Source: Vairimorpha necatrix
Lineage: Eukaryota
NCBI GenBank assembly: GCA_036630325.1
Contig: CP142729.1
Span: forward strand, 868,001-932,000
Length of the DNA: 64,000 bases
Direction: 5' to 3'
The position numbers and the translations under genes were made by a program. The notes under the pieces were generated by a model. The model saw nothing but the letters and a program-made list of their open reading frames with translations, was not told where the DNA came from and made no database searches. Of this stretch, positions 1 to 64,000 are shown in pieces. Each line of letters starts with the position of its first letter. Within the stretch, counting starts at the first letter, position 1.

Positions 1-390
1 TTGCGGGTACGGCATAGTTAATTTTCTTGATTTTTATGTCATTGTTTGAAACTTAGAATTTAACGTTATCTGTATTTATTGGACAATTTTCTTTGGTTTC
101 TCATTTATAGTTATTTATAAATTCCTCAAGTCTATCTTCTTCCTGGGAGAAGTATTTCCCTTTGGGGTTTTCGAATTCTGTTTCTTCTACATTTATATTC
201 ATGTTTATGATTGCATTGTTCCAGATTATTTTCCTTCTTTAAAATCTAGTATAAAATCGTTTCTCGAGGTGAAATCTCTACCAAGTAGGATGTTGACTGG
301 TAGGTTTTTTAGTAAGTAAAATTCGATTTTACATGTCTCGTTTTGATCATTTAATTTTAAGTCTAGTTCTATGGTAGTAATAGTTCTTTC

Positions 391-1504
391 GGTGCATCTT
401 TAGTAACGTGCCGGGATTTTGTTTTTTTAAAAAATATTTTTTTACCCCTAAAATGGACAACATCGATTTAGAAAACTCCGGCACGTTACTAAAGAAAAGC
501 ACAAAAATTAAACTTGTGAATATACAAAGGCTTTTTTATAACGTTGACACTTGTTTAGAAGCTTTAATTGACTTAGAAGTGCTGAAGGAGCAAAAATCAT
601 GTTCCAAATGTGGATGTAACATGAGATTGGGTCCTGTCAAGGAAGAAATCGTTACAAGAGTAGCATATCGCTGTTCGAACTACAAATGCAGTGCGCGGTT
701 GGCTGTGAATAAAGGCTGCAAGGTTCCTCTTCATACATTCTGTGACCTTGTATTTGGAATATTATGCAGATATTCTTACTTTCAGTTGATGGCAAGATTG
801 GGCGTTTCAACAGCTACAATCTCTGCCGTAAAAAGCAGCCTCAGAAAGATCTATAAAGATTTGCTAAAGAATAGAATTATAATCGAAGGACCCTGGCAAG
901 TCGTTCAAGTAGATGAGTCTGTTATATGCAGAAGGGGTAAAATAAGATCTCCTACCTCTTCGGACGACTTTATAAGGGACACCGTTTGGATTTTGGGCAT
1001 AATAGATGTTCAAAATCCTTCAAACTTCTACATTACGAGGGTAGAGAATAGAACCATTGAGTGCCTTACTGCTGCTCTAGAGGGAAGAATTTGTGTAGGT
1101 TCGGTTTTACATAGCGATGGTCATCCTAGTTATCCTGGGGTGGCAGAAAATTTATGTCTAAGTCATCAAGTTGTTAATCATTCTATAGGTTTTTTATCTC
1201 CTGATGGTATTCATACAAATAATATTGAGAACGTATGGTCTCAACTTAAGTCTGAAATGACCAAAGAACATGGAGTAAAACGGTCGGAGATAGATACATG
1301 GCTCGATGAATTTATGTATAGGAAATTTATGCTTCGAGAAGATGATATGGAAGACTTCTATAAGGGTTTTGTTGATCTTTTATCTAAACTACTGAATTAA
1401 ATAAGCATTTTTATATCGTTTTCTTATTTTTTTTCAAAATTTTGTTAAATTTTTGTCTGTAAGGGGGGGGGTGTTACCTTCCGGCACGTTACTAAAGATG
1501 CACC
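391..1504 (+). mobile_element. Merlin (IS1016/ISXO2-like) DNA transposon M1, apparently intact
   Basis: Perfect 24-bp TIR GGTGCATCTTTAGTAACGTGCCGG (391-414 / 1481-1504). 8-bp TSD GTTCTTTC (383-390 / 1505-1512). Confidence 0.95.
453..1400 (+). CDS. Merlin transposase (N-terminal Zn ribbon plus ISXO2-type DDE domain)
   Basis: Uninterrupted ORF with CxxC...CxxxxC, VQVDES, LHSDG, VNHS and HTNNIENVWS. ATG 453 follows a CCCC motif; the track start at 408 is a GTG inside the TIR. Confidence 0.92.
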   Translation: MDNIDLENSGTLLKKSTKIKLVNIQRLFYNVDTCLEALIDLEVLKEQKSCSKCGCNMRLGPVKEEIVTRVAYRCSNYKCSARLAVNKGCKVPLHTFCDLVFGILCRYSYFQLMARLGVSTATISAVKSSLRKIYKDLLKNRIIIEGPWQVVQVDESVICRRGKIRSPTSSDDFIRDTVWILGIIDVQNPSNFYITRVENRTIECLTAALEGRICVGSVLHSDGHPSYPGVAENLCLSHQVVNHSIGFLSPDGIHTNNIENVWSQLKSEMTKEHGVKRSEIDTWLDEFMYRKFMLREDDMEDFYKGFVDLLSKLLN

Positions 1505-2333
1505 GTTCTTTCACTTGAATTACAACCGAAATGACATGAATTTCTTTATTTCCTTTAGGTGCAAGATCCCATTGTTTCACAAGGCCAACTTTAATATAGT
1601 TTAATCCTGCCCCACAGTCCAGAGTGCCTAATGCTGCGTGTTTTTTGTTAATTGTAACTGGAGTGTCTAACTGATCAATGATTGTTGGTGATTCTTAAAT
1701 AACATAATTCAAAAAGTTTTTATTTTCACCTGATTCCACCATCTGCCTCGATCGGATTTGATTGTTGTTGGGTGTTATGATTTTCCCTTTTCTATAATTT
1801 TTCTTAAAATTTCCCCTCGTGACTCTGTTTATATCAGATCGCTTATTGGTTTAGCTTGTCCACATTCTTAAGAGTGGCCCAGATACTTATGCTTTTTTGC
1901 ACCATTTCTTCATGAATTTTATACGGACGTGTTATTTATTTTTCTCGGTATACTGTATCTTATAATTAGAGCTTCTTCGATTCTTTTTGAGGCGACTGTA
2001 ATTTCTGTTAGATTATGAAGTTGCGCTCCTCGATATATCTGACTGGTTCTAGTCCAGTCCTTTGCACATGCATTCCTTAAATCTTCGTTCATATTCTCTT
2101 TGACTTCAATTTGATACTTTACTGTAGATTCTCAATCGATAAGTTATTTCGATAAAGAGCTGTAAAAAAAATATATAATTGTTTTGTTTTACACTGTCTA
2201 TATCTACTATAAGTTTCTCAACTCTTTTCTGTGAGAATACTTGTGAAATAATGTAACTTTTGTTCTCTTCGTAAGTAAATTAAATTTACTCTTGTCGATA
2301 GTTTTATCCTCTATGAGATCGTATAGAAATATC

Positions 2334-3332
2334 GGACCAGGTACCCTACGTCCCCCGTAAAAAAAATAAAAAAACCCTAATAATTTAATAAAAGCTAAGA
2401 ATTTATTTCCAATAATGCGTTCCCTAAACATAAACTCATTCAAAAAGACTCTTCTTTGTTCTAATGTCAGCCCTTTCGAGATTTTATTTCCATTTTTAGT
2501 TTATTGTTATAAGATTCCACATGTTGAGTATGCACCCCCGTAATAAAGTCAACAAAATTGTACTTATGACACATCGTTTTATGTTCATATATATATTAAA
2601 GTGCTTTAAAGCACAATAGGCCTTCCCCTCATCTGAATGTATGATACTGCCAGATCGTACTACATAATAAATTATAGGAATTAAAGAAGCAGAAGCTCTA
2701 GATTCTACAATTGTTACAATCCTAATGCAGGCCTAAAAGAGGTGTCTACAATACATACACACCAACAAGGGGGAACTGATCTACCTCTATGACTTTTTAC
2801 ATTAAAATTTAATTTTGTTTCGTCAATTTGAACGATAACATTCGAACCTCCAAGTTTGATTGGATTTAATACAAAATAATTATTAATCCTTTCATGATGT
2901 ATTTTCTGTATTTTAATCAGCGGGTTTTTACCGATCCCAGAATAGTCCATAATTTTATTTAATTTCTCATTTTTGGAAAAGAAATAAATAGCTTTAAAGA
3001 TAGTTTTGAAATTTATTTAAAAGCTGACAACAACGACTTGTGTCGTATTGTCAAGGTTTTTTTTGATAGTGTTCGCATTTATAATTAAAACATCTCCACT
3101 CAAACTTATCTGCGCTTTTAATACTTTTTGTGATACGCATATTAAATAAGCAATATAAACAGGTTTGTTCATCTTTAATGAGCTTCCATTCTAATAAAAA
3201 TTGTAAGATACAATTTTCATCTGCATTAAATATTTCTTCCAAATCCATTATACGCATGAAAATAGGGGTATTTTTTTATAAAATAAACAGGTACCCTACG
3301 TCCTCCGTCGGGGGACGTAGGGTACCTGATCC
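2334..3332 (-). mobile_element. Merlin transposon M2 with frameshifted transposase
   Basis: 24-bp TIR GGA(C/T)CAGGTACCCTACGTCCCCCG. TSD GAAATATC (2326-2333 / 3333-3340). Transposase fragments 3051-3257 (Zn ribbon), 2714-2950 (VQIDETK) and the C-terminus near 2360-2560. Confidence 0.93.
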
Positions 3333-3779
3333 GAAATATCCTTTTGGTTTCAAAATTCCATTTATTCTTTAGAAAAATTTCTTCGATTTTCTTAAACTAT
3401 CCTAGTAGGTCGATACGAAGATGTCGCTTATAAACTCTACGTTCTTATGATTCCCAGATAAACTTCACCAATCTTAATTTGAATGGACACTATCTTGGTG
3501 TCGTGTCTTAAAGAGTTGTATGTCGCGATTTCCTTACCTCGCGTCAGATAGAGTTCTTCTTTTTCATACTCTCTTATTAAATTCAATATGTCGTATCTCT
3601 TTCTGAGATACAACTCTATTAAAGATAAGTTTAACTAAATGGGTTTATTCTGTTTATCTTCTATACCCCTAAGTATGAAAATTTCCTTTATAATTTTTTA
3701 TTGTTTGTTTGCGGGGTAAACAAATCAAGAAATGTCAAAATGATATGTTTGACATGTGGGATGCCACAAAAACATTAAT

Positions 3780-4389
3780 AAAAAGGTACAAAATCTTAGT
3801 ATTTTTCAAATCTAAACTTTTTTTTTTCGAGGGGGGGGGGGGGCAAGAAAATGAAATTAAGTATTTTTTATCGAGTTGAAAATTTTATTGCCTCCTCCAG
3901 ATTTAACTGAAAGGGGTTAAAAATTTTTTTTATAATCCGTATATGTTAAATCTGGAGAAAGCAATTCTAAAGATGAATATTTGTGAATATATGTACTTTA
4001 GAAACAATGAAGCAGCATTTGAAGATTTTTTTAGATGCAAAGTACTTCTGGCTCTATAATAATAACCATGGGTTTATTCTATCATTCAGCCTCAAGAAAT
4101 TTTGGAAGCAAAAACTAGATTGTAAAACACTCACTTGCTAATATAAACACTGATGGAGTGGGCCAAATCATATAGAAAATTTTTAGTCCCATTTGAAGAA
4201 CTAATATAATCGAGAAGTGGGGTTATTAAGTATAGCATTAATTTATTTATAAAGCAATTCACATGATGAAAATAAATATCAAAATTTCAAATATTAATGA
4301 TAAGGGCTCTCTTTTATTAAAATTTTAGAACTTTGTATATTAGATTCTATAATAATTTTTTTTAGGGGGCAAGAAAATGAAGTAGCGCC
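3780..4389 (+). mobile_element. Internally deleted Merlin derivative of the 61594-62810 family
   Basis: Right end GGGGGCAAGAAAATGAAGTAGCGCC is identical to the 62786-62810 TIR. 3780-3930 matches the reverse complement of ~62620-62765. Degenerate transposase C-terminus; left TIR missing. Confidence 0.8.
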
Positions 4390-6321
4390 GAAATCTGCGT
4401 TTCATTTTTTACTACAAAACCATTTTATGCGAAAGAAGCTAGCAAATTTTTTGCGGTTGTCTTTTTCTATGAAATATAATAGTTTAGTATTTGAATTTAA
4501 ACAGACTATAGTAGATCGGATTTTGCACTATCATTATAATCAAATAATAGCATAATCACAATTAGTTATTTCCAACCCCATTCATGTCAAACATCAAGAA
4601 TATTTTATCAATACATTGTAGCCCAAATTCCAAGTTGTCATTGATTACGTTGTTCCCAAATTTTATATTAACAAGTATATAATTAAATTTTTGTTAGCGG
4701 AAATCAGCTCACGGACACCATTTTTTCACATTATTGTCATATAAACAATTCTTATATGCATTTTTATTCAAAATTACGATATCCGTTCTTTCATTTTTTT
4801 ATTGCAAAGTTAAATATTAGCCCCCAAATATAATCTAAATTTTAGTTGCCATGGTTTTTTTTTATATGTAATCAAATTTTTGACGTCAAAATATATTATT
4901 CTTCAGTAAACTCTAAAAAATTACTAAAATAAAAAAATACGTTTATAATTCTGTATGATATTTATTGAAGAAAACATTACTATATTATTAACTTTCTGCT
5001 TTCGAATTTTCTTTAATCTTCTTTTCCATGTATTCTAACATATTAGTTTCACAATTTTATATTCACTAAAACCAAAAAAATTGGCGTCTATATGGTATAA
5101 ATTTTAGTTGACTTTTTTTTAAAAATATTACATATGTATTTGTTTGTTTTTTAAGGTATGATTAGTAAATTTTATAAAAAATTGAATTAATTTTATATAC
5201 AAGTACGTAATTTCTAATACAATATCTTCTTCATACATTTTAAACAACTTTTTAATGTTATAGTCTTAGGAAACACCACTTGTAGTTGCATTTTTGCACA
5301 GATTAGATGATGAATATATATAGCATCTATATCTCAATACTTCGTTCATAAATGTTCATCTTTAAAATTTTTTTGCTTTTTTTAATGTAATTTTGATGGT
5401 AAAATTATACAAACATGTACATATGCTTTTATTCATTTATTTCGTTTATTTCTTTGTAAGAAGAATAAGGATCATAATAATCACAATTTAAATAAAAGAT
5501 AGCATTGAATATATTATTGTGAGACATTAACGATGTCTGAAAACAGTAAATAAAAAAAAAAAACATTGAGCCAAAAAATTGTCCGTGTCAATGAAAAAAT
5601 ACATTTGAAAATATTTAAAAATATTATCGTCATCTAAAGACCGATTATTAGATTGTTACCTTAGTTTAAATACTTGTGAACTTTTGCCGCGCCAAGTCTC
5701 AAGGATTTGTTCAGGTTGTAAATGCGCTTGCTCACAGAAATTATAAGGGTTGAATAGTCTATACGCTTTAGTTCAAATTAAAATTTAATGGGTTATTTAG
5801 CTTTGTAATTTGCCATAAAATTGTTAAATAAATATGAAAATTCTAGTCAAAAGGTAAGTATGTGCTGAATCTGAGGACACGGGGTTATCTATTTAAATAA
5901 ATATGCTTGTGGCTAACGTATTTTAAAAAACACAACAGTATAATATTGACGTGACCGAAACTCAATCGCATTAAATTATCTTTTCTTGAAAATAAGAGGT
6001 AGAGAATCTCATACATAAAAATTATAAATAATCAAGACTATGTTTCTCCTACGTGGGTTTTTTTTCAAAGTTTTTCTTATTTTCGTAGGTAAAGTATTAT
6101 TTTGTTTTTTTCCTATGATTTATATCAGAATAGATCAGTATCTATTTTACAAAATGCTTTTTTATTTTAGCACTTAATTTCTACGCATATGCGACTTAAA
6201 CCACATGTTTATAGAACAAACCCACAAGACAAACCACTGAGATAAATAGCGTAATAATAGAAAATATTAGAAAGAAAAATCAAGTATGAAATGTTTATAA
6301 AATAATTTGGTTGTCAATTCA

Positions 6322-7130
6322 ATGAAAGCGATCAAAACTCAAGAAGAGTATGATCTTCTTGTTAAATGCTGCAAAAGAAATGATTTGAGTGCAATCATCG
6401 ACAAACGAGTAAGGTTTAAGTCTAAAAAAGAGCAGAAAAGTCTCTTCTTGCAGATAATATATTCCTTTTGTGAGATATATCTAGCTTGCGCAAAAGGTTA
6501 GTTGTGAGAGTAAAATACAGTCCATGGTATTGGAAATACAAATTCTACATAATAAGTATTACTATGGACACAATCGTTTATATGAGTTGTGTCGGCAATT
6601 TTACCTCAATACTCCCAGAAGCCTTGTGCGAGAGGTTTGCAAAGAGTGCAATATTGTTTACATACAAATCTTATGTAAGTAAAATCTTCTTCATATATTT
6701 GCTAAAGGCCCTTTGAAAGTGTTATCGTCGTCCTGGCGACATGGGGGGGGGGTATGCTGACAAAAACGAAAGACATTGTTGGTTACTAACAGCTATAGAT
6801 GTATTTTAAGTATGTATTTACCAATGTTATAAAATAAACGGTCTCGGAAATTTTACTATATTGTAAATATAACTACAATCGCTATGGGTTTCATAGTGAA
6901 CTTCAGTGTACAAATGGTAAAGAATTATAAATATACTTCTAACGAATTTTGCGAGCAGAGTATAATCTTTAGTCCACGGCAGACTCAGACATCCTCAGAA
7001 TCAAGGTTAAATTGAAAGATTAAATCAAACTATTACACGATACTTGCAAGCACCTCTATACGAAGAATTTGGTCAAAATAAACAAAACTAGGTCTTTTTA
7101 TTTAATAGTAGTTTTTTAATGCAACATCGC
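6322..7130 (+). pseudogene. Decayed rve-integrase-type transposase (Ginger2/KRBA2-like)
   Basis: Across frameshifts: HYYGHNRLYELCR...CKEC (HHCC-like), LTAIDVF and VHGRLRHPQNQG*IERLNQT. No termini identified. Confidence 0.6.
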
Positions 7131-7629
7131 AGTACTTCTGCAGCAATATATTATAATTTGAATTTTTGCGGAAGAAAAGGATATAATTCCTGCCAAGCAG
7201 TAAAATGATAAAGAAATCAATCAATAAAACTCGAATTTTAGATTTAGGTAAAAAATAAATCTATAGTAAACAAAAAATTACTGTAGAAAGTATAAAAAGC
7301 GTTTCCATAATCTATTAATGATTTTGATGCTAATAAATGAACAAAAAAATATAAATTAAGTTTGTTTTATCTTGAACCAGGAGAAGTAACAGCAATTTAG
7401 TCTAGCAATCTGTAGAAAGTTAGTATAATGATTCTGAAGAAATTGTATCATTGAATTTGGTGGAAAATTAAATAAATCGTAAAGCTTTAATAATAAGTGA
7501 TTGAGCAGTATTAAATGGTTAAATTATAACTTTTTCTTTTTTTCCAATACATTTTATAATTCTATTCTAACATTAATTTAAACAATATAAACAAATATGG
7601 TCATTGGTCTATAGAATTAGGTATAAACG

Positions 7630-9313
7630 GGGTACCCGTAAATTCGCCTAAAGTTTAATAATGGTTGTTTTTCGCCAAAAATTTTGCCCATAAAATTTTT
7701 CCTTTTTTTCGCCGAAAATCTACCCTTAAAAAAATGAACGACAACTTTGAAATTTTTAAAGGTCAACGTGGAGGACAAAATTTTATCATGAAAATCAGAT
7801 ATACACTTTAGACTACAATGGAGGGCACTAGGCGATGGAGGTGCAGTAATAGGTCTTGTAGAGGTGCCATTACAATGAATGAATAAAACGAAATCGTTAA
7901 AAAAGTTATTCATTCACATGAATCAGTACCTGAGAAATGCATGTTTAAAAGAACTATCAAAAAAATAAAAGAACAAGTTGCTACAAGTAATGAAAACTCC
8001 TTAGAAATAATAAAAAAAAACTCCCAGCATTGTCAACCAACTTAGATATTACTAAAATGCATTCCATAGAATATTTAAGAGATACAATCAAACGAACAAG
8101 AATTCAAGACTCGGATTTATAACTGGTTGCACCATGGATATACCCGAAGTCCTGCAAGTAGATTTTAAAAAAAATCGTTTTCTTATGTTTGATAGTGGTA
8201 TGCAAGATAATGATAGATTTATAATAATTTTTTCAGAATTCAAAAAAAGTATGATTGAAAAAATAGACACGTTCGTTGTCGATGGAACGTTTAAATCTTC
8301 TACTCAAGGATTTTACCAAATTCGCATTACATGGACATATATTTGGCAAAAGTTTTCCATACATTTATATTTTACTCAAAAGAAAACGGGAAAGGTCATA
8401 TTCTAGAGCCTTCGATAAATGTAATGAATTAGTTACTATGAATGTTGAGAACTTTGTGACTGATTTTGAGAGAGGATTGGTCAATGCATTACGAATATCT
8501 TTCCCCGAAGCAAACTGTAATGGATGCTTGTTTCATATTGGGCAGGCAGCCATAAAAGAGTCGGGCAATGGAGGACATAGAAAAGTTTAAAAATGATTCT
8601 AACTATAATATAGTATCTAAAAGGATTCTTAGATTAGCTTTTGTGCCAAGACGAGATGTTCCGGGTTTTTATGAAGATATTAAGAAATTTATACAAGATA
8701 ATTAATTACAACCACAGTAAACTTTCAGTTGTACTTTGAAAATAATTATTTAATTTTCCATGTAACAAGAGAAGATAATGGTGGGAGAGCTATCGCCAAT
8801 ATAAATTTTTGAAATGTATTTGATAGGGTAAAAAATGAAATTCCCGGACTTCTAACAATGCAGAAAACTGGAATAGAACCATCAACAAGAGTATGGAGAC
8901 AAGAAATCCAAAAATCGTTTTTTATTTCAAGAATACTCGATTTTGAAGAATGGATATATAATCTAAAACGTTATGAAAAGGGATTATTTGAAGCCAAAAA
9001 ACCAAAAAAGCGAAGGAAAAAATTAGAACAATCGTTAAAAATTATAAATATTATTCTCGTGAAGAGTACATGAATGCTTTACTGCAACACGTAAATTTTA
9101 AATGCGAATAAGTAAATTCAATAAACCTATTTTTATTATAAATGCTTTTTAAATAACCAATAAATTTTAATTTAAATTATAATAAAGCTTTTAAAATCTT
9201 TTAATTATTCTTAATACCAATCAATTTTTTTGTATTTTTTGGCGAAAAAACGAGCAAATTTTAATTTTTGGCGAAAACCGTATATTCGCCTACAGGCGAA
9301 TTTACGGTTACCG
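7630..9313 (+). mobile_element. Mutator-like element (MULE) with pseudogenised FLYWCH-MULE transposase (~7734-9110)
   Basis: ~20-bp TIRs GGGTACCCGTAAATTCGCCT / AGGCGAATTTACGGTTACCG and subterminal TTTTCGCC repeats. Motifs RWRCSNRSCRG, VVDGTFK, TDFERGLVNAL and GCLFHIGQA. Flanked by 79-bp direct repeats. Confidence 0.9.
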
Positions 9314-11504
9314 ATTTTATAATTCTATTTTAACATAAATTTAAACAATATAAACAAATATGGTCATTGGTCTATAGAATTAGGTATAAACGATTGAATG
9401 CAAAGATATAATGTTGTTTTTTTTTGTAAAGTAATTTTATTAAAGCTATCTAGATCATAACCTTGGTTTAAATGTTTAAGGTTAAACTTTTACATTCTCT
9501 TTTTTATTGCGTAAATTATATATTTAACATTCGACAATTACAAACTATCCTAAAATATCCTTGGAAACATAATTGATACGTTTAAACAGGTTGCAAAAAA
9601 TGTATACAAAGTTTTGCCAAAACACATTTAGATTTATAACAAACAACTTATTAGATGCTAATATTAGTTTTATTTTAAAAAAAATATTTAAAAAAATATC
9701 ATTCAAATAAAGTTCAAAAGAAAGCTTTTTTATTTTTTTTAATTAAAGTATATTGTATTAAAAGATAAATTTTTATAAAAATTGGACAATAAAAGCAAAG
9801 AAATTCTACAAATTTTGTTTTTTTATACATTCTATAATTATGTTTTTTAAATTAAATTCAAAAATCAAGTGTTATCAACATAAGTTTTTGTGATAAACAT
9901 GTTAAATTCCCCAATTAGCATTTTAGACCCCTTCTTTTGGCATTTTTTATAAAAATTTTTTTATTTTTAATAACCAGCTGGGCTCGCGCATTATTTACCA
10001 TGGGAACATTGAACTATTGGCTTAGAAAGCTACTTCGGGTAGTCTGAACCTTGGTATAAGCAAATGCGTTGATGTTTATTTACATAGTAAATTAAAGTAA
10101 TGATGGTAGTTTTAATAATCAGAAACTCTATATAATATAAAATAAGACACAGATATGGATAGTATTGCGTTTTTTACAATTTCAATTTGCATACCTCCTC
10201 CCCCGAAAAAACCAATTATTTGTTCTAATTGAAAGAATGTTTGTCTTCTTTTATATCGCAAATTTTGACTAAGGCGTTGCTTTATTTGTAAAATAATGTC
10301 GTCTAGGCCCCTGTTAACTTTGTCTAGTTAGTAAAATAAAAGCTAAAATTCCCCAACAGAATGCACCCATAGATATTCTACAATCAATATTGTACTTTAT
10401 GCACATTAAGCATCAACTGAAGGTGCATATATGGGCTTATGATGCGTTTCTACAATAATGATGGCTGCCTTTGTGCTGGAAAGCCTTTTTTGTTTTAACA
10501 AAAAAATAGCCATCTGCATATAATGCCGTTCAAGAATGTTCATCCATTTAAGAACTGAACGAAGTAATAATTTTTGCATTTATAAATTTTAAAACTCTTC
10601 TTTTACGGGATCTGCCTCTTTTGTCATTAATTTATTCAAACTTTGTTACGCACTATACATGATAAAGACATTACTTTTTATGTTAATGCTTTTATGGTCA
10701 ATAACCCCTTTTAAATCTTTGTATCTCTGGCGGGATTCTACTTCGATTTTAACTTATATCAAAAAATATATGAGCTTAAATATAGTTAAAAATCAGAGAT
10801 TTTGCAATGTAAATGTAAAATAGTGTTATCGATAGCACGTTCTACGTCAAAGAATGATAGAAACACATATTGTGCTTTATAAGTCTAACTAAGGTTTTGA
10901 AATCTCTCGTTTCTTGTTTTTATAGATGCCAACTTTTTCTAAAAATAGGATATGTAGATATAAAACTTAGGTTTCCTAGAAATAAAGAGTTGAAGTAAGA
11001 GAAATAGAAACATTATGAAAATATATCGATTCAAGAGTAAAATACATGTAAAATCACAATATAGATTTTATTTTTGAGCATATAAATGTAAACGCCAAAT
11101 AACTTTAAAAAAATTAACTTTTTTGCACCTCTTTTTTGGCTTTACAATATAAACCAATTGTTTTTGTTTTATTTCTTCGAAACAAGTTCAAATATAAATT
11201 TTAACAAAAATTTTCAATTATAAGTGGCGTGTTTACCGAGGAGCTTGCCAGTGGCAAGAAAGCATGTAATAATGCTACGGTTTGGAGTGGCGTGTTTACC
11301 AGAGTTTTGATAGATGGAAGATATTTTGTTTATTGTTATAAATAGAGTTCTACTTATCTGAATTATGGAAGGAAGAATGTTTCTTAGTGTTCAAATGATG
11401 TACCATGTTGTTCATAGAGTTCTTTTATTTTTATTACATAGTAACCAATAGAAGGAAATTAGATTTGCCTGACCAATAATCTTAAACATAACTGATCGTT
11501 CCGA

Positions 11505-12295
11505 GGAGCCCTTAGCCCAGTGGTAGAAGGCAATGCTTCCATTGAGCAATGGGTGGGTCCGATTCCCAGGGGCACCAAAATTGTTTCTACTTTCTATGAT
11601 GCAGTTGGAACAACTCAGATGATGAAAATGTCCACGATAATCATTAAGTTGATTCAATGAAACTTGTGTGTGTCCAGCCACATGGGAATTAGGATCTAGT
11701 GTAGAAACGCACCTCAGGTCCAAAAAACAGTATCACCCCCGTGTTGACATAATGATACATAAAAGTATCTAATGGGTACGGCCTAGTTGGAGCCCATGGC
11801 TGGTGCACTCTAGAGTGGGATCCCAGAGCCAACTAAGAGACTAGACGAAGTAGGGCAATAGAAGGTCTCGTGGACCCTATCCTACAAGATTCTGTAACAC
11901 GGTGGCTGAAACTAGTGGGAGACTGGTGGTCAACGCAGCCCAATAAAAACGCCGGCTGGTGATGTGATCGTGTAAGGAGCCGTGTGTGCAATACAGATGA
12001 TTGTAGGGACCTTTGAGTCAGTACGACGATGTCTCTCCTCGGGTTATAGATAACCATGCTCGTTAAGTATATCCGCTGTGAGGTCATTCTGGACGCGATT
12101 TGAGGTATAAATGGAAAGTGTTCTCCTGAACCAAAGTGTAATGGATACGGCGGAGCTTGCTGCACCGGCAAGTTGTATGGAGGGAGTTTTAGGGATTAAA
12201 AATCTCACAGTACTAGTTGGATGAGGATAACACCCAAATCCCTCTGGTCCCTATGTAAGGTTTCTCCCTACCTCTTACTTGCAAGAAAAAAAAAA
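11505..12295 (+). mobile_element. tRNA-derived SINE, full-length copy 1
   Basis: Cloverleaf head 11505-11577 with A box TAGCCCAGTGG and B-box-like GGTCCGATTCC; ~700-bp body; A10 tail. Degenerate 15-bp TSD AACTGATCGTTCCGA (11490-11504) / AACTGTCCGTACCGA (12294-12308). Six further copies in the window. Confidence 0.85.
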
Positions 12296-12711
12296 CTGTC
12301 CGTACCGAAGAAGCATCAGCGTTTAAGTTTTTTTGGTTTTTTATAAATCATGTGGTATTTTCCATTATACCACAATAAGAATGATACTTTTTTTTAATAC
12401 GCCCGTATTTGAAATGTTATTTTTATAAGGCAAAATATCGTTATAATCGTCTTCATGGATTTCTTTACACTTCCTAAAAAATCGTTAAAGTTACACTTCA
12501 AAAATTTCATTATTAAGTATTAAAAATAAACGTATAAGAATTTTAAACATGTTTTTGTATTTTATATTATGTTTTAATCCATTCGTATACCTATATATCC
12601 CTCAAAAGTGTTTTTTTAGTAATTATATTTGTTTCTATTGATTCCTTCTGGATTAAAAAAAAAAAAGAAATCAGGAGATTCATATCATAAAACATAATAT
12701 ATCAATCCCGT

Positions 12712-13056
12712 ACTCCTGGAGAAGAAGACTGGAAGAGATTAACTCGTGTGTCAATATACAAACTTTGGAAACTCAGCGATTATCGAGCAATCTAGTACTG
12801 ACTCTTTTGTAGTACCTGCTGCGAGATTTTTACAGAAAATTATTCCTCTGAGGGAAGGTATTATCCGCCGGATAATATCTGTTAACCGAAGATTCTCCTG
12901 GCCCAAGGCCCATTGAGTACGGCGGAGCTTGTTGCACCATAGTCTAAGAGGCGGGGGTTTTAGTGAGTTCGAGTCTCACAGTATCAACCAATCTTTCAGT
13001 CTCACTGATTAATGTTGTTCTGCGCGGGCATTTCCCCATCCTTTGACACAAAAAAA
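12712..13056 (+). mobile_element. 5'-truncated non-LTR retrocopy (LINE 3' end or sister SINE) sharing the SINE tail
   Basis: A-tail and 13-bp TSD ATATCAA(T/C)CCCGT (12699-12711 / 13057-13069). Shares TACGGCGGAGCTTG(C/T)TGCACC and GTTTTAGTGAGT...TCTCACAGTA with the SINE 3' end. Confidence 0.7.
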
Positions 13057-13766
13057 ATATCAACCCCGTTTTTAAAATAAGACGCACACCTTATTCTTTT
13101 AAAGTTAGCCATTTCAAAATCAGTTTTATGAGGAATTTTTTTTCAAATTTTCTTTATACATTGCGGGCTTTTTCTCATACGGTTTCTTGAATAGATAAAC
13201 TACTTTCTCTGACACACTTGTTTATTCATAAGAGTATACAAGTTTAATAAACACAAAACTATTAAAGGACCGCAGTAATTTGATCTCGTTCTTCATATAT
13301 CCTACAATAATCTTCCCCTTAACTACGAGCACTTTTAATTAGTGGCTAAAGAGCTGTGTACCTATGATAACAGAACTTTTACTTTTAGGTTGATTCTTAG
13401 TAGTATGCTATTTTCAAACACACTTATTTGACATTTTGTTTATGAAAGTAAATAATTGCTGCGGGTATTTTTTCACAAACATTTTACTTTATAAGTTTTT
13501 TTTATTTTTGGTAAAATATTTAATTTTATTCTGATTGTTCTCTTCAAAACAAAGTACGTAAAATGAAACTGAAAAAGTTACTGAAAGAAAAACACGCGAT
13601 CGGGAGAAAAATGGGGCTATTTATTGGCTTAAGATTCCTATGAAGTAAAAATATGCCGTTTCATATAAACTTTTGTATGTTGACTACACAATGCGCATTT
13701 AAACGTGATTTTTTTTATTTTGAAAATAATTTTTTTTTCCAGAGAATCATATTATTCAAACAATAA

Positions 13767-13870
13767 GTTCCCGTAGCTCAGCGGTTGAGAGCGTGGTACT
13801 TATATGCTTAAAAGCTGTACTGATTGGCTAAGACATGCCAAGGTCGTGGGTTCGATCCCCACCGGGAGCA
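13767..13870 (+). tRNA. tRNA-Ile: tRNA-Ile(UAU) with 30-nt intron (13805-13834)
   Basis: Acceptor stem GTTCCCG/CGGGAGC, anticodon stem TGGTA/TGCCA, anticodon TAT at 13801-13803, intron after position 37, T-arm GTGGGTTCGATCCCCAC, T8 terminator directly downstream. Confidence 0.95.
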
Positions 13871-14050
13871 ATTTTTTTTAAATAGTACGAGCAGGTAAAG
13901 CATCTGCAACATGATTTCTCGATTCTTATTATAATGAACAATTTACTATTTACGTTTTTTAATTGAATAGCAAAGCTGCAAAATTTGTATCTAGCAAAAA
14001 AGTAAAAATCCTGTTAGATGCGGCCCACGCCATATTTATGTAATATAAAA

Positions 14051-14145
14051 GGTACCCAGTTTTATCATCCCGGGCATAGGGGGCAAAAAATAAGAAAACT
14101 CTTTTTTTTATTTTTTTAGCCCCTATGCCCGGGACGAAACAGATC
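14051..14145. repeat. ~95-bp hairpin; possible Merlin-derived MITE or isolated Merlin end
   Basis: Inverted repeat TCCCGGGCATAGGGG (14068-14082) / CCCCTATGCCCGGGA (14120-14134), with A-rich and T-rich inner arms. Starts with GG. Confidence 0.5.
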
Positions 14146-14180
14146 ATTAAAAACAAAAGGAATAAGGACCAAATAATAGA

Positions 14181-14961
14181 TTTTTTTCTTGTAAGTAAGA
14201 AGTAGGAAGAACCCTTACATAGGGACCAGAGGGATTTAGGTGTTATCCTCATCCAACTAGTACTATGAGATTTTTACTCACTAAAACTCCCTCCATACAA
14301 CTTGCCGGTGCAGCAAGCTTCGCCGTATCCATTACACTTTGGTTCAGGAGAACACTTTCCATTTATACCTCAAATCGCGTCCAGAATGACCTCACAGCGG
14401 ATATACTTAACGGGCATGGTTATCTATAATCCGAGGAGAGACATCATCGTACTGACTCAAAGGTCCCTACAATCATCTGTATTGCACACACGGCTCCTTA
14501 CACGATCACATGACCAGCCCGGCGTTTTTATTGGGCTGCGTTGACCACCAGTCTCCCACTAGTTTCGGCCACCGTGTTACAGAATCATGTAGGATGGGGT
14601 CCACGAGACCTTCTATTGCACTACTTCGTCTGGTCTCTTAGTTAGCTCTAGGATCCCACTCTAGAGTGCACAAGCCATGGGCTCCAACTAGGCCGTACCC
14701 ATTAGATACTTTTATGTATCATTAAGTCACCACAAGGGTGATGCTGTTTTTTGGCTTTGAGGTGCGTTTCTACACTAGATGCTAATCCCTTTGTGGCTGG
14801 ACACGCTCGAATTTTAATGATTCAACTTAAATATTTTCGAACATTTTCATGGCCCGAATTGTTCCAATTACATTATAAAAGTTGATACAATTTGACCTTC
14901 TGAAATTCGAACCCAGCAAAGCTCAATGAAAGCATCGACTTCAAACACTTTGCTAGGGGCC
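14181..14961 (-). mobile_element. SINE copy A
   Basis: Reverse complement of copy 1. The 3' two-thirds is very similar to copy 1; the head is more decayed. T-run at 14181-14187. Confidence 0.85.
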
Positions 14962-14989
14962 TTTTTAACTATTTCGTATAAGAACTGGT

Positions 14990-16264
14990 TACTTTAGAAA
15001 TTTTATAATCTACAATTCTTAAGTATTTCAGAGGCAATTTACAATAATTTATACAGTAGCTCCTGTTGAACCGATTTCTGAAATGGTTAATAGCTATTGT
15101 TTCATTATTTTCCACCCCCCCCCCCACTGTCAAATCTGTAGGTAGATAGAAGAAGGGATAGGCGATAACATTTCAAATAAAAATATAAGTGCATACTCAT
15201 GCTTCCCTTCCTCAGTCATCACTCTTCCTACAATGTAAAGTATATATGGATCATAGACTTCGCTTTAAAGATCTTAATTACAATACTCTAATTCCTTCAA
15301 AATGCTCTTTAAAGAGAGTTTGATGACAACTGTCTCGTTATGACATTTGTAAATATTTTTTATTGCGTCATTATTTTTTTCAAAAAATTGAGCCAGTTGT
15401 AAGATCTAGCAGCGAGAAGATTCTGCTTGCTGGGAACCATAAATTTATTTGTGATCTTTGAACACTATTCTGTGTTCTCGTCGATCTCTTAGATATGCGC
15501 CATCTGGAGGTTGACATCGTCGTTTAATCAATCAAACTTTACGAATGATTCTAAAAATTTGAAAACTCCAAGCGCATCTATAAATTTTCTCTCCTTTTTG
15601 TAACAGATCCCTATTCTGTACATAATTTCAAAACTTTCTGGAGTCTCACAACGGCAGATAGAATTAGGATAAACCACTCCGGGACAAAACAAAGTTTTTT
15701 TTAAAGATCGTAAATTAATCCTAGACCGTAGAAGAGGAATACATCATATGACGATGTATTTAAATACGATAAAAAATTATCGTAGGCTTCTACGTCCTGA
15801 CCCGTCTTTAACAAAATATGCCCTTCTAAAATAGTGGCACATATTTGTTTCGGGTCCACGGATCTAATTTTATCTACTATCTCTTTTGGTTAATTCTAAA
15901 TTGTCCTGTTGCAAGAAGCATTTCCCAAAAACGTAGAGAGGATTTATGTTCTTGGGATTGACCAATAATGCTTCATTACAACATTTAGTGGACTCCCGTA
16001 TATTAAGATATATCTTGTTTTTTTTTGGATTTGAACCTTCTTACTTTTTTCAAGGTTTTCGAATGCCATTTCCATTTGTAAGTAATTGGCTTGCTTCGTA
16101 GTACAAAGCCTGTGTTAAAGGCGTCTTTATATACATTTGGTACTTATTAACCAGTACTTTATTTGGTAATATTCTTTTTGGGCATTTTAGTTCAATTATT
16201 GTAATTTGTCCTTTTCCAATCGAAAAGCAGGGGCTAAAAAAAATTTATCTTTTAGAAAGTTCAT
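14990..16264 (-). pseudogene. TPR-repeat protein pseudogene, copy A (Ssn6/Cyc8-like)
   Basis: Homologous to 29373-30892. Shares an internal deletion with copy D. Stops and frameshifts. Confidence 0.65.
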
Positions 16265-19200
16265 TGATGTGTTTGACAGATCAAAAGTATTATGCTTTTC
16301 TCAAAAAATCTTTCAAAGATGTCGGTTAAATTATCTAAATAGAAACAACGTAGGATTCCACATATTTTTTGTATATATTCAACAAGTCGCTAGTCTATCC
16401 AATTGAAAGATACATGAGAAAAACCAATTGATTTTGGGAACAAAAATCTGATATAAAAAAATCAAGTATGCAAAAATAAACTTGTTTAAAATTTATTTTA
16501 TAAATTTTATTATAAAGTCATCTAAAAATTTACATCTATTCATATTGTATTTTCTTTTTGTAAAAACCATACATTCATATTTTAAATTTCTCCTGTCTGA
16601 GTGCGACTCTCTAAAACATATGAACAAATAAACATAAAACTCGTTTTTAGTAATGTTAATTTTTGTCAAATTTCAAATAAAATTCTTTTATTAAGAGGGT
16701 ATTATTCAATGGGTATGTCTAAGGAGAAAAGGTAAATAATCAATATGTTGAAGTTTAAACAAATTGCTTTTTCTTTGTACTTTAATTTTATAGAATCAAT
16801 AATATAATTACTAACAATAATTCCCTTTATTTTAACAAAAGCTTCAAGCACATTGAATTTTTATCAATATAAGTAAATGATCAGGGCGGTTTTTATGTAT
16901 GTGGTATGTACTCTTCTGGAATATTTATTCTTAATTATTGTACCCCTTAATTTATGATAAATGTTTACAGACAATAATTTGGCGACAACGAATGGAAATT
17001 TGTTTGGGATAAAGTTTTATGAGAGGACAGAAGATGATCCTGATACTTTTTTGAAGACTTTAAGATGTTATGCAGGGGCATAATAAGTAGAGAAGTCAGC
17101 TCTTATTTGGGTTTTGGGGGCTGCCCTAAAAGGGGAAGCGGAACTATGGGTTAAGACAGTTTCATTTGAGTGTTTATTTGAGGAGCTTCTTAGTTAATTT
17201 TTTGTGAGATTTAAGTGAAACGTCGGCGTGAGATCAATTAAGGAAATGGTTTGGACAAAATTTCAAATAGGGTCTATTATGAGTTATTTGGACAAGATGA
17301 ATGGGTTGTCGCAACGTGCCGGAACACTAGGGGATGTTCTGGGAACGTTTGTGATCAACGGATTACTAGATAATATAGGAAATATGATCATGTTAAATTT
17401 TCCGAAAAGTTGTCGTGGTCGTACATATATAATATTTGTAGTGGGATACAGTGGCAGAAGATAAAAGCTGAGGGTACCTCACCCAATGTCTACAAGTTGA
17501 TGCAGTTAAGAATGCAAAGTTTGCGTCTAAATTATGATATATAGGGACGCCAGAGACGGGAAGGTAAGATGTTTCTATTACGGTAAGTTGGGTCATTTCA
17601 AGAGACAATGTTTTAATCTGCAGAAGAAAATTGCATCCATTATGGAATCTGGCACGAAGAGGAATGAGGAAAAGGAAGCGGAAGATAGTTTTAATAAAAG
17701 CAATATAGTTTATGCTACTTCTATGAAAGCTGATGTGTTTGCATTAGACTCGTTCCCGATAGTTCATATAAAAGGGAGAAAACAGTTATAAAGCATTGTT
17801 AGATTCGGGTTCTGCGGTAAATGTAATTTGTAGAGAAAAATACAAGAAAAAATTAACTTTATGGGTACTGATGTGGTTTTAAAGTCGGCAGGAGAAGATA
17901 AAATGGGTGTTTTAAAAAATGTTAGGTTGTCCTTCTGGTGGAATGATACATAGTTTACTTAAGAATTTATTGTTGTTACTAAAATGGGTTATGGAATAAT
18001 TTTGGAAAGACCGTTTTGAAGAAGGAAAAACTGACATTATCATGGAAGGAGGGATTTGAGGTCTTCAGTATTGATGTGTGTATAAATAAGTTAGGAGAAC
18101 ATTAATTAACACAGGAAATGTTGCTCCAGTTGTGACGCCGATATATAGGAATTGTATGTCATTAGAGGATTATATTAAGAAGAAAATTGAAGAGTATTTA
18201 AAACAGGGAATTATTAAACCCTCTAAGAGTTCATGGATGAGTCCGGTGGTAATGATTTAGAAGAAAGAAGTGGGTTGGAGAATGTGTATAGATTATAGGA
18301 GATTTAATGATGTTACAGTGTCAGACACTTATCTCATGCCAAGGATCGATGAGTTGATAGATCAGTAAACGAAGCTCGGTTTTTTGCAAAGTTGGATGCT
18401 TTATTGGGGTATCATCAAATTAAAATGAGTGAGAAAGATGTTGAGAATACGGCATTAATGTAGAGAAGGTTATTTAAAGTTTTTAAGAATGCCATTTAGA
18501 TTAAAATTGGGCCGGCAACATTCCAGCGAGCAATGAATAATGTATTAAGAAAATTTATTGGTAAATGTGTGATTGTGTACATGGATGATATTTTAATTTA
18601 CATTCAGAATAAGGAAGAGCACTTAGTGCATTGAAAGGAAGTGTTAACATTATTAGATGAGGCTGAATTGAATTTAAATGCGTCAAAATGTGAATACAGA
18701 AAATAAGAGCTAAAGATTGTGGGAGTAACAGTGGGAAGAATGGGATTAGAATTAATGATGATAGGATTAAGAAAATTGTAGATATGCCTCTGCCCACGTC
18801 AAGGAAAAATTTGGAATCGTTTTTGGGATTAATTAATGCGTCAATTTTTGAGAAATGTATTTGAGCACAGAGTATTTATATGGTTACTGAAGAGGGGAAA
18901 TGAAGGGAAGTTTAAGACGATTGAGTATGATGAGAAATACAAGAGATCAATAGAAGCAGCGAAGTTGGAAGTTGGGGAAACAATATGTTGGAGTTGGCCA
19001 GAAGGAGAGGGGAATTCATTTTAGACACGGACGCTCTGGTGTAAGGGAGAAAGGCGATTTTATCACAGATACAGGATGGAGAAGAGAAAATTGTATTAGG
19101 TTTTTTAGTAAGGTTCATTCAAAACCGGAAAGGAACTATTCTGCTCTAGAAAAGAATTGTTGGCTGTAAATAAGGCATTAACAGATTTAACACCGCATTT

Positions 19201-20098
19201 ATTTGGGAAAGTTTGAGCTACGAACGAATCAACAAGGATTGTTTCGGTTGTTTTCGTCCCGAAATATGAAGGGAAGATTATCATGATGGTCATTATTATT
19301 ACAAGAATATGATTTTGGAATAAAACACATTATAGTGGAGAAAATCCAGCGGATGTATAAAGTAGAACTGCTTGTGTTGATGCAGTATTAGAGGATAAGG
19401 AAGTGTCAGTGGAAGAGGTTCTTAAGAAACATGAGATGTTAGCACATGGTTCAGCAAAGACGCTTGTTATGTTTTGAAAGGTGATCAAAGAGAGGTAGCA
19501 GAAACCCAGGTTCGAGATATACTTAAGAATTATAAGATTTGTCATTAGATAAGCGTTCTGAAGTTTAAAAAGTCAAATTATAGTATTTAATCATTAGATT
19601 CTTTTAAATTCTGGGAGATTATATAGTTGGTCAATTAAGATTAAATTCAGAAGGAAACAAGTTTATTTTAACAATGATAGATCATTGGACAAATATGGCT
19701 GAGTGTGTAAGGGAGAAGTCGAAAGATATGGGAGTTATTGTTGAACCAATTGAACGATAGATATAGAAAAAATATGGCATACCTTAAAAGATTTTGTCGA
19801 GTAACGATAAGGAGTTCAAGAATAGAACGACGGAGGCACGGGCCAATAAGCATGGATTTAAATGGGTTTTTATATCCTTATTCTCTGAGAACTACAGGTT
19901 TGGTAGAGACATTTAATGGTACGTTTTTAGGAAGTTGAGGAAATTGTGTAGATTCGGTTCGTTTGATTAGAAAGCAGCTAGAAAAAGCAAGACATTGATA
20001 TTTAAGTTCATATCATAGGATCATAAAGTGTACACCATTAGAAAAAAGCATGATGAAACAGGAAGAGAACTTGCTGGTGCAATCGAAGGCAAACAAAA

Positions 20099-23000
20099 TG
20101 ATGTATCCCACTCTGAAATACGTCTCCAAAATACTTTTATTAAAATTCAGTTTATTATTAATATTTTTATTGTTTAATCCAGGTCTGTCCCCGGTCGTTG
20201 TTCGGTCTGTTTCCTTAATTCTTTGTTGGTTGTGTTTCATCTTGTATTGTGTGAGTCAGGGGCAATTTTTATTTATAGCTTTTATTGTTTATTTGGTACC
20301 CAAACAAACAAACAAACAAACAAAACAAAATTAATAAATGTGTGGATCTTTAAGCAAGGATACCACAACCTGCCCTCTCCATTTTCAGGCCTGCAAATCA
20401 GTTGGTGTCGTTTTTATATTGTCAACATGTATCCACTCCTTCCTTTCGTTAATTTTTATCCAATTCTTTTTCTTACTCACTTCTGTAACCATGTAAGGCC
20501 CAACGTAACAATCGTCAATCTTATTGCCTGTAAAATTCTCGACAAGCATGGTATCTCCAACCTCTAAGGTGTTGTGCTCTTTGCTACTGATATTTTCGGC
20601 CGCTCTGTCGCCTTTCTCGTCCGACCTTATTGTTATTTTAGGTTTATGATCTTTAGTTATTCTGTCCATGTCTAAGGCTGAATATCCTTTTAACACTGCA
20701 TATGGTTGTTCTTGAATTCCCCTATGAAAATTTATATTTAGTCGTCTCATAATTAATTTTGTGACCAAATTTATTTCTTCGCCTTTATACATTCTGAGAA
20801 CTTCGGCTATGGTCTGATTAAGCCTCTCGCTTATTCCGTTGGACGAAGGGTGATATGCTGGCGTCGCTATTTTCTTGATATTATTTTTTGTTAAGAATCG
20901 ATCAAATTCCGCACTTGTATACTGCTTAACGTTATCGCAGATTAATGTTTGCGGGTAACCAAATTCCGTAAACCATTTCTCAAACTCTCTCGTCAGTTCT
21001 TTAGTGGTTGATTTCTCCAATAGTGTTACTCGCGTGTATCTACTGTATATATCTGTTATTGTCAGAAAGAATCCCCGTGTACTAAGTAACGAATTTTCGT
21101 ACTCTGCCAACTCGAAGGGACCAAAAATGTCTGTGCTAATCTTATCCATCAGCTTATCTGACTCAATTTTATACTTCTTCTTTTTTCTTGTTTTCATCCT
21201 TTTGCATATTATGCAAGTTTTACAATTTTTAACTGTCTCTGAAATCTTTCGTTTAATGTCTTTTATGTTATAGATATTTCTGATGTTCTGATACATTACG
21301 GTTACTCCGGGATGAACAGTAAATTCATATATTATCTTCAGAAATTCCTTAACGTTGTTGTCTTGTATTATATATCGATTATTCTCGTCTTTTAATTGTT
21401 TTCCATTTTCTTGTACTACCAACTTTTTCCTTATATATTTTTTTAGATCTTCTATGTCCTCGAATTTATCTATCATATAACAACGTGATAGTTTATCGGC
21501 TATGTGATTAGATGTTCCTTCAATCGTGGTCAGTTCTACATCGTATTCGTTTAGAATCAATTTCCATCGTTCGGTTCTTTTTGAAATTTCCTTATTTTCA
21601 AATATGCAATTTCTACTATCAGTCTGAATTTCTATCTTGTATCCTCGTATTAATGTTCTGTAAAATTCCAATGTTTTAACGATGGCAAACATTTCTTTCT
21701 CTACAATCGTATAATTAAGCTCAGACTGCGAAAATTTTCTGCTATAATAGCCTATTACGCCGCGTTCTTGGAATAAGACTGCTCCCATCCCGTTATTTGA
21801 CGCATCGCATTGTATTGAGAACTTTTTGCTAAAGTCGGGCAGTCTTAGCTGTGCTGTAGTTTTGATCTCTTCTTTTATCTCTTTTAACGCCAAGTTTTGG
21901 GCGTCTCCCCATTTCTCTTTGCAATCATTTTTCAATAGGCGCGATATACAAGAGACTCGCCTACTTACATCTGGTAAGAAATTGCGATACCAGGTAATTA
22001 TTCCCATTATCTTCTGTATATCCTTTTTCCTGCATGGGATTGACTCTTCGTTTAATAGCTTATCGATATTTTTAGTATCTATTCTGATCCTGTCGTTTTC
22101 AATCACGTTTCCAAGTATTTCTAGTCTCTTGGTCGCAAACATGCTTTTTTCAAAATTTATTTTAACTCTGTAGTCCATTAGTCGGTTTAATACCTCTAGT
22201 AATTTCTCATTATGTTCTTCAGGAGTTGACCCATATATCACTATGTCGTCTATATAAACGATTATATTTTTGATTCCGTGTAATATATAATTAATCGTCT
22301 TTTGGAATAATTTGGGTCCTGATTTTATTCCAAATGGTATTCGTTTATATCTGTATTGTTCTCCAAAAATCGTAAAGCTTGTAATGTCTCTGCTACCCTC
22401 TTCAAGTTCTAGTTGGTTAAACCCGTTTTTTAAATCAATTTTGCTGTAATAAGTGTTTCCTCCAAGTTTATATAAACTTTCATAAATTTTTGGTATTATA
22501 CATATTTCATCTTTTATAAATTTGTTAACTGTACGATAATCAACTACTAACCTCAGTTCCTTATTTTTCTTTTCGATAAAAAATGAAGGGCTAGCATAAT
22601 AGTTTCTACCTCGTTCAATGATATCGTTGGTCAGTAACCTTGATATTTCCTTTCTAGCATCAGCCTCGTACTTTACTGGTACGGTATAGTATTTAAGTTC
22701 CAGTCTATGGTCTCTAATTTTTTCATCAATATAAAGGCTTAGCGGTTCTACCTTAATTTTATCGTGTTCTTCATTCTTTTTTATATATTCGGTCAATCTA
22801 CGTGGTATGTTCGTTTCATTTAAAATTTTCGGTTCTTTTATTAATAAAATTCTGTCATATAGTATAGCATCTATTTCTATCTCTTCTGCGCCGATCATTG
22901 GTAAAATAGCGTTGTTTACAATGATTCTTTTGTTTTTATAGTCAAGTAACCAGCCGTTGTTTAGTAAAAAATCACTTCCTAAGATCATTTTTTCTGGCAA

Positions 23001-24345
23001 ATTCTTGAGAATATGTACATCTTCATAAGTCACTTTATTTAGTCCCGCGAGTCTTATTTCCACTCTGGCTTTTTTATTAGTCTTTCCTTTTGCTCCGTTC
23101 CCAAATATAAGTGATATTTCGTCAGTTTCTTGTGTCTTTATTTTTAACTTATCAGCTATTTCGGCACTCATAAAGCTCTTATTCGCTCCGCTATCGATCA
23201 TTATGTCAATTGGAGTTTCGTTGATGGATCCCCTTAATTGAGTCTTCTCAAAATTCTGAACCTTTTCCTTTATAAAGTACACGTTTCTATTGTCTTTATT
23301 ATCGTTATTTCTTTTGTAAAAATCCTTATCATATTTAGTGCATTCCTCAGTGGTGTGGTTAGAATATTTATGCAACTTGCAGTATTTGTCTTTTTTAAAT
23401 TCTGAATGGTTATTATGCATTGGTCTATTATCATTACTATTGATGCTACGAAATTCTCTAATCTCTTTAGCTCTTATCGAAATTTTTATTTCTAAGCCCT
23501 TTAAAAATTCAAATGAAGCTTGGTAACTACCGAAGCCATATTCCAGTACTCTTCCGTACGTGAACTTCCCCAAGCCGGCATGGAAAGCTTCCTCAAATAG
23601 TCTGTCAACCTCTTCATCCATTAGTTTTTCCATTGTCCTTACGATAGTTAGATTTTGTTTAATCGCGTCATAGTATTCTTGAATTTTCGTATAGTTTGTC
23701 TGGTGTATATTTAACAATTTTCTTCTGTAGTATCTTCGTTCCTCTAGAGGAAATTTAACCGAAATTAAATATTCCTTAATCTCATTCCATGTTTCATATT
23801 TATTGTAGTCCATAAGTTTATCGTCTTTTATCAGTTGTCTTAATATTGCTAACTGTATTCTTTTATCCCATTTGTTAACTTCTATTAATGTTTCAATTTC
23901 TTGGCACCATTTTAAGATGTCCAAACTGTCGATGTCTTCTATAATTTTTATTTCTTGGCTAAGTTTGTCTTCTAGTCCTTCTATCTTCATTGAGAAGGTT
24001 AGTGATTTAGTGTTAAATTGCTGTTCTTTTTTCTTCTTATCGTATTCTTTTGGGTTCTCGTCTTTTGAGCTCAAATTGATGTATCCCACTCTGAAATACG
24101 TCTCCAAAATACTTTTATTAAAATTCAGTTTATTATTAATATTTTTATTGTTTAATCCAGGTCTGTCCCCGGTCGTTGTTCGGTCTGTTTCCTTAATTCT
24201 TTGTTGGTTGTGTTTCATCTTGTATTGTGTGAGTCAGGGGCAATTTTTATTTATAGCTTTTATTGTTTATTTGGTACCCAAACAAACAAACAAACAAACA
24301 AAACAAAATTAATAAATGTGTGGATCTTTAAGCAAGGATACCACA
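20099..24345 (-). mobile_element. Young, intact Ty3/gypsy LTR retrotransposon B
   Basis: 269-bp LTRs (20099-20367, 24077-24345), identical by eye, with TG...CA ends. TSD CAAAA. PPT AAATGGAGAGGGCAGGT. No TGG-type PBS. Confidence 0.97.
20385..24218 (-). CDS. Gag-Pol polyprotein (Gag, PR, RT, RNase H, IN), 1277 aa, single ORF
   Basis: CKLHKYSNHTTEEC knuckle, IDSGA protease, YIDD RT, CDAS RNase H, HPG..CKTC plus DDE integrase. PR-RT-RH-IN order is gypsy-type. Confidence 0.95.
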   Translation of the reverse strand: MKHNQQRIKETDRTTTGDRPGLNNKNINNKLNFNKSILETYFRVGYINLSSKDENPKEYDKKKKEQQFNTKSLTFSMKIEGLEDKLSQEIKIIEDIDSLDILKWCQEIETLIEVNKWDKRIQLAILRQLIKDDKLMDYNKYETWNEIKEYLISVKFPLEERRYYRRKLLNIHQTNYTKIQEYYDAIKQNLTIVRTMEKLMDEEVDRLFEEAFHAGLGKFTYGRVLEYGFGSYQASFEFLKGLEIKISIRAKEIREFRSINSNDNRPMHNNHSEFKKDKYCKLHKYSNHTTEECTKYDKDFYKRNNDNKDNRNVYFIKEKVQNFEKTQLRGSINETPIDIMIDSGANKSFMSAEIADKLKIKTQETDEISLIFGNGAKGKTNKKARVEIRLAGLNKVTYEDVHILKNLPEKMILGSDFLLNNGWLLDYKNKRIIVNNAILPMIGAEEIEIDAILYDRILLIKEPKILNETNIPRRLTEYIKKNEEHDKIKVEPLSLYIDEKIRDHRLELKYYTVPVKYEADARKEISRLLTNDIIERGRNYYASPSFFIEKKNKELRLVVDYRTVNKFIKDEICIIPKIYESLYKLGGNTYYSKIDLKNGFNQLELEEGSRDITSFTIFGEQYRYKRIPFGIKSGPKLFQKTINYILHGIKNIIVYIDDIVIYGSTPEEHNEKLLEVLNRLMDYRVKINFEKSMFATKRLEILGNVIENDRIRIDTKNIDKLLNEESIPCRKKDIQKIMGIITWYRNFLPDVSRRVSCISRLLKNDCKEKWGDAQNLALKEIKEEIKTTAQLRLPDFSKKFSIQCDASNNGMGAVLFQERGVIGYYSRKFSQSELNYTIVEKEMFAIVKTLEFYRTLIRGYKIEIQTDSRNCIFENKEISKRTERWKLILNEYDVELTTIEGTSNHIADKLSRCYMIDKFEDIEDLKKYIRKKLVVQENGKQLKDENNRYIIQDNNVKEFLKIIYEFTVHPGVTVMYQNIRNIYNIKDIKRKISETVKNCKTCIICKRMKTRKKKKYKIESDKLMDKISTDIFGPFELAEYENSLLSTRGFFLTITDIYSRYTRVTLLEKSTTKELTREFEKWFTEFGYPQTLICDNVKQYTSAEFDRFLTKNNIKKIATPAYHPSSNGISERLNQTIAEVLRMYKGEEINLVTKLIMRRLNINFHRGIQEQPYAVLKGYSALDMDRITKDHKPKITIRSDEKGDRAAENISSKEHNTLEVGDTMLVENFTGNKIDDCYVGPYMVTEVSKKKNWIKINERKEWIHVDNIKTTPTDLQA

Positions 24346-25188
24346 CAAAACTTTAGCTAAAGAAAGCAGGTTTATGGATTGGTGTCTAAACTTAAGGTGG
24401 GGATTTTGTTGTGTTTAATGATAAGTCAGTAAGTAGGGATAAATAAGATCCAAAATATACTCGTAAGGGGGAAATTCTGGAGAAAATGTTTGAGTCAGCT
24501 AGACTGAAATTAAATGATGGAGGAGTAGTTGTTTCAAATAAAGACCGTTAGGATTTTTTTGTAAGAGGGAAAATGAAGTATGCACTCTTCTGTAATATTT
24601 ATTCCTTATTATTTATTTCCTCAATTTATAATAAATGTATACAGACAATAATGTAGACTTAAAATTTGATCTTTGTTCGTATAAATATTTGTTTTTTTTC
24701 CTTGCAAGTAAGGCGTAGGGATCATAGGTATTTGGGCGTGATCCTTATCCAACTGATGCAATAAGATTTTATCTCACTATAATTTACCAAAAAAGTTATC
24801 GGTGTAGGTTGCCACGCCGTATTCATGGATTTGGAACAAGAAAATATTTTTAAAATATACCTTAAATCGCGTCGAAAGTGATTTCACAGCAGATATACTT
24901 AACGGCCATGAGTTTATGAACCCGAGGAGAGATATAATTGTACCAATTAAAAGTCTTTACAATCATCTTTTTGCATATACGGCTCTATACACCGCCGCAT
25001 CAATGGCTCAGCATTTTTTATTGGACTGCGTTGACCAAAGTCTTCCACTAGTTTCTTCCAAAGTGTTACAAAAAATTGTATTATAAGGTTCACTAGACCT
25101 TATATTGCCCAATTTCATCTAATCCCTTGTAGCTCTAGATTTTTACTCTAGAGTGTATTGGCCATAAGTCCAAATAGATTGTACTTAT

Positions 25189-28100
25189 TGTCGTAGCCGA
25201 TCAAATACTGACCAATCATATTCGTACAAATGGACAGATTTGATTGGTTACAAAAAGTATTTAAAAACATTTCCAAAAGAGGGGATGGAAATTTCTAATA
25301 AAGTCATTGACATGGCGACGACGACAAACAATGTCAGCTATTACACAGGAAAGGCAGGGGAGGACATTAACACCTGGTTAAGAGACATCATGTTGCTAGG
25401 TGAAATATCCAGCTGGACCGAAAAGCAGTACAAAATAGTTTTTATCAGCAAACTTAAAGGAAAGGCTTTATCTTGGGCTTCACAAACATTAGTAGGGAAA
25501 ACAGAATTATTGTCAGTGGAAGAGATAATTACTGGTTTGAAGAAGAGATTTGGCTCATCCAGGAACAATGACATAACTTTAACCAGATTCTTAGCATTAA
25601 CAGTCCCAGAGACTAGAAAAGATTATTCACAGATGTTGCAGGAAGCAACAGTGATATACGAGCGAGCGCTTATCAACCTTGATGCGTTATGCCAAATGAT
25701 AATCAATAAATCGCCTATAGAGATCAAAGCTCTCTTATATCAGACCGCCACTACAGTTCAGACTTGGCAGGAATTCATGCAGAAAGCCGAAGAAATATCT
25801 TGGATCCCATATCCGGATAAGATGCTAGCTAGGACCGAGATTCACAACAACACGGGCAAAGGGCCCAACATTACAAACAACCACAAGAGAAGACGCAAAG
25901 AAAACAGGACTTACCAAAAATCACCGAGATATAACAATAAACACTGCACACTTCATGAAGAATGCAATCACTACACAAGGGATTGCAAAGTGCTAACTAA
26001 TATCCTCCAAAGGGAGAGAAACAATGTAAAAAGAAAAGGTATTAACGAGCTAGAGGAGTATAAAAGCGAAGAAGAAACGGCAATAAATAAAGAAAATGAA
26101 TTTTACTTGCATCGTTTAAAAAATAATTCTAATCCGTTTTTTGTCCAAAGCCGTATGTTTAATAAAAATATAAAAGCTTTATTGGATACTGGTGCCGATT
26201 TTTCTTGTATAGATTACAATGAAATCCCACTCGAAGAACGGAATAAGATCATAAAATATAATGGGGTGGTAAGAGGCATAGGTAAAGAAATTTTAAAAGT
26301 GGAAGGATACTTAAAAGACTGTACAATCAAAATTAACGGTAAACGTGTGAACTTCTCTCCCCTAATAATTAAAGACACTAAGTACACTATAGTAGGAGCA
26401 AACGTAATATGTAAGAACCGAAAACTAATTCTGGACATTTTAAACGCCCCAAATCGTGGAATAAATCAAATATCTAATCTCACGGAACACTCAGAAGAAA
26501 ATAGAATCTTTAAAGAATTCGAAGACGTATTAAAAACCGAAATAGGAGACTATAATCTCTGCACTGCGGGAAAACATCGAATACTGACAAACAGCACTAA
26601 GATCATTTGTCAAAGAAATGGAAGAATCCCAATAACACAAGAGGAAGCTGTCAACGACGAAATAAGCAAACCATTAAAGCTTGGCATACTAAGGGAAAGC
26701 ATGAGTCCTTGGCGCAGTAGAATACTTATGGTACCAACCCCCGATAAAACATGGAGAATGTGCGTCGACTATAGAGGGCTTAACAGTATAACTATAAAAT
26801 ATGCATATATGACTCCAAGAATAGACGAAATATTTGACAGTTTATCAAATGCGACTATTTTTACAATATTGGACGCTACGAGCGAGTTTCACCAAATACC
26901 CTTACAAGAAGAAGAAGATAAAGAAAAAACAGCATTCTCATATAGGGGACGACTATACGAATTTAATCGTATGCCTTTCGGTCTTTGCAACGTCCCGGCA
27001 ACTTTTCAAAGAGCAATGGACAATATATTTAGAAAAGAAAACCACAATTTCGTGATACCATATTTAGACGACATAATAGTATATTCAAAAAATAAAGAAG
27101 ATCATATGAAACACGTGAAGATAGTACTAGGAAAAATTAGAGCCGCAAATCTATCGCTGAATAAAAATAAGTGTAAGTTTTTTAGATCCGAAATAAAGAT
27201 TTTGGGAAATGTAATAGGACACGGAATTATAAAGATAGATGAAACGCGTATCAAAGATATACAAGCATATCCGATTCCTTCTACTATAAAGGAATTGAGA
27301 AGTTTTTTAGGAATAGCAAATTATTGTAGAGATTTTGTGAAAAAAATGGCGGAAATCACGGGTTCTTTGTATGACATACTCAAAGGCGAAAAGCAGACGT
27401 CGAATAAAAAAATAACCCTTACTGATGAGCAACTAGATACATTTAAAATTGTAAAAAAAGTATTAAGCCAGAATACCATACGTACACAGCCAAATTTTCA
27501 TGCTCCCTTTATATTAGTGACAGGCGCGTCTGAAACGGGGATTGGAGCAGTACTTTTACAAAAGAATAAATGAGGAAATGAAAAGATGATAGCTGCATTC
27601 AGCAAGAGACTTGATAATTGCAAAAAGAACTATTCGGCAACCGATAAAGAACTCCTTGGTTTAGTAAAAGGGATAGAACATTTTAGGCGTTATCTTTTGG
27701 GAAATAAGTTTACACTAAGAACAGATCATAAAGCTTTGATCTACCTATGGACAGTAAAAGACCCGACAAGTAGGATTCTCAGGTGGGCCCTTAAACTAGC
27801 GGAATACAATTTTGAACTTGAATATATAAAAGGAGAACATAATATAGCGGATGGTTTTAGTAGAATCAATCAAGAGCATGAAACGTGTAACATCAATGCA
27901 CACCAGTTAGCGAATAATACCAAAAATATACTAGAAGAGTACCACAAGATTTCGGGACATGGATCGCCAAATACCATGAAATTCATGATCGCACAGACAT
28001 ACAAATGGAAAAACATGCATCAAGATATATCCCAATTCGTAAACAATTGTGAAACGTGTTTACGCTCTGGATACAAACGCGTGAAAACGAAAAATAAGGT

Positions 28101-29046
28101 TATACTCTCTGAAAGACACCCAACTAGCTATGGGAATTCGATCTTTTAGGTAGACTCTCTGACAGCAATGGAAGTGGATATATATTCGTTGCAATCGATC
28201 ATTATTCGAAGTGGATAGAGGCCAAGATTTTACGAAGTAAAAAGGGTTCTGAAATATATGATGCGATCGAAGAACACTTCATTAGTAAACATGAAATACC
28301 CGAGAGAGTCTTGACAGACAACGGGTTAGAATTTGACAATTCAGAAGTACAATCACTAGCGAATAAATATAATATATCATGGGAATTTTGTTCCTTATAC
28401 CATCATCAAACCACAGGCGCCGTCGAAAGGGTCATACAGACATTAGCGAACAAAATAAGAAAATTATCGAATTATGGCAAACTTAGCTGGAGAAAGGTCG
28501 TTAAAGAAGCCACCTTGGCAGTTAATTTATCTTTTAATCGATCAATAGGAACTTCTCCGTATATATTAAGATTTGGTCAGCAAATAAAAACAGCTGTAGA
28601 CGAGAAAATGGGCGTTACTCCTAAGACCTATACTAGGCAAGAGTTATTACGAAAACGAGACCTAAACTTGTGAAAAAAACAGTAAGGCTATCGTCAAAGG
28701 GAAAATGGAGATAAAAGAAAAGCTTAAGGTTGGCGAAAACGTTTTAATATATAGAGATTATCCAGGGGGAGGTAAATTGGAAGCTAAATGGATACCAGGC
28801 TACATCATAATCAAAATTTTAAGCGAAGATGCATTTCTAGTAAAAAGAAGAAATACTTTGGGGGAACTGAGAGTCAATAAAAGTCATATTAAAAAGGATA
28901 CGTCAAAGACTAATTGAGGGGGTGTCGTAGCCGATCAAATACTGACCAATCATATTCGTACAAATGGACAGATTTGATTGGCTACAAAAAGTATTTAAAA
29001 ACATTTCCAATAGAGGGGATGGAAAATTCTAATAAAGTTATTGACA
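25189..29046 (+). mobile_element. Ty3/gypsy LTR retrotransposon C (3.86 kb)
   Basis: 124-bp LTRs (25189-25312, 28923-29046; 4 mismatches by eye). TSD CTTAT. PBS TGGCGACG. PPT GAGGGGG. Confidence 0.96.
25285..28917 (+). pseudogene. Gag-Pol of element C, disrupted
   Basis: LDTGA, YLDD, RNase H (catalytic D appears as G in VTGASE) and integrase. In-frame TGA at 27571-27573, frameshift near 28120, further stop at 28671. Confidence 0.9.
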
Positions 29047-29372
29047 CTTATCATGCACTTTTATGTAAGAAATAGTCAACAATGGTGATAATGTTTCTGG
29101 CCTTAAAGTGCGTTTCTACTCTATATGCTAATTCCCTCTTGGCTAGACATATACAAGTTTCTTTGAATCAACTTAATGATTATCGTAAATATTTATATCG
29201 TCTGAGTTGTTTCAACTGCATCATAGAAAATAAAAACAATTTCGGTGCCCCCGGGATTCGAACCAAGACATTTCTTAATTGAAGCATCATATTATACTAC
29301 TGCCTAAGCGCACCTTTAGAATTATTACCATTAACGATATACTTTGGAAATTATATAATCTACATTTTTTAT

Positions 29373-30892
29373 TTAGAGCCTCTTTACAGTTAGCTTATTA
29401 ATAAGCTCCAGTTGAAACAGTTTCCGAGCTAGTTCATAGCTGTATATTCCAAAATTCTTCAGAAACTCTGTCAAATTGTAAGATATATACAAGGCGGGAT
29501 CTAGGTCAAAACAGAGCAAATAAATATTACGCGCTTCTTCATACAAAACTTCTTCAGCAATGACTCTTAAACCAATGTAAAGTATATATGGATCTAAAAC
29601 TTCGTTTATAAGATCACAATTGCAACACTCCAATTCTTCAAAACAATTTTAAAGGAGAGTTAGATGTCAACTGGTCGTTATTACATTTTAAATATTTTTT
29701 ATTGCGTCAGTTTAATTACCATACGTCATAACATGGGCCGTAATTGTGACAAAATACCATGGCAATTATATTAACATCAACAGCCCATCAAATAGTACAG
29801 AAGCTTACATCCAAATGAGATTTATAAAGAAGACAACAGAGTGCATCTCCTTTGAAACCGGCAGGACTCGGGAAGGAGGATCTGGAACTAAGTACATAGT
29901 AGAGGAGCTAGAAGGTGGTGTAACCAGATAGAGTACACGGCAGTTGAGGCGAATTGAAGAAAAAACCACAATAATAGCTCAAAAATAAATTATATTGCAT
30001 CGGGATTTCTTCTTTAATATCGTGCCACTTGTAAGATCTAGCAGCAAGAATATTCTGCTTGCTGGGAACCATAGATTTTTTTGAGATCTTTGAACACATC
30101 TATGTGTTCTCGGTGATCTCATATATATGCGCAATCTGAAGGTTGACACCATCATTTAAAGAATCAAACTTTACTAATGGTCCTAAAATTTTGAAAACTC
30201 CGAGCGCCTCTGTAAATTTTCTCTCCTTTTTGTAACAGATCCCTATTCTGTACATAATTTTGAGTACTTTCGGGAGTTTCACGTCGGCAGATAGGATTAG
30301 GATAAACCACTCCGGGACAAAACAAAGTTTTTTAAAAGATCGTAATTAATCGTAGACCCTAGAAGAGGAATACATCATACTACGATGTATATAATATGAT
30401 AAAAAATTATCGTAGGCTTCTACGTCCTGACCCGTCTTTTACAAAATATGCCCTTCTAAAATAGTGGCACATATTTGTTTCGGGTCCACGGATCTAATTT
30501 TATCTACAATCTCTTTTGTTAATTCTAAATTGTCCTGTTGCAAGAAGCATTTCCCAAGAACGTAGAGAGAATTTATGTTCTTGGGATTGACCAATAATGC
30601 TTCATTACAACATTTAGTGGACTCCCGTATGTTAAGATATATCTTATTTTTATAGCTTCGAACCTTCTTACTTATTTCAAGGTTTTCGAATGCAATTTCC
30701 ATTTGTGAGTAATTGGCTTGCTTTGTAATACAAAACCTGTGTTAAAGGCGTCTTTATATACATTTGGTACTTTTTAACCAGTACTTTATTTGGTAATTTT
30801 CTTTTTGGGCATTTTTGTTCAATTGTTGTATTTTGTCCTTTTCCAATCGAAAAGCAGGGGCTAAAAAAAAGAAATTTTTTTAGAAAGTTCAT
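29373..30892 (-). pseudogene. TPR-repeat protein pseudogene, copy B (most complete; Ssn6/Cyc8-like)
   Basis: TPR-like segments CCNEALLVNPKNINSLYVLGKCF and IMYRIGICYKKERKFTEALGVFKIL...NLQIAHIYE. Several stops and frameshifts. The Cyc8 resemblance is from memory, not a search. Confidence 0.7.
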
Positions 30893-31091
30893 TGATCTGT
30901 TTGACAGATCAATAGTGTTACTCTTTAGTCAAAAAATCTTTCAAAGATGTCGGTTAAATTATCTAAATAGAAACAACGTAGGATTCCACGCATTTTTTGT
31001 ATATATTCAACAAGTCGCTAGTCTATCCAATTGAAAGATACATGAGAAAACCCAATTGATTTTGGGAACAATACTCTGATATAAAAAAATC

Positions 31092-32198
31092 GGTGCATCT
31101 TTAGTAACGTGCCGGAAGGTAACACCCCCCTTACAAAAAAAAATTTAACAAAATTTTGAAAAAAATATGAAAACGATATAAAAATGCTTATTTAATTCAG
31201 TAGTTTAAATAAAAGATCAACAAACCCCTTATATAAGTCTCCCATATCATCTTCTCGAAGTATAAATTTCCTATACATAAATTCATCGAGCCATGTATCT
31301 ATCTCCGACCGTTTTACTCCATGTTCTTTGGTCATTTCAGACTTAAGTTAGACCATACGTTCTCAATATTATTTGTATGAATACCATCAGGAGATAAAAA
31401 ACCTATAGAATGATTAACAACTTGATAACTTAGACATAAATTTTCTGCCACCCCGGAATAACTAGGATGACCATCGCTATGTAAAACCGAACCTACACCA
31501 ATTCTTCCCTCTAGAGAAGCAGTAAGGCACTCAATGGTTCTATTCTCTATCCTCGTAATGTAGAAGTTTGAAGGATTTTGAGCATCTATTATGCCCAAAA
31601 TACAAACGGTGTCCCTTATAAAGTCGTCCGAAGAGGTAGGAGATCTTATTTTACCCCCTCTGCATATAACAGACTCATCTACTTGAACGACTTGCCCGGG
31701 TCCTCCGATTATAATTCTATTCTTTAGTATATATTTATAGATCTTTCGGAGGCTGCTTTTTACGGCAGAGATTGTAGCTGTTGAAACGCCTAATCTTGCC
31801 ATCAACTGAAAGTAAGAATATCTGCATAATATTCCAAATACAAGGTCACAGAATGTTTGAAGAGGGACCTTGCATCCTTATTACCAGCCAGCCCGCACTG
31901 CATTTGTAGTTCGAACAGCGATATGCTACTCTTGTAACGATTTCTTCCTTGACAGGACCCAATCTCATGTTACATCCACATTTTGAACATGATTTTTGCT
32001 CCTTCAGCACTTCTAATTCAATTAAAGCTTCTAAACAGGCGTCAACGTTATGGAAAAGCCTTTGTATATACACAAGTTTCATTTTTGTGCTTTTCTTTAG
32101 TAACGTGCCGGAGTTTTCTAAATCGACGTTTTCCATTTTAGGGGTAAAAAAATATTTTTTAAAAAAACAAAATCCGGGCACGTTACTAAAGATGCACC
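31092..32198 (-). mobile_element. Merlin transposon M6 (same family as M1), frameshifted
   Basis: Same TIR as 391-1504. TSD AAAAAATC (31084-31091 / 32199-32206). Paralogous empty site at ~16450-16470. Confidence 0.95.
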
Positions 32199-32693
32199 AA
32201 AAAATCAAGTATGTAAAAAGAAACTTGAAATTGTTTAACACATTTTTTTTGTATTTTATTATAAGTCAACCCCAAATTTACATCTATTCATATTGTATTT
32301 CTTTTTGTAAAAATCATACATCCATATTTTAAACTTCTCCTGTCTGAGTGCAACTCTTTATAACATATGAACAAATAAACATAAAACTCGTTTTTAGCAA
32401 TATTAATTTTTGTCAAATTTCAAATAAAATCCTTTTATTAAGGAGTTTAAATAGTCGACTGGGTATTTTTAAGAATAAAAAAGTTAACTAATTAATCTGT
32501 TGAAATTTAAACTAATTCTTTTTTTTTTGACCTCAAATATCCAGAGTTACGAGTATAGTTACGAATAGGCGTTCTTTTCTTATCTTGGACCAATGTTTCA
32601 AGCACGTTACATTTTTATCAATATAACTAAATGATCAATTCAGTTTTTATGTAGACTTAAAATTTGATTTTCGTTCGTATTAATATTTGTTAA

Positions 32694-33454
32694 TTTTTTT
32701 AACTTTGCGAGTAAGGCGTATAGATCATAGGTATTTGGGTTTTATCCTTATCAAACAGATTTAGTAAGATTCTTACTTACTATAATTTGTCATAAAACAT
32801 CATTGCAAATTGTTAAGCCGTATACATGGATTTTAGACAAAGAGAACATTTAAATATATGCATCAAATCTCGTCAAGGACGATTTCGCAGCAGATATACT
32901 TAACGGCCATGAGTGTAATAGCTTGAGAGAGACATCATTGTATTATCTCAATGATCTCTACATAATCTATATCGCATATACGACTCTTTACACCGCCACA
33001 TCATTAACTCTGCATTTTTTATTGGACTGCTTTGATTCGAAACGTACACTAGTTACGGCCACCGTGCTTCAGAATATTAGTATAGGAAACTACTAGACCA
33101 TCTATCGCCTTACTTCGTCTAGTCTTTAGTGAGCTCTAGGACCCCACTCTAGAGTGCACCAATTATAGCCCTTAACTATGCCGTACCCATCAGATACTTT
33201 TATGTATCATTAAGTCACCACATGTGGTGGGATCCTGTTTTAGGTCTTCAGGTGCGTTTATACACTAGATTCTAATCCCTTTGTGGCTGGACACACTAAG
33301 TCGCATGAATCAACTTAATGATCATCGTTGGCATTTTCATCGTCTGAGTTTTTCCATTGCATCATAGAAAGAGAATCGTTTTGGTGCCCCTAAGTATCAA
33401 ATCAAGCCATTGCTAAATTCAAGCATCGCCATCGACCACTGGGCTAAGGTTGCC
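32694..33454 (-). mobile_element. SINE copy C (old)
   Basis: Alignable by eye to copy 1 over its whole length, including the tRNA-like head at ~33382-33454. Confidence 0.8.
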
Positions 33455-33699
33455 CGCAAGAATTTCAGAAAGGAAGGAAACTGGGCTCAACAGAATCCTA
33501 TATTTCAAGATAATGATTTTGCAATAGACTTTCGAATAAATTTAGATGAAATAATGCCCAACAGCTTATGTATTTAAAATCATGTTTAGGTAACATGTCC
33601 GTGCTATAATTATTTTCTCAATTTATGAGAAAAAGAACATATGTATTGAAAAATTCAAAAAAAATAATAATTAAGAAAAACACTTGATTATAGATTAAC

Positions 33700-34330
33700 C
33701 ATCGAATTTTAGAAGATTCTGAAAGGTTTATCTGCGGGTATTTTCTTACTTAAACTATAAAGCTAGTTTATATCTTCAAAATAGCCGAGTCAACATATAT
33801 TTAAAAAAAAATAATTTTTGGATATTCTAAGCAAGACTTCTTGAAAATAAAAAATATAGGAAGAAAATATACGGGTTAAAGTCGCTGAAACTATCATATT
33901 AAATGGCTTAGAAATTGTCAATCTGTCTTCATAGAAGACGATACTACTAAAATACAATTGATACTTGGAGGAGTCGAAGAGGTGATTGAACGAAATTTAT
34001 GTTACATTAATTCCTAACGGAAAACACGAAACTTTGCAAGTAGAGTTTAAAAACGCATACTTATGTGAACTATTATTGTTACTGATGGATATACATCATA
34101 CACTAATGCCGTGGATAATTTTGGATTAAAGCATAAAATAGTAAATCATAGGAAGAATTTGAAAACAACGAAGGTGGAGATACAAATAAGATTGAAAATT
34201 ATAGTTTATACTTAAGATACGATTATAGAAAAAGCCGTGGAACAAATCATGATCGTATCAATAAATTTTTAGAAGATTTTTCTTGACGCAACAGACGTTG
34301 TCAATATAGAAAATTTTTTTCTATTCCTAG
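33700..34330 (+). pseudogene. Decayed Merlin transposase
   Basis: Fragments ILGGVEE, IIVTDGYTSY...HKIVNH and GGDTNKIEN. Termini not resolved. Confidence 0.6.
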
Positions 34331-34373
34331 TGCCCCTTCTTTATTTTTGCAAAAATGTCTAGTAACTAATTAT

Positions 34374-35407
34374 GTCCAATATCAGAATTAGTGTAAAAAA
34401 ATAGGGAGTCAAGATTTTTAAAAAATTGCCCCTTTTCTAAAAAAGAAAGGGAAGTTAAGCAATGAGGAAATCAAAACTTTTATATATATAGCAAACAAAC
34501 AATACTACCAGAAAAGTATAAAATGAGGTTGGTAAAGAAGAGTATCAAATGAAACCGCCCTTGAGGTGTAAGGCTGCAAAATGTAAAACATAATTTTCAA
34601 TTTGGAATCATACTGTATTTGCATACAATTAAGCAGAATATTTACTTTTGTTATAAATAGTAAATTTCTGGATTTTAGAAATAAAAATAATTAATATATT
34701 AAGAATTTCGGAAAGTAACATACAAAAATTAAGTTTTCCCTAGAAGTTATATAAATTAAAAATTCATGAGAAGCGTATATATAATATAAAGCGGATAAAA
34801 GAGAAATTTTTTATAGTAGAGAAAGATGAGAGTAAAATCGTCAAAATTAAATATCGTAGGGTGAGGCTTGTTAAGGGGGTTTGGTGTTTCGGAATTGTAA
34901 AAAAACCGAAGCAAAGGAGATAGTCCTCGTAATAAATAATAAAAGAAACAAAGATACATTGTTTTCCATCGTGCTTAAATTGGTAAATCTCTATATATCA
35001 TCCATTCGGTTATATGGAAGGCATATATACTTTAAGAAATTATTATGCGGACCTTATAACTGTAAATCATAGTCGAACATATAAACAGAGTTACAGATGT
35101 TCATATAAACATCATCAAAAAATATTAAGAACCTTTTATGCTCATATACCCAATAAAAGTAAGACATACGAACTTGCCGAAATTTATTAACTCTATATAT
35201 GATTAAAAAAAATGAGAGAAATGACACTTTTAAAGTATTATTAATATTAAATTTATAATTTGTATATAATTAAATGATATTTAATTACATTTTTATTTAA
35301 TACAAGTTGGTTTTTTTTTTGAAGTTTCTCTTTCTTTCTTTTTTTAAAAAAGGACAATTTATTTAAAATTTTGATCCCTCTTTTTTACGCTTATGCTGAT
35401 ATTAGAC
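34374..35407 (+). mobile_element. Decayed Merlin element with ~75-bp imperfect TIRs
   Basis: GTCCAATATCAGAATTAGTGTAAAAAA... pairs with ...TTTTTTACGCTTATGCTGATATTAGAC. Remnants KYRRVRLVKGVWCFGIV and TVNHS resemble M5. Confidence 0.7.
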
Positions 35408-35767
35408 TTAAATGTCTGTTTAATAATTTTTTTAGATGGATGAGACGAATTTTTCAATAGGGACAATTATTTTACACATTAGCAATTGGCAAAGCTTTAA
35501 ATCGCAATCTCTTTATACGTTTCTGATTTTTGTTCTTTAGTTTTTTACTACGATTCTTTAATTCTTTATTCAAAACAAATATAATTTTTAATATAGTCTT
35601 TTTTTTAGTCCATATTATCCCATAAATACTGAAGATCGTTTAAATTTTTATTATCGCATAATGCGGTCATTTAGTAATAGTTTTAGAAAAAAATTTTACA
35701 CGAAATTATTGAACAAATAAAATTTTTTGTGACTCAATAATATCAAAAGTATTTTTTTCGTAATAGC

Positions 35768-38543
35768 TGACGTTATTACTGGGGACTTTACCAATTTTAA
35801 AATACATTTCTAAACAATTGTTTATTAAAGGCTCTTTTGGACTGTATTGGTCTTTGTTTGTTTGTTCTTGTCATTGCTTTGCTGATGACTTTTCTTCTTG
35901 TAGCTCATGCCCTTCTTTTCAAAAATAAACATTTATAAAAAATAAAATTCTAGAAAATTCATTTTTTCTAGAAAAAGTTTTTATCAGAAAAAATGACTCT
36001 CTTAACATGTGGATAATACCACAGTCTGCCTCTACTAGAACTTTAGATAATTGACGTGAAACTTTTATTCCCCTTTAACCTGGCCCATATCCTTTCTTAC
36101 TAACCGCTTCAATTCTTCGTAATTTTGTAAACTTATATCCAAGCTTATCAGGATTTAATAAGCGTTCTCGGCAGAAACCTCCCACTTTAGCTATCTGTAT
36201 AGTATTTGTTGCACTATAAGGATATTTATATGATATTGGTCTTCGCATAGGATCCTATAAATTCTCATAATACTCAAATAATTTATAAGGCACTTCTCTC
36301 TTGATGATCTCATATGATAAATCCTTGACACTTCTATTTGTGTACTGAATGACGGCATTTTTATAGAATCATTTTCCTGCTTAATATCGAAGACTTTAAG
36401 AATATTCGACTTCAGATCTAATTTATAGAAATCATTTATACTGGAACTTAGAGACAAAACTTTATCATGTAAGGAATTATTAGAATCATTCTTAGACTTC
36501 TTCTCTACATTTTTATCAGAAGACATAGTAGACACTTTATTAGGGCGCTTAGTCTCTTTTATTAGACTCTTGTTTTCAATCTCTTATAGAGAACTTTTCC
36601 TAGATTTCTTCTTTTCTTGTAGTGAGCTGTCAAATTTCTCATCTTTATTTTCATCTTTAATTGAACTTTTGTTATTTTGTTAGTAGAGACCAACAAATAT
36701 ATTTGTCTTTTCATCTTCGCTAACAATACATGACTTATTTTCTAAATATTTATCTAGTCGTTCTCCAGCTTCTTCCTCCATTCCTTGAATTTCTAATAAT
36801 ATCTTATCGATTTCTACCACTCCTGCTTGATAGTCAACTTTCGCGTTAACATTGTGGAAGAAATCGTTGCCCAGGATGAAGTTAACAGGAGCCTGTTCTA
36901 ATACGTAAAAGCTAGTGTTAAAGGCCCTATCCTTTTGAATAATTCTACATTAACCTTTTTATCGCATTTTAAGGTTGTATTGTTTCCAAAAATTGTTTTA
37001 GCCTTTGGCCTTTGACGACTTGTAATTTCAGTCGATTCACTTCTTCTTTATTAAAATAATATTTTTTTGATCCGCTGTCTACTTGAATCTCAACCTTTTG
37101 ATTATTTATTGTTACTTCCACTATAACATCTTCAATTATTTTTTTTCTTAATTTAATTGTCACACGACATCCTTCCAATCCCTCTAAAGATATAGAAGAG
37201 CTATAGACACGAATCTCTCAGTCGAACTGTCAAATGACTGGGATGCTCTTTGTTTACGATGGCTCATCGTAAACAAATAATAAACAAAATATAAAGTGTT
37301 TAGAAACGCCAAAACACTCGAAATATGCTAACTTCTATTATTCCATAATTATCCCGCCTTTTCTTGAAAGATGAAAGGGCGGGAAAATAAAACTATAAAA
37401 AGAGATTATTTCTAGCCCTTCACCGAGATATGAAAGAGCAGAATTACGATAAACAATTTACTAAAAAATCTTATTTAGACACACCGAGCAGCCAGGGAGG
37501 CAGCCCGTGTCACATTAATATTCATATTTTTGTCAGGTTTATAATACTTTCTTGTCTTTGTTTATTTTATATTTTGTTGCAAGGAGCAATGTTTCGTATC
37601 GTGGAAAAGTTACTCTTATGAAAACTACACCAATTCTTCTCATTTAAGTTACCAGCTTCTGAGTTATAGTTCGAATCATTTGATTTAGCTTTTGACTCAT
37701 GTTTATTATAAATTCGTTTTCAACTTGAATTAGATATTCATAAATTTCATTTATAAATCTATTAATCATATTCAAACGCGTTAATTCCAAATGCGTGAAA
37801 TTGCTCAATTCCTTTAAAAATAATTCTTATTTTTTATTTTAGGTCTCCTTCTTAGTGAGACTATTGTAGTAATTATATGCTAAAAGTCTTTCTCTTACAA
37901 TCTCCTCATACTTTTAATGGTACTATAATTGGCTTGATTAATAGCATCTAAATACCTGATGCCTTGTCTCTTTCGCTCAGGCGGATAAATTATATCTAAT
38001 GGCCTTTTTCTAAGAAATAAATACGAGTTACATGTAAGAGCTTCTTTTCTTTCATCGTATTTGCAAAAAGTATATATGGCCATTTGTTCATCTTTCCCTT
38101 TTTTTGCTTTTCCTAATTCTTCAAACTTAGAAGTTGTTTAATTGTGAACTGAGTTTTGATATCGTATATTTTTAATATTTTTTCTTTACACTTTATAGTG
38201 TTATCTATTTTGTTCTTTTCGAATTCAGTATACCCATCTTCTATAATGTTTCCTGGGTTACTGTTAACGTTTAACTCGTTGAATTCAACTTGATGTTATC
38301 ACTGGGGACTTTGCCTAGTTTAAAATACATTTCTAAATAATTGTATATTAAAGGCTCTTTTAGCCTGTATTGGTCTTTGTTTGTTTGTTCTTGTCATTGC
38401 TTTGCTGATGACTTTTCTTCTTGTAGCTCATGCCCTTCTTTTTAAAAATAAACATTTATAAAAAATAAAATAGAAAATTCATTTTTTCTAGAAAAAGTTT
38501 TTATCAGAAAAATTGATTTTCTTGACATGTGGATAATATCACA
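35768..38543 (-). mobile_element. Non-autonomous LTR element E (Gag-protease plus RT stub), related to B
   Basis: ~255-bp LTRs 35768-36023 and 38291-38543. TSD ATAGC on the left; the right copy is decayed here but intact in the paralog at 63879-63883. PPT TAGTAGAGGCAGAC. Protease VDSGS near 37070. No YxDD, RNase H or integrase seen. Confidence 0.85.
37158..37514. mobile_element. Solo LTR (357 bp) inserted in element E
   Basis: Ends TGTCACACG...CGTGTCACA. 5-bp TSD TTAAT (37153-37157 / 37515-37519). Internal 13-bp-stem hairpin at 37249-37277. Confidence 0.75.
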
Positions 38544-38949
38544 ATGCAAATACGCTTTTTTGAATATAAGAAATACAGGCTTTCATTTGGCATATAAATT
38601 TTAAAGTACAATATTTTTTATTAATTTTCTTCATATTTCTCATTCTCTAGTCTTACTTTGATAAAAAGCTTTTCAAGATCTACCGAAATCCGCCATAAGT
38701 CTATGCGTAAAATAATAGTAGAGGCCATTCTTAATTTTATATTTCTTATGACAATACTCTATTGGACACTTAAATGGCTTCACCATTTTTTGTTTCTCTT
38801 CTGAGTAATAGTTAGTATGATAATTTAAACCATTCAAACTTGTAAGCTTTGATTTGCAAAATGTGCAATCCTATTCCCACTTGTTTCTCTTTCTTACATT
38901 AGATTTCTCATTATATGTGGTATCTCACCGCCTTTCTTACTTCTTTTGT

Positions 38950-39372
38950 CTACAACCCTATTTCTCTTAGTCTTTTATAATACGTATCTAGTACATTCTT
39001 CTCAAATGTGCTTATTACTTCATCCTCAAAACTATTTTTCAGTTTCATGAGTATTGAGAAGTCGTCTATTACTCCACAATAAATATACATTTGTATTATA
39101 TAAGAGTCAACAGGACTGTTACAATCAAGAAATTGTAACTTGTCATTGATAAACTCGCAACTTGGAATACAGGAAAAATTGCTATACAAATTTTCAGTTG
39201 TAATGTTGGACATTACAACTAGATTATCAATAGCTCTTTCTTCTTTCCATGTAAGAGCCGGCTCGTTTTTTTTGTAAAAAGAAAAAAGATTCAAATTTTT
39301 GAGTTCGGAGTCCGCAGAAGAGTTTAAGTCAGAACTATTATTCATCAAAAATTTGTCTTTCTCAAATGACAT
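38950..39372 (-). CDS. Hypothetical protein, 140 aa (possibly the 5' part of a longer decayed gene)
   Basis: ORF is conserved in the inverted duplicate 63055-63477 with 3 aa differences. No recognisable domain. Confidence 0.45.
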   Translation of the reverse strand: MSFEKDKFLMNNSSDLNSSADSELKNLNLFSFYKKNEPALTWKEERAIDNLVVMSNITTENLYSNFSCIPSCEFINDKLQFLDCNSPVDSYIIQMYIYCGVIDDFSILMKLKNSFEDEVISTFEKNVLDTYYKRLREIGL

Positions 39373-40005
39373 GTGGAGTCAAAAATGTTTTTTATAAATA
39401 AAAGAAAGTTTCTATGGTAAATATTTTCTAGAAAGAGTATACTCGAAATTAATTATTGCAAAAAAATGTGTTGTAATGACCTCCATCACAAAGTAAATTC
39501 AAAAAATTGTTTTACTAATATTTAACAGTATGAATATGATCTGTACTTTAAAGTTGTCAAATGAATCATAAAAATGATATATTTGTTACATAAGATTCTT
39601 AACAGATATAAGTACTTAACACAATTGGGTTTAATATTATTACTGAATATAACATCCCCCTCCAGACGGTTAGTCTCCTTCAACATACTTTAAATCGCCT
39701 ACACCCTTAAGATCATAATGCCTTTTTTCACTTAACTTCCATTCTGTAATCACACTATATATGAATACCCTTGGCATAGCTCAATCACTCTTCCCATGTC
39801 TAAAAATCGACCCTTACTATACTTACTACATCCCTTTAAATTTTCATTCTTAGCAACCCTAACTATCTGGTTCCTTAAAAACTTTTCTCTGAACCAACTT
39901 TTAAACTGCTGCGCATACTTTCCCTCTGGACTATTTTCCATACTAACATTTCCTGTATTATCGGTTAGAGCTTCTACTGGCGTGCACTTAATACCAGCAT
40001 GAAAA

Positions 40006-41193
40006 GGATCAAGTCCATTATATGCCCAGAAAAAACTTAAGTCCATTATGTGCCCAGAGTTTGTAGTTAAGTCCATCATATGCCCAAATGTATAAATCGA
40101 TAATTTTAAAGACAAATACCAAAAACCAAAAATATAATGAATAATTTTAATCATGTTTTGCTGCCAACAAAACTGGTAGACTTCCCAACACATTTTCTAC
40201 GAACTCATTCTTAAACATAACCTCTTCCAAAAATCCGGGTAATTGGCCTTTCTTTATCCCACACATTGCCTTAATTTTTCCTTTTATTCTGTTCCATAAT
40301 GACTCGACTGTCTGTGTGTTAACTCCAGTCTCAGGTTGCACAAAATAAAATTTATGATTGACCATCTCATGATTAACCCCAAGCAAATTTTGAATTTCAA
40401 GATAAGCAGCCCAGCTGTCAGAATAAATAGTTGTGCCGGGCATGCATACATCGGTGATTATTGGATATAAAGTATTTCTTGTTCTATTGGGAACAATTTT
40501 TAAACTGAATCTTGCAGGGCCGATGCTTGTATCAACAATTCCGAATACCCATACCTGCCCACTTGGCCACCTACCGCGATTATATTTTGTTTTGTGTACA
40601 AACAGGCTTTCATCTATTTGGCATATTTTGCCTGGACCATCTAGTCTAATAGGGTTCTTAACAAAATATTTGCCACAAGAGTTCTTAATCTTCCAAATAT
40701 TTTAATGATCATCATTTTTTGAATGCAAAAGTCATTAGCTATATCCATAAACTGTTTTTCTGCTCATCAAAAATAAACGACAGTAAAAACATCGATTATA
40801 GCATTCTAAAATCCTTAAAAAAGGAACCATGTCTAATGCTTAAAGTGCTGCTATACATCAGACACAACTTATTTTTGCATGTCCAACAGGGACCATCTAC
40901 AGTTTCTTTTGGTCTTTCAACCATTTTCAATCCACAACCGCAACAAGACATTTCATTGAGAAGCATTTTCTTTCCCTAAGGTATTGAATGTGCTTCTCTA
41001 CACTAATTTGACGGAATATCATAAAGTTTTCGAAGTCAGAAAGTTCTCTTCGACTCATTAAAGGGTTAGCAACTTGCTTTTGAAAATTCAAAAAATTGAT
41101 AAAAAACTTAAGTCCATTATATGACTAGAGTTTTGAGTTAAGTTTATTATATGCCCCAAATTTCTAATCCTGGGCATATAATGGACTTGATCC
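40006..41193 (-). mobile_element. Merlin transposon M3, disrupted transposase
   Basis: Perfect 24-bp TIR GGATCAAGTCCATTATATGCCCAG. TSD CATGAAAA (39998-40005 / 41194-41201). Motifs QIDESL, YSDSW, VNH and NTQTVESLW. Confidence 0.95.
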
Positions 41194-43288
41194 CATGAAA
41201 ACTTAAATTATATTTCTCAATAGCTTCATAAACCTTGTTCTCGAATTTTCTTTTTGGCTCTTTAAAATACTATCTCTTACAGTTTTAATAACTCTTTCTA
41301 CTCTTCATTACTTCTGTTCGACTCAACGTTGACCTTTCTTTGAATAATATCCAAATTTCTACATAGCTCAGTAACTTTTTCGTTGCAAAACTCTTTACCA
41401 TTATCCGTAATGATTTCCTCTGGTTTTCTACCCTGTTTACACAAATCCTTAATAAATTCGACAATTCCAGATGCGTGCTTGCTCTTCAATGCTCTTCCTC
41501 CTAATCTCCTTGTAAAGTAATCAACTGCCAAAACAATAAACGCTTTCTCATCCCTGAATTCTATTAAATCTAAGCCAACCTTCCCTAAATATCTTGTTAT
41601 GTTTAAATCAGTACCGCCACTCGTTTTCTATTATAAATTTAAAAAGTCTTGCAATTCTTAAGTACCTTTTCAATCTGATCCTTAATTCCTGGCCAATAAT
41701 ACTGTTTCCTCAACTCATAATATACCGTTGTTCTGCTTCTGTGGCTCAAACTTACATCACAATCCATTATTAATCTCTCTTTGTCTTGTTCCAAAGGCAT
41801 CTCGCCTTCTCTACCACTATCAAATACCCCGTATTCTTTACCTTCTACAATTTTTACGTGCTTATTTCTTTTCCCTTCTATTTGTCTTTCAGGCGTTTTT
41901 CATTTCTCTTTTTCTTTTGTATATACCCTACTTAGCGCATCGGCCACGACCATATTTTCTGGAGTTCTATATTCTATCTCGAAATCAAATTTTTGTATCT
42001 TCTCGAACCAGCTATTAATTCTAGAATTCTTAAAGTCGGGTTTGTTTCTTATTTCGCCTAACGCTTTATGATCCGTTTCTATTCTAAATTTCCTACCTCT
42101 TAATTCGTATTCAAACTTTTTAACGCCCCCCCCCCCAAACTGTGTACATTTCTTTTTCCGATATTCCATAATTAACCTCCGTAACGGTGAACTTCTTAGA
42201 CGCCCACTGTACTGGCACCATTCTCATTGATTATTTTTCTGTAACAATACTGCACCCATGCCCCCTTTACTAGCGCCAGTCCTCAACAAAAATTCTTTAT
42301 CATAATCTGCTATTTGCAGCTTTCCTAAGCATTTTATAACTTCTTTTAAATTATTAATTCGTTATTCATATCATCTGTCCACTTCCAATTATCATTCTTC
42401 CCTTTATAATTGTCTGTCAACCTAACTGTCAATCCGGCGTAATTCATAATAAAATCTCCGAACCAACCCGTTATTCCAAAAAATCTTCTTACATCTGACA
42501 CGCATGTTGGTATCGGAAACTCCAGGGCTTCATTTTTCTTTATCTCTGACGGTATTATATCTTCTCCATTTAAAGTGACTCCCAATAATTTAACTTCCCG
42601 TTGACAAAACTGAACTTTATTGCATTCAGCTACATTTTTTCCCCTTCAGTCTATTTAATACTGTCTTCACTATTTGGTCGTGTTCTTCTATCGTTCGTCT
42701 GTACAACACAATATCGTCGATATACACCTCTACTCCTTTGCCTTTCATATCTCTAAAAATCTTAACCATAATTCTCTGCAATATCTGCGGGCCATTCTTA
42801 TAACGCATAACCATGGAGTTCCATTTATTAATCTTGCCATTAAAATTAAACGCCGTCTTATGTTTATCCTCCTCCTCTATCTCAATACTATAGAAGGCCT
42901 CTTTTAAGTCGAAAACCGTCATATATTTTGCACCTTGTGTAGCTCTTACAACATCTCTTATGTTAGACAATCTATACTCGTCCTTTTCTACAATATCGTT
43001 CAATGCCATCAAATTACTAACCAGTCTTATCTCATCATTTGGCTTTCTTATTGACCTTATAGGATTCCTCCAACTTGAATTTGACTCTCTTATCACTTTC
43101 CTTTTATATAAATCTTCTAGATGTAGCTCTGTATCTTTTATCAACGCCTGCGGAACCATTTGTCCCTTTTTAAATACCTTCATACCCGCTTCAGTATTAA
43201 TTTTACATTTTTCCAGTTTACAATATTTTATCTCCTCTTTTCCTAACTTAAAAACCTCTCCAAAACTCTTAGCATACTTATCTAAATT

Positions 43289-44550
43289 GGTTAAGTTCTC
43301 GACTTACCCCCCCCCCCCCACCCCTAAAAAAAATAAAAAAAAATAAAAAAGGGGGAAAAAATAAAAAAAAGGGGAAAAAATAAAAAAAATAAAAAATTTG
43401 ACCCATAATGAGAATTAAAGAATTTAGAAAACTCATCTATAAAAAAAATGAGTTAATGCAATTTTTAATTGCAAAAAACATTTTGAGGGTCCCTATGTGC
43501 AATAAATGCAATATACCAATGACTCAAAATCGGACCAACACTGAAAACTATCGTTGTTATTCAAGACGTGATGGTAAAAAGTGTTCTAACAAAGGAACCA
43601 TAATGAAACAAAGCGTTTTTAAGAACTCAAAATTGCCTATTGAGGATCTTTTAATATTGCTTTGCGAATGGGTAAAGGGTTCAAGTAATTCGGCCGCCAC
43701 GTTAGAACTTCATATAGGTAAATGTATGGTATCAAGATGGTTTACGCGTTTTAATAACGCCGTGTAAGTCTCCTATTCAACATATATAAACAATCAAACG
43801 ATTGGCGGCGTCGGTTGTATTGTTGAAATTGATGAAACTTTACTTGTAAAAAGTAAAAACCATGCGGGAAGGGTTCTTCAATATCAAGTATGGGCAGTTG
43901 GAGACGTTGTGAGAGGGGATGCGAATTCTTTTTTCTATGAGATCGTAGAAAATAGAACAAGAGCTACTCTTGTTGAATTAATTACAAGAAAAATTGCTCC
44001 GGGGACCACAATTGTGACAGATTGTTGGCGTGGATATAGTGATATTCAAACAATCTGTGTAGAATATGAGTATCTACATTTGACTGTGAATCACAGCCAA
44101 AATTTTGTTGATAATATAACTGGTGCGCATACTCAGACTATAGAGGGAATGTGGTCGGTTATTAAAAGAGAACTAAGAAAAGGCGGAACTAGTCATGGTA
44201 CTATTATGAATCTTGTAAGAAAGATTTACATTAACAGATTCAAATTAATATATCGTGAAAATCTGCTAGATAAAATGTTAGAATTTTTTCAAATAGGTAA
44301 TTTTAGTATTGTAGCTTATGATATTATTCCTGAAATAGACTTTACAATTGTGGAATAATTTTTTTTTTTTTTTTTTTTTTTTGGGGGGGGGGGGTAAGGG
44401 GGGTTAAGTCGAGAATTAAACGTTTTTTTTATTTTTTTTATTTTTCCCCCTTTTTTTTTATTTTTTCCCCTTTTTTTTATTTTTTCCCCCTTTTTTATTT
44501 TTTTTTATTTTTTTTAGGGGTGGGGGGGGGGGTAAGTCGAGAACTTAACC
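43289..44550 (+). mobile_element. Merlin transposon M4; transposase 43408-44358 with one in-frame TAA (43765-43767)
   Basis: ~100-bp TIRs starting GGTTAAGTTCTCGACTTACCCC. TSD TCTAAATT (43281-43288 / 44551-44558). Motifs VEIDET, VTDCW and HTQTIEGMW. Confidence 0.95.
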
Positions 44551-45828
44551 TCTAAATTTAATCTGATTCTCTTACTCTCCTCTTTAACGGCATATTCTTT
44601 TTGATTTTTCTCAAATTTGACTCTAAGTCCTCCTTTTGATCTTCTAAAATCTCGCTCCTGACTTGACTCTGATTCACTACCTACTTCCATTTTGCAACTG
44701 TTATCCTTGTTATTCTTTTTATAATAATTATCTCTATTAATCTTCAGTCTGCATTCAAACACCCTATGCCCTTGTCTATCACAATAGAAGCATCTCGGTA
44801 CTTTCGATTTTTGTCTTGGTTGTTCTCTACTAATTTCTTCATTTATAGTCCTAGAAATAATTTTTCTCATTTCCTCATATATCTTTTCTTCCTCCTCTAC
44901 TTCCTTAATCCTTAACAATAGCTTCTTCCTTATTCCTTCAATATTTTCTTCCTTTTTGATATTTCTCACAATAAAATCTTTTAAATCCATCGAAGCCAAC
45001 TTGAACAGCTCACTCTTCCATTTCTCTCTATCCACATCTCTCAAATCCAATTCATACAATATACGCTCTAACTCCTGTAACATCTTTCTGGCCACTTGGC
45101 CACAGTTTTTTGTTGTTTTTTTCTTGCAAGTAAGAGGTAGGGGGGGAAACCTTACATAGGGACCAGAGGGATTTGGGTGTGATCCTCATCCAACTTGTAC
45201 TGTGAGATTCTTACTCACTAAAACTCCCTTTATACAACTTGCCGGTGCAGCAAGCTCCGCCGTATCCATTGGACTTTGGCTCCAAAAGAACACTTTCCAT
45301 TTATACCTCAAATCGCGTCCAGAGTGACCTCGCAGCGGATATACTTTACAGGCATTGTTAGCTATAACCCGAGGAGAGATATCATCGTACTGATTCAAAG
45401 GTCCCTACAATCATCTGTATTGCACACACACGCCCTTTACACGACCACATCACCAGCCCGGCGTTTTTATTGGGCTGCGTTGACGACCAGTTTCCCACTA
45501 GTTTCGGCCACCGTGTTACAGAATCTTGTAGGATAGGGTCCACGAGACCTTCTATTGCCCTACTTCGTCTATTCTCTTTGTTAGCTCTAGGATCCCACTC
45601 TAGAGTGCACAAGCCATGGGCTCCAACTAGGCCGTACCCATTAGATACTTTTATGTACCATTAAGTCACCACAAGGGTGATGCTGTTTTTTTGGCTTTGA
45701 GGTGCGTTTCTACACTAGATGCTAATCCCTTTGTGGCTGGACACGCTCGAATTTTAATGATTCAACTTAAATATTTTCGAACATTTTCATGGCCCGAGTT
45801 GTTCCAATTACATTATAAAAGTTGAAAC

Positions 45829-48226
45829 TGTCAAGTGACAGATCTCCAGTGGTCCTAAGATTGCCCTGGAGCTCAGAGAATACGATTCTATAAGTATTCT
45901 CTTTCTTCTCCCAACTATGTTTATGGAGGGGAAATGTATAATATTTTCCCGCCTATAAATATAAAAGAAAATCATACCCAGAAGGGTATGAAGAATAATA
46001 AAAATATTAGTTTAAAACATTCTTCTCGGACTGATGGGAAACCATCAGTCCACAATGGTGGTAACGGTGACGAGGATTTGAACGATCACCTAAATAGTCT
46101 TATCATTCACATGAAGAAAATATGTCTGAGCAAGAGGTGGACAGAATTTAACGGCGAAAATCCAAAACAAGCCGAAGATTTTTTAACTCAGTTCCGCGAA
46201 ATTGAGGACGTGTATACGCAAGAGAAAACGCTAGATATTGCCAAATCTAAACTTAAAGGCAAGGCGTTAACATGGTTCAGAGCGTTCGAGGGTGATGAAA
46301 TTACAGACTATGATTCATTCAAAACCCAGTTTAAAAAAAAGTATTTAAAAGAGAAACTAACAGAAGATATAGCAGATAGGTTCATGCATCTATATGTGGA
46401 AGGTCCAAAGGAAAGCGACATTTTAAGTTACGCTTATGACCTCAAAAGATATGCAAAAGGAAACCCTGAATATTTTGCCAGATCAAAGATTTCTATAGGA
46501 AGGAACTCCCCTGATAAGTTGAAGGAGCCTATTGAAGAAACGAAAGATTGGTTGGAATTGCTGGAATTAGTTGAGAACAAACAAACTCTTATAAATTATC
46601 ATTTAAACAAAAAGAAAACATTTAGTAGAAAACCATCTTATGAAGCTATCTCACGAGAAAAAAAAGATAATAAAATTTGTGGAGAAAAAGCAGAACAAGT
46701 AAATTCTGCCATGCTTTTAAGGATAGGAGAAATGAAATCGACTACTAAACTACAAGATATCCGCCCGAGGATAAATCTATATTCGGGAACGATAAAATTT
46801 TCCGCTCTTATTGATACCGGATCTCAAGTGAATCTCATTAGTAAAACAATGATTCAAAAACTGAAATTAAAACCAACAAAAGAAACTCTTACGGTTGAAG
46901 GAATAGGGGGCCAGGTCAAATCAGGAGGAAAAATACAAGTCTTTATAAAGAGGCCCAAGATCAAGAAAAATGAAATGATCGAGGCTTACGTAATAGATAA
47001 ATTACCGGAAGACTTTATAATTGGCATAGTAGATGCCAAGAAACTAAATCTACTCAAAAGGTTTGATAAAATAGATGGCGCTATAACAACGAAATCTGTC
47101 TGCACAACGGGAAAAATATCCGAAACACATCTAACAGACATTGTAAAAGAAAATTACTTTCAAGAAGGAAAAGAAAAAAGTTATAAACTTGCCATAGTAC
47201 ATTCGAAGGCTTTCCATATTAAAGACCAAAACTTAAGCTTTAGTAGTAGCAATGTTATAGATGAGCTAAAGGATTGTCCGGAATTTAAGTGCATCCAACA
47301 TAGGAGACCATTAGGTCAAAGGGAAGCGATAAGAGTCAAGCCCAAAGTGCTTTTGAGTAAAACTGAAAAGGAAGAAACTGTATCGACCTTTACTCTCCCG
47401 GTCGCTCCAATCACAGCATCTTTCAGTGACATGGTAATTTGTAATGACAAGGGAAAACTTAACAGAAGTAAAAAAAAGAGTTTTACCCACATCCTTTAAT
47501 ACATAATTACATGATCCACCCGTATTTACAAACTTTGAATTGGAGTTAAAATACCTACATCTAAATACCTGGGGGAAAGGCAGAGAACATATACCTCACA
47601 AAAAAAAGGAGGAAAAAAATTTACAGGGGCAGTATGCTACCGGAGTTTAATTTTATGATAAATGGATGGCGTAAAAATTACGACGAAGGTTTAGAAGTGC
47701 CTCGCTACACACATATCATTTACACGATGATTAAACCAGGAGAGGAAACAGGAATAGTTATAAAAAATGAGAAATTAGGTGTTCATAAACTACAAAACAC
47801 AATACAAAGGCGAAACCCGCCGATAAATCTCAATATAAAAGTGATTGATAAAAGGGAAAAGTCATATATTACCCCTGTAGCCAAAATAAAGCGAGCCTAT
47901 AATTCATGTAACCTAAATAAGGACGCAGTCACTATTTACTGCAAGTACTTTAAGATGTGTCGTCAAATGGGAACCTAGGAGGCTTTAAAGAAGAGGGGAG
48001 TGTCAAGTGACAGATCTCCAGTGGTCCTAAGATTGCCCTGGAGCTCAGAGAATACGATTCTATAAGTATTCTCTTTCTTCTCCCAACTATGTTTATGGAG
48101 GGGAAATGTATAATATTTTCCCGCCTATAAATATAAAAGAAAATCATACCCAGAAGGGTATGAAGAATAATAAAAATATTAGTTTAAAACATTCTTCTCG
48201 GACTGATGGGAAACCATCAGTCCACA
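45829..48226 (+). mobile_element. Young non-autonomous LTR element D (Gag-protease only, TR-GAG-like; 2.4 kb)
   Basis: 226-bp LTRs (45829-46054, 48001-48226), identical by eye. TSD GAAAC. PBS TGGTGGTAAC and a purine PPT ending at 48000. Empty site in SINE copy A (~14880-14900). Confidence 0.95.
45934..47499 (+). CDS. Gag-aspartic protease polyprotein with a degenerate RT N-terminal stub
   Basis: Retrotransposon Gag signature (FNGENP...LKGKALTWF) and LIDTGS protease. Tail PLGQREAI...STFTLPVAPI resembles a decayed RT start. No YxDD. The start may be ATG 45988. Confidence 0.85.
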   Translation: MYNIFPPINIKENHTQKGMKNNKNISLKHSSRTDGKPSVHNGGNGDEDLNDHLNSLIIHMKKICLSKRWTEFNGENPKQAEDFLTQFREIEDVYTQEKTLDIAKSKLKGKALTWFRAFEGDEITDYDSFKTQFKKKYLKEKLTEDIADRFMHLYVEGPKESDILSYAYDLKRYAKGNPEYFARSKISIGRNSPDKLKEPIEETKDWLELLELVENKQTLINYHLNKKKTFSRKPSYEAISREKKDNKICGEKAEQVNSAMLLRIGEMKSTTKLQDIRPRINLYSGTIKFSALIDTGSQVNLISKTMIQKLKLKPTKETLTVEGIGGQVKSGGKIQVFIKRPKIKKNEMIEAYVIDKLPEDFIIGIVDAKKLNLLKRFDKIDGAITTKSVCTTGKISETHLTDIVKENYFQEGKEKSYKLAIVHSKAFHIKDQNLSFSSSNVIDELKDCPEFKCIQHRRPLGQREAIRVKPKVLLSKTEKEETVSTFTLPVAPITASFSDMVICNDKGKLNRSKKKSFTHIL

Positions 48227-48312
48227 GAAACAATTTGACCTTCTGAAATTCGAACCCAGCCATTGCTCAATGAAAGCATCGACTTCAAACACTTTGCTAG
48301 GGGCTTTTTTAA

Positions 48313-49609
48313 CTATTTCGTATAAGAACTGGTTACTTTAGAAATTTTATAATCTACAATTCTTAAGTATTTCAGAAGCAATTTACAATAATTTATACAG
48401 TAGCTTCTGTTGAACCGATTTCTGAAATGGTTAATAGCAATTGTTTCATTATTTTCCACAACCCCCCCCCCCCAACTGTCAAATCTGTAGGTAGATAGAA
48501 GAAGGGATAGGCGATAACATTTCAAATAAAAATTCAAGTGCATACTCATGCTTCCCTTCCTCAGTCATCACTCTTCCTACAATGTAAAGTATATATGGAT
48601 CATAGACTTCGCTTTAAAGATCTTAATTACAATACTCTAATTCCTTCAAAATGCTCTTTAAGGAGAGTTTGATGACAACTGTCTCGTTATGACATTTGTA
48701 AATATTTTTTATTGCGTCATTATTTTTTTCAAAAAATTGAGCCAGTTGTAAGATCTAGCAGCGAGAAGATTCTGCTTGCTGGGAACCATAAATTAATTTG
48801 TGATCTTTGAACACTATTCTGTGTTCTCGGCGATCTCTTAGATATGCGCCATCTGGAGGTTGACATCGTCGTTTAATCAATCAAACTTTACGAATGATTC
48901 TAAAAATTTGAAAACTCCAAGCGCATCTATAAATTTTCTCTCCTTTTTGTAACAGATCCCTATTCTGTACATAATTTCAAAACTTTCTGGAGTCTCACAA
49001 CGGCAGATAGAATTAGGATAAACCACACCGGGACAAAACAAAGTTTTTTTAAAGATCGTAAATTAATCCTAGACCGTAGAAGAGGAATACATCATATGAC
49101 GATGTATTTAAATACGATAAAAAATTATCGTAGGCTTCTACGTCCTGACCCGTCTTTAACAAAATATGCCCTTCTAAAATAGTGGCACATATTTGTTTCG
49201 GGTCCACGGATCTAATTTTATCTACTATCTCTTTTGGTTAATTCTAAATTGTCCTGTTGCAAGAAGCATTTCCCAAAAACGTAGAGAGGATTTATGTTCT
49301 TGGGATTGACCAATAATGCTTCATTACAACATTTAGTGGACTCCCGTATATTAAGATATATCTTGTTTTTTTTTGGATTTGAACCTTCTTACTTTTTTCA
49401 AGGTTTTCGAATGCCATTCCCATTTGTAAGTAATTGGCTTCCATCATATAGAAGGCGATCCCCTAGGAGTCTTTATGAACATTTGGTATTTATTAACCAG
49501 TACTATGGTGAATAGTCGTCGTTTGTAAAATTTATAGCAATTATTTGATTTTGTCCTTTTCCAATCGAAAAGCAGGGGTTAAAAAAAAATTATTTTTTAG
49601 AAAGTTCAT
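48313..49609 (-). pseudogene. TPR-repeat protein pseudogene, copy D
   Basis: Near-identical to copy A up to ~49440, then resembles copy E. Confidence 0.65.
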
Positions 49610-49862
49610 TGATGTGTTTGACAGATAAATAATATTACTCTTTAGTCAAAAAATCGTTTAGAGATGTCGATTAAATGATCTAAATAGAAACAATGCGCGA
49701 TTCTACGCATTTTAATTATGATTTAACTAGACTACAATTTATCTAATTGAAAGATGCGTGAGAAAAACTAATTGATTTTGGAAACATTCATCTGATAAAA
49801 AAACCAAGTATGTTAAGATCAACTTAAAATTGTTTAACACATATTTTTTGAAATTTATTAAA

Positions 49863-50886
49863 GGCTAAAGTTCACTTAGACACGTAAAAATCGATATAGG
49901 CTTTTTTTGTTTTTTTTGCCCCTTTTTTTCAATAATGGAGGAGAGAAAATGTTAAGGAAGGAACAAAAAAAAAACAAGTAGAATAAAAATTTTAATAATT
50001 CATCAAAGACGGAACCCGAGGAATTTCTAAGGAGCATATACCTAAACAAATAAATTTTAGCGCTATTTGCTAACCTATTTCTATTGGGTATGGAATTTTT
50101 GAGGGAACGCCAATTACCTTCTATAGTATTGGTATGAACTCCCGTATTTGGATCCCTGAAATGCAATGAGTGATTAACCATGTGGTGTTCATTGAATATT
50201 GTATTCAAAGAATGGTAAGCCCTCCACATATCGCTTTATATAGTACTTTTCGTACTTACATATTTCACTAAAAGATTAGTAAGCGTTTCTTTATTTCGTT
50301 TTTTAATATATAGTATTATGATTTTTCGTTCGATGGTACGTTCGACCATGCCAAAACACCAGAAGCCCTTCACTAATTTAACTCTATGGTTTTTATTCTT
50401 TCCAACTTTTGTCTCATCAATTTCAACTATTATACCTTCTCCGCCCATAATACTTAGAGAAGATAAATACTTGTCGTAAATATTCATTTCTTTTAATTTT
50501 TTTAATAATAATGTTATGTGTTTTTTTGAACAATCTAAAATTTGAGAGATATGCTTTCGAGAATAACCAAGAACCCACATATTAAGTATCTGCATACATT
50601 ATATATGGTTGAGTTTACAATTATCGAAGAACGTATCATGCCAGATGGAAATCGATTTTTTACAACCTTTCCAAGTACATTTTAAGTTATAACTGCCTTT
50701 TCTTTCTTTCCTCATTCTATTAGAACATATATCACAAGATTGATCTTGTAATTTGATTATTAAATTATTACATTTGATTTCAATTTCTTCTCTTGTATGA
50801 ATTCTCTCCTCCATTTTTGAAAAAAAGGGGCAAAAAAAAAACCGAAACCCTATACCGATTTTTGCGTGTCTAAGTGAACTTTAGCC
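49863..50886 (-). mobile_element. Merlin transposon M5; transposase (from ATG 50814) in one frame with two TAA stops
   Basis: ~85-bp TIRs starting GGCTAAAGTTCACTTAGACACG. TSD TTATTAAA / TTATTTAA. Motifs VEIDETK and HTNTIEGNW. Confidence 0.93.
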
Positions 50887-51320
50887 TTATTTAAAACTCA
50901 TCCCTAAAAACGTCTATTTATATGGTATTTTCTTTTTGTAAAAATCACACGTTCATATTTAAAACATTTCCTGTCAGAGTACAGTTTTTTAAAACATTTG
51001 AACAAATAAATACAATCTCATTTTCCTAACATAAATTTTTGGCAAATTTAAAATAAAAGTCTTTTATCATCAAAGGGTTAAATAATCGACTGGGGATGTT
51101 TAAGGAGAATAGTAAACTAATGAATATGTTGAAGTTTATACAAATTTAATTTTTTTTGTCATCAAATATTCAGAGTCACAAATATAATTACGAACAGATG
51201 TTCCTTTTTAATGAACCAATGCTTCAAACACGTTGTATTTTTATACAAATAAGTAAATACTCAAAACGGTTTAGATGGTAGACTTGTTATTTGATCTTTG
51301 TTCGTAAAAATATTTGTTAA

Positions 51321-52080
51321 TTTTTATTTCTTTGCAAGTAAGGCTTAGGGATCATTGGTATTCGGACGTGGTCCACATCGAACTGATTCAGTTAGAGTCT
51401 TACTTACTATAATATAGCATAAAAGGCACAAGTGTAGGATGTTACGCCGTATTCATGGACTACGGAACAAGAGAATATTTTAAAATATACCTTAAATAAC
51501 GTCGAAAGTGATTTCACAGCGGATATACTTAACGGCCATGAGTTTATTAACCCGAGAAAAGACATCATTTTACTAAATCAAAGGTCTTTTCAATAATCCG
51601 AATCACACTTGCGACTCCTTACACCATCACATCACTAGCTCGACATTAAAATTGTGCTGCTTTGATCCAAAACGTACACTAGATACGGCCATCGTGTTAC
51701 AGAACATTAGAATAGGAGCTATTAAAGCTTCGATTGCCCCATTTCGTCTAATCTCTTAGTAGCTCTAGATTTTTACTCTTGAGTGTATTGGCCATAAGTC
51801 CAAATAGGTCGTACCCATCATGCACTTTTATGTAAGAAATAGTCAACAATGGTGATAATGTCTCTGGCCCTGAGATGCGTTTCTACTCTATATGTTAATT
51901 ATCTCTTGCCTTGACACATAAAGTTTCATTGAATCAACTTAATGATATTCGTAAATATTAAAGGCGTCTGAAATGTTTCAACTGCATCATAGAAAAGAGA
52001 AACAATTTCGGTGCCCCCGGGATTCAAACCAAGACAATTCTAAATTGAAGCATTACATTATACTACTGCCTAAGCGCACC
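51321..52080 (-). mobile_element. SINE copy E (old; closest to copy B)
   Basis: Full-length homology with the head ending GCGCACC at 52080. Lacks the gypsy C insertion. Confidence 0.8.
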
Positions 52081-52145
52081 TTTAGAATTTTTACCATTAA
52101 AAAACTGATCAATTTGGAAATCATATAATCTACATTTTTTTTTAT

Positions 52146-53654
52146 TAAGAGCCTTTCAAAATTAGCTTTTTAATTTGCTCCAGTTAAAACAGTTTCTATG
52201 CTTGTTCATAGTTGTTTGTATTCCAAAATTCTTCAGACACTCTGTCAAATTGTAAGATATATACAAGGCGGGTTCGGTTTCAAAACAGAGCAAATAAATA
52301 TTACGCGCTTCTTCATACAAAACTTCTTTAGCCATAACTCTTACTACAATGTAAATTATATATGGATCAAAAACTTCGTTATAAGATCACAATTGCAACA
52401 CTCCAATTCTTCAAAACAATCTTAAAGGAGAGTTAGATGGCAACTGGTCGTTATTACATTTTAAATATTTTTTATTGCGTCAGTTTATTTACCATACGTC
52501 ATAACATAAGCCGAAATTGTGACAAAATACCATAGCAATTATATTAGTGTTATCAGCCTATCAACTAGTACCGAAGCTTACATCCAAATGAGATTTATAA
52601 ATAAGACAACAGAGAGCATCTCCTTTGAAACCGGCAGGACTCGGGAAGGAGGATCTGGAACTAAGTACATAGTAGAGAAGCTAGAAGGTGGTGTAACCAG
52701 ATAGAGTACGCGGCAGTTGAAGCAAATTAGATAAAAAACCACCTTAATAGCTTAATAAATAAATTATATTGCTTCGTGATTTTTTCTTTAAGATTGAGCT
52801 AGTTGTTTAATCTAACAGAAAGAATTATTTTGCTTGCTATGAATCATAAATTTATTTGAGATCTTTGAACACATTTCTGTGTTCTCTGTGATTTCATAGA
52901 TATGCGCAATCTGAAGGTTGACATCATCTTTATAAAAATCAAACTTTACTAATGGTCCTAAAAATTTAAAAACTCCAAGCGCATCTGTGAATTTACTCTC
53001 CTTTTTGTAACAGATCCCAATTCAGTACATAATTTCGAGTACTTTTGGGAGTTCCAAGTCGGCAGATAGGATTGGGGTAAACCACTCCCGCCCCATTCAA
53101 AATTTTCTATAGATCGTAAATTTATCCTAGACTGTACAAGAAGAATAAATAATACGTTATGCATATAAATACGATAAAAAATCATCGTAGGCTTCTACGT
53201 CACGACCTCTCTCTAACAAAATATGCCTTTCTAAAATAGTGGCAGATCTTTGTTTCGGGTCCATGGATCTAATTTTATCTACTATCTCTTTTGTCAATTC
53301 TAAATTGTCCTGTTGCAAGAAGCATTTCCCAAGAACGTTAGAGAAATAATGTTCTTGGGATTGACCAATAATGCTTCATTACAACATTTAGTGGACTCCC
53401 ATATGTTTAGATTTATCTTGTTTCTATGGCTTCGAACCTTCTTACTTTTTTCGAATGCCATTTCCATTTGTAAGTAAATGGCTTCCTTCATAATAAAGAG
53501 CGGTCAATTGGGTGTCTTTATGATCATTTGGTATTTATTAACCAGTACTATGGTTAATAGTCGTCGTTTGTAAAATTTATAGCAATTATTTGATTTTGTC
53601 CTTTTCCAATCGAAAAGCAGGGGTTAAAAAAAAATTATTTTTTAGAAAGTTCAT
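52146..53654 (-). pseudogene. TPR-repeat protein pseudogene, copy E
   Basis: Colinear with copy B (STKCCNEALLVNPKN etc.). Frameshifted. Confidence 0.65.
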
Positions 53655-54326
53655 TGATGTGTTTGACAGATAAATAATATTACTCTTTAGTCAAAAAATC
53701 GTTTAGAAATGTCGATTAAATGATCTAAATAGAAACAATGCGCGGTTCTACGTATTTTTTGTATATATTCTTTAAGTCGCTAGTTTATTAATTGAAAGAT
53801 ACAAGAGAAAAACAATTGATTTTGAGAACAATAATCTGATATAAAAAAATCAAGTGTGTAAAAATAAACTTGTTTAAAATTTATTTTATGAATTTTATTA
53901 TAAAGTCGTCCCTAAATTTACATCTATTCATATGGTATTTTCTTTTTGTAAAAATCATACATTCATATTTTAAACTTCTCCTGTCTGAGTGCGACTCTTT
54001 AAAACATATAAACAAATAAATAATAAAACTCATTTTCAGTAATTTAAATTTTTGGCAAATTTTTAACAAAATCCTTTTATTAAGTGGGTATTATTCAATG
54101 GGTATGTCTAAGGGGAAAAAGTAAATAATCAATATGTTGAAGTTTAAACAAATTTAATTTTCTTTGTCCTTAATTTTATAGAATCAAAAATATAATTACA
54201 AATAGGCATTCCTTTTTATTATACCAAAGCTTCAAAAACGTTGCATTTTTATCAATATAAGTAAAAGATCAAAACAATTTTAAGTAGACTTAAAATTTGA
54301 TCTTTGTTAGTATAAATATTTGTTAA

Positions 54327-55083
54327 TTTTTTTTCTTTGCAAGTAAGGCGTAGGGATCATAGGTATTTGGGTGTTATCCTTATCAAACAGATTTAGTTAG
54401 ATTCTTACTCACTATAATTTATCATAAAAGGCATCAGTGCGGGATGTTACGCCGTATACATGGATTTTAGACAAAGAGAACATTTTAAATATATGCATCA
54501 AATCTCGTCGAGAGCAATTTCACAGAGGATATACTTAACGGCATAAATTAGATAGTCCGAGGAGAGACAATAATGTATTAAATCAAAGGTCTTTTCAATT
54601 ATCAAAATCGCATATACGGCTCCTTAGCCCACAGCAATATCTTAGCATTTTTATTGGGCTGCTTTTATTCGAAACGTACACTAGTTGCGGCCACTGTGCT
54701 TTAGAATATTAGGATAAGAACTAATAAACCTTTTATTGCCCTACTTCGTCTAGTCTCTTAGTTAACTCTAGGATCCCACTTTAGAGTGCAATAGCTATGG
54801 GTTCAGCTAGGCTGTACATAACACATACTTCTATGTATCGTTAAGTCACCACATGCAGTGGGATCCTGATTTTAGGCCTTGGTGCGTTTATACACTAGAT
54901 GCTAGTCCCTTTGTGGCTGAACACACTAAGCCACATGAATCAACTTAATTATCATCGTTGACATTTTTAATGTTTGGTTCTTCCGTTGCATCATAAAAAG
55001 AGGACCGTTTTTGTGCTCTTGGGAACCGAACCTAGCCATTGCATAATGGAAGCATCGCCTTCTACCACTTGGATAAGGGCACC
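54327..55083 (-). mobile_element. SINE copy F (old) with probable TSD
   Basis: Head GGTGCCCTTATCCAAGTGGTAGAAGGCG...GGTTCGGTTCCC. Flanks AAATATTTGTTAA (before the tail) and AAATATTTATTAA (after the head). Confidence 0.8.
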
Positions 55084-57759
55084 ATTATCAAATATTTATT
55101 AAACCCAGACTTGTAATAAAAAGGTTGCCGTACGAATTAAAATTTTAAAGTTGAAAATATTTATACAGCAAAATAAAGTACAATAAAGGTTATAAAGTTA
55201 ATTAAGTATGGGTGCTTGGCGTGGTTATAAAGATCGAAGAAAGACCTTGATCTTATTTAACGTTTAAACAATAAGTTCAAGCCTCACAATTAATGAAACG
55301 AAAGAGTAGCACTTCTTAAAAATATTACCTGTTAAATTTCAAGAACTACAATATAAATTTATTTAAATTTGAGATATATGAACATTCGCTGTTAACAATT
55401 CTATTATTTAATAATTCTATGATTAAAGTTTACACTAACTCATTTGTGGAACAGAGGCCAGTACGGATAAGTAGTTCTTGGTATGTATGGGACTTAATAA
55501 AACTTCAACTGTCTCTTAATCTATTTACATAGTAAGATACAAAATAAAAAATTCTCCTTATTCTATTTAACAATACTCTATAAATGCATGTAGCAAAAAT
55601 TAAATAGTAGATGTTTACATGATCTCTTTCTTGATTTATACTGTAATAGTGGTCAAATATTTATGTACCCTCATTTCTCCTTCTTTTTTGCACTTTTTTG
55701 AGGATAAAAAAGTGAAAGCACCGTGAAGAAGTGGACTTGCCATTCCCATCCTCCTAATCTTCCCGATATTTAAAAACTTGTCCGTTAAGCATATTCGCGA
55801 AGACTCCTTATAACTAGACACACAATATTGAGTAGGTTTCCTTAGCCCGGAGATCGAAAGCAGAGTTCGCGTTTGCTATGGAGGAGTTTGTCTCAGGAGC
55901 GCCAGAGAGTTTCTATTTTCTTTAATCCATTTAGTCTTATAGAGAATGTGAAAAATCAAATTATAAATATCTATAGGAATAAATGAAACTTATGTGCGTA
56001 AGGCCACACAAAGATTATCATTTAGTGTGAAAATTTATTAATTTTGATAAATTATAGACGTTAAGGTATCTGCTAATTAAAGTTTAGTTGGACCCATGAC
56101 TGGAGACTTATGAGTAAGATCCTGGCTAAATAATAGACTTGACAGGTATAATAATAGAATGTCTCGGTGAATTCATCCTACGAGTTCGGGAACAGGGTAT
56201 AAGAAAATGGCAGGCAACTAGAAAAAAAAGTAGACTAATAGAAAATAGCGGGACATGAGTTTGTGGGTCGTGTGATAAATACATGTAACTGTAGGGAACT
56301 TTTGCGCTAATTCGACGAGTCTCTCCTTATATTATTATTACAATGACAATCAAGTATATCTATGCAGTCACTTTGCCGCGATCCGAGCTATATTGAATAA
56401 TATTTCCTCGTGACAAAGTCCAAATGATCCAGCGCAGCTTGCTGTACTACACTTGCCATGGAAGAAGTTTTAGTAGTCATAAATCCTATTACACCATTTT
56501 ATAAGAAATTCTTATTAATCCTTTCGTTTTTATGTAGGTTTATCCACTTTTAACTGCAAACAAATAGCACGAGATATAAAGTGAAAAATATTCTCTAAGC
56601 CAAAGTTTAGGGATATTAAGCTATATGTTGCGCCATAAAAACATGGAAAATCTTTGATGAGCTAGAATCCTAAGTATCGTTGGATAAGTTTTATGTAAAT
56701 TCTATCGAACCTGCTTAAGGTCTATCCCTGCTACTTAATTACAATCAAAATTGACTCTCTTGTTAAAAAACATCTTTAAAATATTTTTATATAAAGCCAT
56801 CTTAAATACAAAATTTCTTCTAAAAAGAAATAACAAAATTTTCGTCTGACTTATTATCTTCTCAATCATAATTATCATTGTGGGGATTGAAGTATCCCTG
56901 AGTGCTACTAAAATATTTTTTTTGCCTTCTCTGGCTTATAGTCTAACTCTTTAATGTAATCTAACTGAAATTTTATGCTCTTACAATGGTTGATATATAA
57001 AATACTCGAGACACAAATTTTACACAACATAACACTTTTCTTTACTATGGTAATTTTTAATTCAATTTTCGCTGGACCTTACCTTGCCCTCTATACATTA
57101 AAAGGAGTATCATTAACAATTTCTTCTCTGTAACATTTTTATTTTAACATTATACACTAATTTATAGCAAATTTTAATATCTATTTTGAGGTTCTTAGTA
57201 GTCAAATATCCAATTTTCATTTGTATTTCATCCCGGAGTTAGATGGTCATTGTCGGTACAATAGTTGACTGACGAATTTCACATAAATGGTATAGTAAAG
57301 TTACATATAAATTATATAACAAGTATTATGGTATTAAATTATATAATTATTTATACATATTCTGAATTAAAATATATAAATGTGTCTTATAGAACTTAAT
57401 TCTGTAATATTTCTTCTCTTTTTTATCAATACTTATTTTTTGTTATGCACAATCGATAGTTTTCATATTTCATAAGCAAATCATAGATATTTTGTTCCAG
57501 TTCAAAGTTAAATTGTCTATTCTTATAAAATGTGTTAAAGTCTTTAAAGTTATAAGTTTGTGTAGAAAATATACAAACAAAATAAAATTACATTATATTG
57601 CTTATTTAATGATACATTTCATCGCTTGCGCCTAAACTCTAGTAATTTTCTGTTACTGCCTAGTAAATTATATTGATAGCTCTTTCTTTTCATTTAGATG
57701 CGTTATTTTTTTTATTTTGTAATATTATATATGCTACACAGAAAGATTATTAGGAGCTT

Positions 57760-58693
57760 TGGCCACTGTGGTCAAAAAAGGGTATTTAAGCAAATTTGTC
57801 ATTTTTTACCCCAATAATAAACCGCCGAGAGATGAAGCTAAAAAGAAAATGAAACAACACGATCGTATGGAGACACTAGAGTGTCTAATATGCGATGCTG
57901 AAGCAAAACAGCCACAAAAAATAAGCTTCATGGCTATAGGTGTTTGGGAAGCTTATAGAATCAAAGTGTCATAACAAAAAAAAACCACATTTTATCACAA
58001 AAATTGCATATTTAAGATTTTTATTTTAGAAATAAAACTATTGTCTTGTAAAGTAAAACAAGTCGTCATAAGTTAATTGCTGGGTATTGATCATAAATGT
58101 ATAAGACACATCATAAAAAATAATTTCTTCTATGAGAAACAAGCTTATAATTTAAATTGTAAAATAAAGTTCAGGAATATAGTATAAATAGATGAAAGTC
58201 GATTTGGTAGAGTTTATAACACAGAAGACACCGTATCGATAGTGTCTGGATTTTTGGAGTGGTTAAAGAATAGCACATAGAGAAATTATAATGATCTCAG
58301 TCGATAACAAAAAAAGCCCCCGCTAAAAGAATCAAACAATAATTTCGGTTACTGTGAATCAATAATACATAGTGACTACTACGTCTTACACTAAATTCAT
58401 TGAAAATAAAGCCGAGCACAAAACTGTCAATCATAAACTAGAGTTTGTAAACATATTAAAACTCTTATATCAACACTATTAAAGAAAATTGAAGTGAAGT
58501 AAAAAAAGAGATTTCAGCAAGCCCAGAACAAGACCTCTCCTGATATATTAATATGATAGTGCGAGAATTGTTTAAATTTGATTTATCTACAATATTGATA
58601 AAATTTATTTCTTCATCTTTTTTGCCGTTTTGACTTTCCAAAAAAAGGGTGTTTTTTCGAAAAAATTGTATAGGCCAAAAACGCCACAGTGGC
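57760..58693 (+). mobile_element. Decayed Merlin element
   Basis: Short inverted ends GCCACTGTGG / CCACAGTGGC. Remnants IDESRFG, VWIFGVV, IIHSD and TVNHK. Confidence 0.7.
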
Positions 58694-60154
58694 TCATGAA
58701 AAATAGTAATGAACATGGCAGACTTACAATCGAAAGGCGTGTTAAATTAGGATATTTGTGACAAATAGATATTCAAAGAGGCATGGTTGACTTCATTCAA
58801 TTAAAGACAAAGAGAATTATATTAAAGGAATTGAGTCTTTCTAGTAGGAAATTGATCAGAGTTATCCAACTAAGAATGCACAAGAAAGTATAATTTCGAG
58901 TGATTTAAGACGAGATAAATTTGGTTGAACGATTGTCAAATGACTGTCGCCAGTGTAAACGACAATTTCTGTATCAAAATCTAAACTTGAACATAAAACT
59001 ACTTATTAAGAATATATTAATTATATCAATCCTAAGAAGAAAAACTTTTAGGAAATAGGAAAAAATATGTTGAAAGCTGTAAATTTAAAATATAACTCCT
59101 TTTTTCATTTTATCGTTTTTTTTGTTTTTAAAAATTGATTATTCGACCGGGTTATTTTCGGTCATAACAACCACGATATCATGAGATAAAGGACTTAACA
59201 ACCATTTATTAGAACTCAAGACCAAGAAAGATCATCATGTTAAAATAACTCTTCCCATAAGAATATCCTCGTGGCTGTAACCTTAATAAAATGCATTAAA
59301 CTTAATTTAATCATAATTGCTTAAATATAGCACAACTGGTTATGTCAAAATCAACAACAAAAAATTTGAGAACCATCGACAGAGACTTAATATATACAAT
59401 TACAGATATTTTCAGTGACTTTGTCTACGCTTAAATGGGCGTTTACTATTTTACATATAAGGTAAAATTTTAAAAATCTTTAGGTAAAAATGAAATAAGA
59501 TTAAAAAGTTGAATCCAACAAAAGTTTGTTTGTGAGAATTAAATGAGTTTTGGATACGAAAAAGTTATTGGTTTTAAAAAGTTTTTGTTAATAAGATTGA
59601 TATGTTTTTTATATTGTATGGATTGTTTAATTGATTCCTATATAATAATGTTCAATAATGTGGGACTAATAAATTAAAGTACTATGATCTAAAGACATAA
59701 TACGAATACAGTTGTAAGAGATCTTTCGTTAATTTAAATCATGACTTTGTTTTGATATAAATTAATCATAATCGAAATATTTATTATATAACATTACTAA
59801 AAAATCTAAATAAAAAACATCTGGTTTTAAAAGGGATTTTAAGGATTATGTAATTGTTTTAATATTTTCGTTGTACAATTATGATATACCAAATATTATA
59901 AATTATATTTTTAAAATCTTCTCCTCCAATTTCGTCCAGTTTCCCTCCAACATTTATTTAAATATTTTATCTAGAAAAGAGTAGGAAAGAATGGAAAGAA
60001 AGAATAAAAACATAAAAAAAACAAAACATCATTAAAACTCTTCTTAGTGATGGATACCACAGCAATAAAAAAAAGATTTTTTTAGTAAAACAACAATGTA
60101 TTTGTTTTTTTTTTGGAATTTTTGTAATAAGATGATATGAAGATTTTGGGTGAA

Positions 60155-61145
60155 GGATACATTAGACCTCCATCCTTTTGAGACGCTTAGATTTTTTTAG
60201 AACCCCAAAATTGAAATGCAAAAAAAAGGAGCAAGAAAGGGACAAAAATTACTAAGCACTTATGACATTTAAAACAACAAATATATATGCATAGATACAA
60301 AAATTAATTTTAGATTTAGTTATAATTGTTGTAACTCTACTTAACAATCATTTTTATTCATCACATACCAAACTGTTTCAGTACAAGTTTGTCCAATCCG
60401 ACATATTTATCACAAACCATTGTTTCAGACACAGTATAAAAGAAAAAGTTCTTAAATAAATTTGCAATTTCGTTCAATCTCATTCACTCTTTTCAACAAT
60501 AATAATCATTTATGGTATTGTTTCTTTTTTGCCCGCAATATATTTTCATTTTTTTTCATTGTTGGTTTATTATAAAATAGATTTTTTCAGAAAATCTTTT
60601 TTTACAATAAACCAACAATGAAAAATATAAATAACGTTTATATAAGAAAAATTAAATAAATGTTCAAAGAACTATATAGATTGTTAAATCAAAAAAATTT
60701 AATTTAAAATATGTTAAGTTATTTAGAATTATTTAGGTTTATGGTTATATACTTTTTTAAATTAAATTTCGCATACAAATATATATTTATTTGGTATTTC
60801 TACTGTCTAAAGATGCAAGTATTTTAGGTGCTAATGATTGCTTCTCCTTTATTTTGCACTTCGTTTTGGGGGTTATAATAAATAAAGTGAACACACTCAG
60901 AGAAGGGCGTTTTGGTCCCCAATTCTAAAAAATCAGAAGGGCAAAGAATGCTTATTAGTTTATATTATTGTAAAAACTTGTATTAAATATAATTGTTACA
61001 TAAATATATATTTATTATTTGTTTTTAATGTCATAAGTGCTTAGTAATTTTTGTCCTTGTTTTGCTCCTCTTTTTTTTTGCACTTCGATTTTGGGGTTCG
61101 AAAAAATAAAGTGAACACCCTCAGAGGGGGATATTCTAGATCCCA
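60155..61145. repeat. Non-coding foldback/MITE-like inverted repeat
   Basis: ~60190-60290 is the reverse complement of ~61005-61105. Inner hairpin 60553-60624. Partial direct duplication of the right arm at ~60840-60930. Confidence 0.6.
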
Positions 61146-61593
61146 GCTCCCAAACGTTTATATGCAAAATATTACTAAAAAATTTGATCAAATTTTACAG
61201 TTTTATATTTTGTTCTAAATTTATAGTAAACAAATTTAATATTATCATTAAGATCAATATTAATTTATACATAATTATACAACATTCATTGCTAAAACAT
61301 TTACATTATTACCAAGAGGGAAGACTATATGATCATTGTTTATTTGATTAAACATTTTGGTTATTCATGTATTACATTTTTCTGTGGAACATATATTCAT
61401 AATTGTAACTTAATAGTATTATATGTGAATTAACAAAATAATATAAAAAGTATTTTTATTTTTAGACCTTTCGAATAATTAATTGTGACGTGTGTAAACG
61501 TCACAAGAGTTCTATTTGATACTTTAATCAACAAAAAAAAACAAAAATCTTTCAACAAAATGAACAATACAATGATATTTTCATAATTTTTAG

Positions 61594-62810
61594 GGCGCTA
61601 CTTCATTTTCTTGCCCCCCCCCCCCTAGAAAAAAAAATTATTTAGAAGAAATTTTATTTATTCCAACCTACAAAGTTTTAAAATTTTTATATAAGCACAC
61701 CTATGATCATCATTATTGAAATGATTGATATTTTTTTTTCCCAAGCGAATTCTTTTAGAAAAAAATTTATCCTATGCCTTTAAAGCCTCATTCTTGATCT
61801 ATATTCATTCTTCAAATGGGACCACAAATTTTCTATATTATTTGTGTGGTCTCCTTCTGCATTTATAAACCCAAGCGAATGATTTACTTTGTAATGTTCA
61901 CTCCCAAAATTTCTAGAGGCTGGAGGGCATAAAGGGTATCCATCAGAAATTATAATAGAGCCACGTTTTACTCTGTGTCTAAAAAACTCTTCAATAGTAC
62001 CAGATTGTCGATTCGGTAGCAATTCAAGAACAACTTCTCTACAGTTACCTTCTACTATGCCGCCTATAATCCATTGAATTCCAGACATGGAATTCAAAGT
62101 TGAAGAAGGATTAGATACAATTACCCCGTTGCATATGGCGGTTTCATCAAATTGTACACAAACAGAAGTTCCTCATATTTGGTAGCTATCATCGCTTTTA
62201 GAAGCAATGACTTCCATCACTGTATCCTTGATTTTAATATATGAATATTCACATATTTTGCAAAGATCTATTGCTTGGTAAGTAGTATAATTTAATACCC
62301 AGCCATAGAATGTTCTAAGAATTTTGTGAAATTGAACGCTTATCCCTTTAAACATCGTACCATTTTTAAGTGAGCTCTTCGAACTACACTTTTTATTAAC
62401 ACAACGATAAGCTTTACCGTCAATTTGGCCGGAACATCCATTAATGTTCATAAGAACAGTTCGTTCTGATGTCGAACAATGTCTGCAAGCAATCGATCTT
62501 TTTAGAAGACCATTATCTAAAAAAATCAATTGCTGCTTCATTGTGCCTAAAGCACGCATCTTCGCAGATATTTAGCTCCCGAATAGCTTCCTTTAAATTT
62601 CTTATTAAGGATTAAAAAATTAAAATTTTTTAACCCCTTAATGAGGAATCTGAAGGAGGCATTTAAAAATTCTCAAATCGACAAAAAATACCTTAACTTC
62701 ATTTTCTTGCCCCCCTCAAAAAAAAAATGTTTAGATTTGAAAAATAACACGTTTTTGTATCTTTTTATGTATGTTTTTTTTTAGGGGGGGCAAGAAAATG
62801 AAGTAGCGCC
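61594..62810 (-). mobile_element. Merlin transposon M10, disrupted transposase
   Basis: TIR GGCGCTACTTCATTTTCTTGCCCCCC. TSD ATTTTTAG (61586-61593 / 62811-62818). Motifs QFDET, ISDGY and HTNNIENLW. Confidence 0.95.
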
Positions 62811-62818
62811 ATTTTTAG

Positions 62819-64000
62819 TATCTGTTAAGAATCCTATGTGTCAAATATATCATTTTTATGATTCATTTGACAACTTTAAAGTACAGATCATATTCATACT
62901 GTTAAATATTAGTAAAACAATTTTTTGAATTTACTTTGTGATGGAGATCATTACAACACATTTTTTTGCAATAATTAATTTCGAGTATACTCTTTCTAGA
63001 AAATATTTACCATAGAAACTTTCTTTTATTTATAAAAAACATTTTTGACTCCACATGTCATTTGAGAAAGACAAATTTTTGATGAATAATAGTTCTGACT
63101 TAAACTCTTCTGCGGACTCCGAACTCAAAAATTTGAATCTTTTTTCTTTTTACAAAAAAAACGAGCCGGCTCTTACATGGAAAGAAGAAAGAGTTATTGA
63201 TAATCTAGTTGTAATGTCCAACATTACAACTGAAAATTTGTATAGCAATTTTTCCGGTATTCCAAGTTGCGAGTTTATCAATGACAAGTTACAATTTCTT
63301 GATTGTAACAGTCCTGTTGACTCTTATATAATACAAATGTATATTTATTGTGGAGTAATAGACGACTTCTCAATACTCATGAAACTGAAAAATAGTTTTG
63401 AGGATGAAGTAATAAGCACATTTGAGAAGAATGTACTAGATACGTATTATAAAAGACTAAGAGAAGTAGGGTTGTAGACAAAAGAAGTAAGAAAGGCGGT
63501 GAGATACCACATATAATGAGAAATCTAATGTAAGAAAGAGAAACAAGTGGGAATAGGATTGCACATTTTGCAAATCAAAGCTTACAAGTTTGAATGGTTT
63601 AAATTATCATACTAACTATTACTCGGAAGAGAAACAAAAAATGGTGAAGCCATTTAAGTGTCCTATAGATGATTTTCATAAGAAATAAAAAATTAAGAAT
63701 GGCTTCTACTATTATTTTACGCATAGACTTATGGCGGATGCGGAAGATCTTGAAAAGCTTTTTATCAAAGTAAGACTAGAGAATGAGAAATATGAAGAAA
63801 ATTAATAAAAAATATTGTACTTTAAAATTTATATGCCAAATGGAAGCCTGTATTTCTTATATTCAAAAAAGCGTATTTGCTATTGTGGTATTATCCACAT
63901 GTCAAGAAAATCAATTTTTCTAATAAAAACTTTTTCTAGAAAAATGAATTTTCTAGAATTTTATTTTTTATTTTTTATGACTGTTTATTTTTGAAAAAAA
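62819..64000. repeat. Inverted segmental duplication of ~38440-39608, including the start of an element-E LTR at 63884
   Basis: Continuous high-identity reverse-complement match that runs off the window end. Confidence 0.9.
63055..63477 (+). CDS. Hypothetical protein, 140 aa (duplicate of 38950-39372)
   Basis: 137/140 aa identical to the other copy. Confidence 0.45.
   Translation: MSFEKDKFLMNNSSDLNSSADSELKNLNLFSFYKKNEPALTWKEERVIDNLVVMSNITTENLYSNFSGIPSCEFINDKLQFLDCNSPVDSYIIQMYIYCGVIDDFSILMKLKNSFEDEVISTFEKNVLDTYYKRLREVGL

Follow-up and report, generated by a model that had tools for sequence, protein, structure and literature searches.

We analyzed a window of 64,000 nucleotides from Vairimorpha necatrix, in which two LTR retrotransposons, designated B and E, lie on the minus strand (Table 1). 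Element B is an intact Ty3/gypsy (Metaviridae) element with a total length of 4247 bp, as indicated by TG...CA LTR ends, a target-site duplication and the PR-RT-RNaseH-IN order of its polyprotein, whose Pfam domains were protease (329-418), RVT_1 (548-703), RT_RNaseH (795-892), Integrase_H2C2 (954-1006) and rve (1027-1124). No chromodomain was detected in this element among Pfam matches at E ≤ 0.001. The Gag-Pol start codon (24218) lies within the 5' LTR, which also has a TATAAATA box; that the site discussed below lies inside a Gag ORF starting in the LTR is new relative to an earlier note on this DNA. The same note had described identical LTRs and an open Gag-Pol in B, and both were observed, with 269/269 identical positions between 24345-24077 and 20367-20099. 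The B polyprotein matched a protein of V. necatrix with 99% identity across 69% of its length, and a second, 99%-identical copy exists in this species. The identical LTRs, intact ORF, target-site duplication and second copy show that B was recently active.

Table 1. Features of the palindrome-containing elements B and E and of a tRNA-type comparator in the 64,000-nucleotide window
Feature	Position	Strand	Remarks
Element B 5' LTR	24077..24345	-	269 bp, TGTGG...CATCA; 100% identical to B 3' LTR
Element B 3' LTR	20099..20367	-	
Element B target-site duplication TTTTG (5 bp)	5' copy 24346..24350, 3' copy 20094-20098	-	
1-nt spacer A between element B LTR end and palindrome	24076	-	
Element B palindrome TTTGAGCTCAAA at LTR+2..+13	24064..24075	.	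Encodes Gag (N)-L-S-S-(K)
Element B Gag-PR-RT-RNaseH-IN ORF	20385..24218	-	1277 aa; start codon inside 5' LTR, frame continues through palindrome
Element B polypurine tract GAAAATGGAGAGGGCAGG	20369..20386	-	1 nt upstream of 3' LTR; read from sequence
Element E 5' LTR	38291..38541	-	251 bp, TGTGA...CATCA; 93% identical to E 3' LTR
Element E palindrome GTTGAATTCAAC at LTR+2..+13	38278..38289	.	Spacer A at 38290; encodes (K)-L-N-S-(T)
Element E interior	36022..38277	-	Gag and protease remnants, degraded: stops, frameshifts; no RT or IN
Element E 3' LTR	35768..36021	-	Followed by GCTAT
Third E-type LTR	63886..64000	+	Start only, cut by window end
Comparator element with canonical site	45829..48226	+	Identical 226-bp LTRs, target-site duplication GAAAC

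Element E is a degraded relative of B. The LTRs and interiors of the two had no similarity by blastn, in agreement with the strong LTR divergence noted before, and a tblastn search of the B polyprotein against E gave no match; E was matched by Gag queries of the family (best P0049, E 8.5e-30). Its reading frame is interrupted by a frameshift or stop immediately past the palindrome, which had previously been overlooked. A tRNA-type TGG primer-binding site next to U5 was absent in both B and E, and a palindrome was present at LTR+2 instead. The earlier note had assigned TGG sites to elements A, C and D; such a site was present in one clean element (the comparator in Table 1), and two further CAATGGTGATAATGT sites were found at 29080 and 51847. 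In the comparator, ...CACA is followed by a spacer A (46055) and TGGTGGTAACGG (46056-46067), with the same offset and 1-nt spacer as for the B palindrome, and its ORF likewise begins in the LTR and runs through the primer-binding site.

On the minus strand, both B and E read ...CATCA, then one A, then a perfect 12-nt palindrome, just where the earlier note had placed it. The palindromes differ at four positions, 1/12 (T-A to G-C) and 6/7 (GC to AT), and pairing is kept throughout, consistent with the claim that all differences are compensatory. Perfect 12-nt palindromes occurred 47 times per 64,000 nt in the window (7.3e-4 per position), a rate at which one would not be expected at LTR+2 of both elements by chance. 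Since the target-site duplication of B fixes the LTR end at CATCA, its palindrome starts at LTR+2. The U5 end of LTR elements is defined by the 3' end of the primer during replication; therefore, the last bases of the primer must be the complement of the palindrome 5' half, that is, the palindrome's own 3' half. Because the U5 boundary requires a primer that ends on the palindrome, RNA of the element itself is the most probable primer, and the best fit would be provided by the palindrome in another, cleaved copy of the genomic RNA. When the site was compared with the whole LTR by RNAduplex, no complementary segment better than shuffles was detected in B (36%, 5% and 21% of shuffles matched the best duplexes) or E (83-99%), in agreement with the earlier note, and B and E are thus not of the Tf1 type.

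We identified 159 Gag homologues in Vairimorpha, Nosema, Dictyocoela and further contigs and analyzed the 99 whose sequence extended 30 residues or more beyond a common anchor on its N-terminal side. In 83/99 of them, the region -51..-16 contained a hexapeptide compatible at the codon level with "..C, A, N, 12-nt palindrome", compared to 14-28/99 in four control windows; these counts represent protein-level compatibility, in which wobble bases are not visible, and DNA is known for three elements (B, E and a further one, L018). The palindrome architecture appears to be kept in about 75-83 of the 99 homologues. Compatible peptides included LSS, LNS, LIS, MSS, MIS, VSS, LSL, LLT, LHA, LDP, LNL and others, among which LHA, LDP, LLT, LSL, LNL and VSS are chemically unrelated. 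Judged from these proteins, the site residues appear to covary in the manner of base pairs. For example, the central residue of [LMV]xS matches in the site window was N/S/I/T versus K/R/M in a ratio of 70:2 (background 261:125, p 6e-9), the next codon was A-start only after Leu and T-only after Met (39:0 and 6:0, p 1.2e-7), and a preceding Asn was paired with K/N/S/R and a preceding Lys with T/I/M (17:0 and 6:0, p 1e-5). From 75 rows, 30 palindromes were deduced, with minimum numbers of changes of 12-15 for pair 2, 6 for pair 4, 6 for pair 5 and 25-26 for pair 6. The rows are related by kinship, and independent contrasts on well-supported branches numbered 2 for pair 2 and 1-2 for pair 1, all in the expected direction, with a sign test that was not significant. 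The at least 30 deduced sequences have nothing in common apart from palindromy and T-A as the third pair. The proteins imply at least five different palindromes in Nosema granulosis and at least four in Dictyocoela muelleri, and the present window alone has two different ones in B and E, suggesting that no single host primer could match all of the palindromes in a genome.

Palindromy in a further family member, which the earlier note had proposed to look for, was also observed at the DNA level. In L018, a 16-nt palindrome, TAATTGATATCAATTA, precedes the Gag ATG and follows a putative LTR end (...CAACA), which was deduced from an assembly collapsed to a single LTR. This palindrome is non-coding there and holds an in-frame stop, and it is the sole palindrome of at least 12 nt in its 4.5-kb contig that is not AT-only. 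Given L018, the palindrome does not appear to be a coding artefact.

Energies of the predicted homodimer duplex were -15.3 kcal/mol for B and -14.0 kcal/mol for E, and those of the predicted hairpin were 0.0 and -1.1 kcal/mol, respectively. When sites were cofolded with 40 nt on either side, 12/12 palindrome bases paired with the other strand in each of B, E and L018, with gains of -14.1, -11.8 and -12.4 kcal/mol, whereas the tRNA-site control gained -5.8 kcal/mol with 7/12 bases paired. Pairs 5 and 6 are constrained in the family, although a hairpin would put them in its loop, and no enclosing stem around the palindrome was present in the predicted folds. The best candidate for a second palindrome partner downstream in B (-4.8 kcal/mol) was equalled by 73% of shuffles; in E, the site matches 9 bp at +50 that lie inside conserved Glu-Phe codons, and 1.2% of shuffles did as well. 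In these predictions, pairing in trans would fit better than a cis hairpin. The earlier note had suggested tRNA-independent priming through the palindrome by either a fold-back hairpin or a dimer: the core idea gained support from the homologues, L018 and the several palindromes per host, and the hairpin was disfavoured by its energies and the constrained central pairs, leaving the dimer geometry as the better fit.

Position, palindromy, conservation by covariation, the absent LTR complement and the energetics are established; from these we infer pairing in trans, cleavage and extension. We propose, as a model with about an even chance of being correct, that single-ORF Ty3/gypsy elements forming a clade in Microsporidia, B and E among them, have replaced the tRNA primer-binding site with a perfect 12-nt (at times longer) palindrome, located 1 nt past the U5 end and usually within the Gag coding sequence, and are primed by the palindrome of a second genomic RNA. 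Two genomic RNAs packaged together would pair through their palindromes as a 12-bp duplex, one RNA would be cut at the palindrome 3' edge, probably by the element's RNase H by analogy with Tf1, and the new 3'-OH would be extended on the uncut partner across the spacer, U5 and R to yield minus-strand strong-stop DNA. Later, plus-strand strong-stop DNA would copy 12 nt of the primer RNA, which would provide the homology required for plus-strand transfer. A symmetric cut of the duplex on both strands would lose the site from both templates; thus, asymmetry must be assumed, which counts against the proposal. A broader version, to which we give somewhat less than an even chance, is that the genome dimer obligatorily primes reverse transcription in this clade: one RNA would be cleaved and given up to supply a ~150-200 nt primer for the other, dimerization, packaging and initiation would be one event without host RNA, and the fungal GalEa elements discussed below would have arrived independently at the same principle with their palindrome.

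The same palindrome could be only a dimerization or packaging signal, akin to the retroviral dimer initiation site, with an unrecognized primer starting the minus strand. Long perfect palindromes near retroviral primer-binding sites are dimer linkage sites, and the predicted homodimer duplexes are strong. Such a role is also discussed by Donnart et al. 2017 (PMC5445492). We nevertheless consider it unlikely: the U5 end defined by the target-site duplication sets the primer 3' end on the palindrome, and the gap between LTR and palindrome is 1 variable nt without other conserved sequence. A true site further downstream would make the palindrome an LTR sequence that recurs at the 3' LTR, but the 3' LTR of B is without it; moreover, the hairpin loop and separate primer-binding site of the retroviral type are both absent in B and E. 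Cis fold-back, in which the RNA would be cut past the palindrome and the 5' fragment would fold and extend itself, also gives a 3'-OH at LTR+2, and a hairpin was proposed for GalEa elements (PMC5445492). It is a rather improbable solution here, because a 12-nt palindrome allows only a 4-bp stem with the near-zero predicted energies given above, the would-be loop bases are constrained and covary (LLT, LHA and LDP variants), a downstream partner is absent in B, and a sole template that is cut past its site would keep none for the transfer of the plus strand, except with the help of a second RNA.

A dimeric DNA-binding protein with a regulatory or integration-related function would also select full palindromy, centre included. 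However, a sequence-specific protein would not tolerate at least 30 different deduced sequences, and the primer would be left unexplained at the very place where it must bind, which makes a double-stranded DNA or protein site quite improbable. Priming at the palindrome by an RNA of the host, whether a tRNA, a tRNA half or another species, has a precedent in Copia-type elements with half-tRNA priming (PMC6317226), but TGG is absent from both sites, different palindromes coexist in one host, and a fixed host RNA cannot explain covariation. In addition, a lax Rfam scan of the B and E sites gave no tRNA-like match, and the single tRNA gene of the window (13767-13870) has only AGCTCA in common with the B site; we therefore give very little credence to a host primer. 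Self-priming by the transcript 5' end, as in Tf1/sushi elements, is suggested by the closest named relative of B, annotated as 'Tf2-6 polyprotein', and by the fact that Tf1-type elements lack tRNA sites too. Yet the pairing of LTR and site was no better than in shuffles, B has no chromodomain, and the Tf1 site is non-palindromic according to PMC5445492, so that this explanation is highly improbable. Finally, the B site is coding and ~3.3% of random pentapeptides are palindrome-compatible, which would be in line with chance or with selection on the Gag peptide alone; the excess over control windows, the chemically unrelated peptide classes at the site and the non-coding palindrome of L018 make this hardly credible.

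A host tRNA starts DNA synthesis in nearly all LTR retroelements and retroviruses, and to our knowledge Tf1-type self-priming is the sole worked-out exception. The Tf1/sushi elements (S. pombe Tf1/Tf2, Maggy, Skippy and sushi) resemble the scheme proposed for B and E in being tRNA-independent, in having a single Gag-Pol ORF and in taking the primer from their own RNA, which is cleaved endonucleolytically where an RNA-RNA duplex ends. However, the first 11 nt of the Tf1 transcript pair with the site in cis and serve as primer, whereas the B/E site pairs only with itself and would be primed by an RNA fragment some 150-200 nt long; Tf1/sushi elements also belong to a chromovirus lineage with a chromodomain-bearing integrase. 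Retroviral dimer palindromes (HIV-1 DIS, MoMLV PAL) are likewise self-complementary, covarying 5' leader sequences that pair two genomic RNAs, but they are additional to the tRNA site, in a hairpin loop or further downstream, whereas the B/E palindrome occupies the primer site. Like B, Ty1 of S. cerevisiae has a Gag ORF that starts in the 5' LTR and a coding sequence that includes the primer-binding site, but its primer is initiator tRNA-Met.

Together with Tf1 self-priming, the closest precedent is the CHSeq1/CHSeq2 Conserved Hairpin Site of the fungal GalEa Ty1/copia elements (Donnart et al. 2017, PMC5445492), which the earlier note had not mentioned and whose palindrome was proposed to replace the primer-binding site and to fit no known model. 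GalEa elements share with B and E the lack of a tRNA primer-binding site and a short conserved palindrome where the 5' LTR ends, whose variants (CTGATCAGT and CTAATTAGT in GalEa) are compensatory. A conserved palindrome abutting the 5' LTR, which defines the GalEa site, was found as DNA in B, E and L018 and, by protein compatibility, in the 83 homologues. GalEa belongs to the Copia superfamily and occurs in Pezizomycotina, whereas B and E are Ty3/gypsy elements of Microsporidia, with the integrase of B after RT-RNase H, the gypsy order. The GalEa palindrome is 10 bp and includes the last LTR base, compared to 12 nt from LTR+2 in B and E; it has a complementary CHSeq2 12-41 bp downstream, which is lacking in B and has only the 9-bp match as a counterpart in E; and it is described as non-coding, whereas the site of the B/E family is usually inside Gag. 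The downstream hairpin partner hints at a cis structure in the GalEa lineage, which counts against the trans proposal.

If true, dimer priming would be a second mode of initiation that needs no tRNA, maintained by covariation throughout a parasite-borne clade and written in coding sequence; it would represent a new way of defining the U5 end and would link genome dimerization to initiation. It would also account for the palindromic site of GalEa elements in fungi. In this system, the long-standing question of whether both packaged RNAs serve the same function has a clean genetic test, heterodimer rescue. The signature "CA, 1 nt, palindrome" may be used by annotation pipelines for elements now reported without a primer-binding site.

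The third E-type LTR of the window lies in an inverted duplicate of the E 5' LTR and 1.07 kb of its flank (62819-64000 versus 38436-39608, 97%), and its own flank, GCTAT, is the same as the 3' flank of element E.

In both B and E, two minus-strand LTR elements of the window, the 5′ LTR ends in CATCA, followed by one A and then by a perfect 12-nt palindrome at the position expected for a tRNA primer-binding site, as the earlier note had described. The length and place of the palindrome (LTR+2) are identical in the two elements despite no detectable nucleotide similarity. We counted 47 perfect 12-nt palindromes in the window (7.3e-4 per position), and occurrence at LTR+2 in both B and E is beyond chance. 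The end of the LTR of B is fixed by its TTTTG target-site duplication, without reliance on any model. The claim that B was recently active was also borne out: its LTRs are identical (269/269) and its 1277-aa ORF is open. The LTRs of E are 93% identical, and its interior contains only broken remnants of Gag and protease. The 5′ LTR of E and 1.07 kb of upstream flank are present again as an inverted duplicate (38436-39608 versus 62819-64000, 97% identity), which ends at the window edge before reaching the site. This copy is a segmental duplication and not an independent insertion; GCTAT is both the 3′ flank of E and the 5′ flank of the duplicate, whereas the 5′ flank of E itself is TGCAT.

Positions of the elements and features discussed; those of L018, a metagenomic contig, are in contig coordinates
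Feature	Position	Strand	Details
Element B	24345 to 20099	minus	4247 bp
B LTRs	24345-24077 and 20367-20099	minus	start TGTGG, end CATCA
B target-site duplication	24350-24346 and 20098-20094		5 bp, TTTTG, flanking the element
B palindrome	24075-24064	minus	TTTGAGCTCAAA
B purine tract		minus	GAAAATGGAGAGGGCAGG, 1 nt upstream of 3′ LTR
Element E	38541 to 35768	minus	2774 bp
E palindrome	38278-38289	minus	GTTGAATTCAAC
Comparator element with canonical site	45829-48226	+	2398 bp, LTRs 100% identical, GAAAC duplication
tRNA gene	13767-13870	+	Rfam, 104 nt, 52.3 bits, apparent intron
DDE transposase ORF	453-1400	+	315 aa, ISXO2/IS1595-type domain
L018 purine tract	1580-1596
L018 putative LTR	1597-1734		138 bp, TGTCG...CAACA; end inferred, single LTR copy assembled
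L018 palindrome	1735-1750		TAATTGATATCAATTA, directly after putative LTR
L018 Gag ATG	1751		directly after palindrome

The earlier note had placed the palindrome of B correctly but had overlooked its coding context, in which the Gag ORF starts in the LTR and reads through the site. The ORF (Gag-PR-RT-RNaseH-IN) has its start codon at 24218 within the 5′ LTR, downstream of a TATAAATA box and of the motif CCCC, an arrangement that resembles microsporidian start-site signals. The LTR end and the palindrome are translated as ...GYI-N-L-S-S-K-D (ATC AAT TTG AGC TCA AAA). The window comes from V. necatrix or a very near relative. The B polyprotein shares 99% identity with a V. necatrix protein over 69% of its length. 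Reading through the site is not odd in B, since the ORF of the comparator element, which also begins in its LTR, passes through a site of canonical type (...CACA A TGGTGGTAACGG, with the same 1-nt spacer as in B and E). The comparator codes for Gag and protease only (521 aa) and is apparently a non-autonomous element that moved recently, its ORF containing the canonical TGG site.

A HMMER search with residues 1-330 of the B Gag identified 159 homologues (E <= 0.001) in Nosema granulosis, Dictyocoela muelleri, D. roeselum, Vairimorpha apis, a Mikrocytos mackini transcriptome and other contigs of ~1-16 kb (mostly ~4 kb). When the fetched proteins were searched again locally, 151 scored E <= 0.001; in 99 of these, a common anchor was preceded by 30 or more residues. 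U5 codes for a conserved S-[IL]-L-E-x-Y-F...G peptide followed by a variable linker, past which lie site peptides such as NLSSK, KLNST, NLISK, KMSSL, RMISL, IMSSW and NVSSR, as well as KLSLT, MLNLT, NLLTK, ILHAK and NLDPK. For the motif region, an iterated HMM brought only 18 rows into alignment. Because pairwise phmmer misaligned the linker, windows were placed relative to the anchor. A hexapeptide was considered palindrome-compatible if codons were possible with codon 1 ending in C, codon 2 starting with A and a perfect 12-nt palindrome running from the third base of codon 2. Such hexapeptides were present at -51..-16 from the anchor in 83 of the 99 proteins, compared with 14-28 in four equally wide control windows (3.8% versus 0.55-1.1% per position). 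Palindromy at the site probably extends to other family members on the evidence of these proteins, and it is present in the DNA of L018. The remaining 16 proteins were mostly ORFs truncated N-terminally; in P0045 and P0079 the motif lay just beyond the -51..-16 interval. P0045, from the M. mackini transcriptome, is a complete 1366-aa family polyprotein with the motif D-K-M-N-S-S; either the family is expressed in M. mackini or a microsporidian was present in the sample.

Covariation was examined in all [LMV]-x-S matches (95 in the -51..-16 foreground, 878 in the background), a set chosen so as not to select palindromy. The central residue was N/S/I/T rather than K/R/M in 70:2 foreground and 261:125 background cases (p 6e-9; this and the following Fisher p-values overstate the evidence because the protein rows are related). 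Codons AAT, AGC, ATA and ACG of the former residues can self-complement, whereas K/R/M codons cannot. At base pair 2, residues whose codons start only with A versus only with T followed at 39:0 for Leu and 0:6 for Met (p 1.2e-7), and all four Val cases had a next residue able to start with C. At base pair 1, the next residue was K/N/S/R versus T/I/M in 17:0 cases with a preceding Asn (AAY) and 0:6 with a preceding Lys (AAR; p 1e-5). A codon ending in C was possible two residues before Leu/Met/Val in 69/70 cases (background 189/261, p 8e-8) and a codon starting with A one residue before in 63/70 (background 104/261, p 7e-15); at the protein level, these biases are consistent with a conserved LTR-terminal CA. 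In the rarer peptide classes, both partners of pairs 4 and 5 are changed (LLT, TTGTTAACAA; LHA, TTGCATGCAA; LDP, TTGGATCCAA; LSL, TTAAGCTTAA). Altogether, 75 rows gave 30 distinct palindromes, inferred from proteins in which wobble bases are not visible. Minimum numbers of changes on Gag trees that excluded the motif were 31-33 (pair 1), 12-15 (pair 2), 6 (pair 4), 6 (pair 5) and 25-26 (pair 6). Independent contrasts on well-supported branches numbered only two for pair 2 and one to two for pair 1, all in the expected direction, with a non-significant sign test.

L018 is a 4502-bp contig in a bacterial MAG bin and a circularly permuted assembly of a 4312-bp unit. It was matched in 25 tblastn alignments from the 99 family Gag queries (best E 3e-11), and its pol is 34% identical to that of the homologue P0143 in the best segment. 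Its palindrome has a stop in the Gag frame and is non-coding there; no other non-AT-only palindrome of at least 12 nt is present in the contig. The 12-nt core, ATTGATATCAAT, is among the palindromes inferred from family proteins. A scan of genome contigs with alignment A3 detected 10 loci, with L017 and L018 the only family members; the Gag N-terminus of L017 lies beyond the contig end. A genome-contig scan with P0143 gave no match. Scans of viral contigs detected 16 loci, all via one alignment query and none in the Gag family; two of them, L011 and L005, were on inspection unrelated gypsy elements. L017, L018 and L019-L026 are eukaryotic Ty3/gypsy contigs in bacterial MAG bins of public collections, that is, contamination.

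Several known priming systems were compared with the site. A Tf1-type primer would require an LTR segment complementary to it; the earlier note had seen none, and whole-LTR duplexes were indeed no better than shuffles, which equalled the best of them in 36%, 5% and 21% of cases for B and in 83-99% for E. A near-palindrome in the U3 of B (TTTGGGTACCAAAT, 24269-24282, minus strand, also in the 3′ LTR) has TTTG/CAAA arms as in the site; its pairing with the site was equalled by 36% of shuffles, and nothing alike was found in E. A hairpin with a downstream partner, as in fungal GalEa (Ty1/copia) elements, was rejected for B, in which 73% of shuffles equalled the best match. In E, a 9-bp downstream match at +50 was equalled by 1.2% of shuffles but lies within Glu-Phe codons of a conserved Gag motif. 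Global folds of R-U5-site RNA were not unusual in B (z -0.34) and only mildly unusual in E (z -1.93). A tRNA-like primer site is also very unlikely: the site contains no TGG, and neither the B nor the E site gave a tRNA-like match in Rfam scans at lax settings. Of the B site, only AGCTCA recurs in the single tRNA gene of the window. Finally, a single host primer is at odds with several different palindromes within one host genome (the proteins imply at least five for N. granulosis and at least four for D. muelleri).

In LTR elements, minus-strand synthesis starts at the U5 end, so that the 3′ end of the primer pairs with the base immediately following the spacer. Here this base is palindrome position 1, and the end of the primer must therefore correspond to the 3′ half of the palindrome itself; since this sequence varies from element to element, the primer must be element-encoded. 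The palindrome on the element RNA is most likely the only sequence able to serve as primer. Two geometries had been proposed, a fold-back hairpin and an RNA dimer, and the latter is favoured. Fold-back gives only 4 bp (0 kcal/mol in B, -1.1 in E), compared with -15.3 and -14.0 for the homodimers. When the sites were cofolded with +/-40 nt, inter-strand pairing took in all 12 palindrome bases of B, E and L018, with gains of -14.1, -11.8 and -12.4 kcal/mol, versus -5.8 and 7/12 bases for a tRNA-site control. These energies and cofolds, together with the constrained central pairs in the family, favour RNA-RNA pairing over fold-back. We therefore favour dimer priming, in which two packaged RNAs would pair through their palindromes. 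One RNA would then be cut at the 3′ edge of its palindrome, probably by the element's RNase H by analogy with Tf1, and extended on its partner; the uncut partner would retain the site for plus-strand transfer, an asymmetry that the model requires.

Self-priming is established for Tf1/sushi (PMC6317226, PMC6934838), and Donnart et al. 2017 (PMC5445492) reported for fungal GalEa Copia elements a conserved palindrome, the Conserved Hairpin Site, where a primer-binding site would be expected, stating that it fits no model. The B/E-family site, likewise self-complementary and probably tRNA-independent, belongs to another superfamily of elements and another group of hosts. A literature search, mostly of main texts outside subscription journals, found no such site in microsporidian or Ty3/gypsy elements; the terms PBS, primer and palindrom were absent from the text of Parisot 2014 (PMC4202319). 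Family-wide covariation, the coding context and the argument for dimer priming are added over known systems.

Additional features were observed in the window. A 14-nt palindrome, TTTTGACGTCAAAA, at 4878-4891 is of the TTGA..TCAA type like family sites and has no surrounding Gag homology or LTR. The tRNA gene, found by Rfam only (ARAGORN detected no tRNA in the window), looks like Ile-UAU by reading of its sequence and is enclosed by inverted 785-bp repeats (11508-12292 and 14960-14181, 90%). The DDE transposase ORF, presumably Merlin-like, lies in a region (387-1511) with an inverted copy at 32202-31085 (95% identical).
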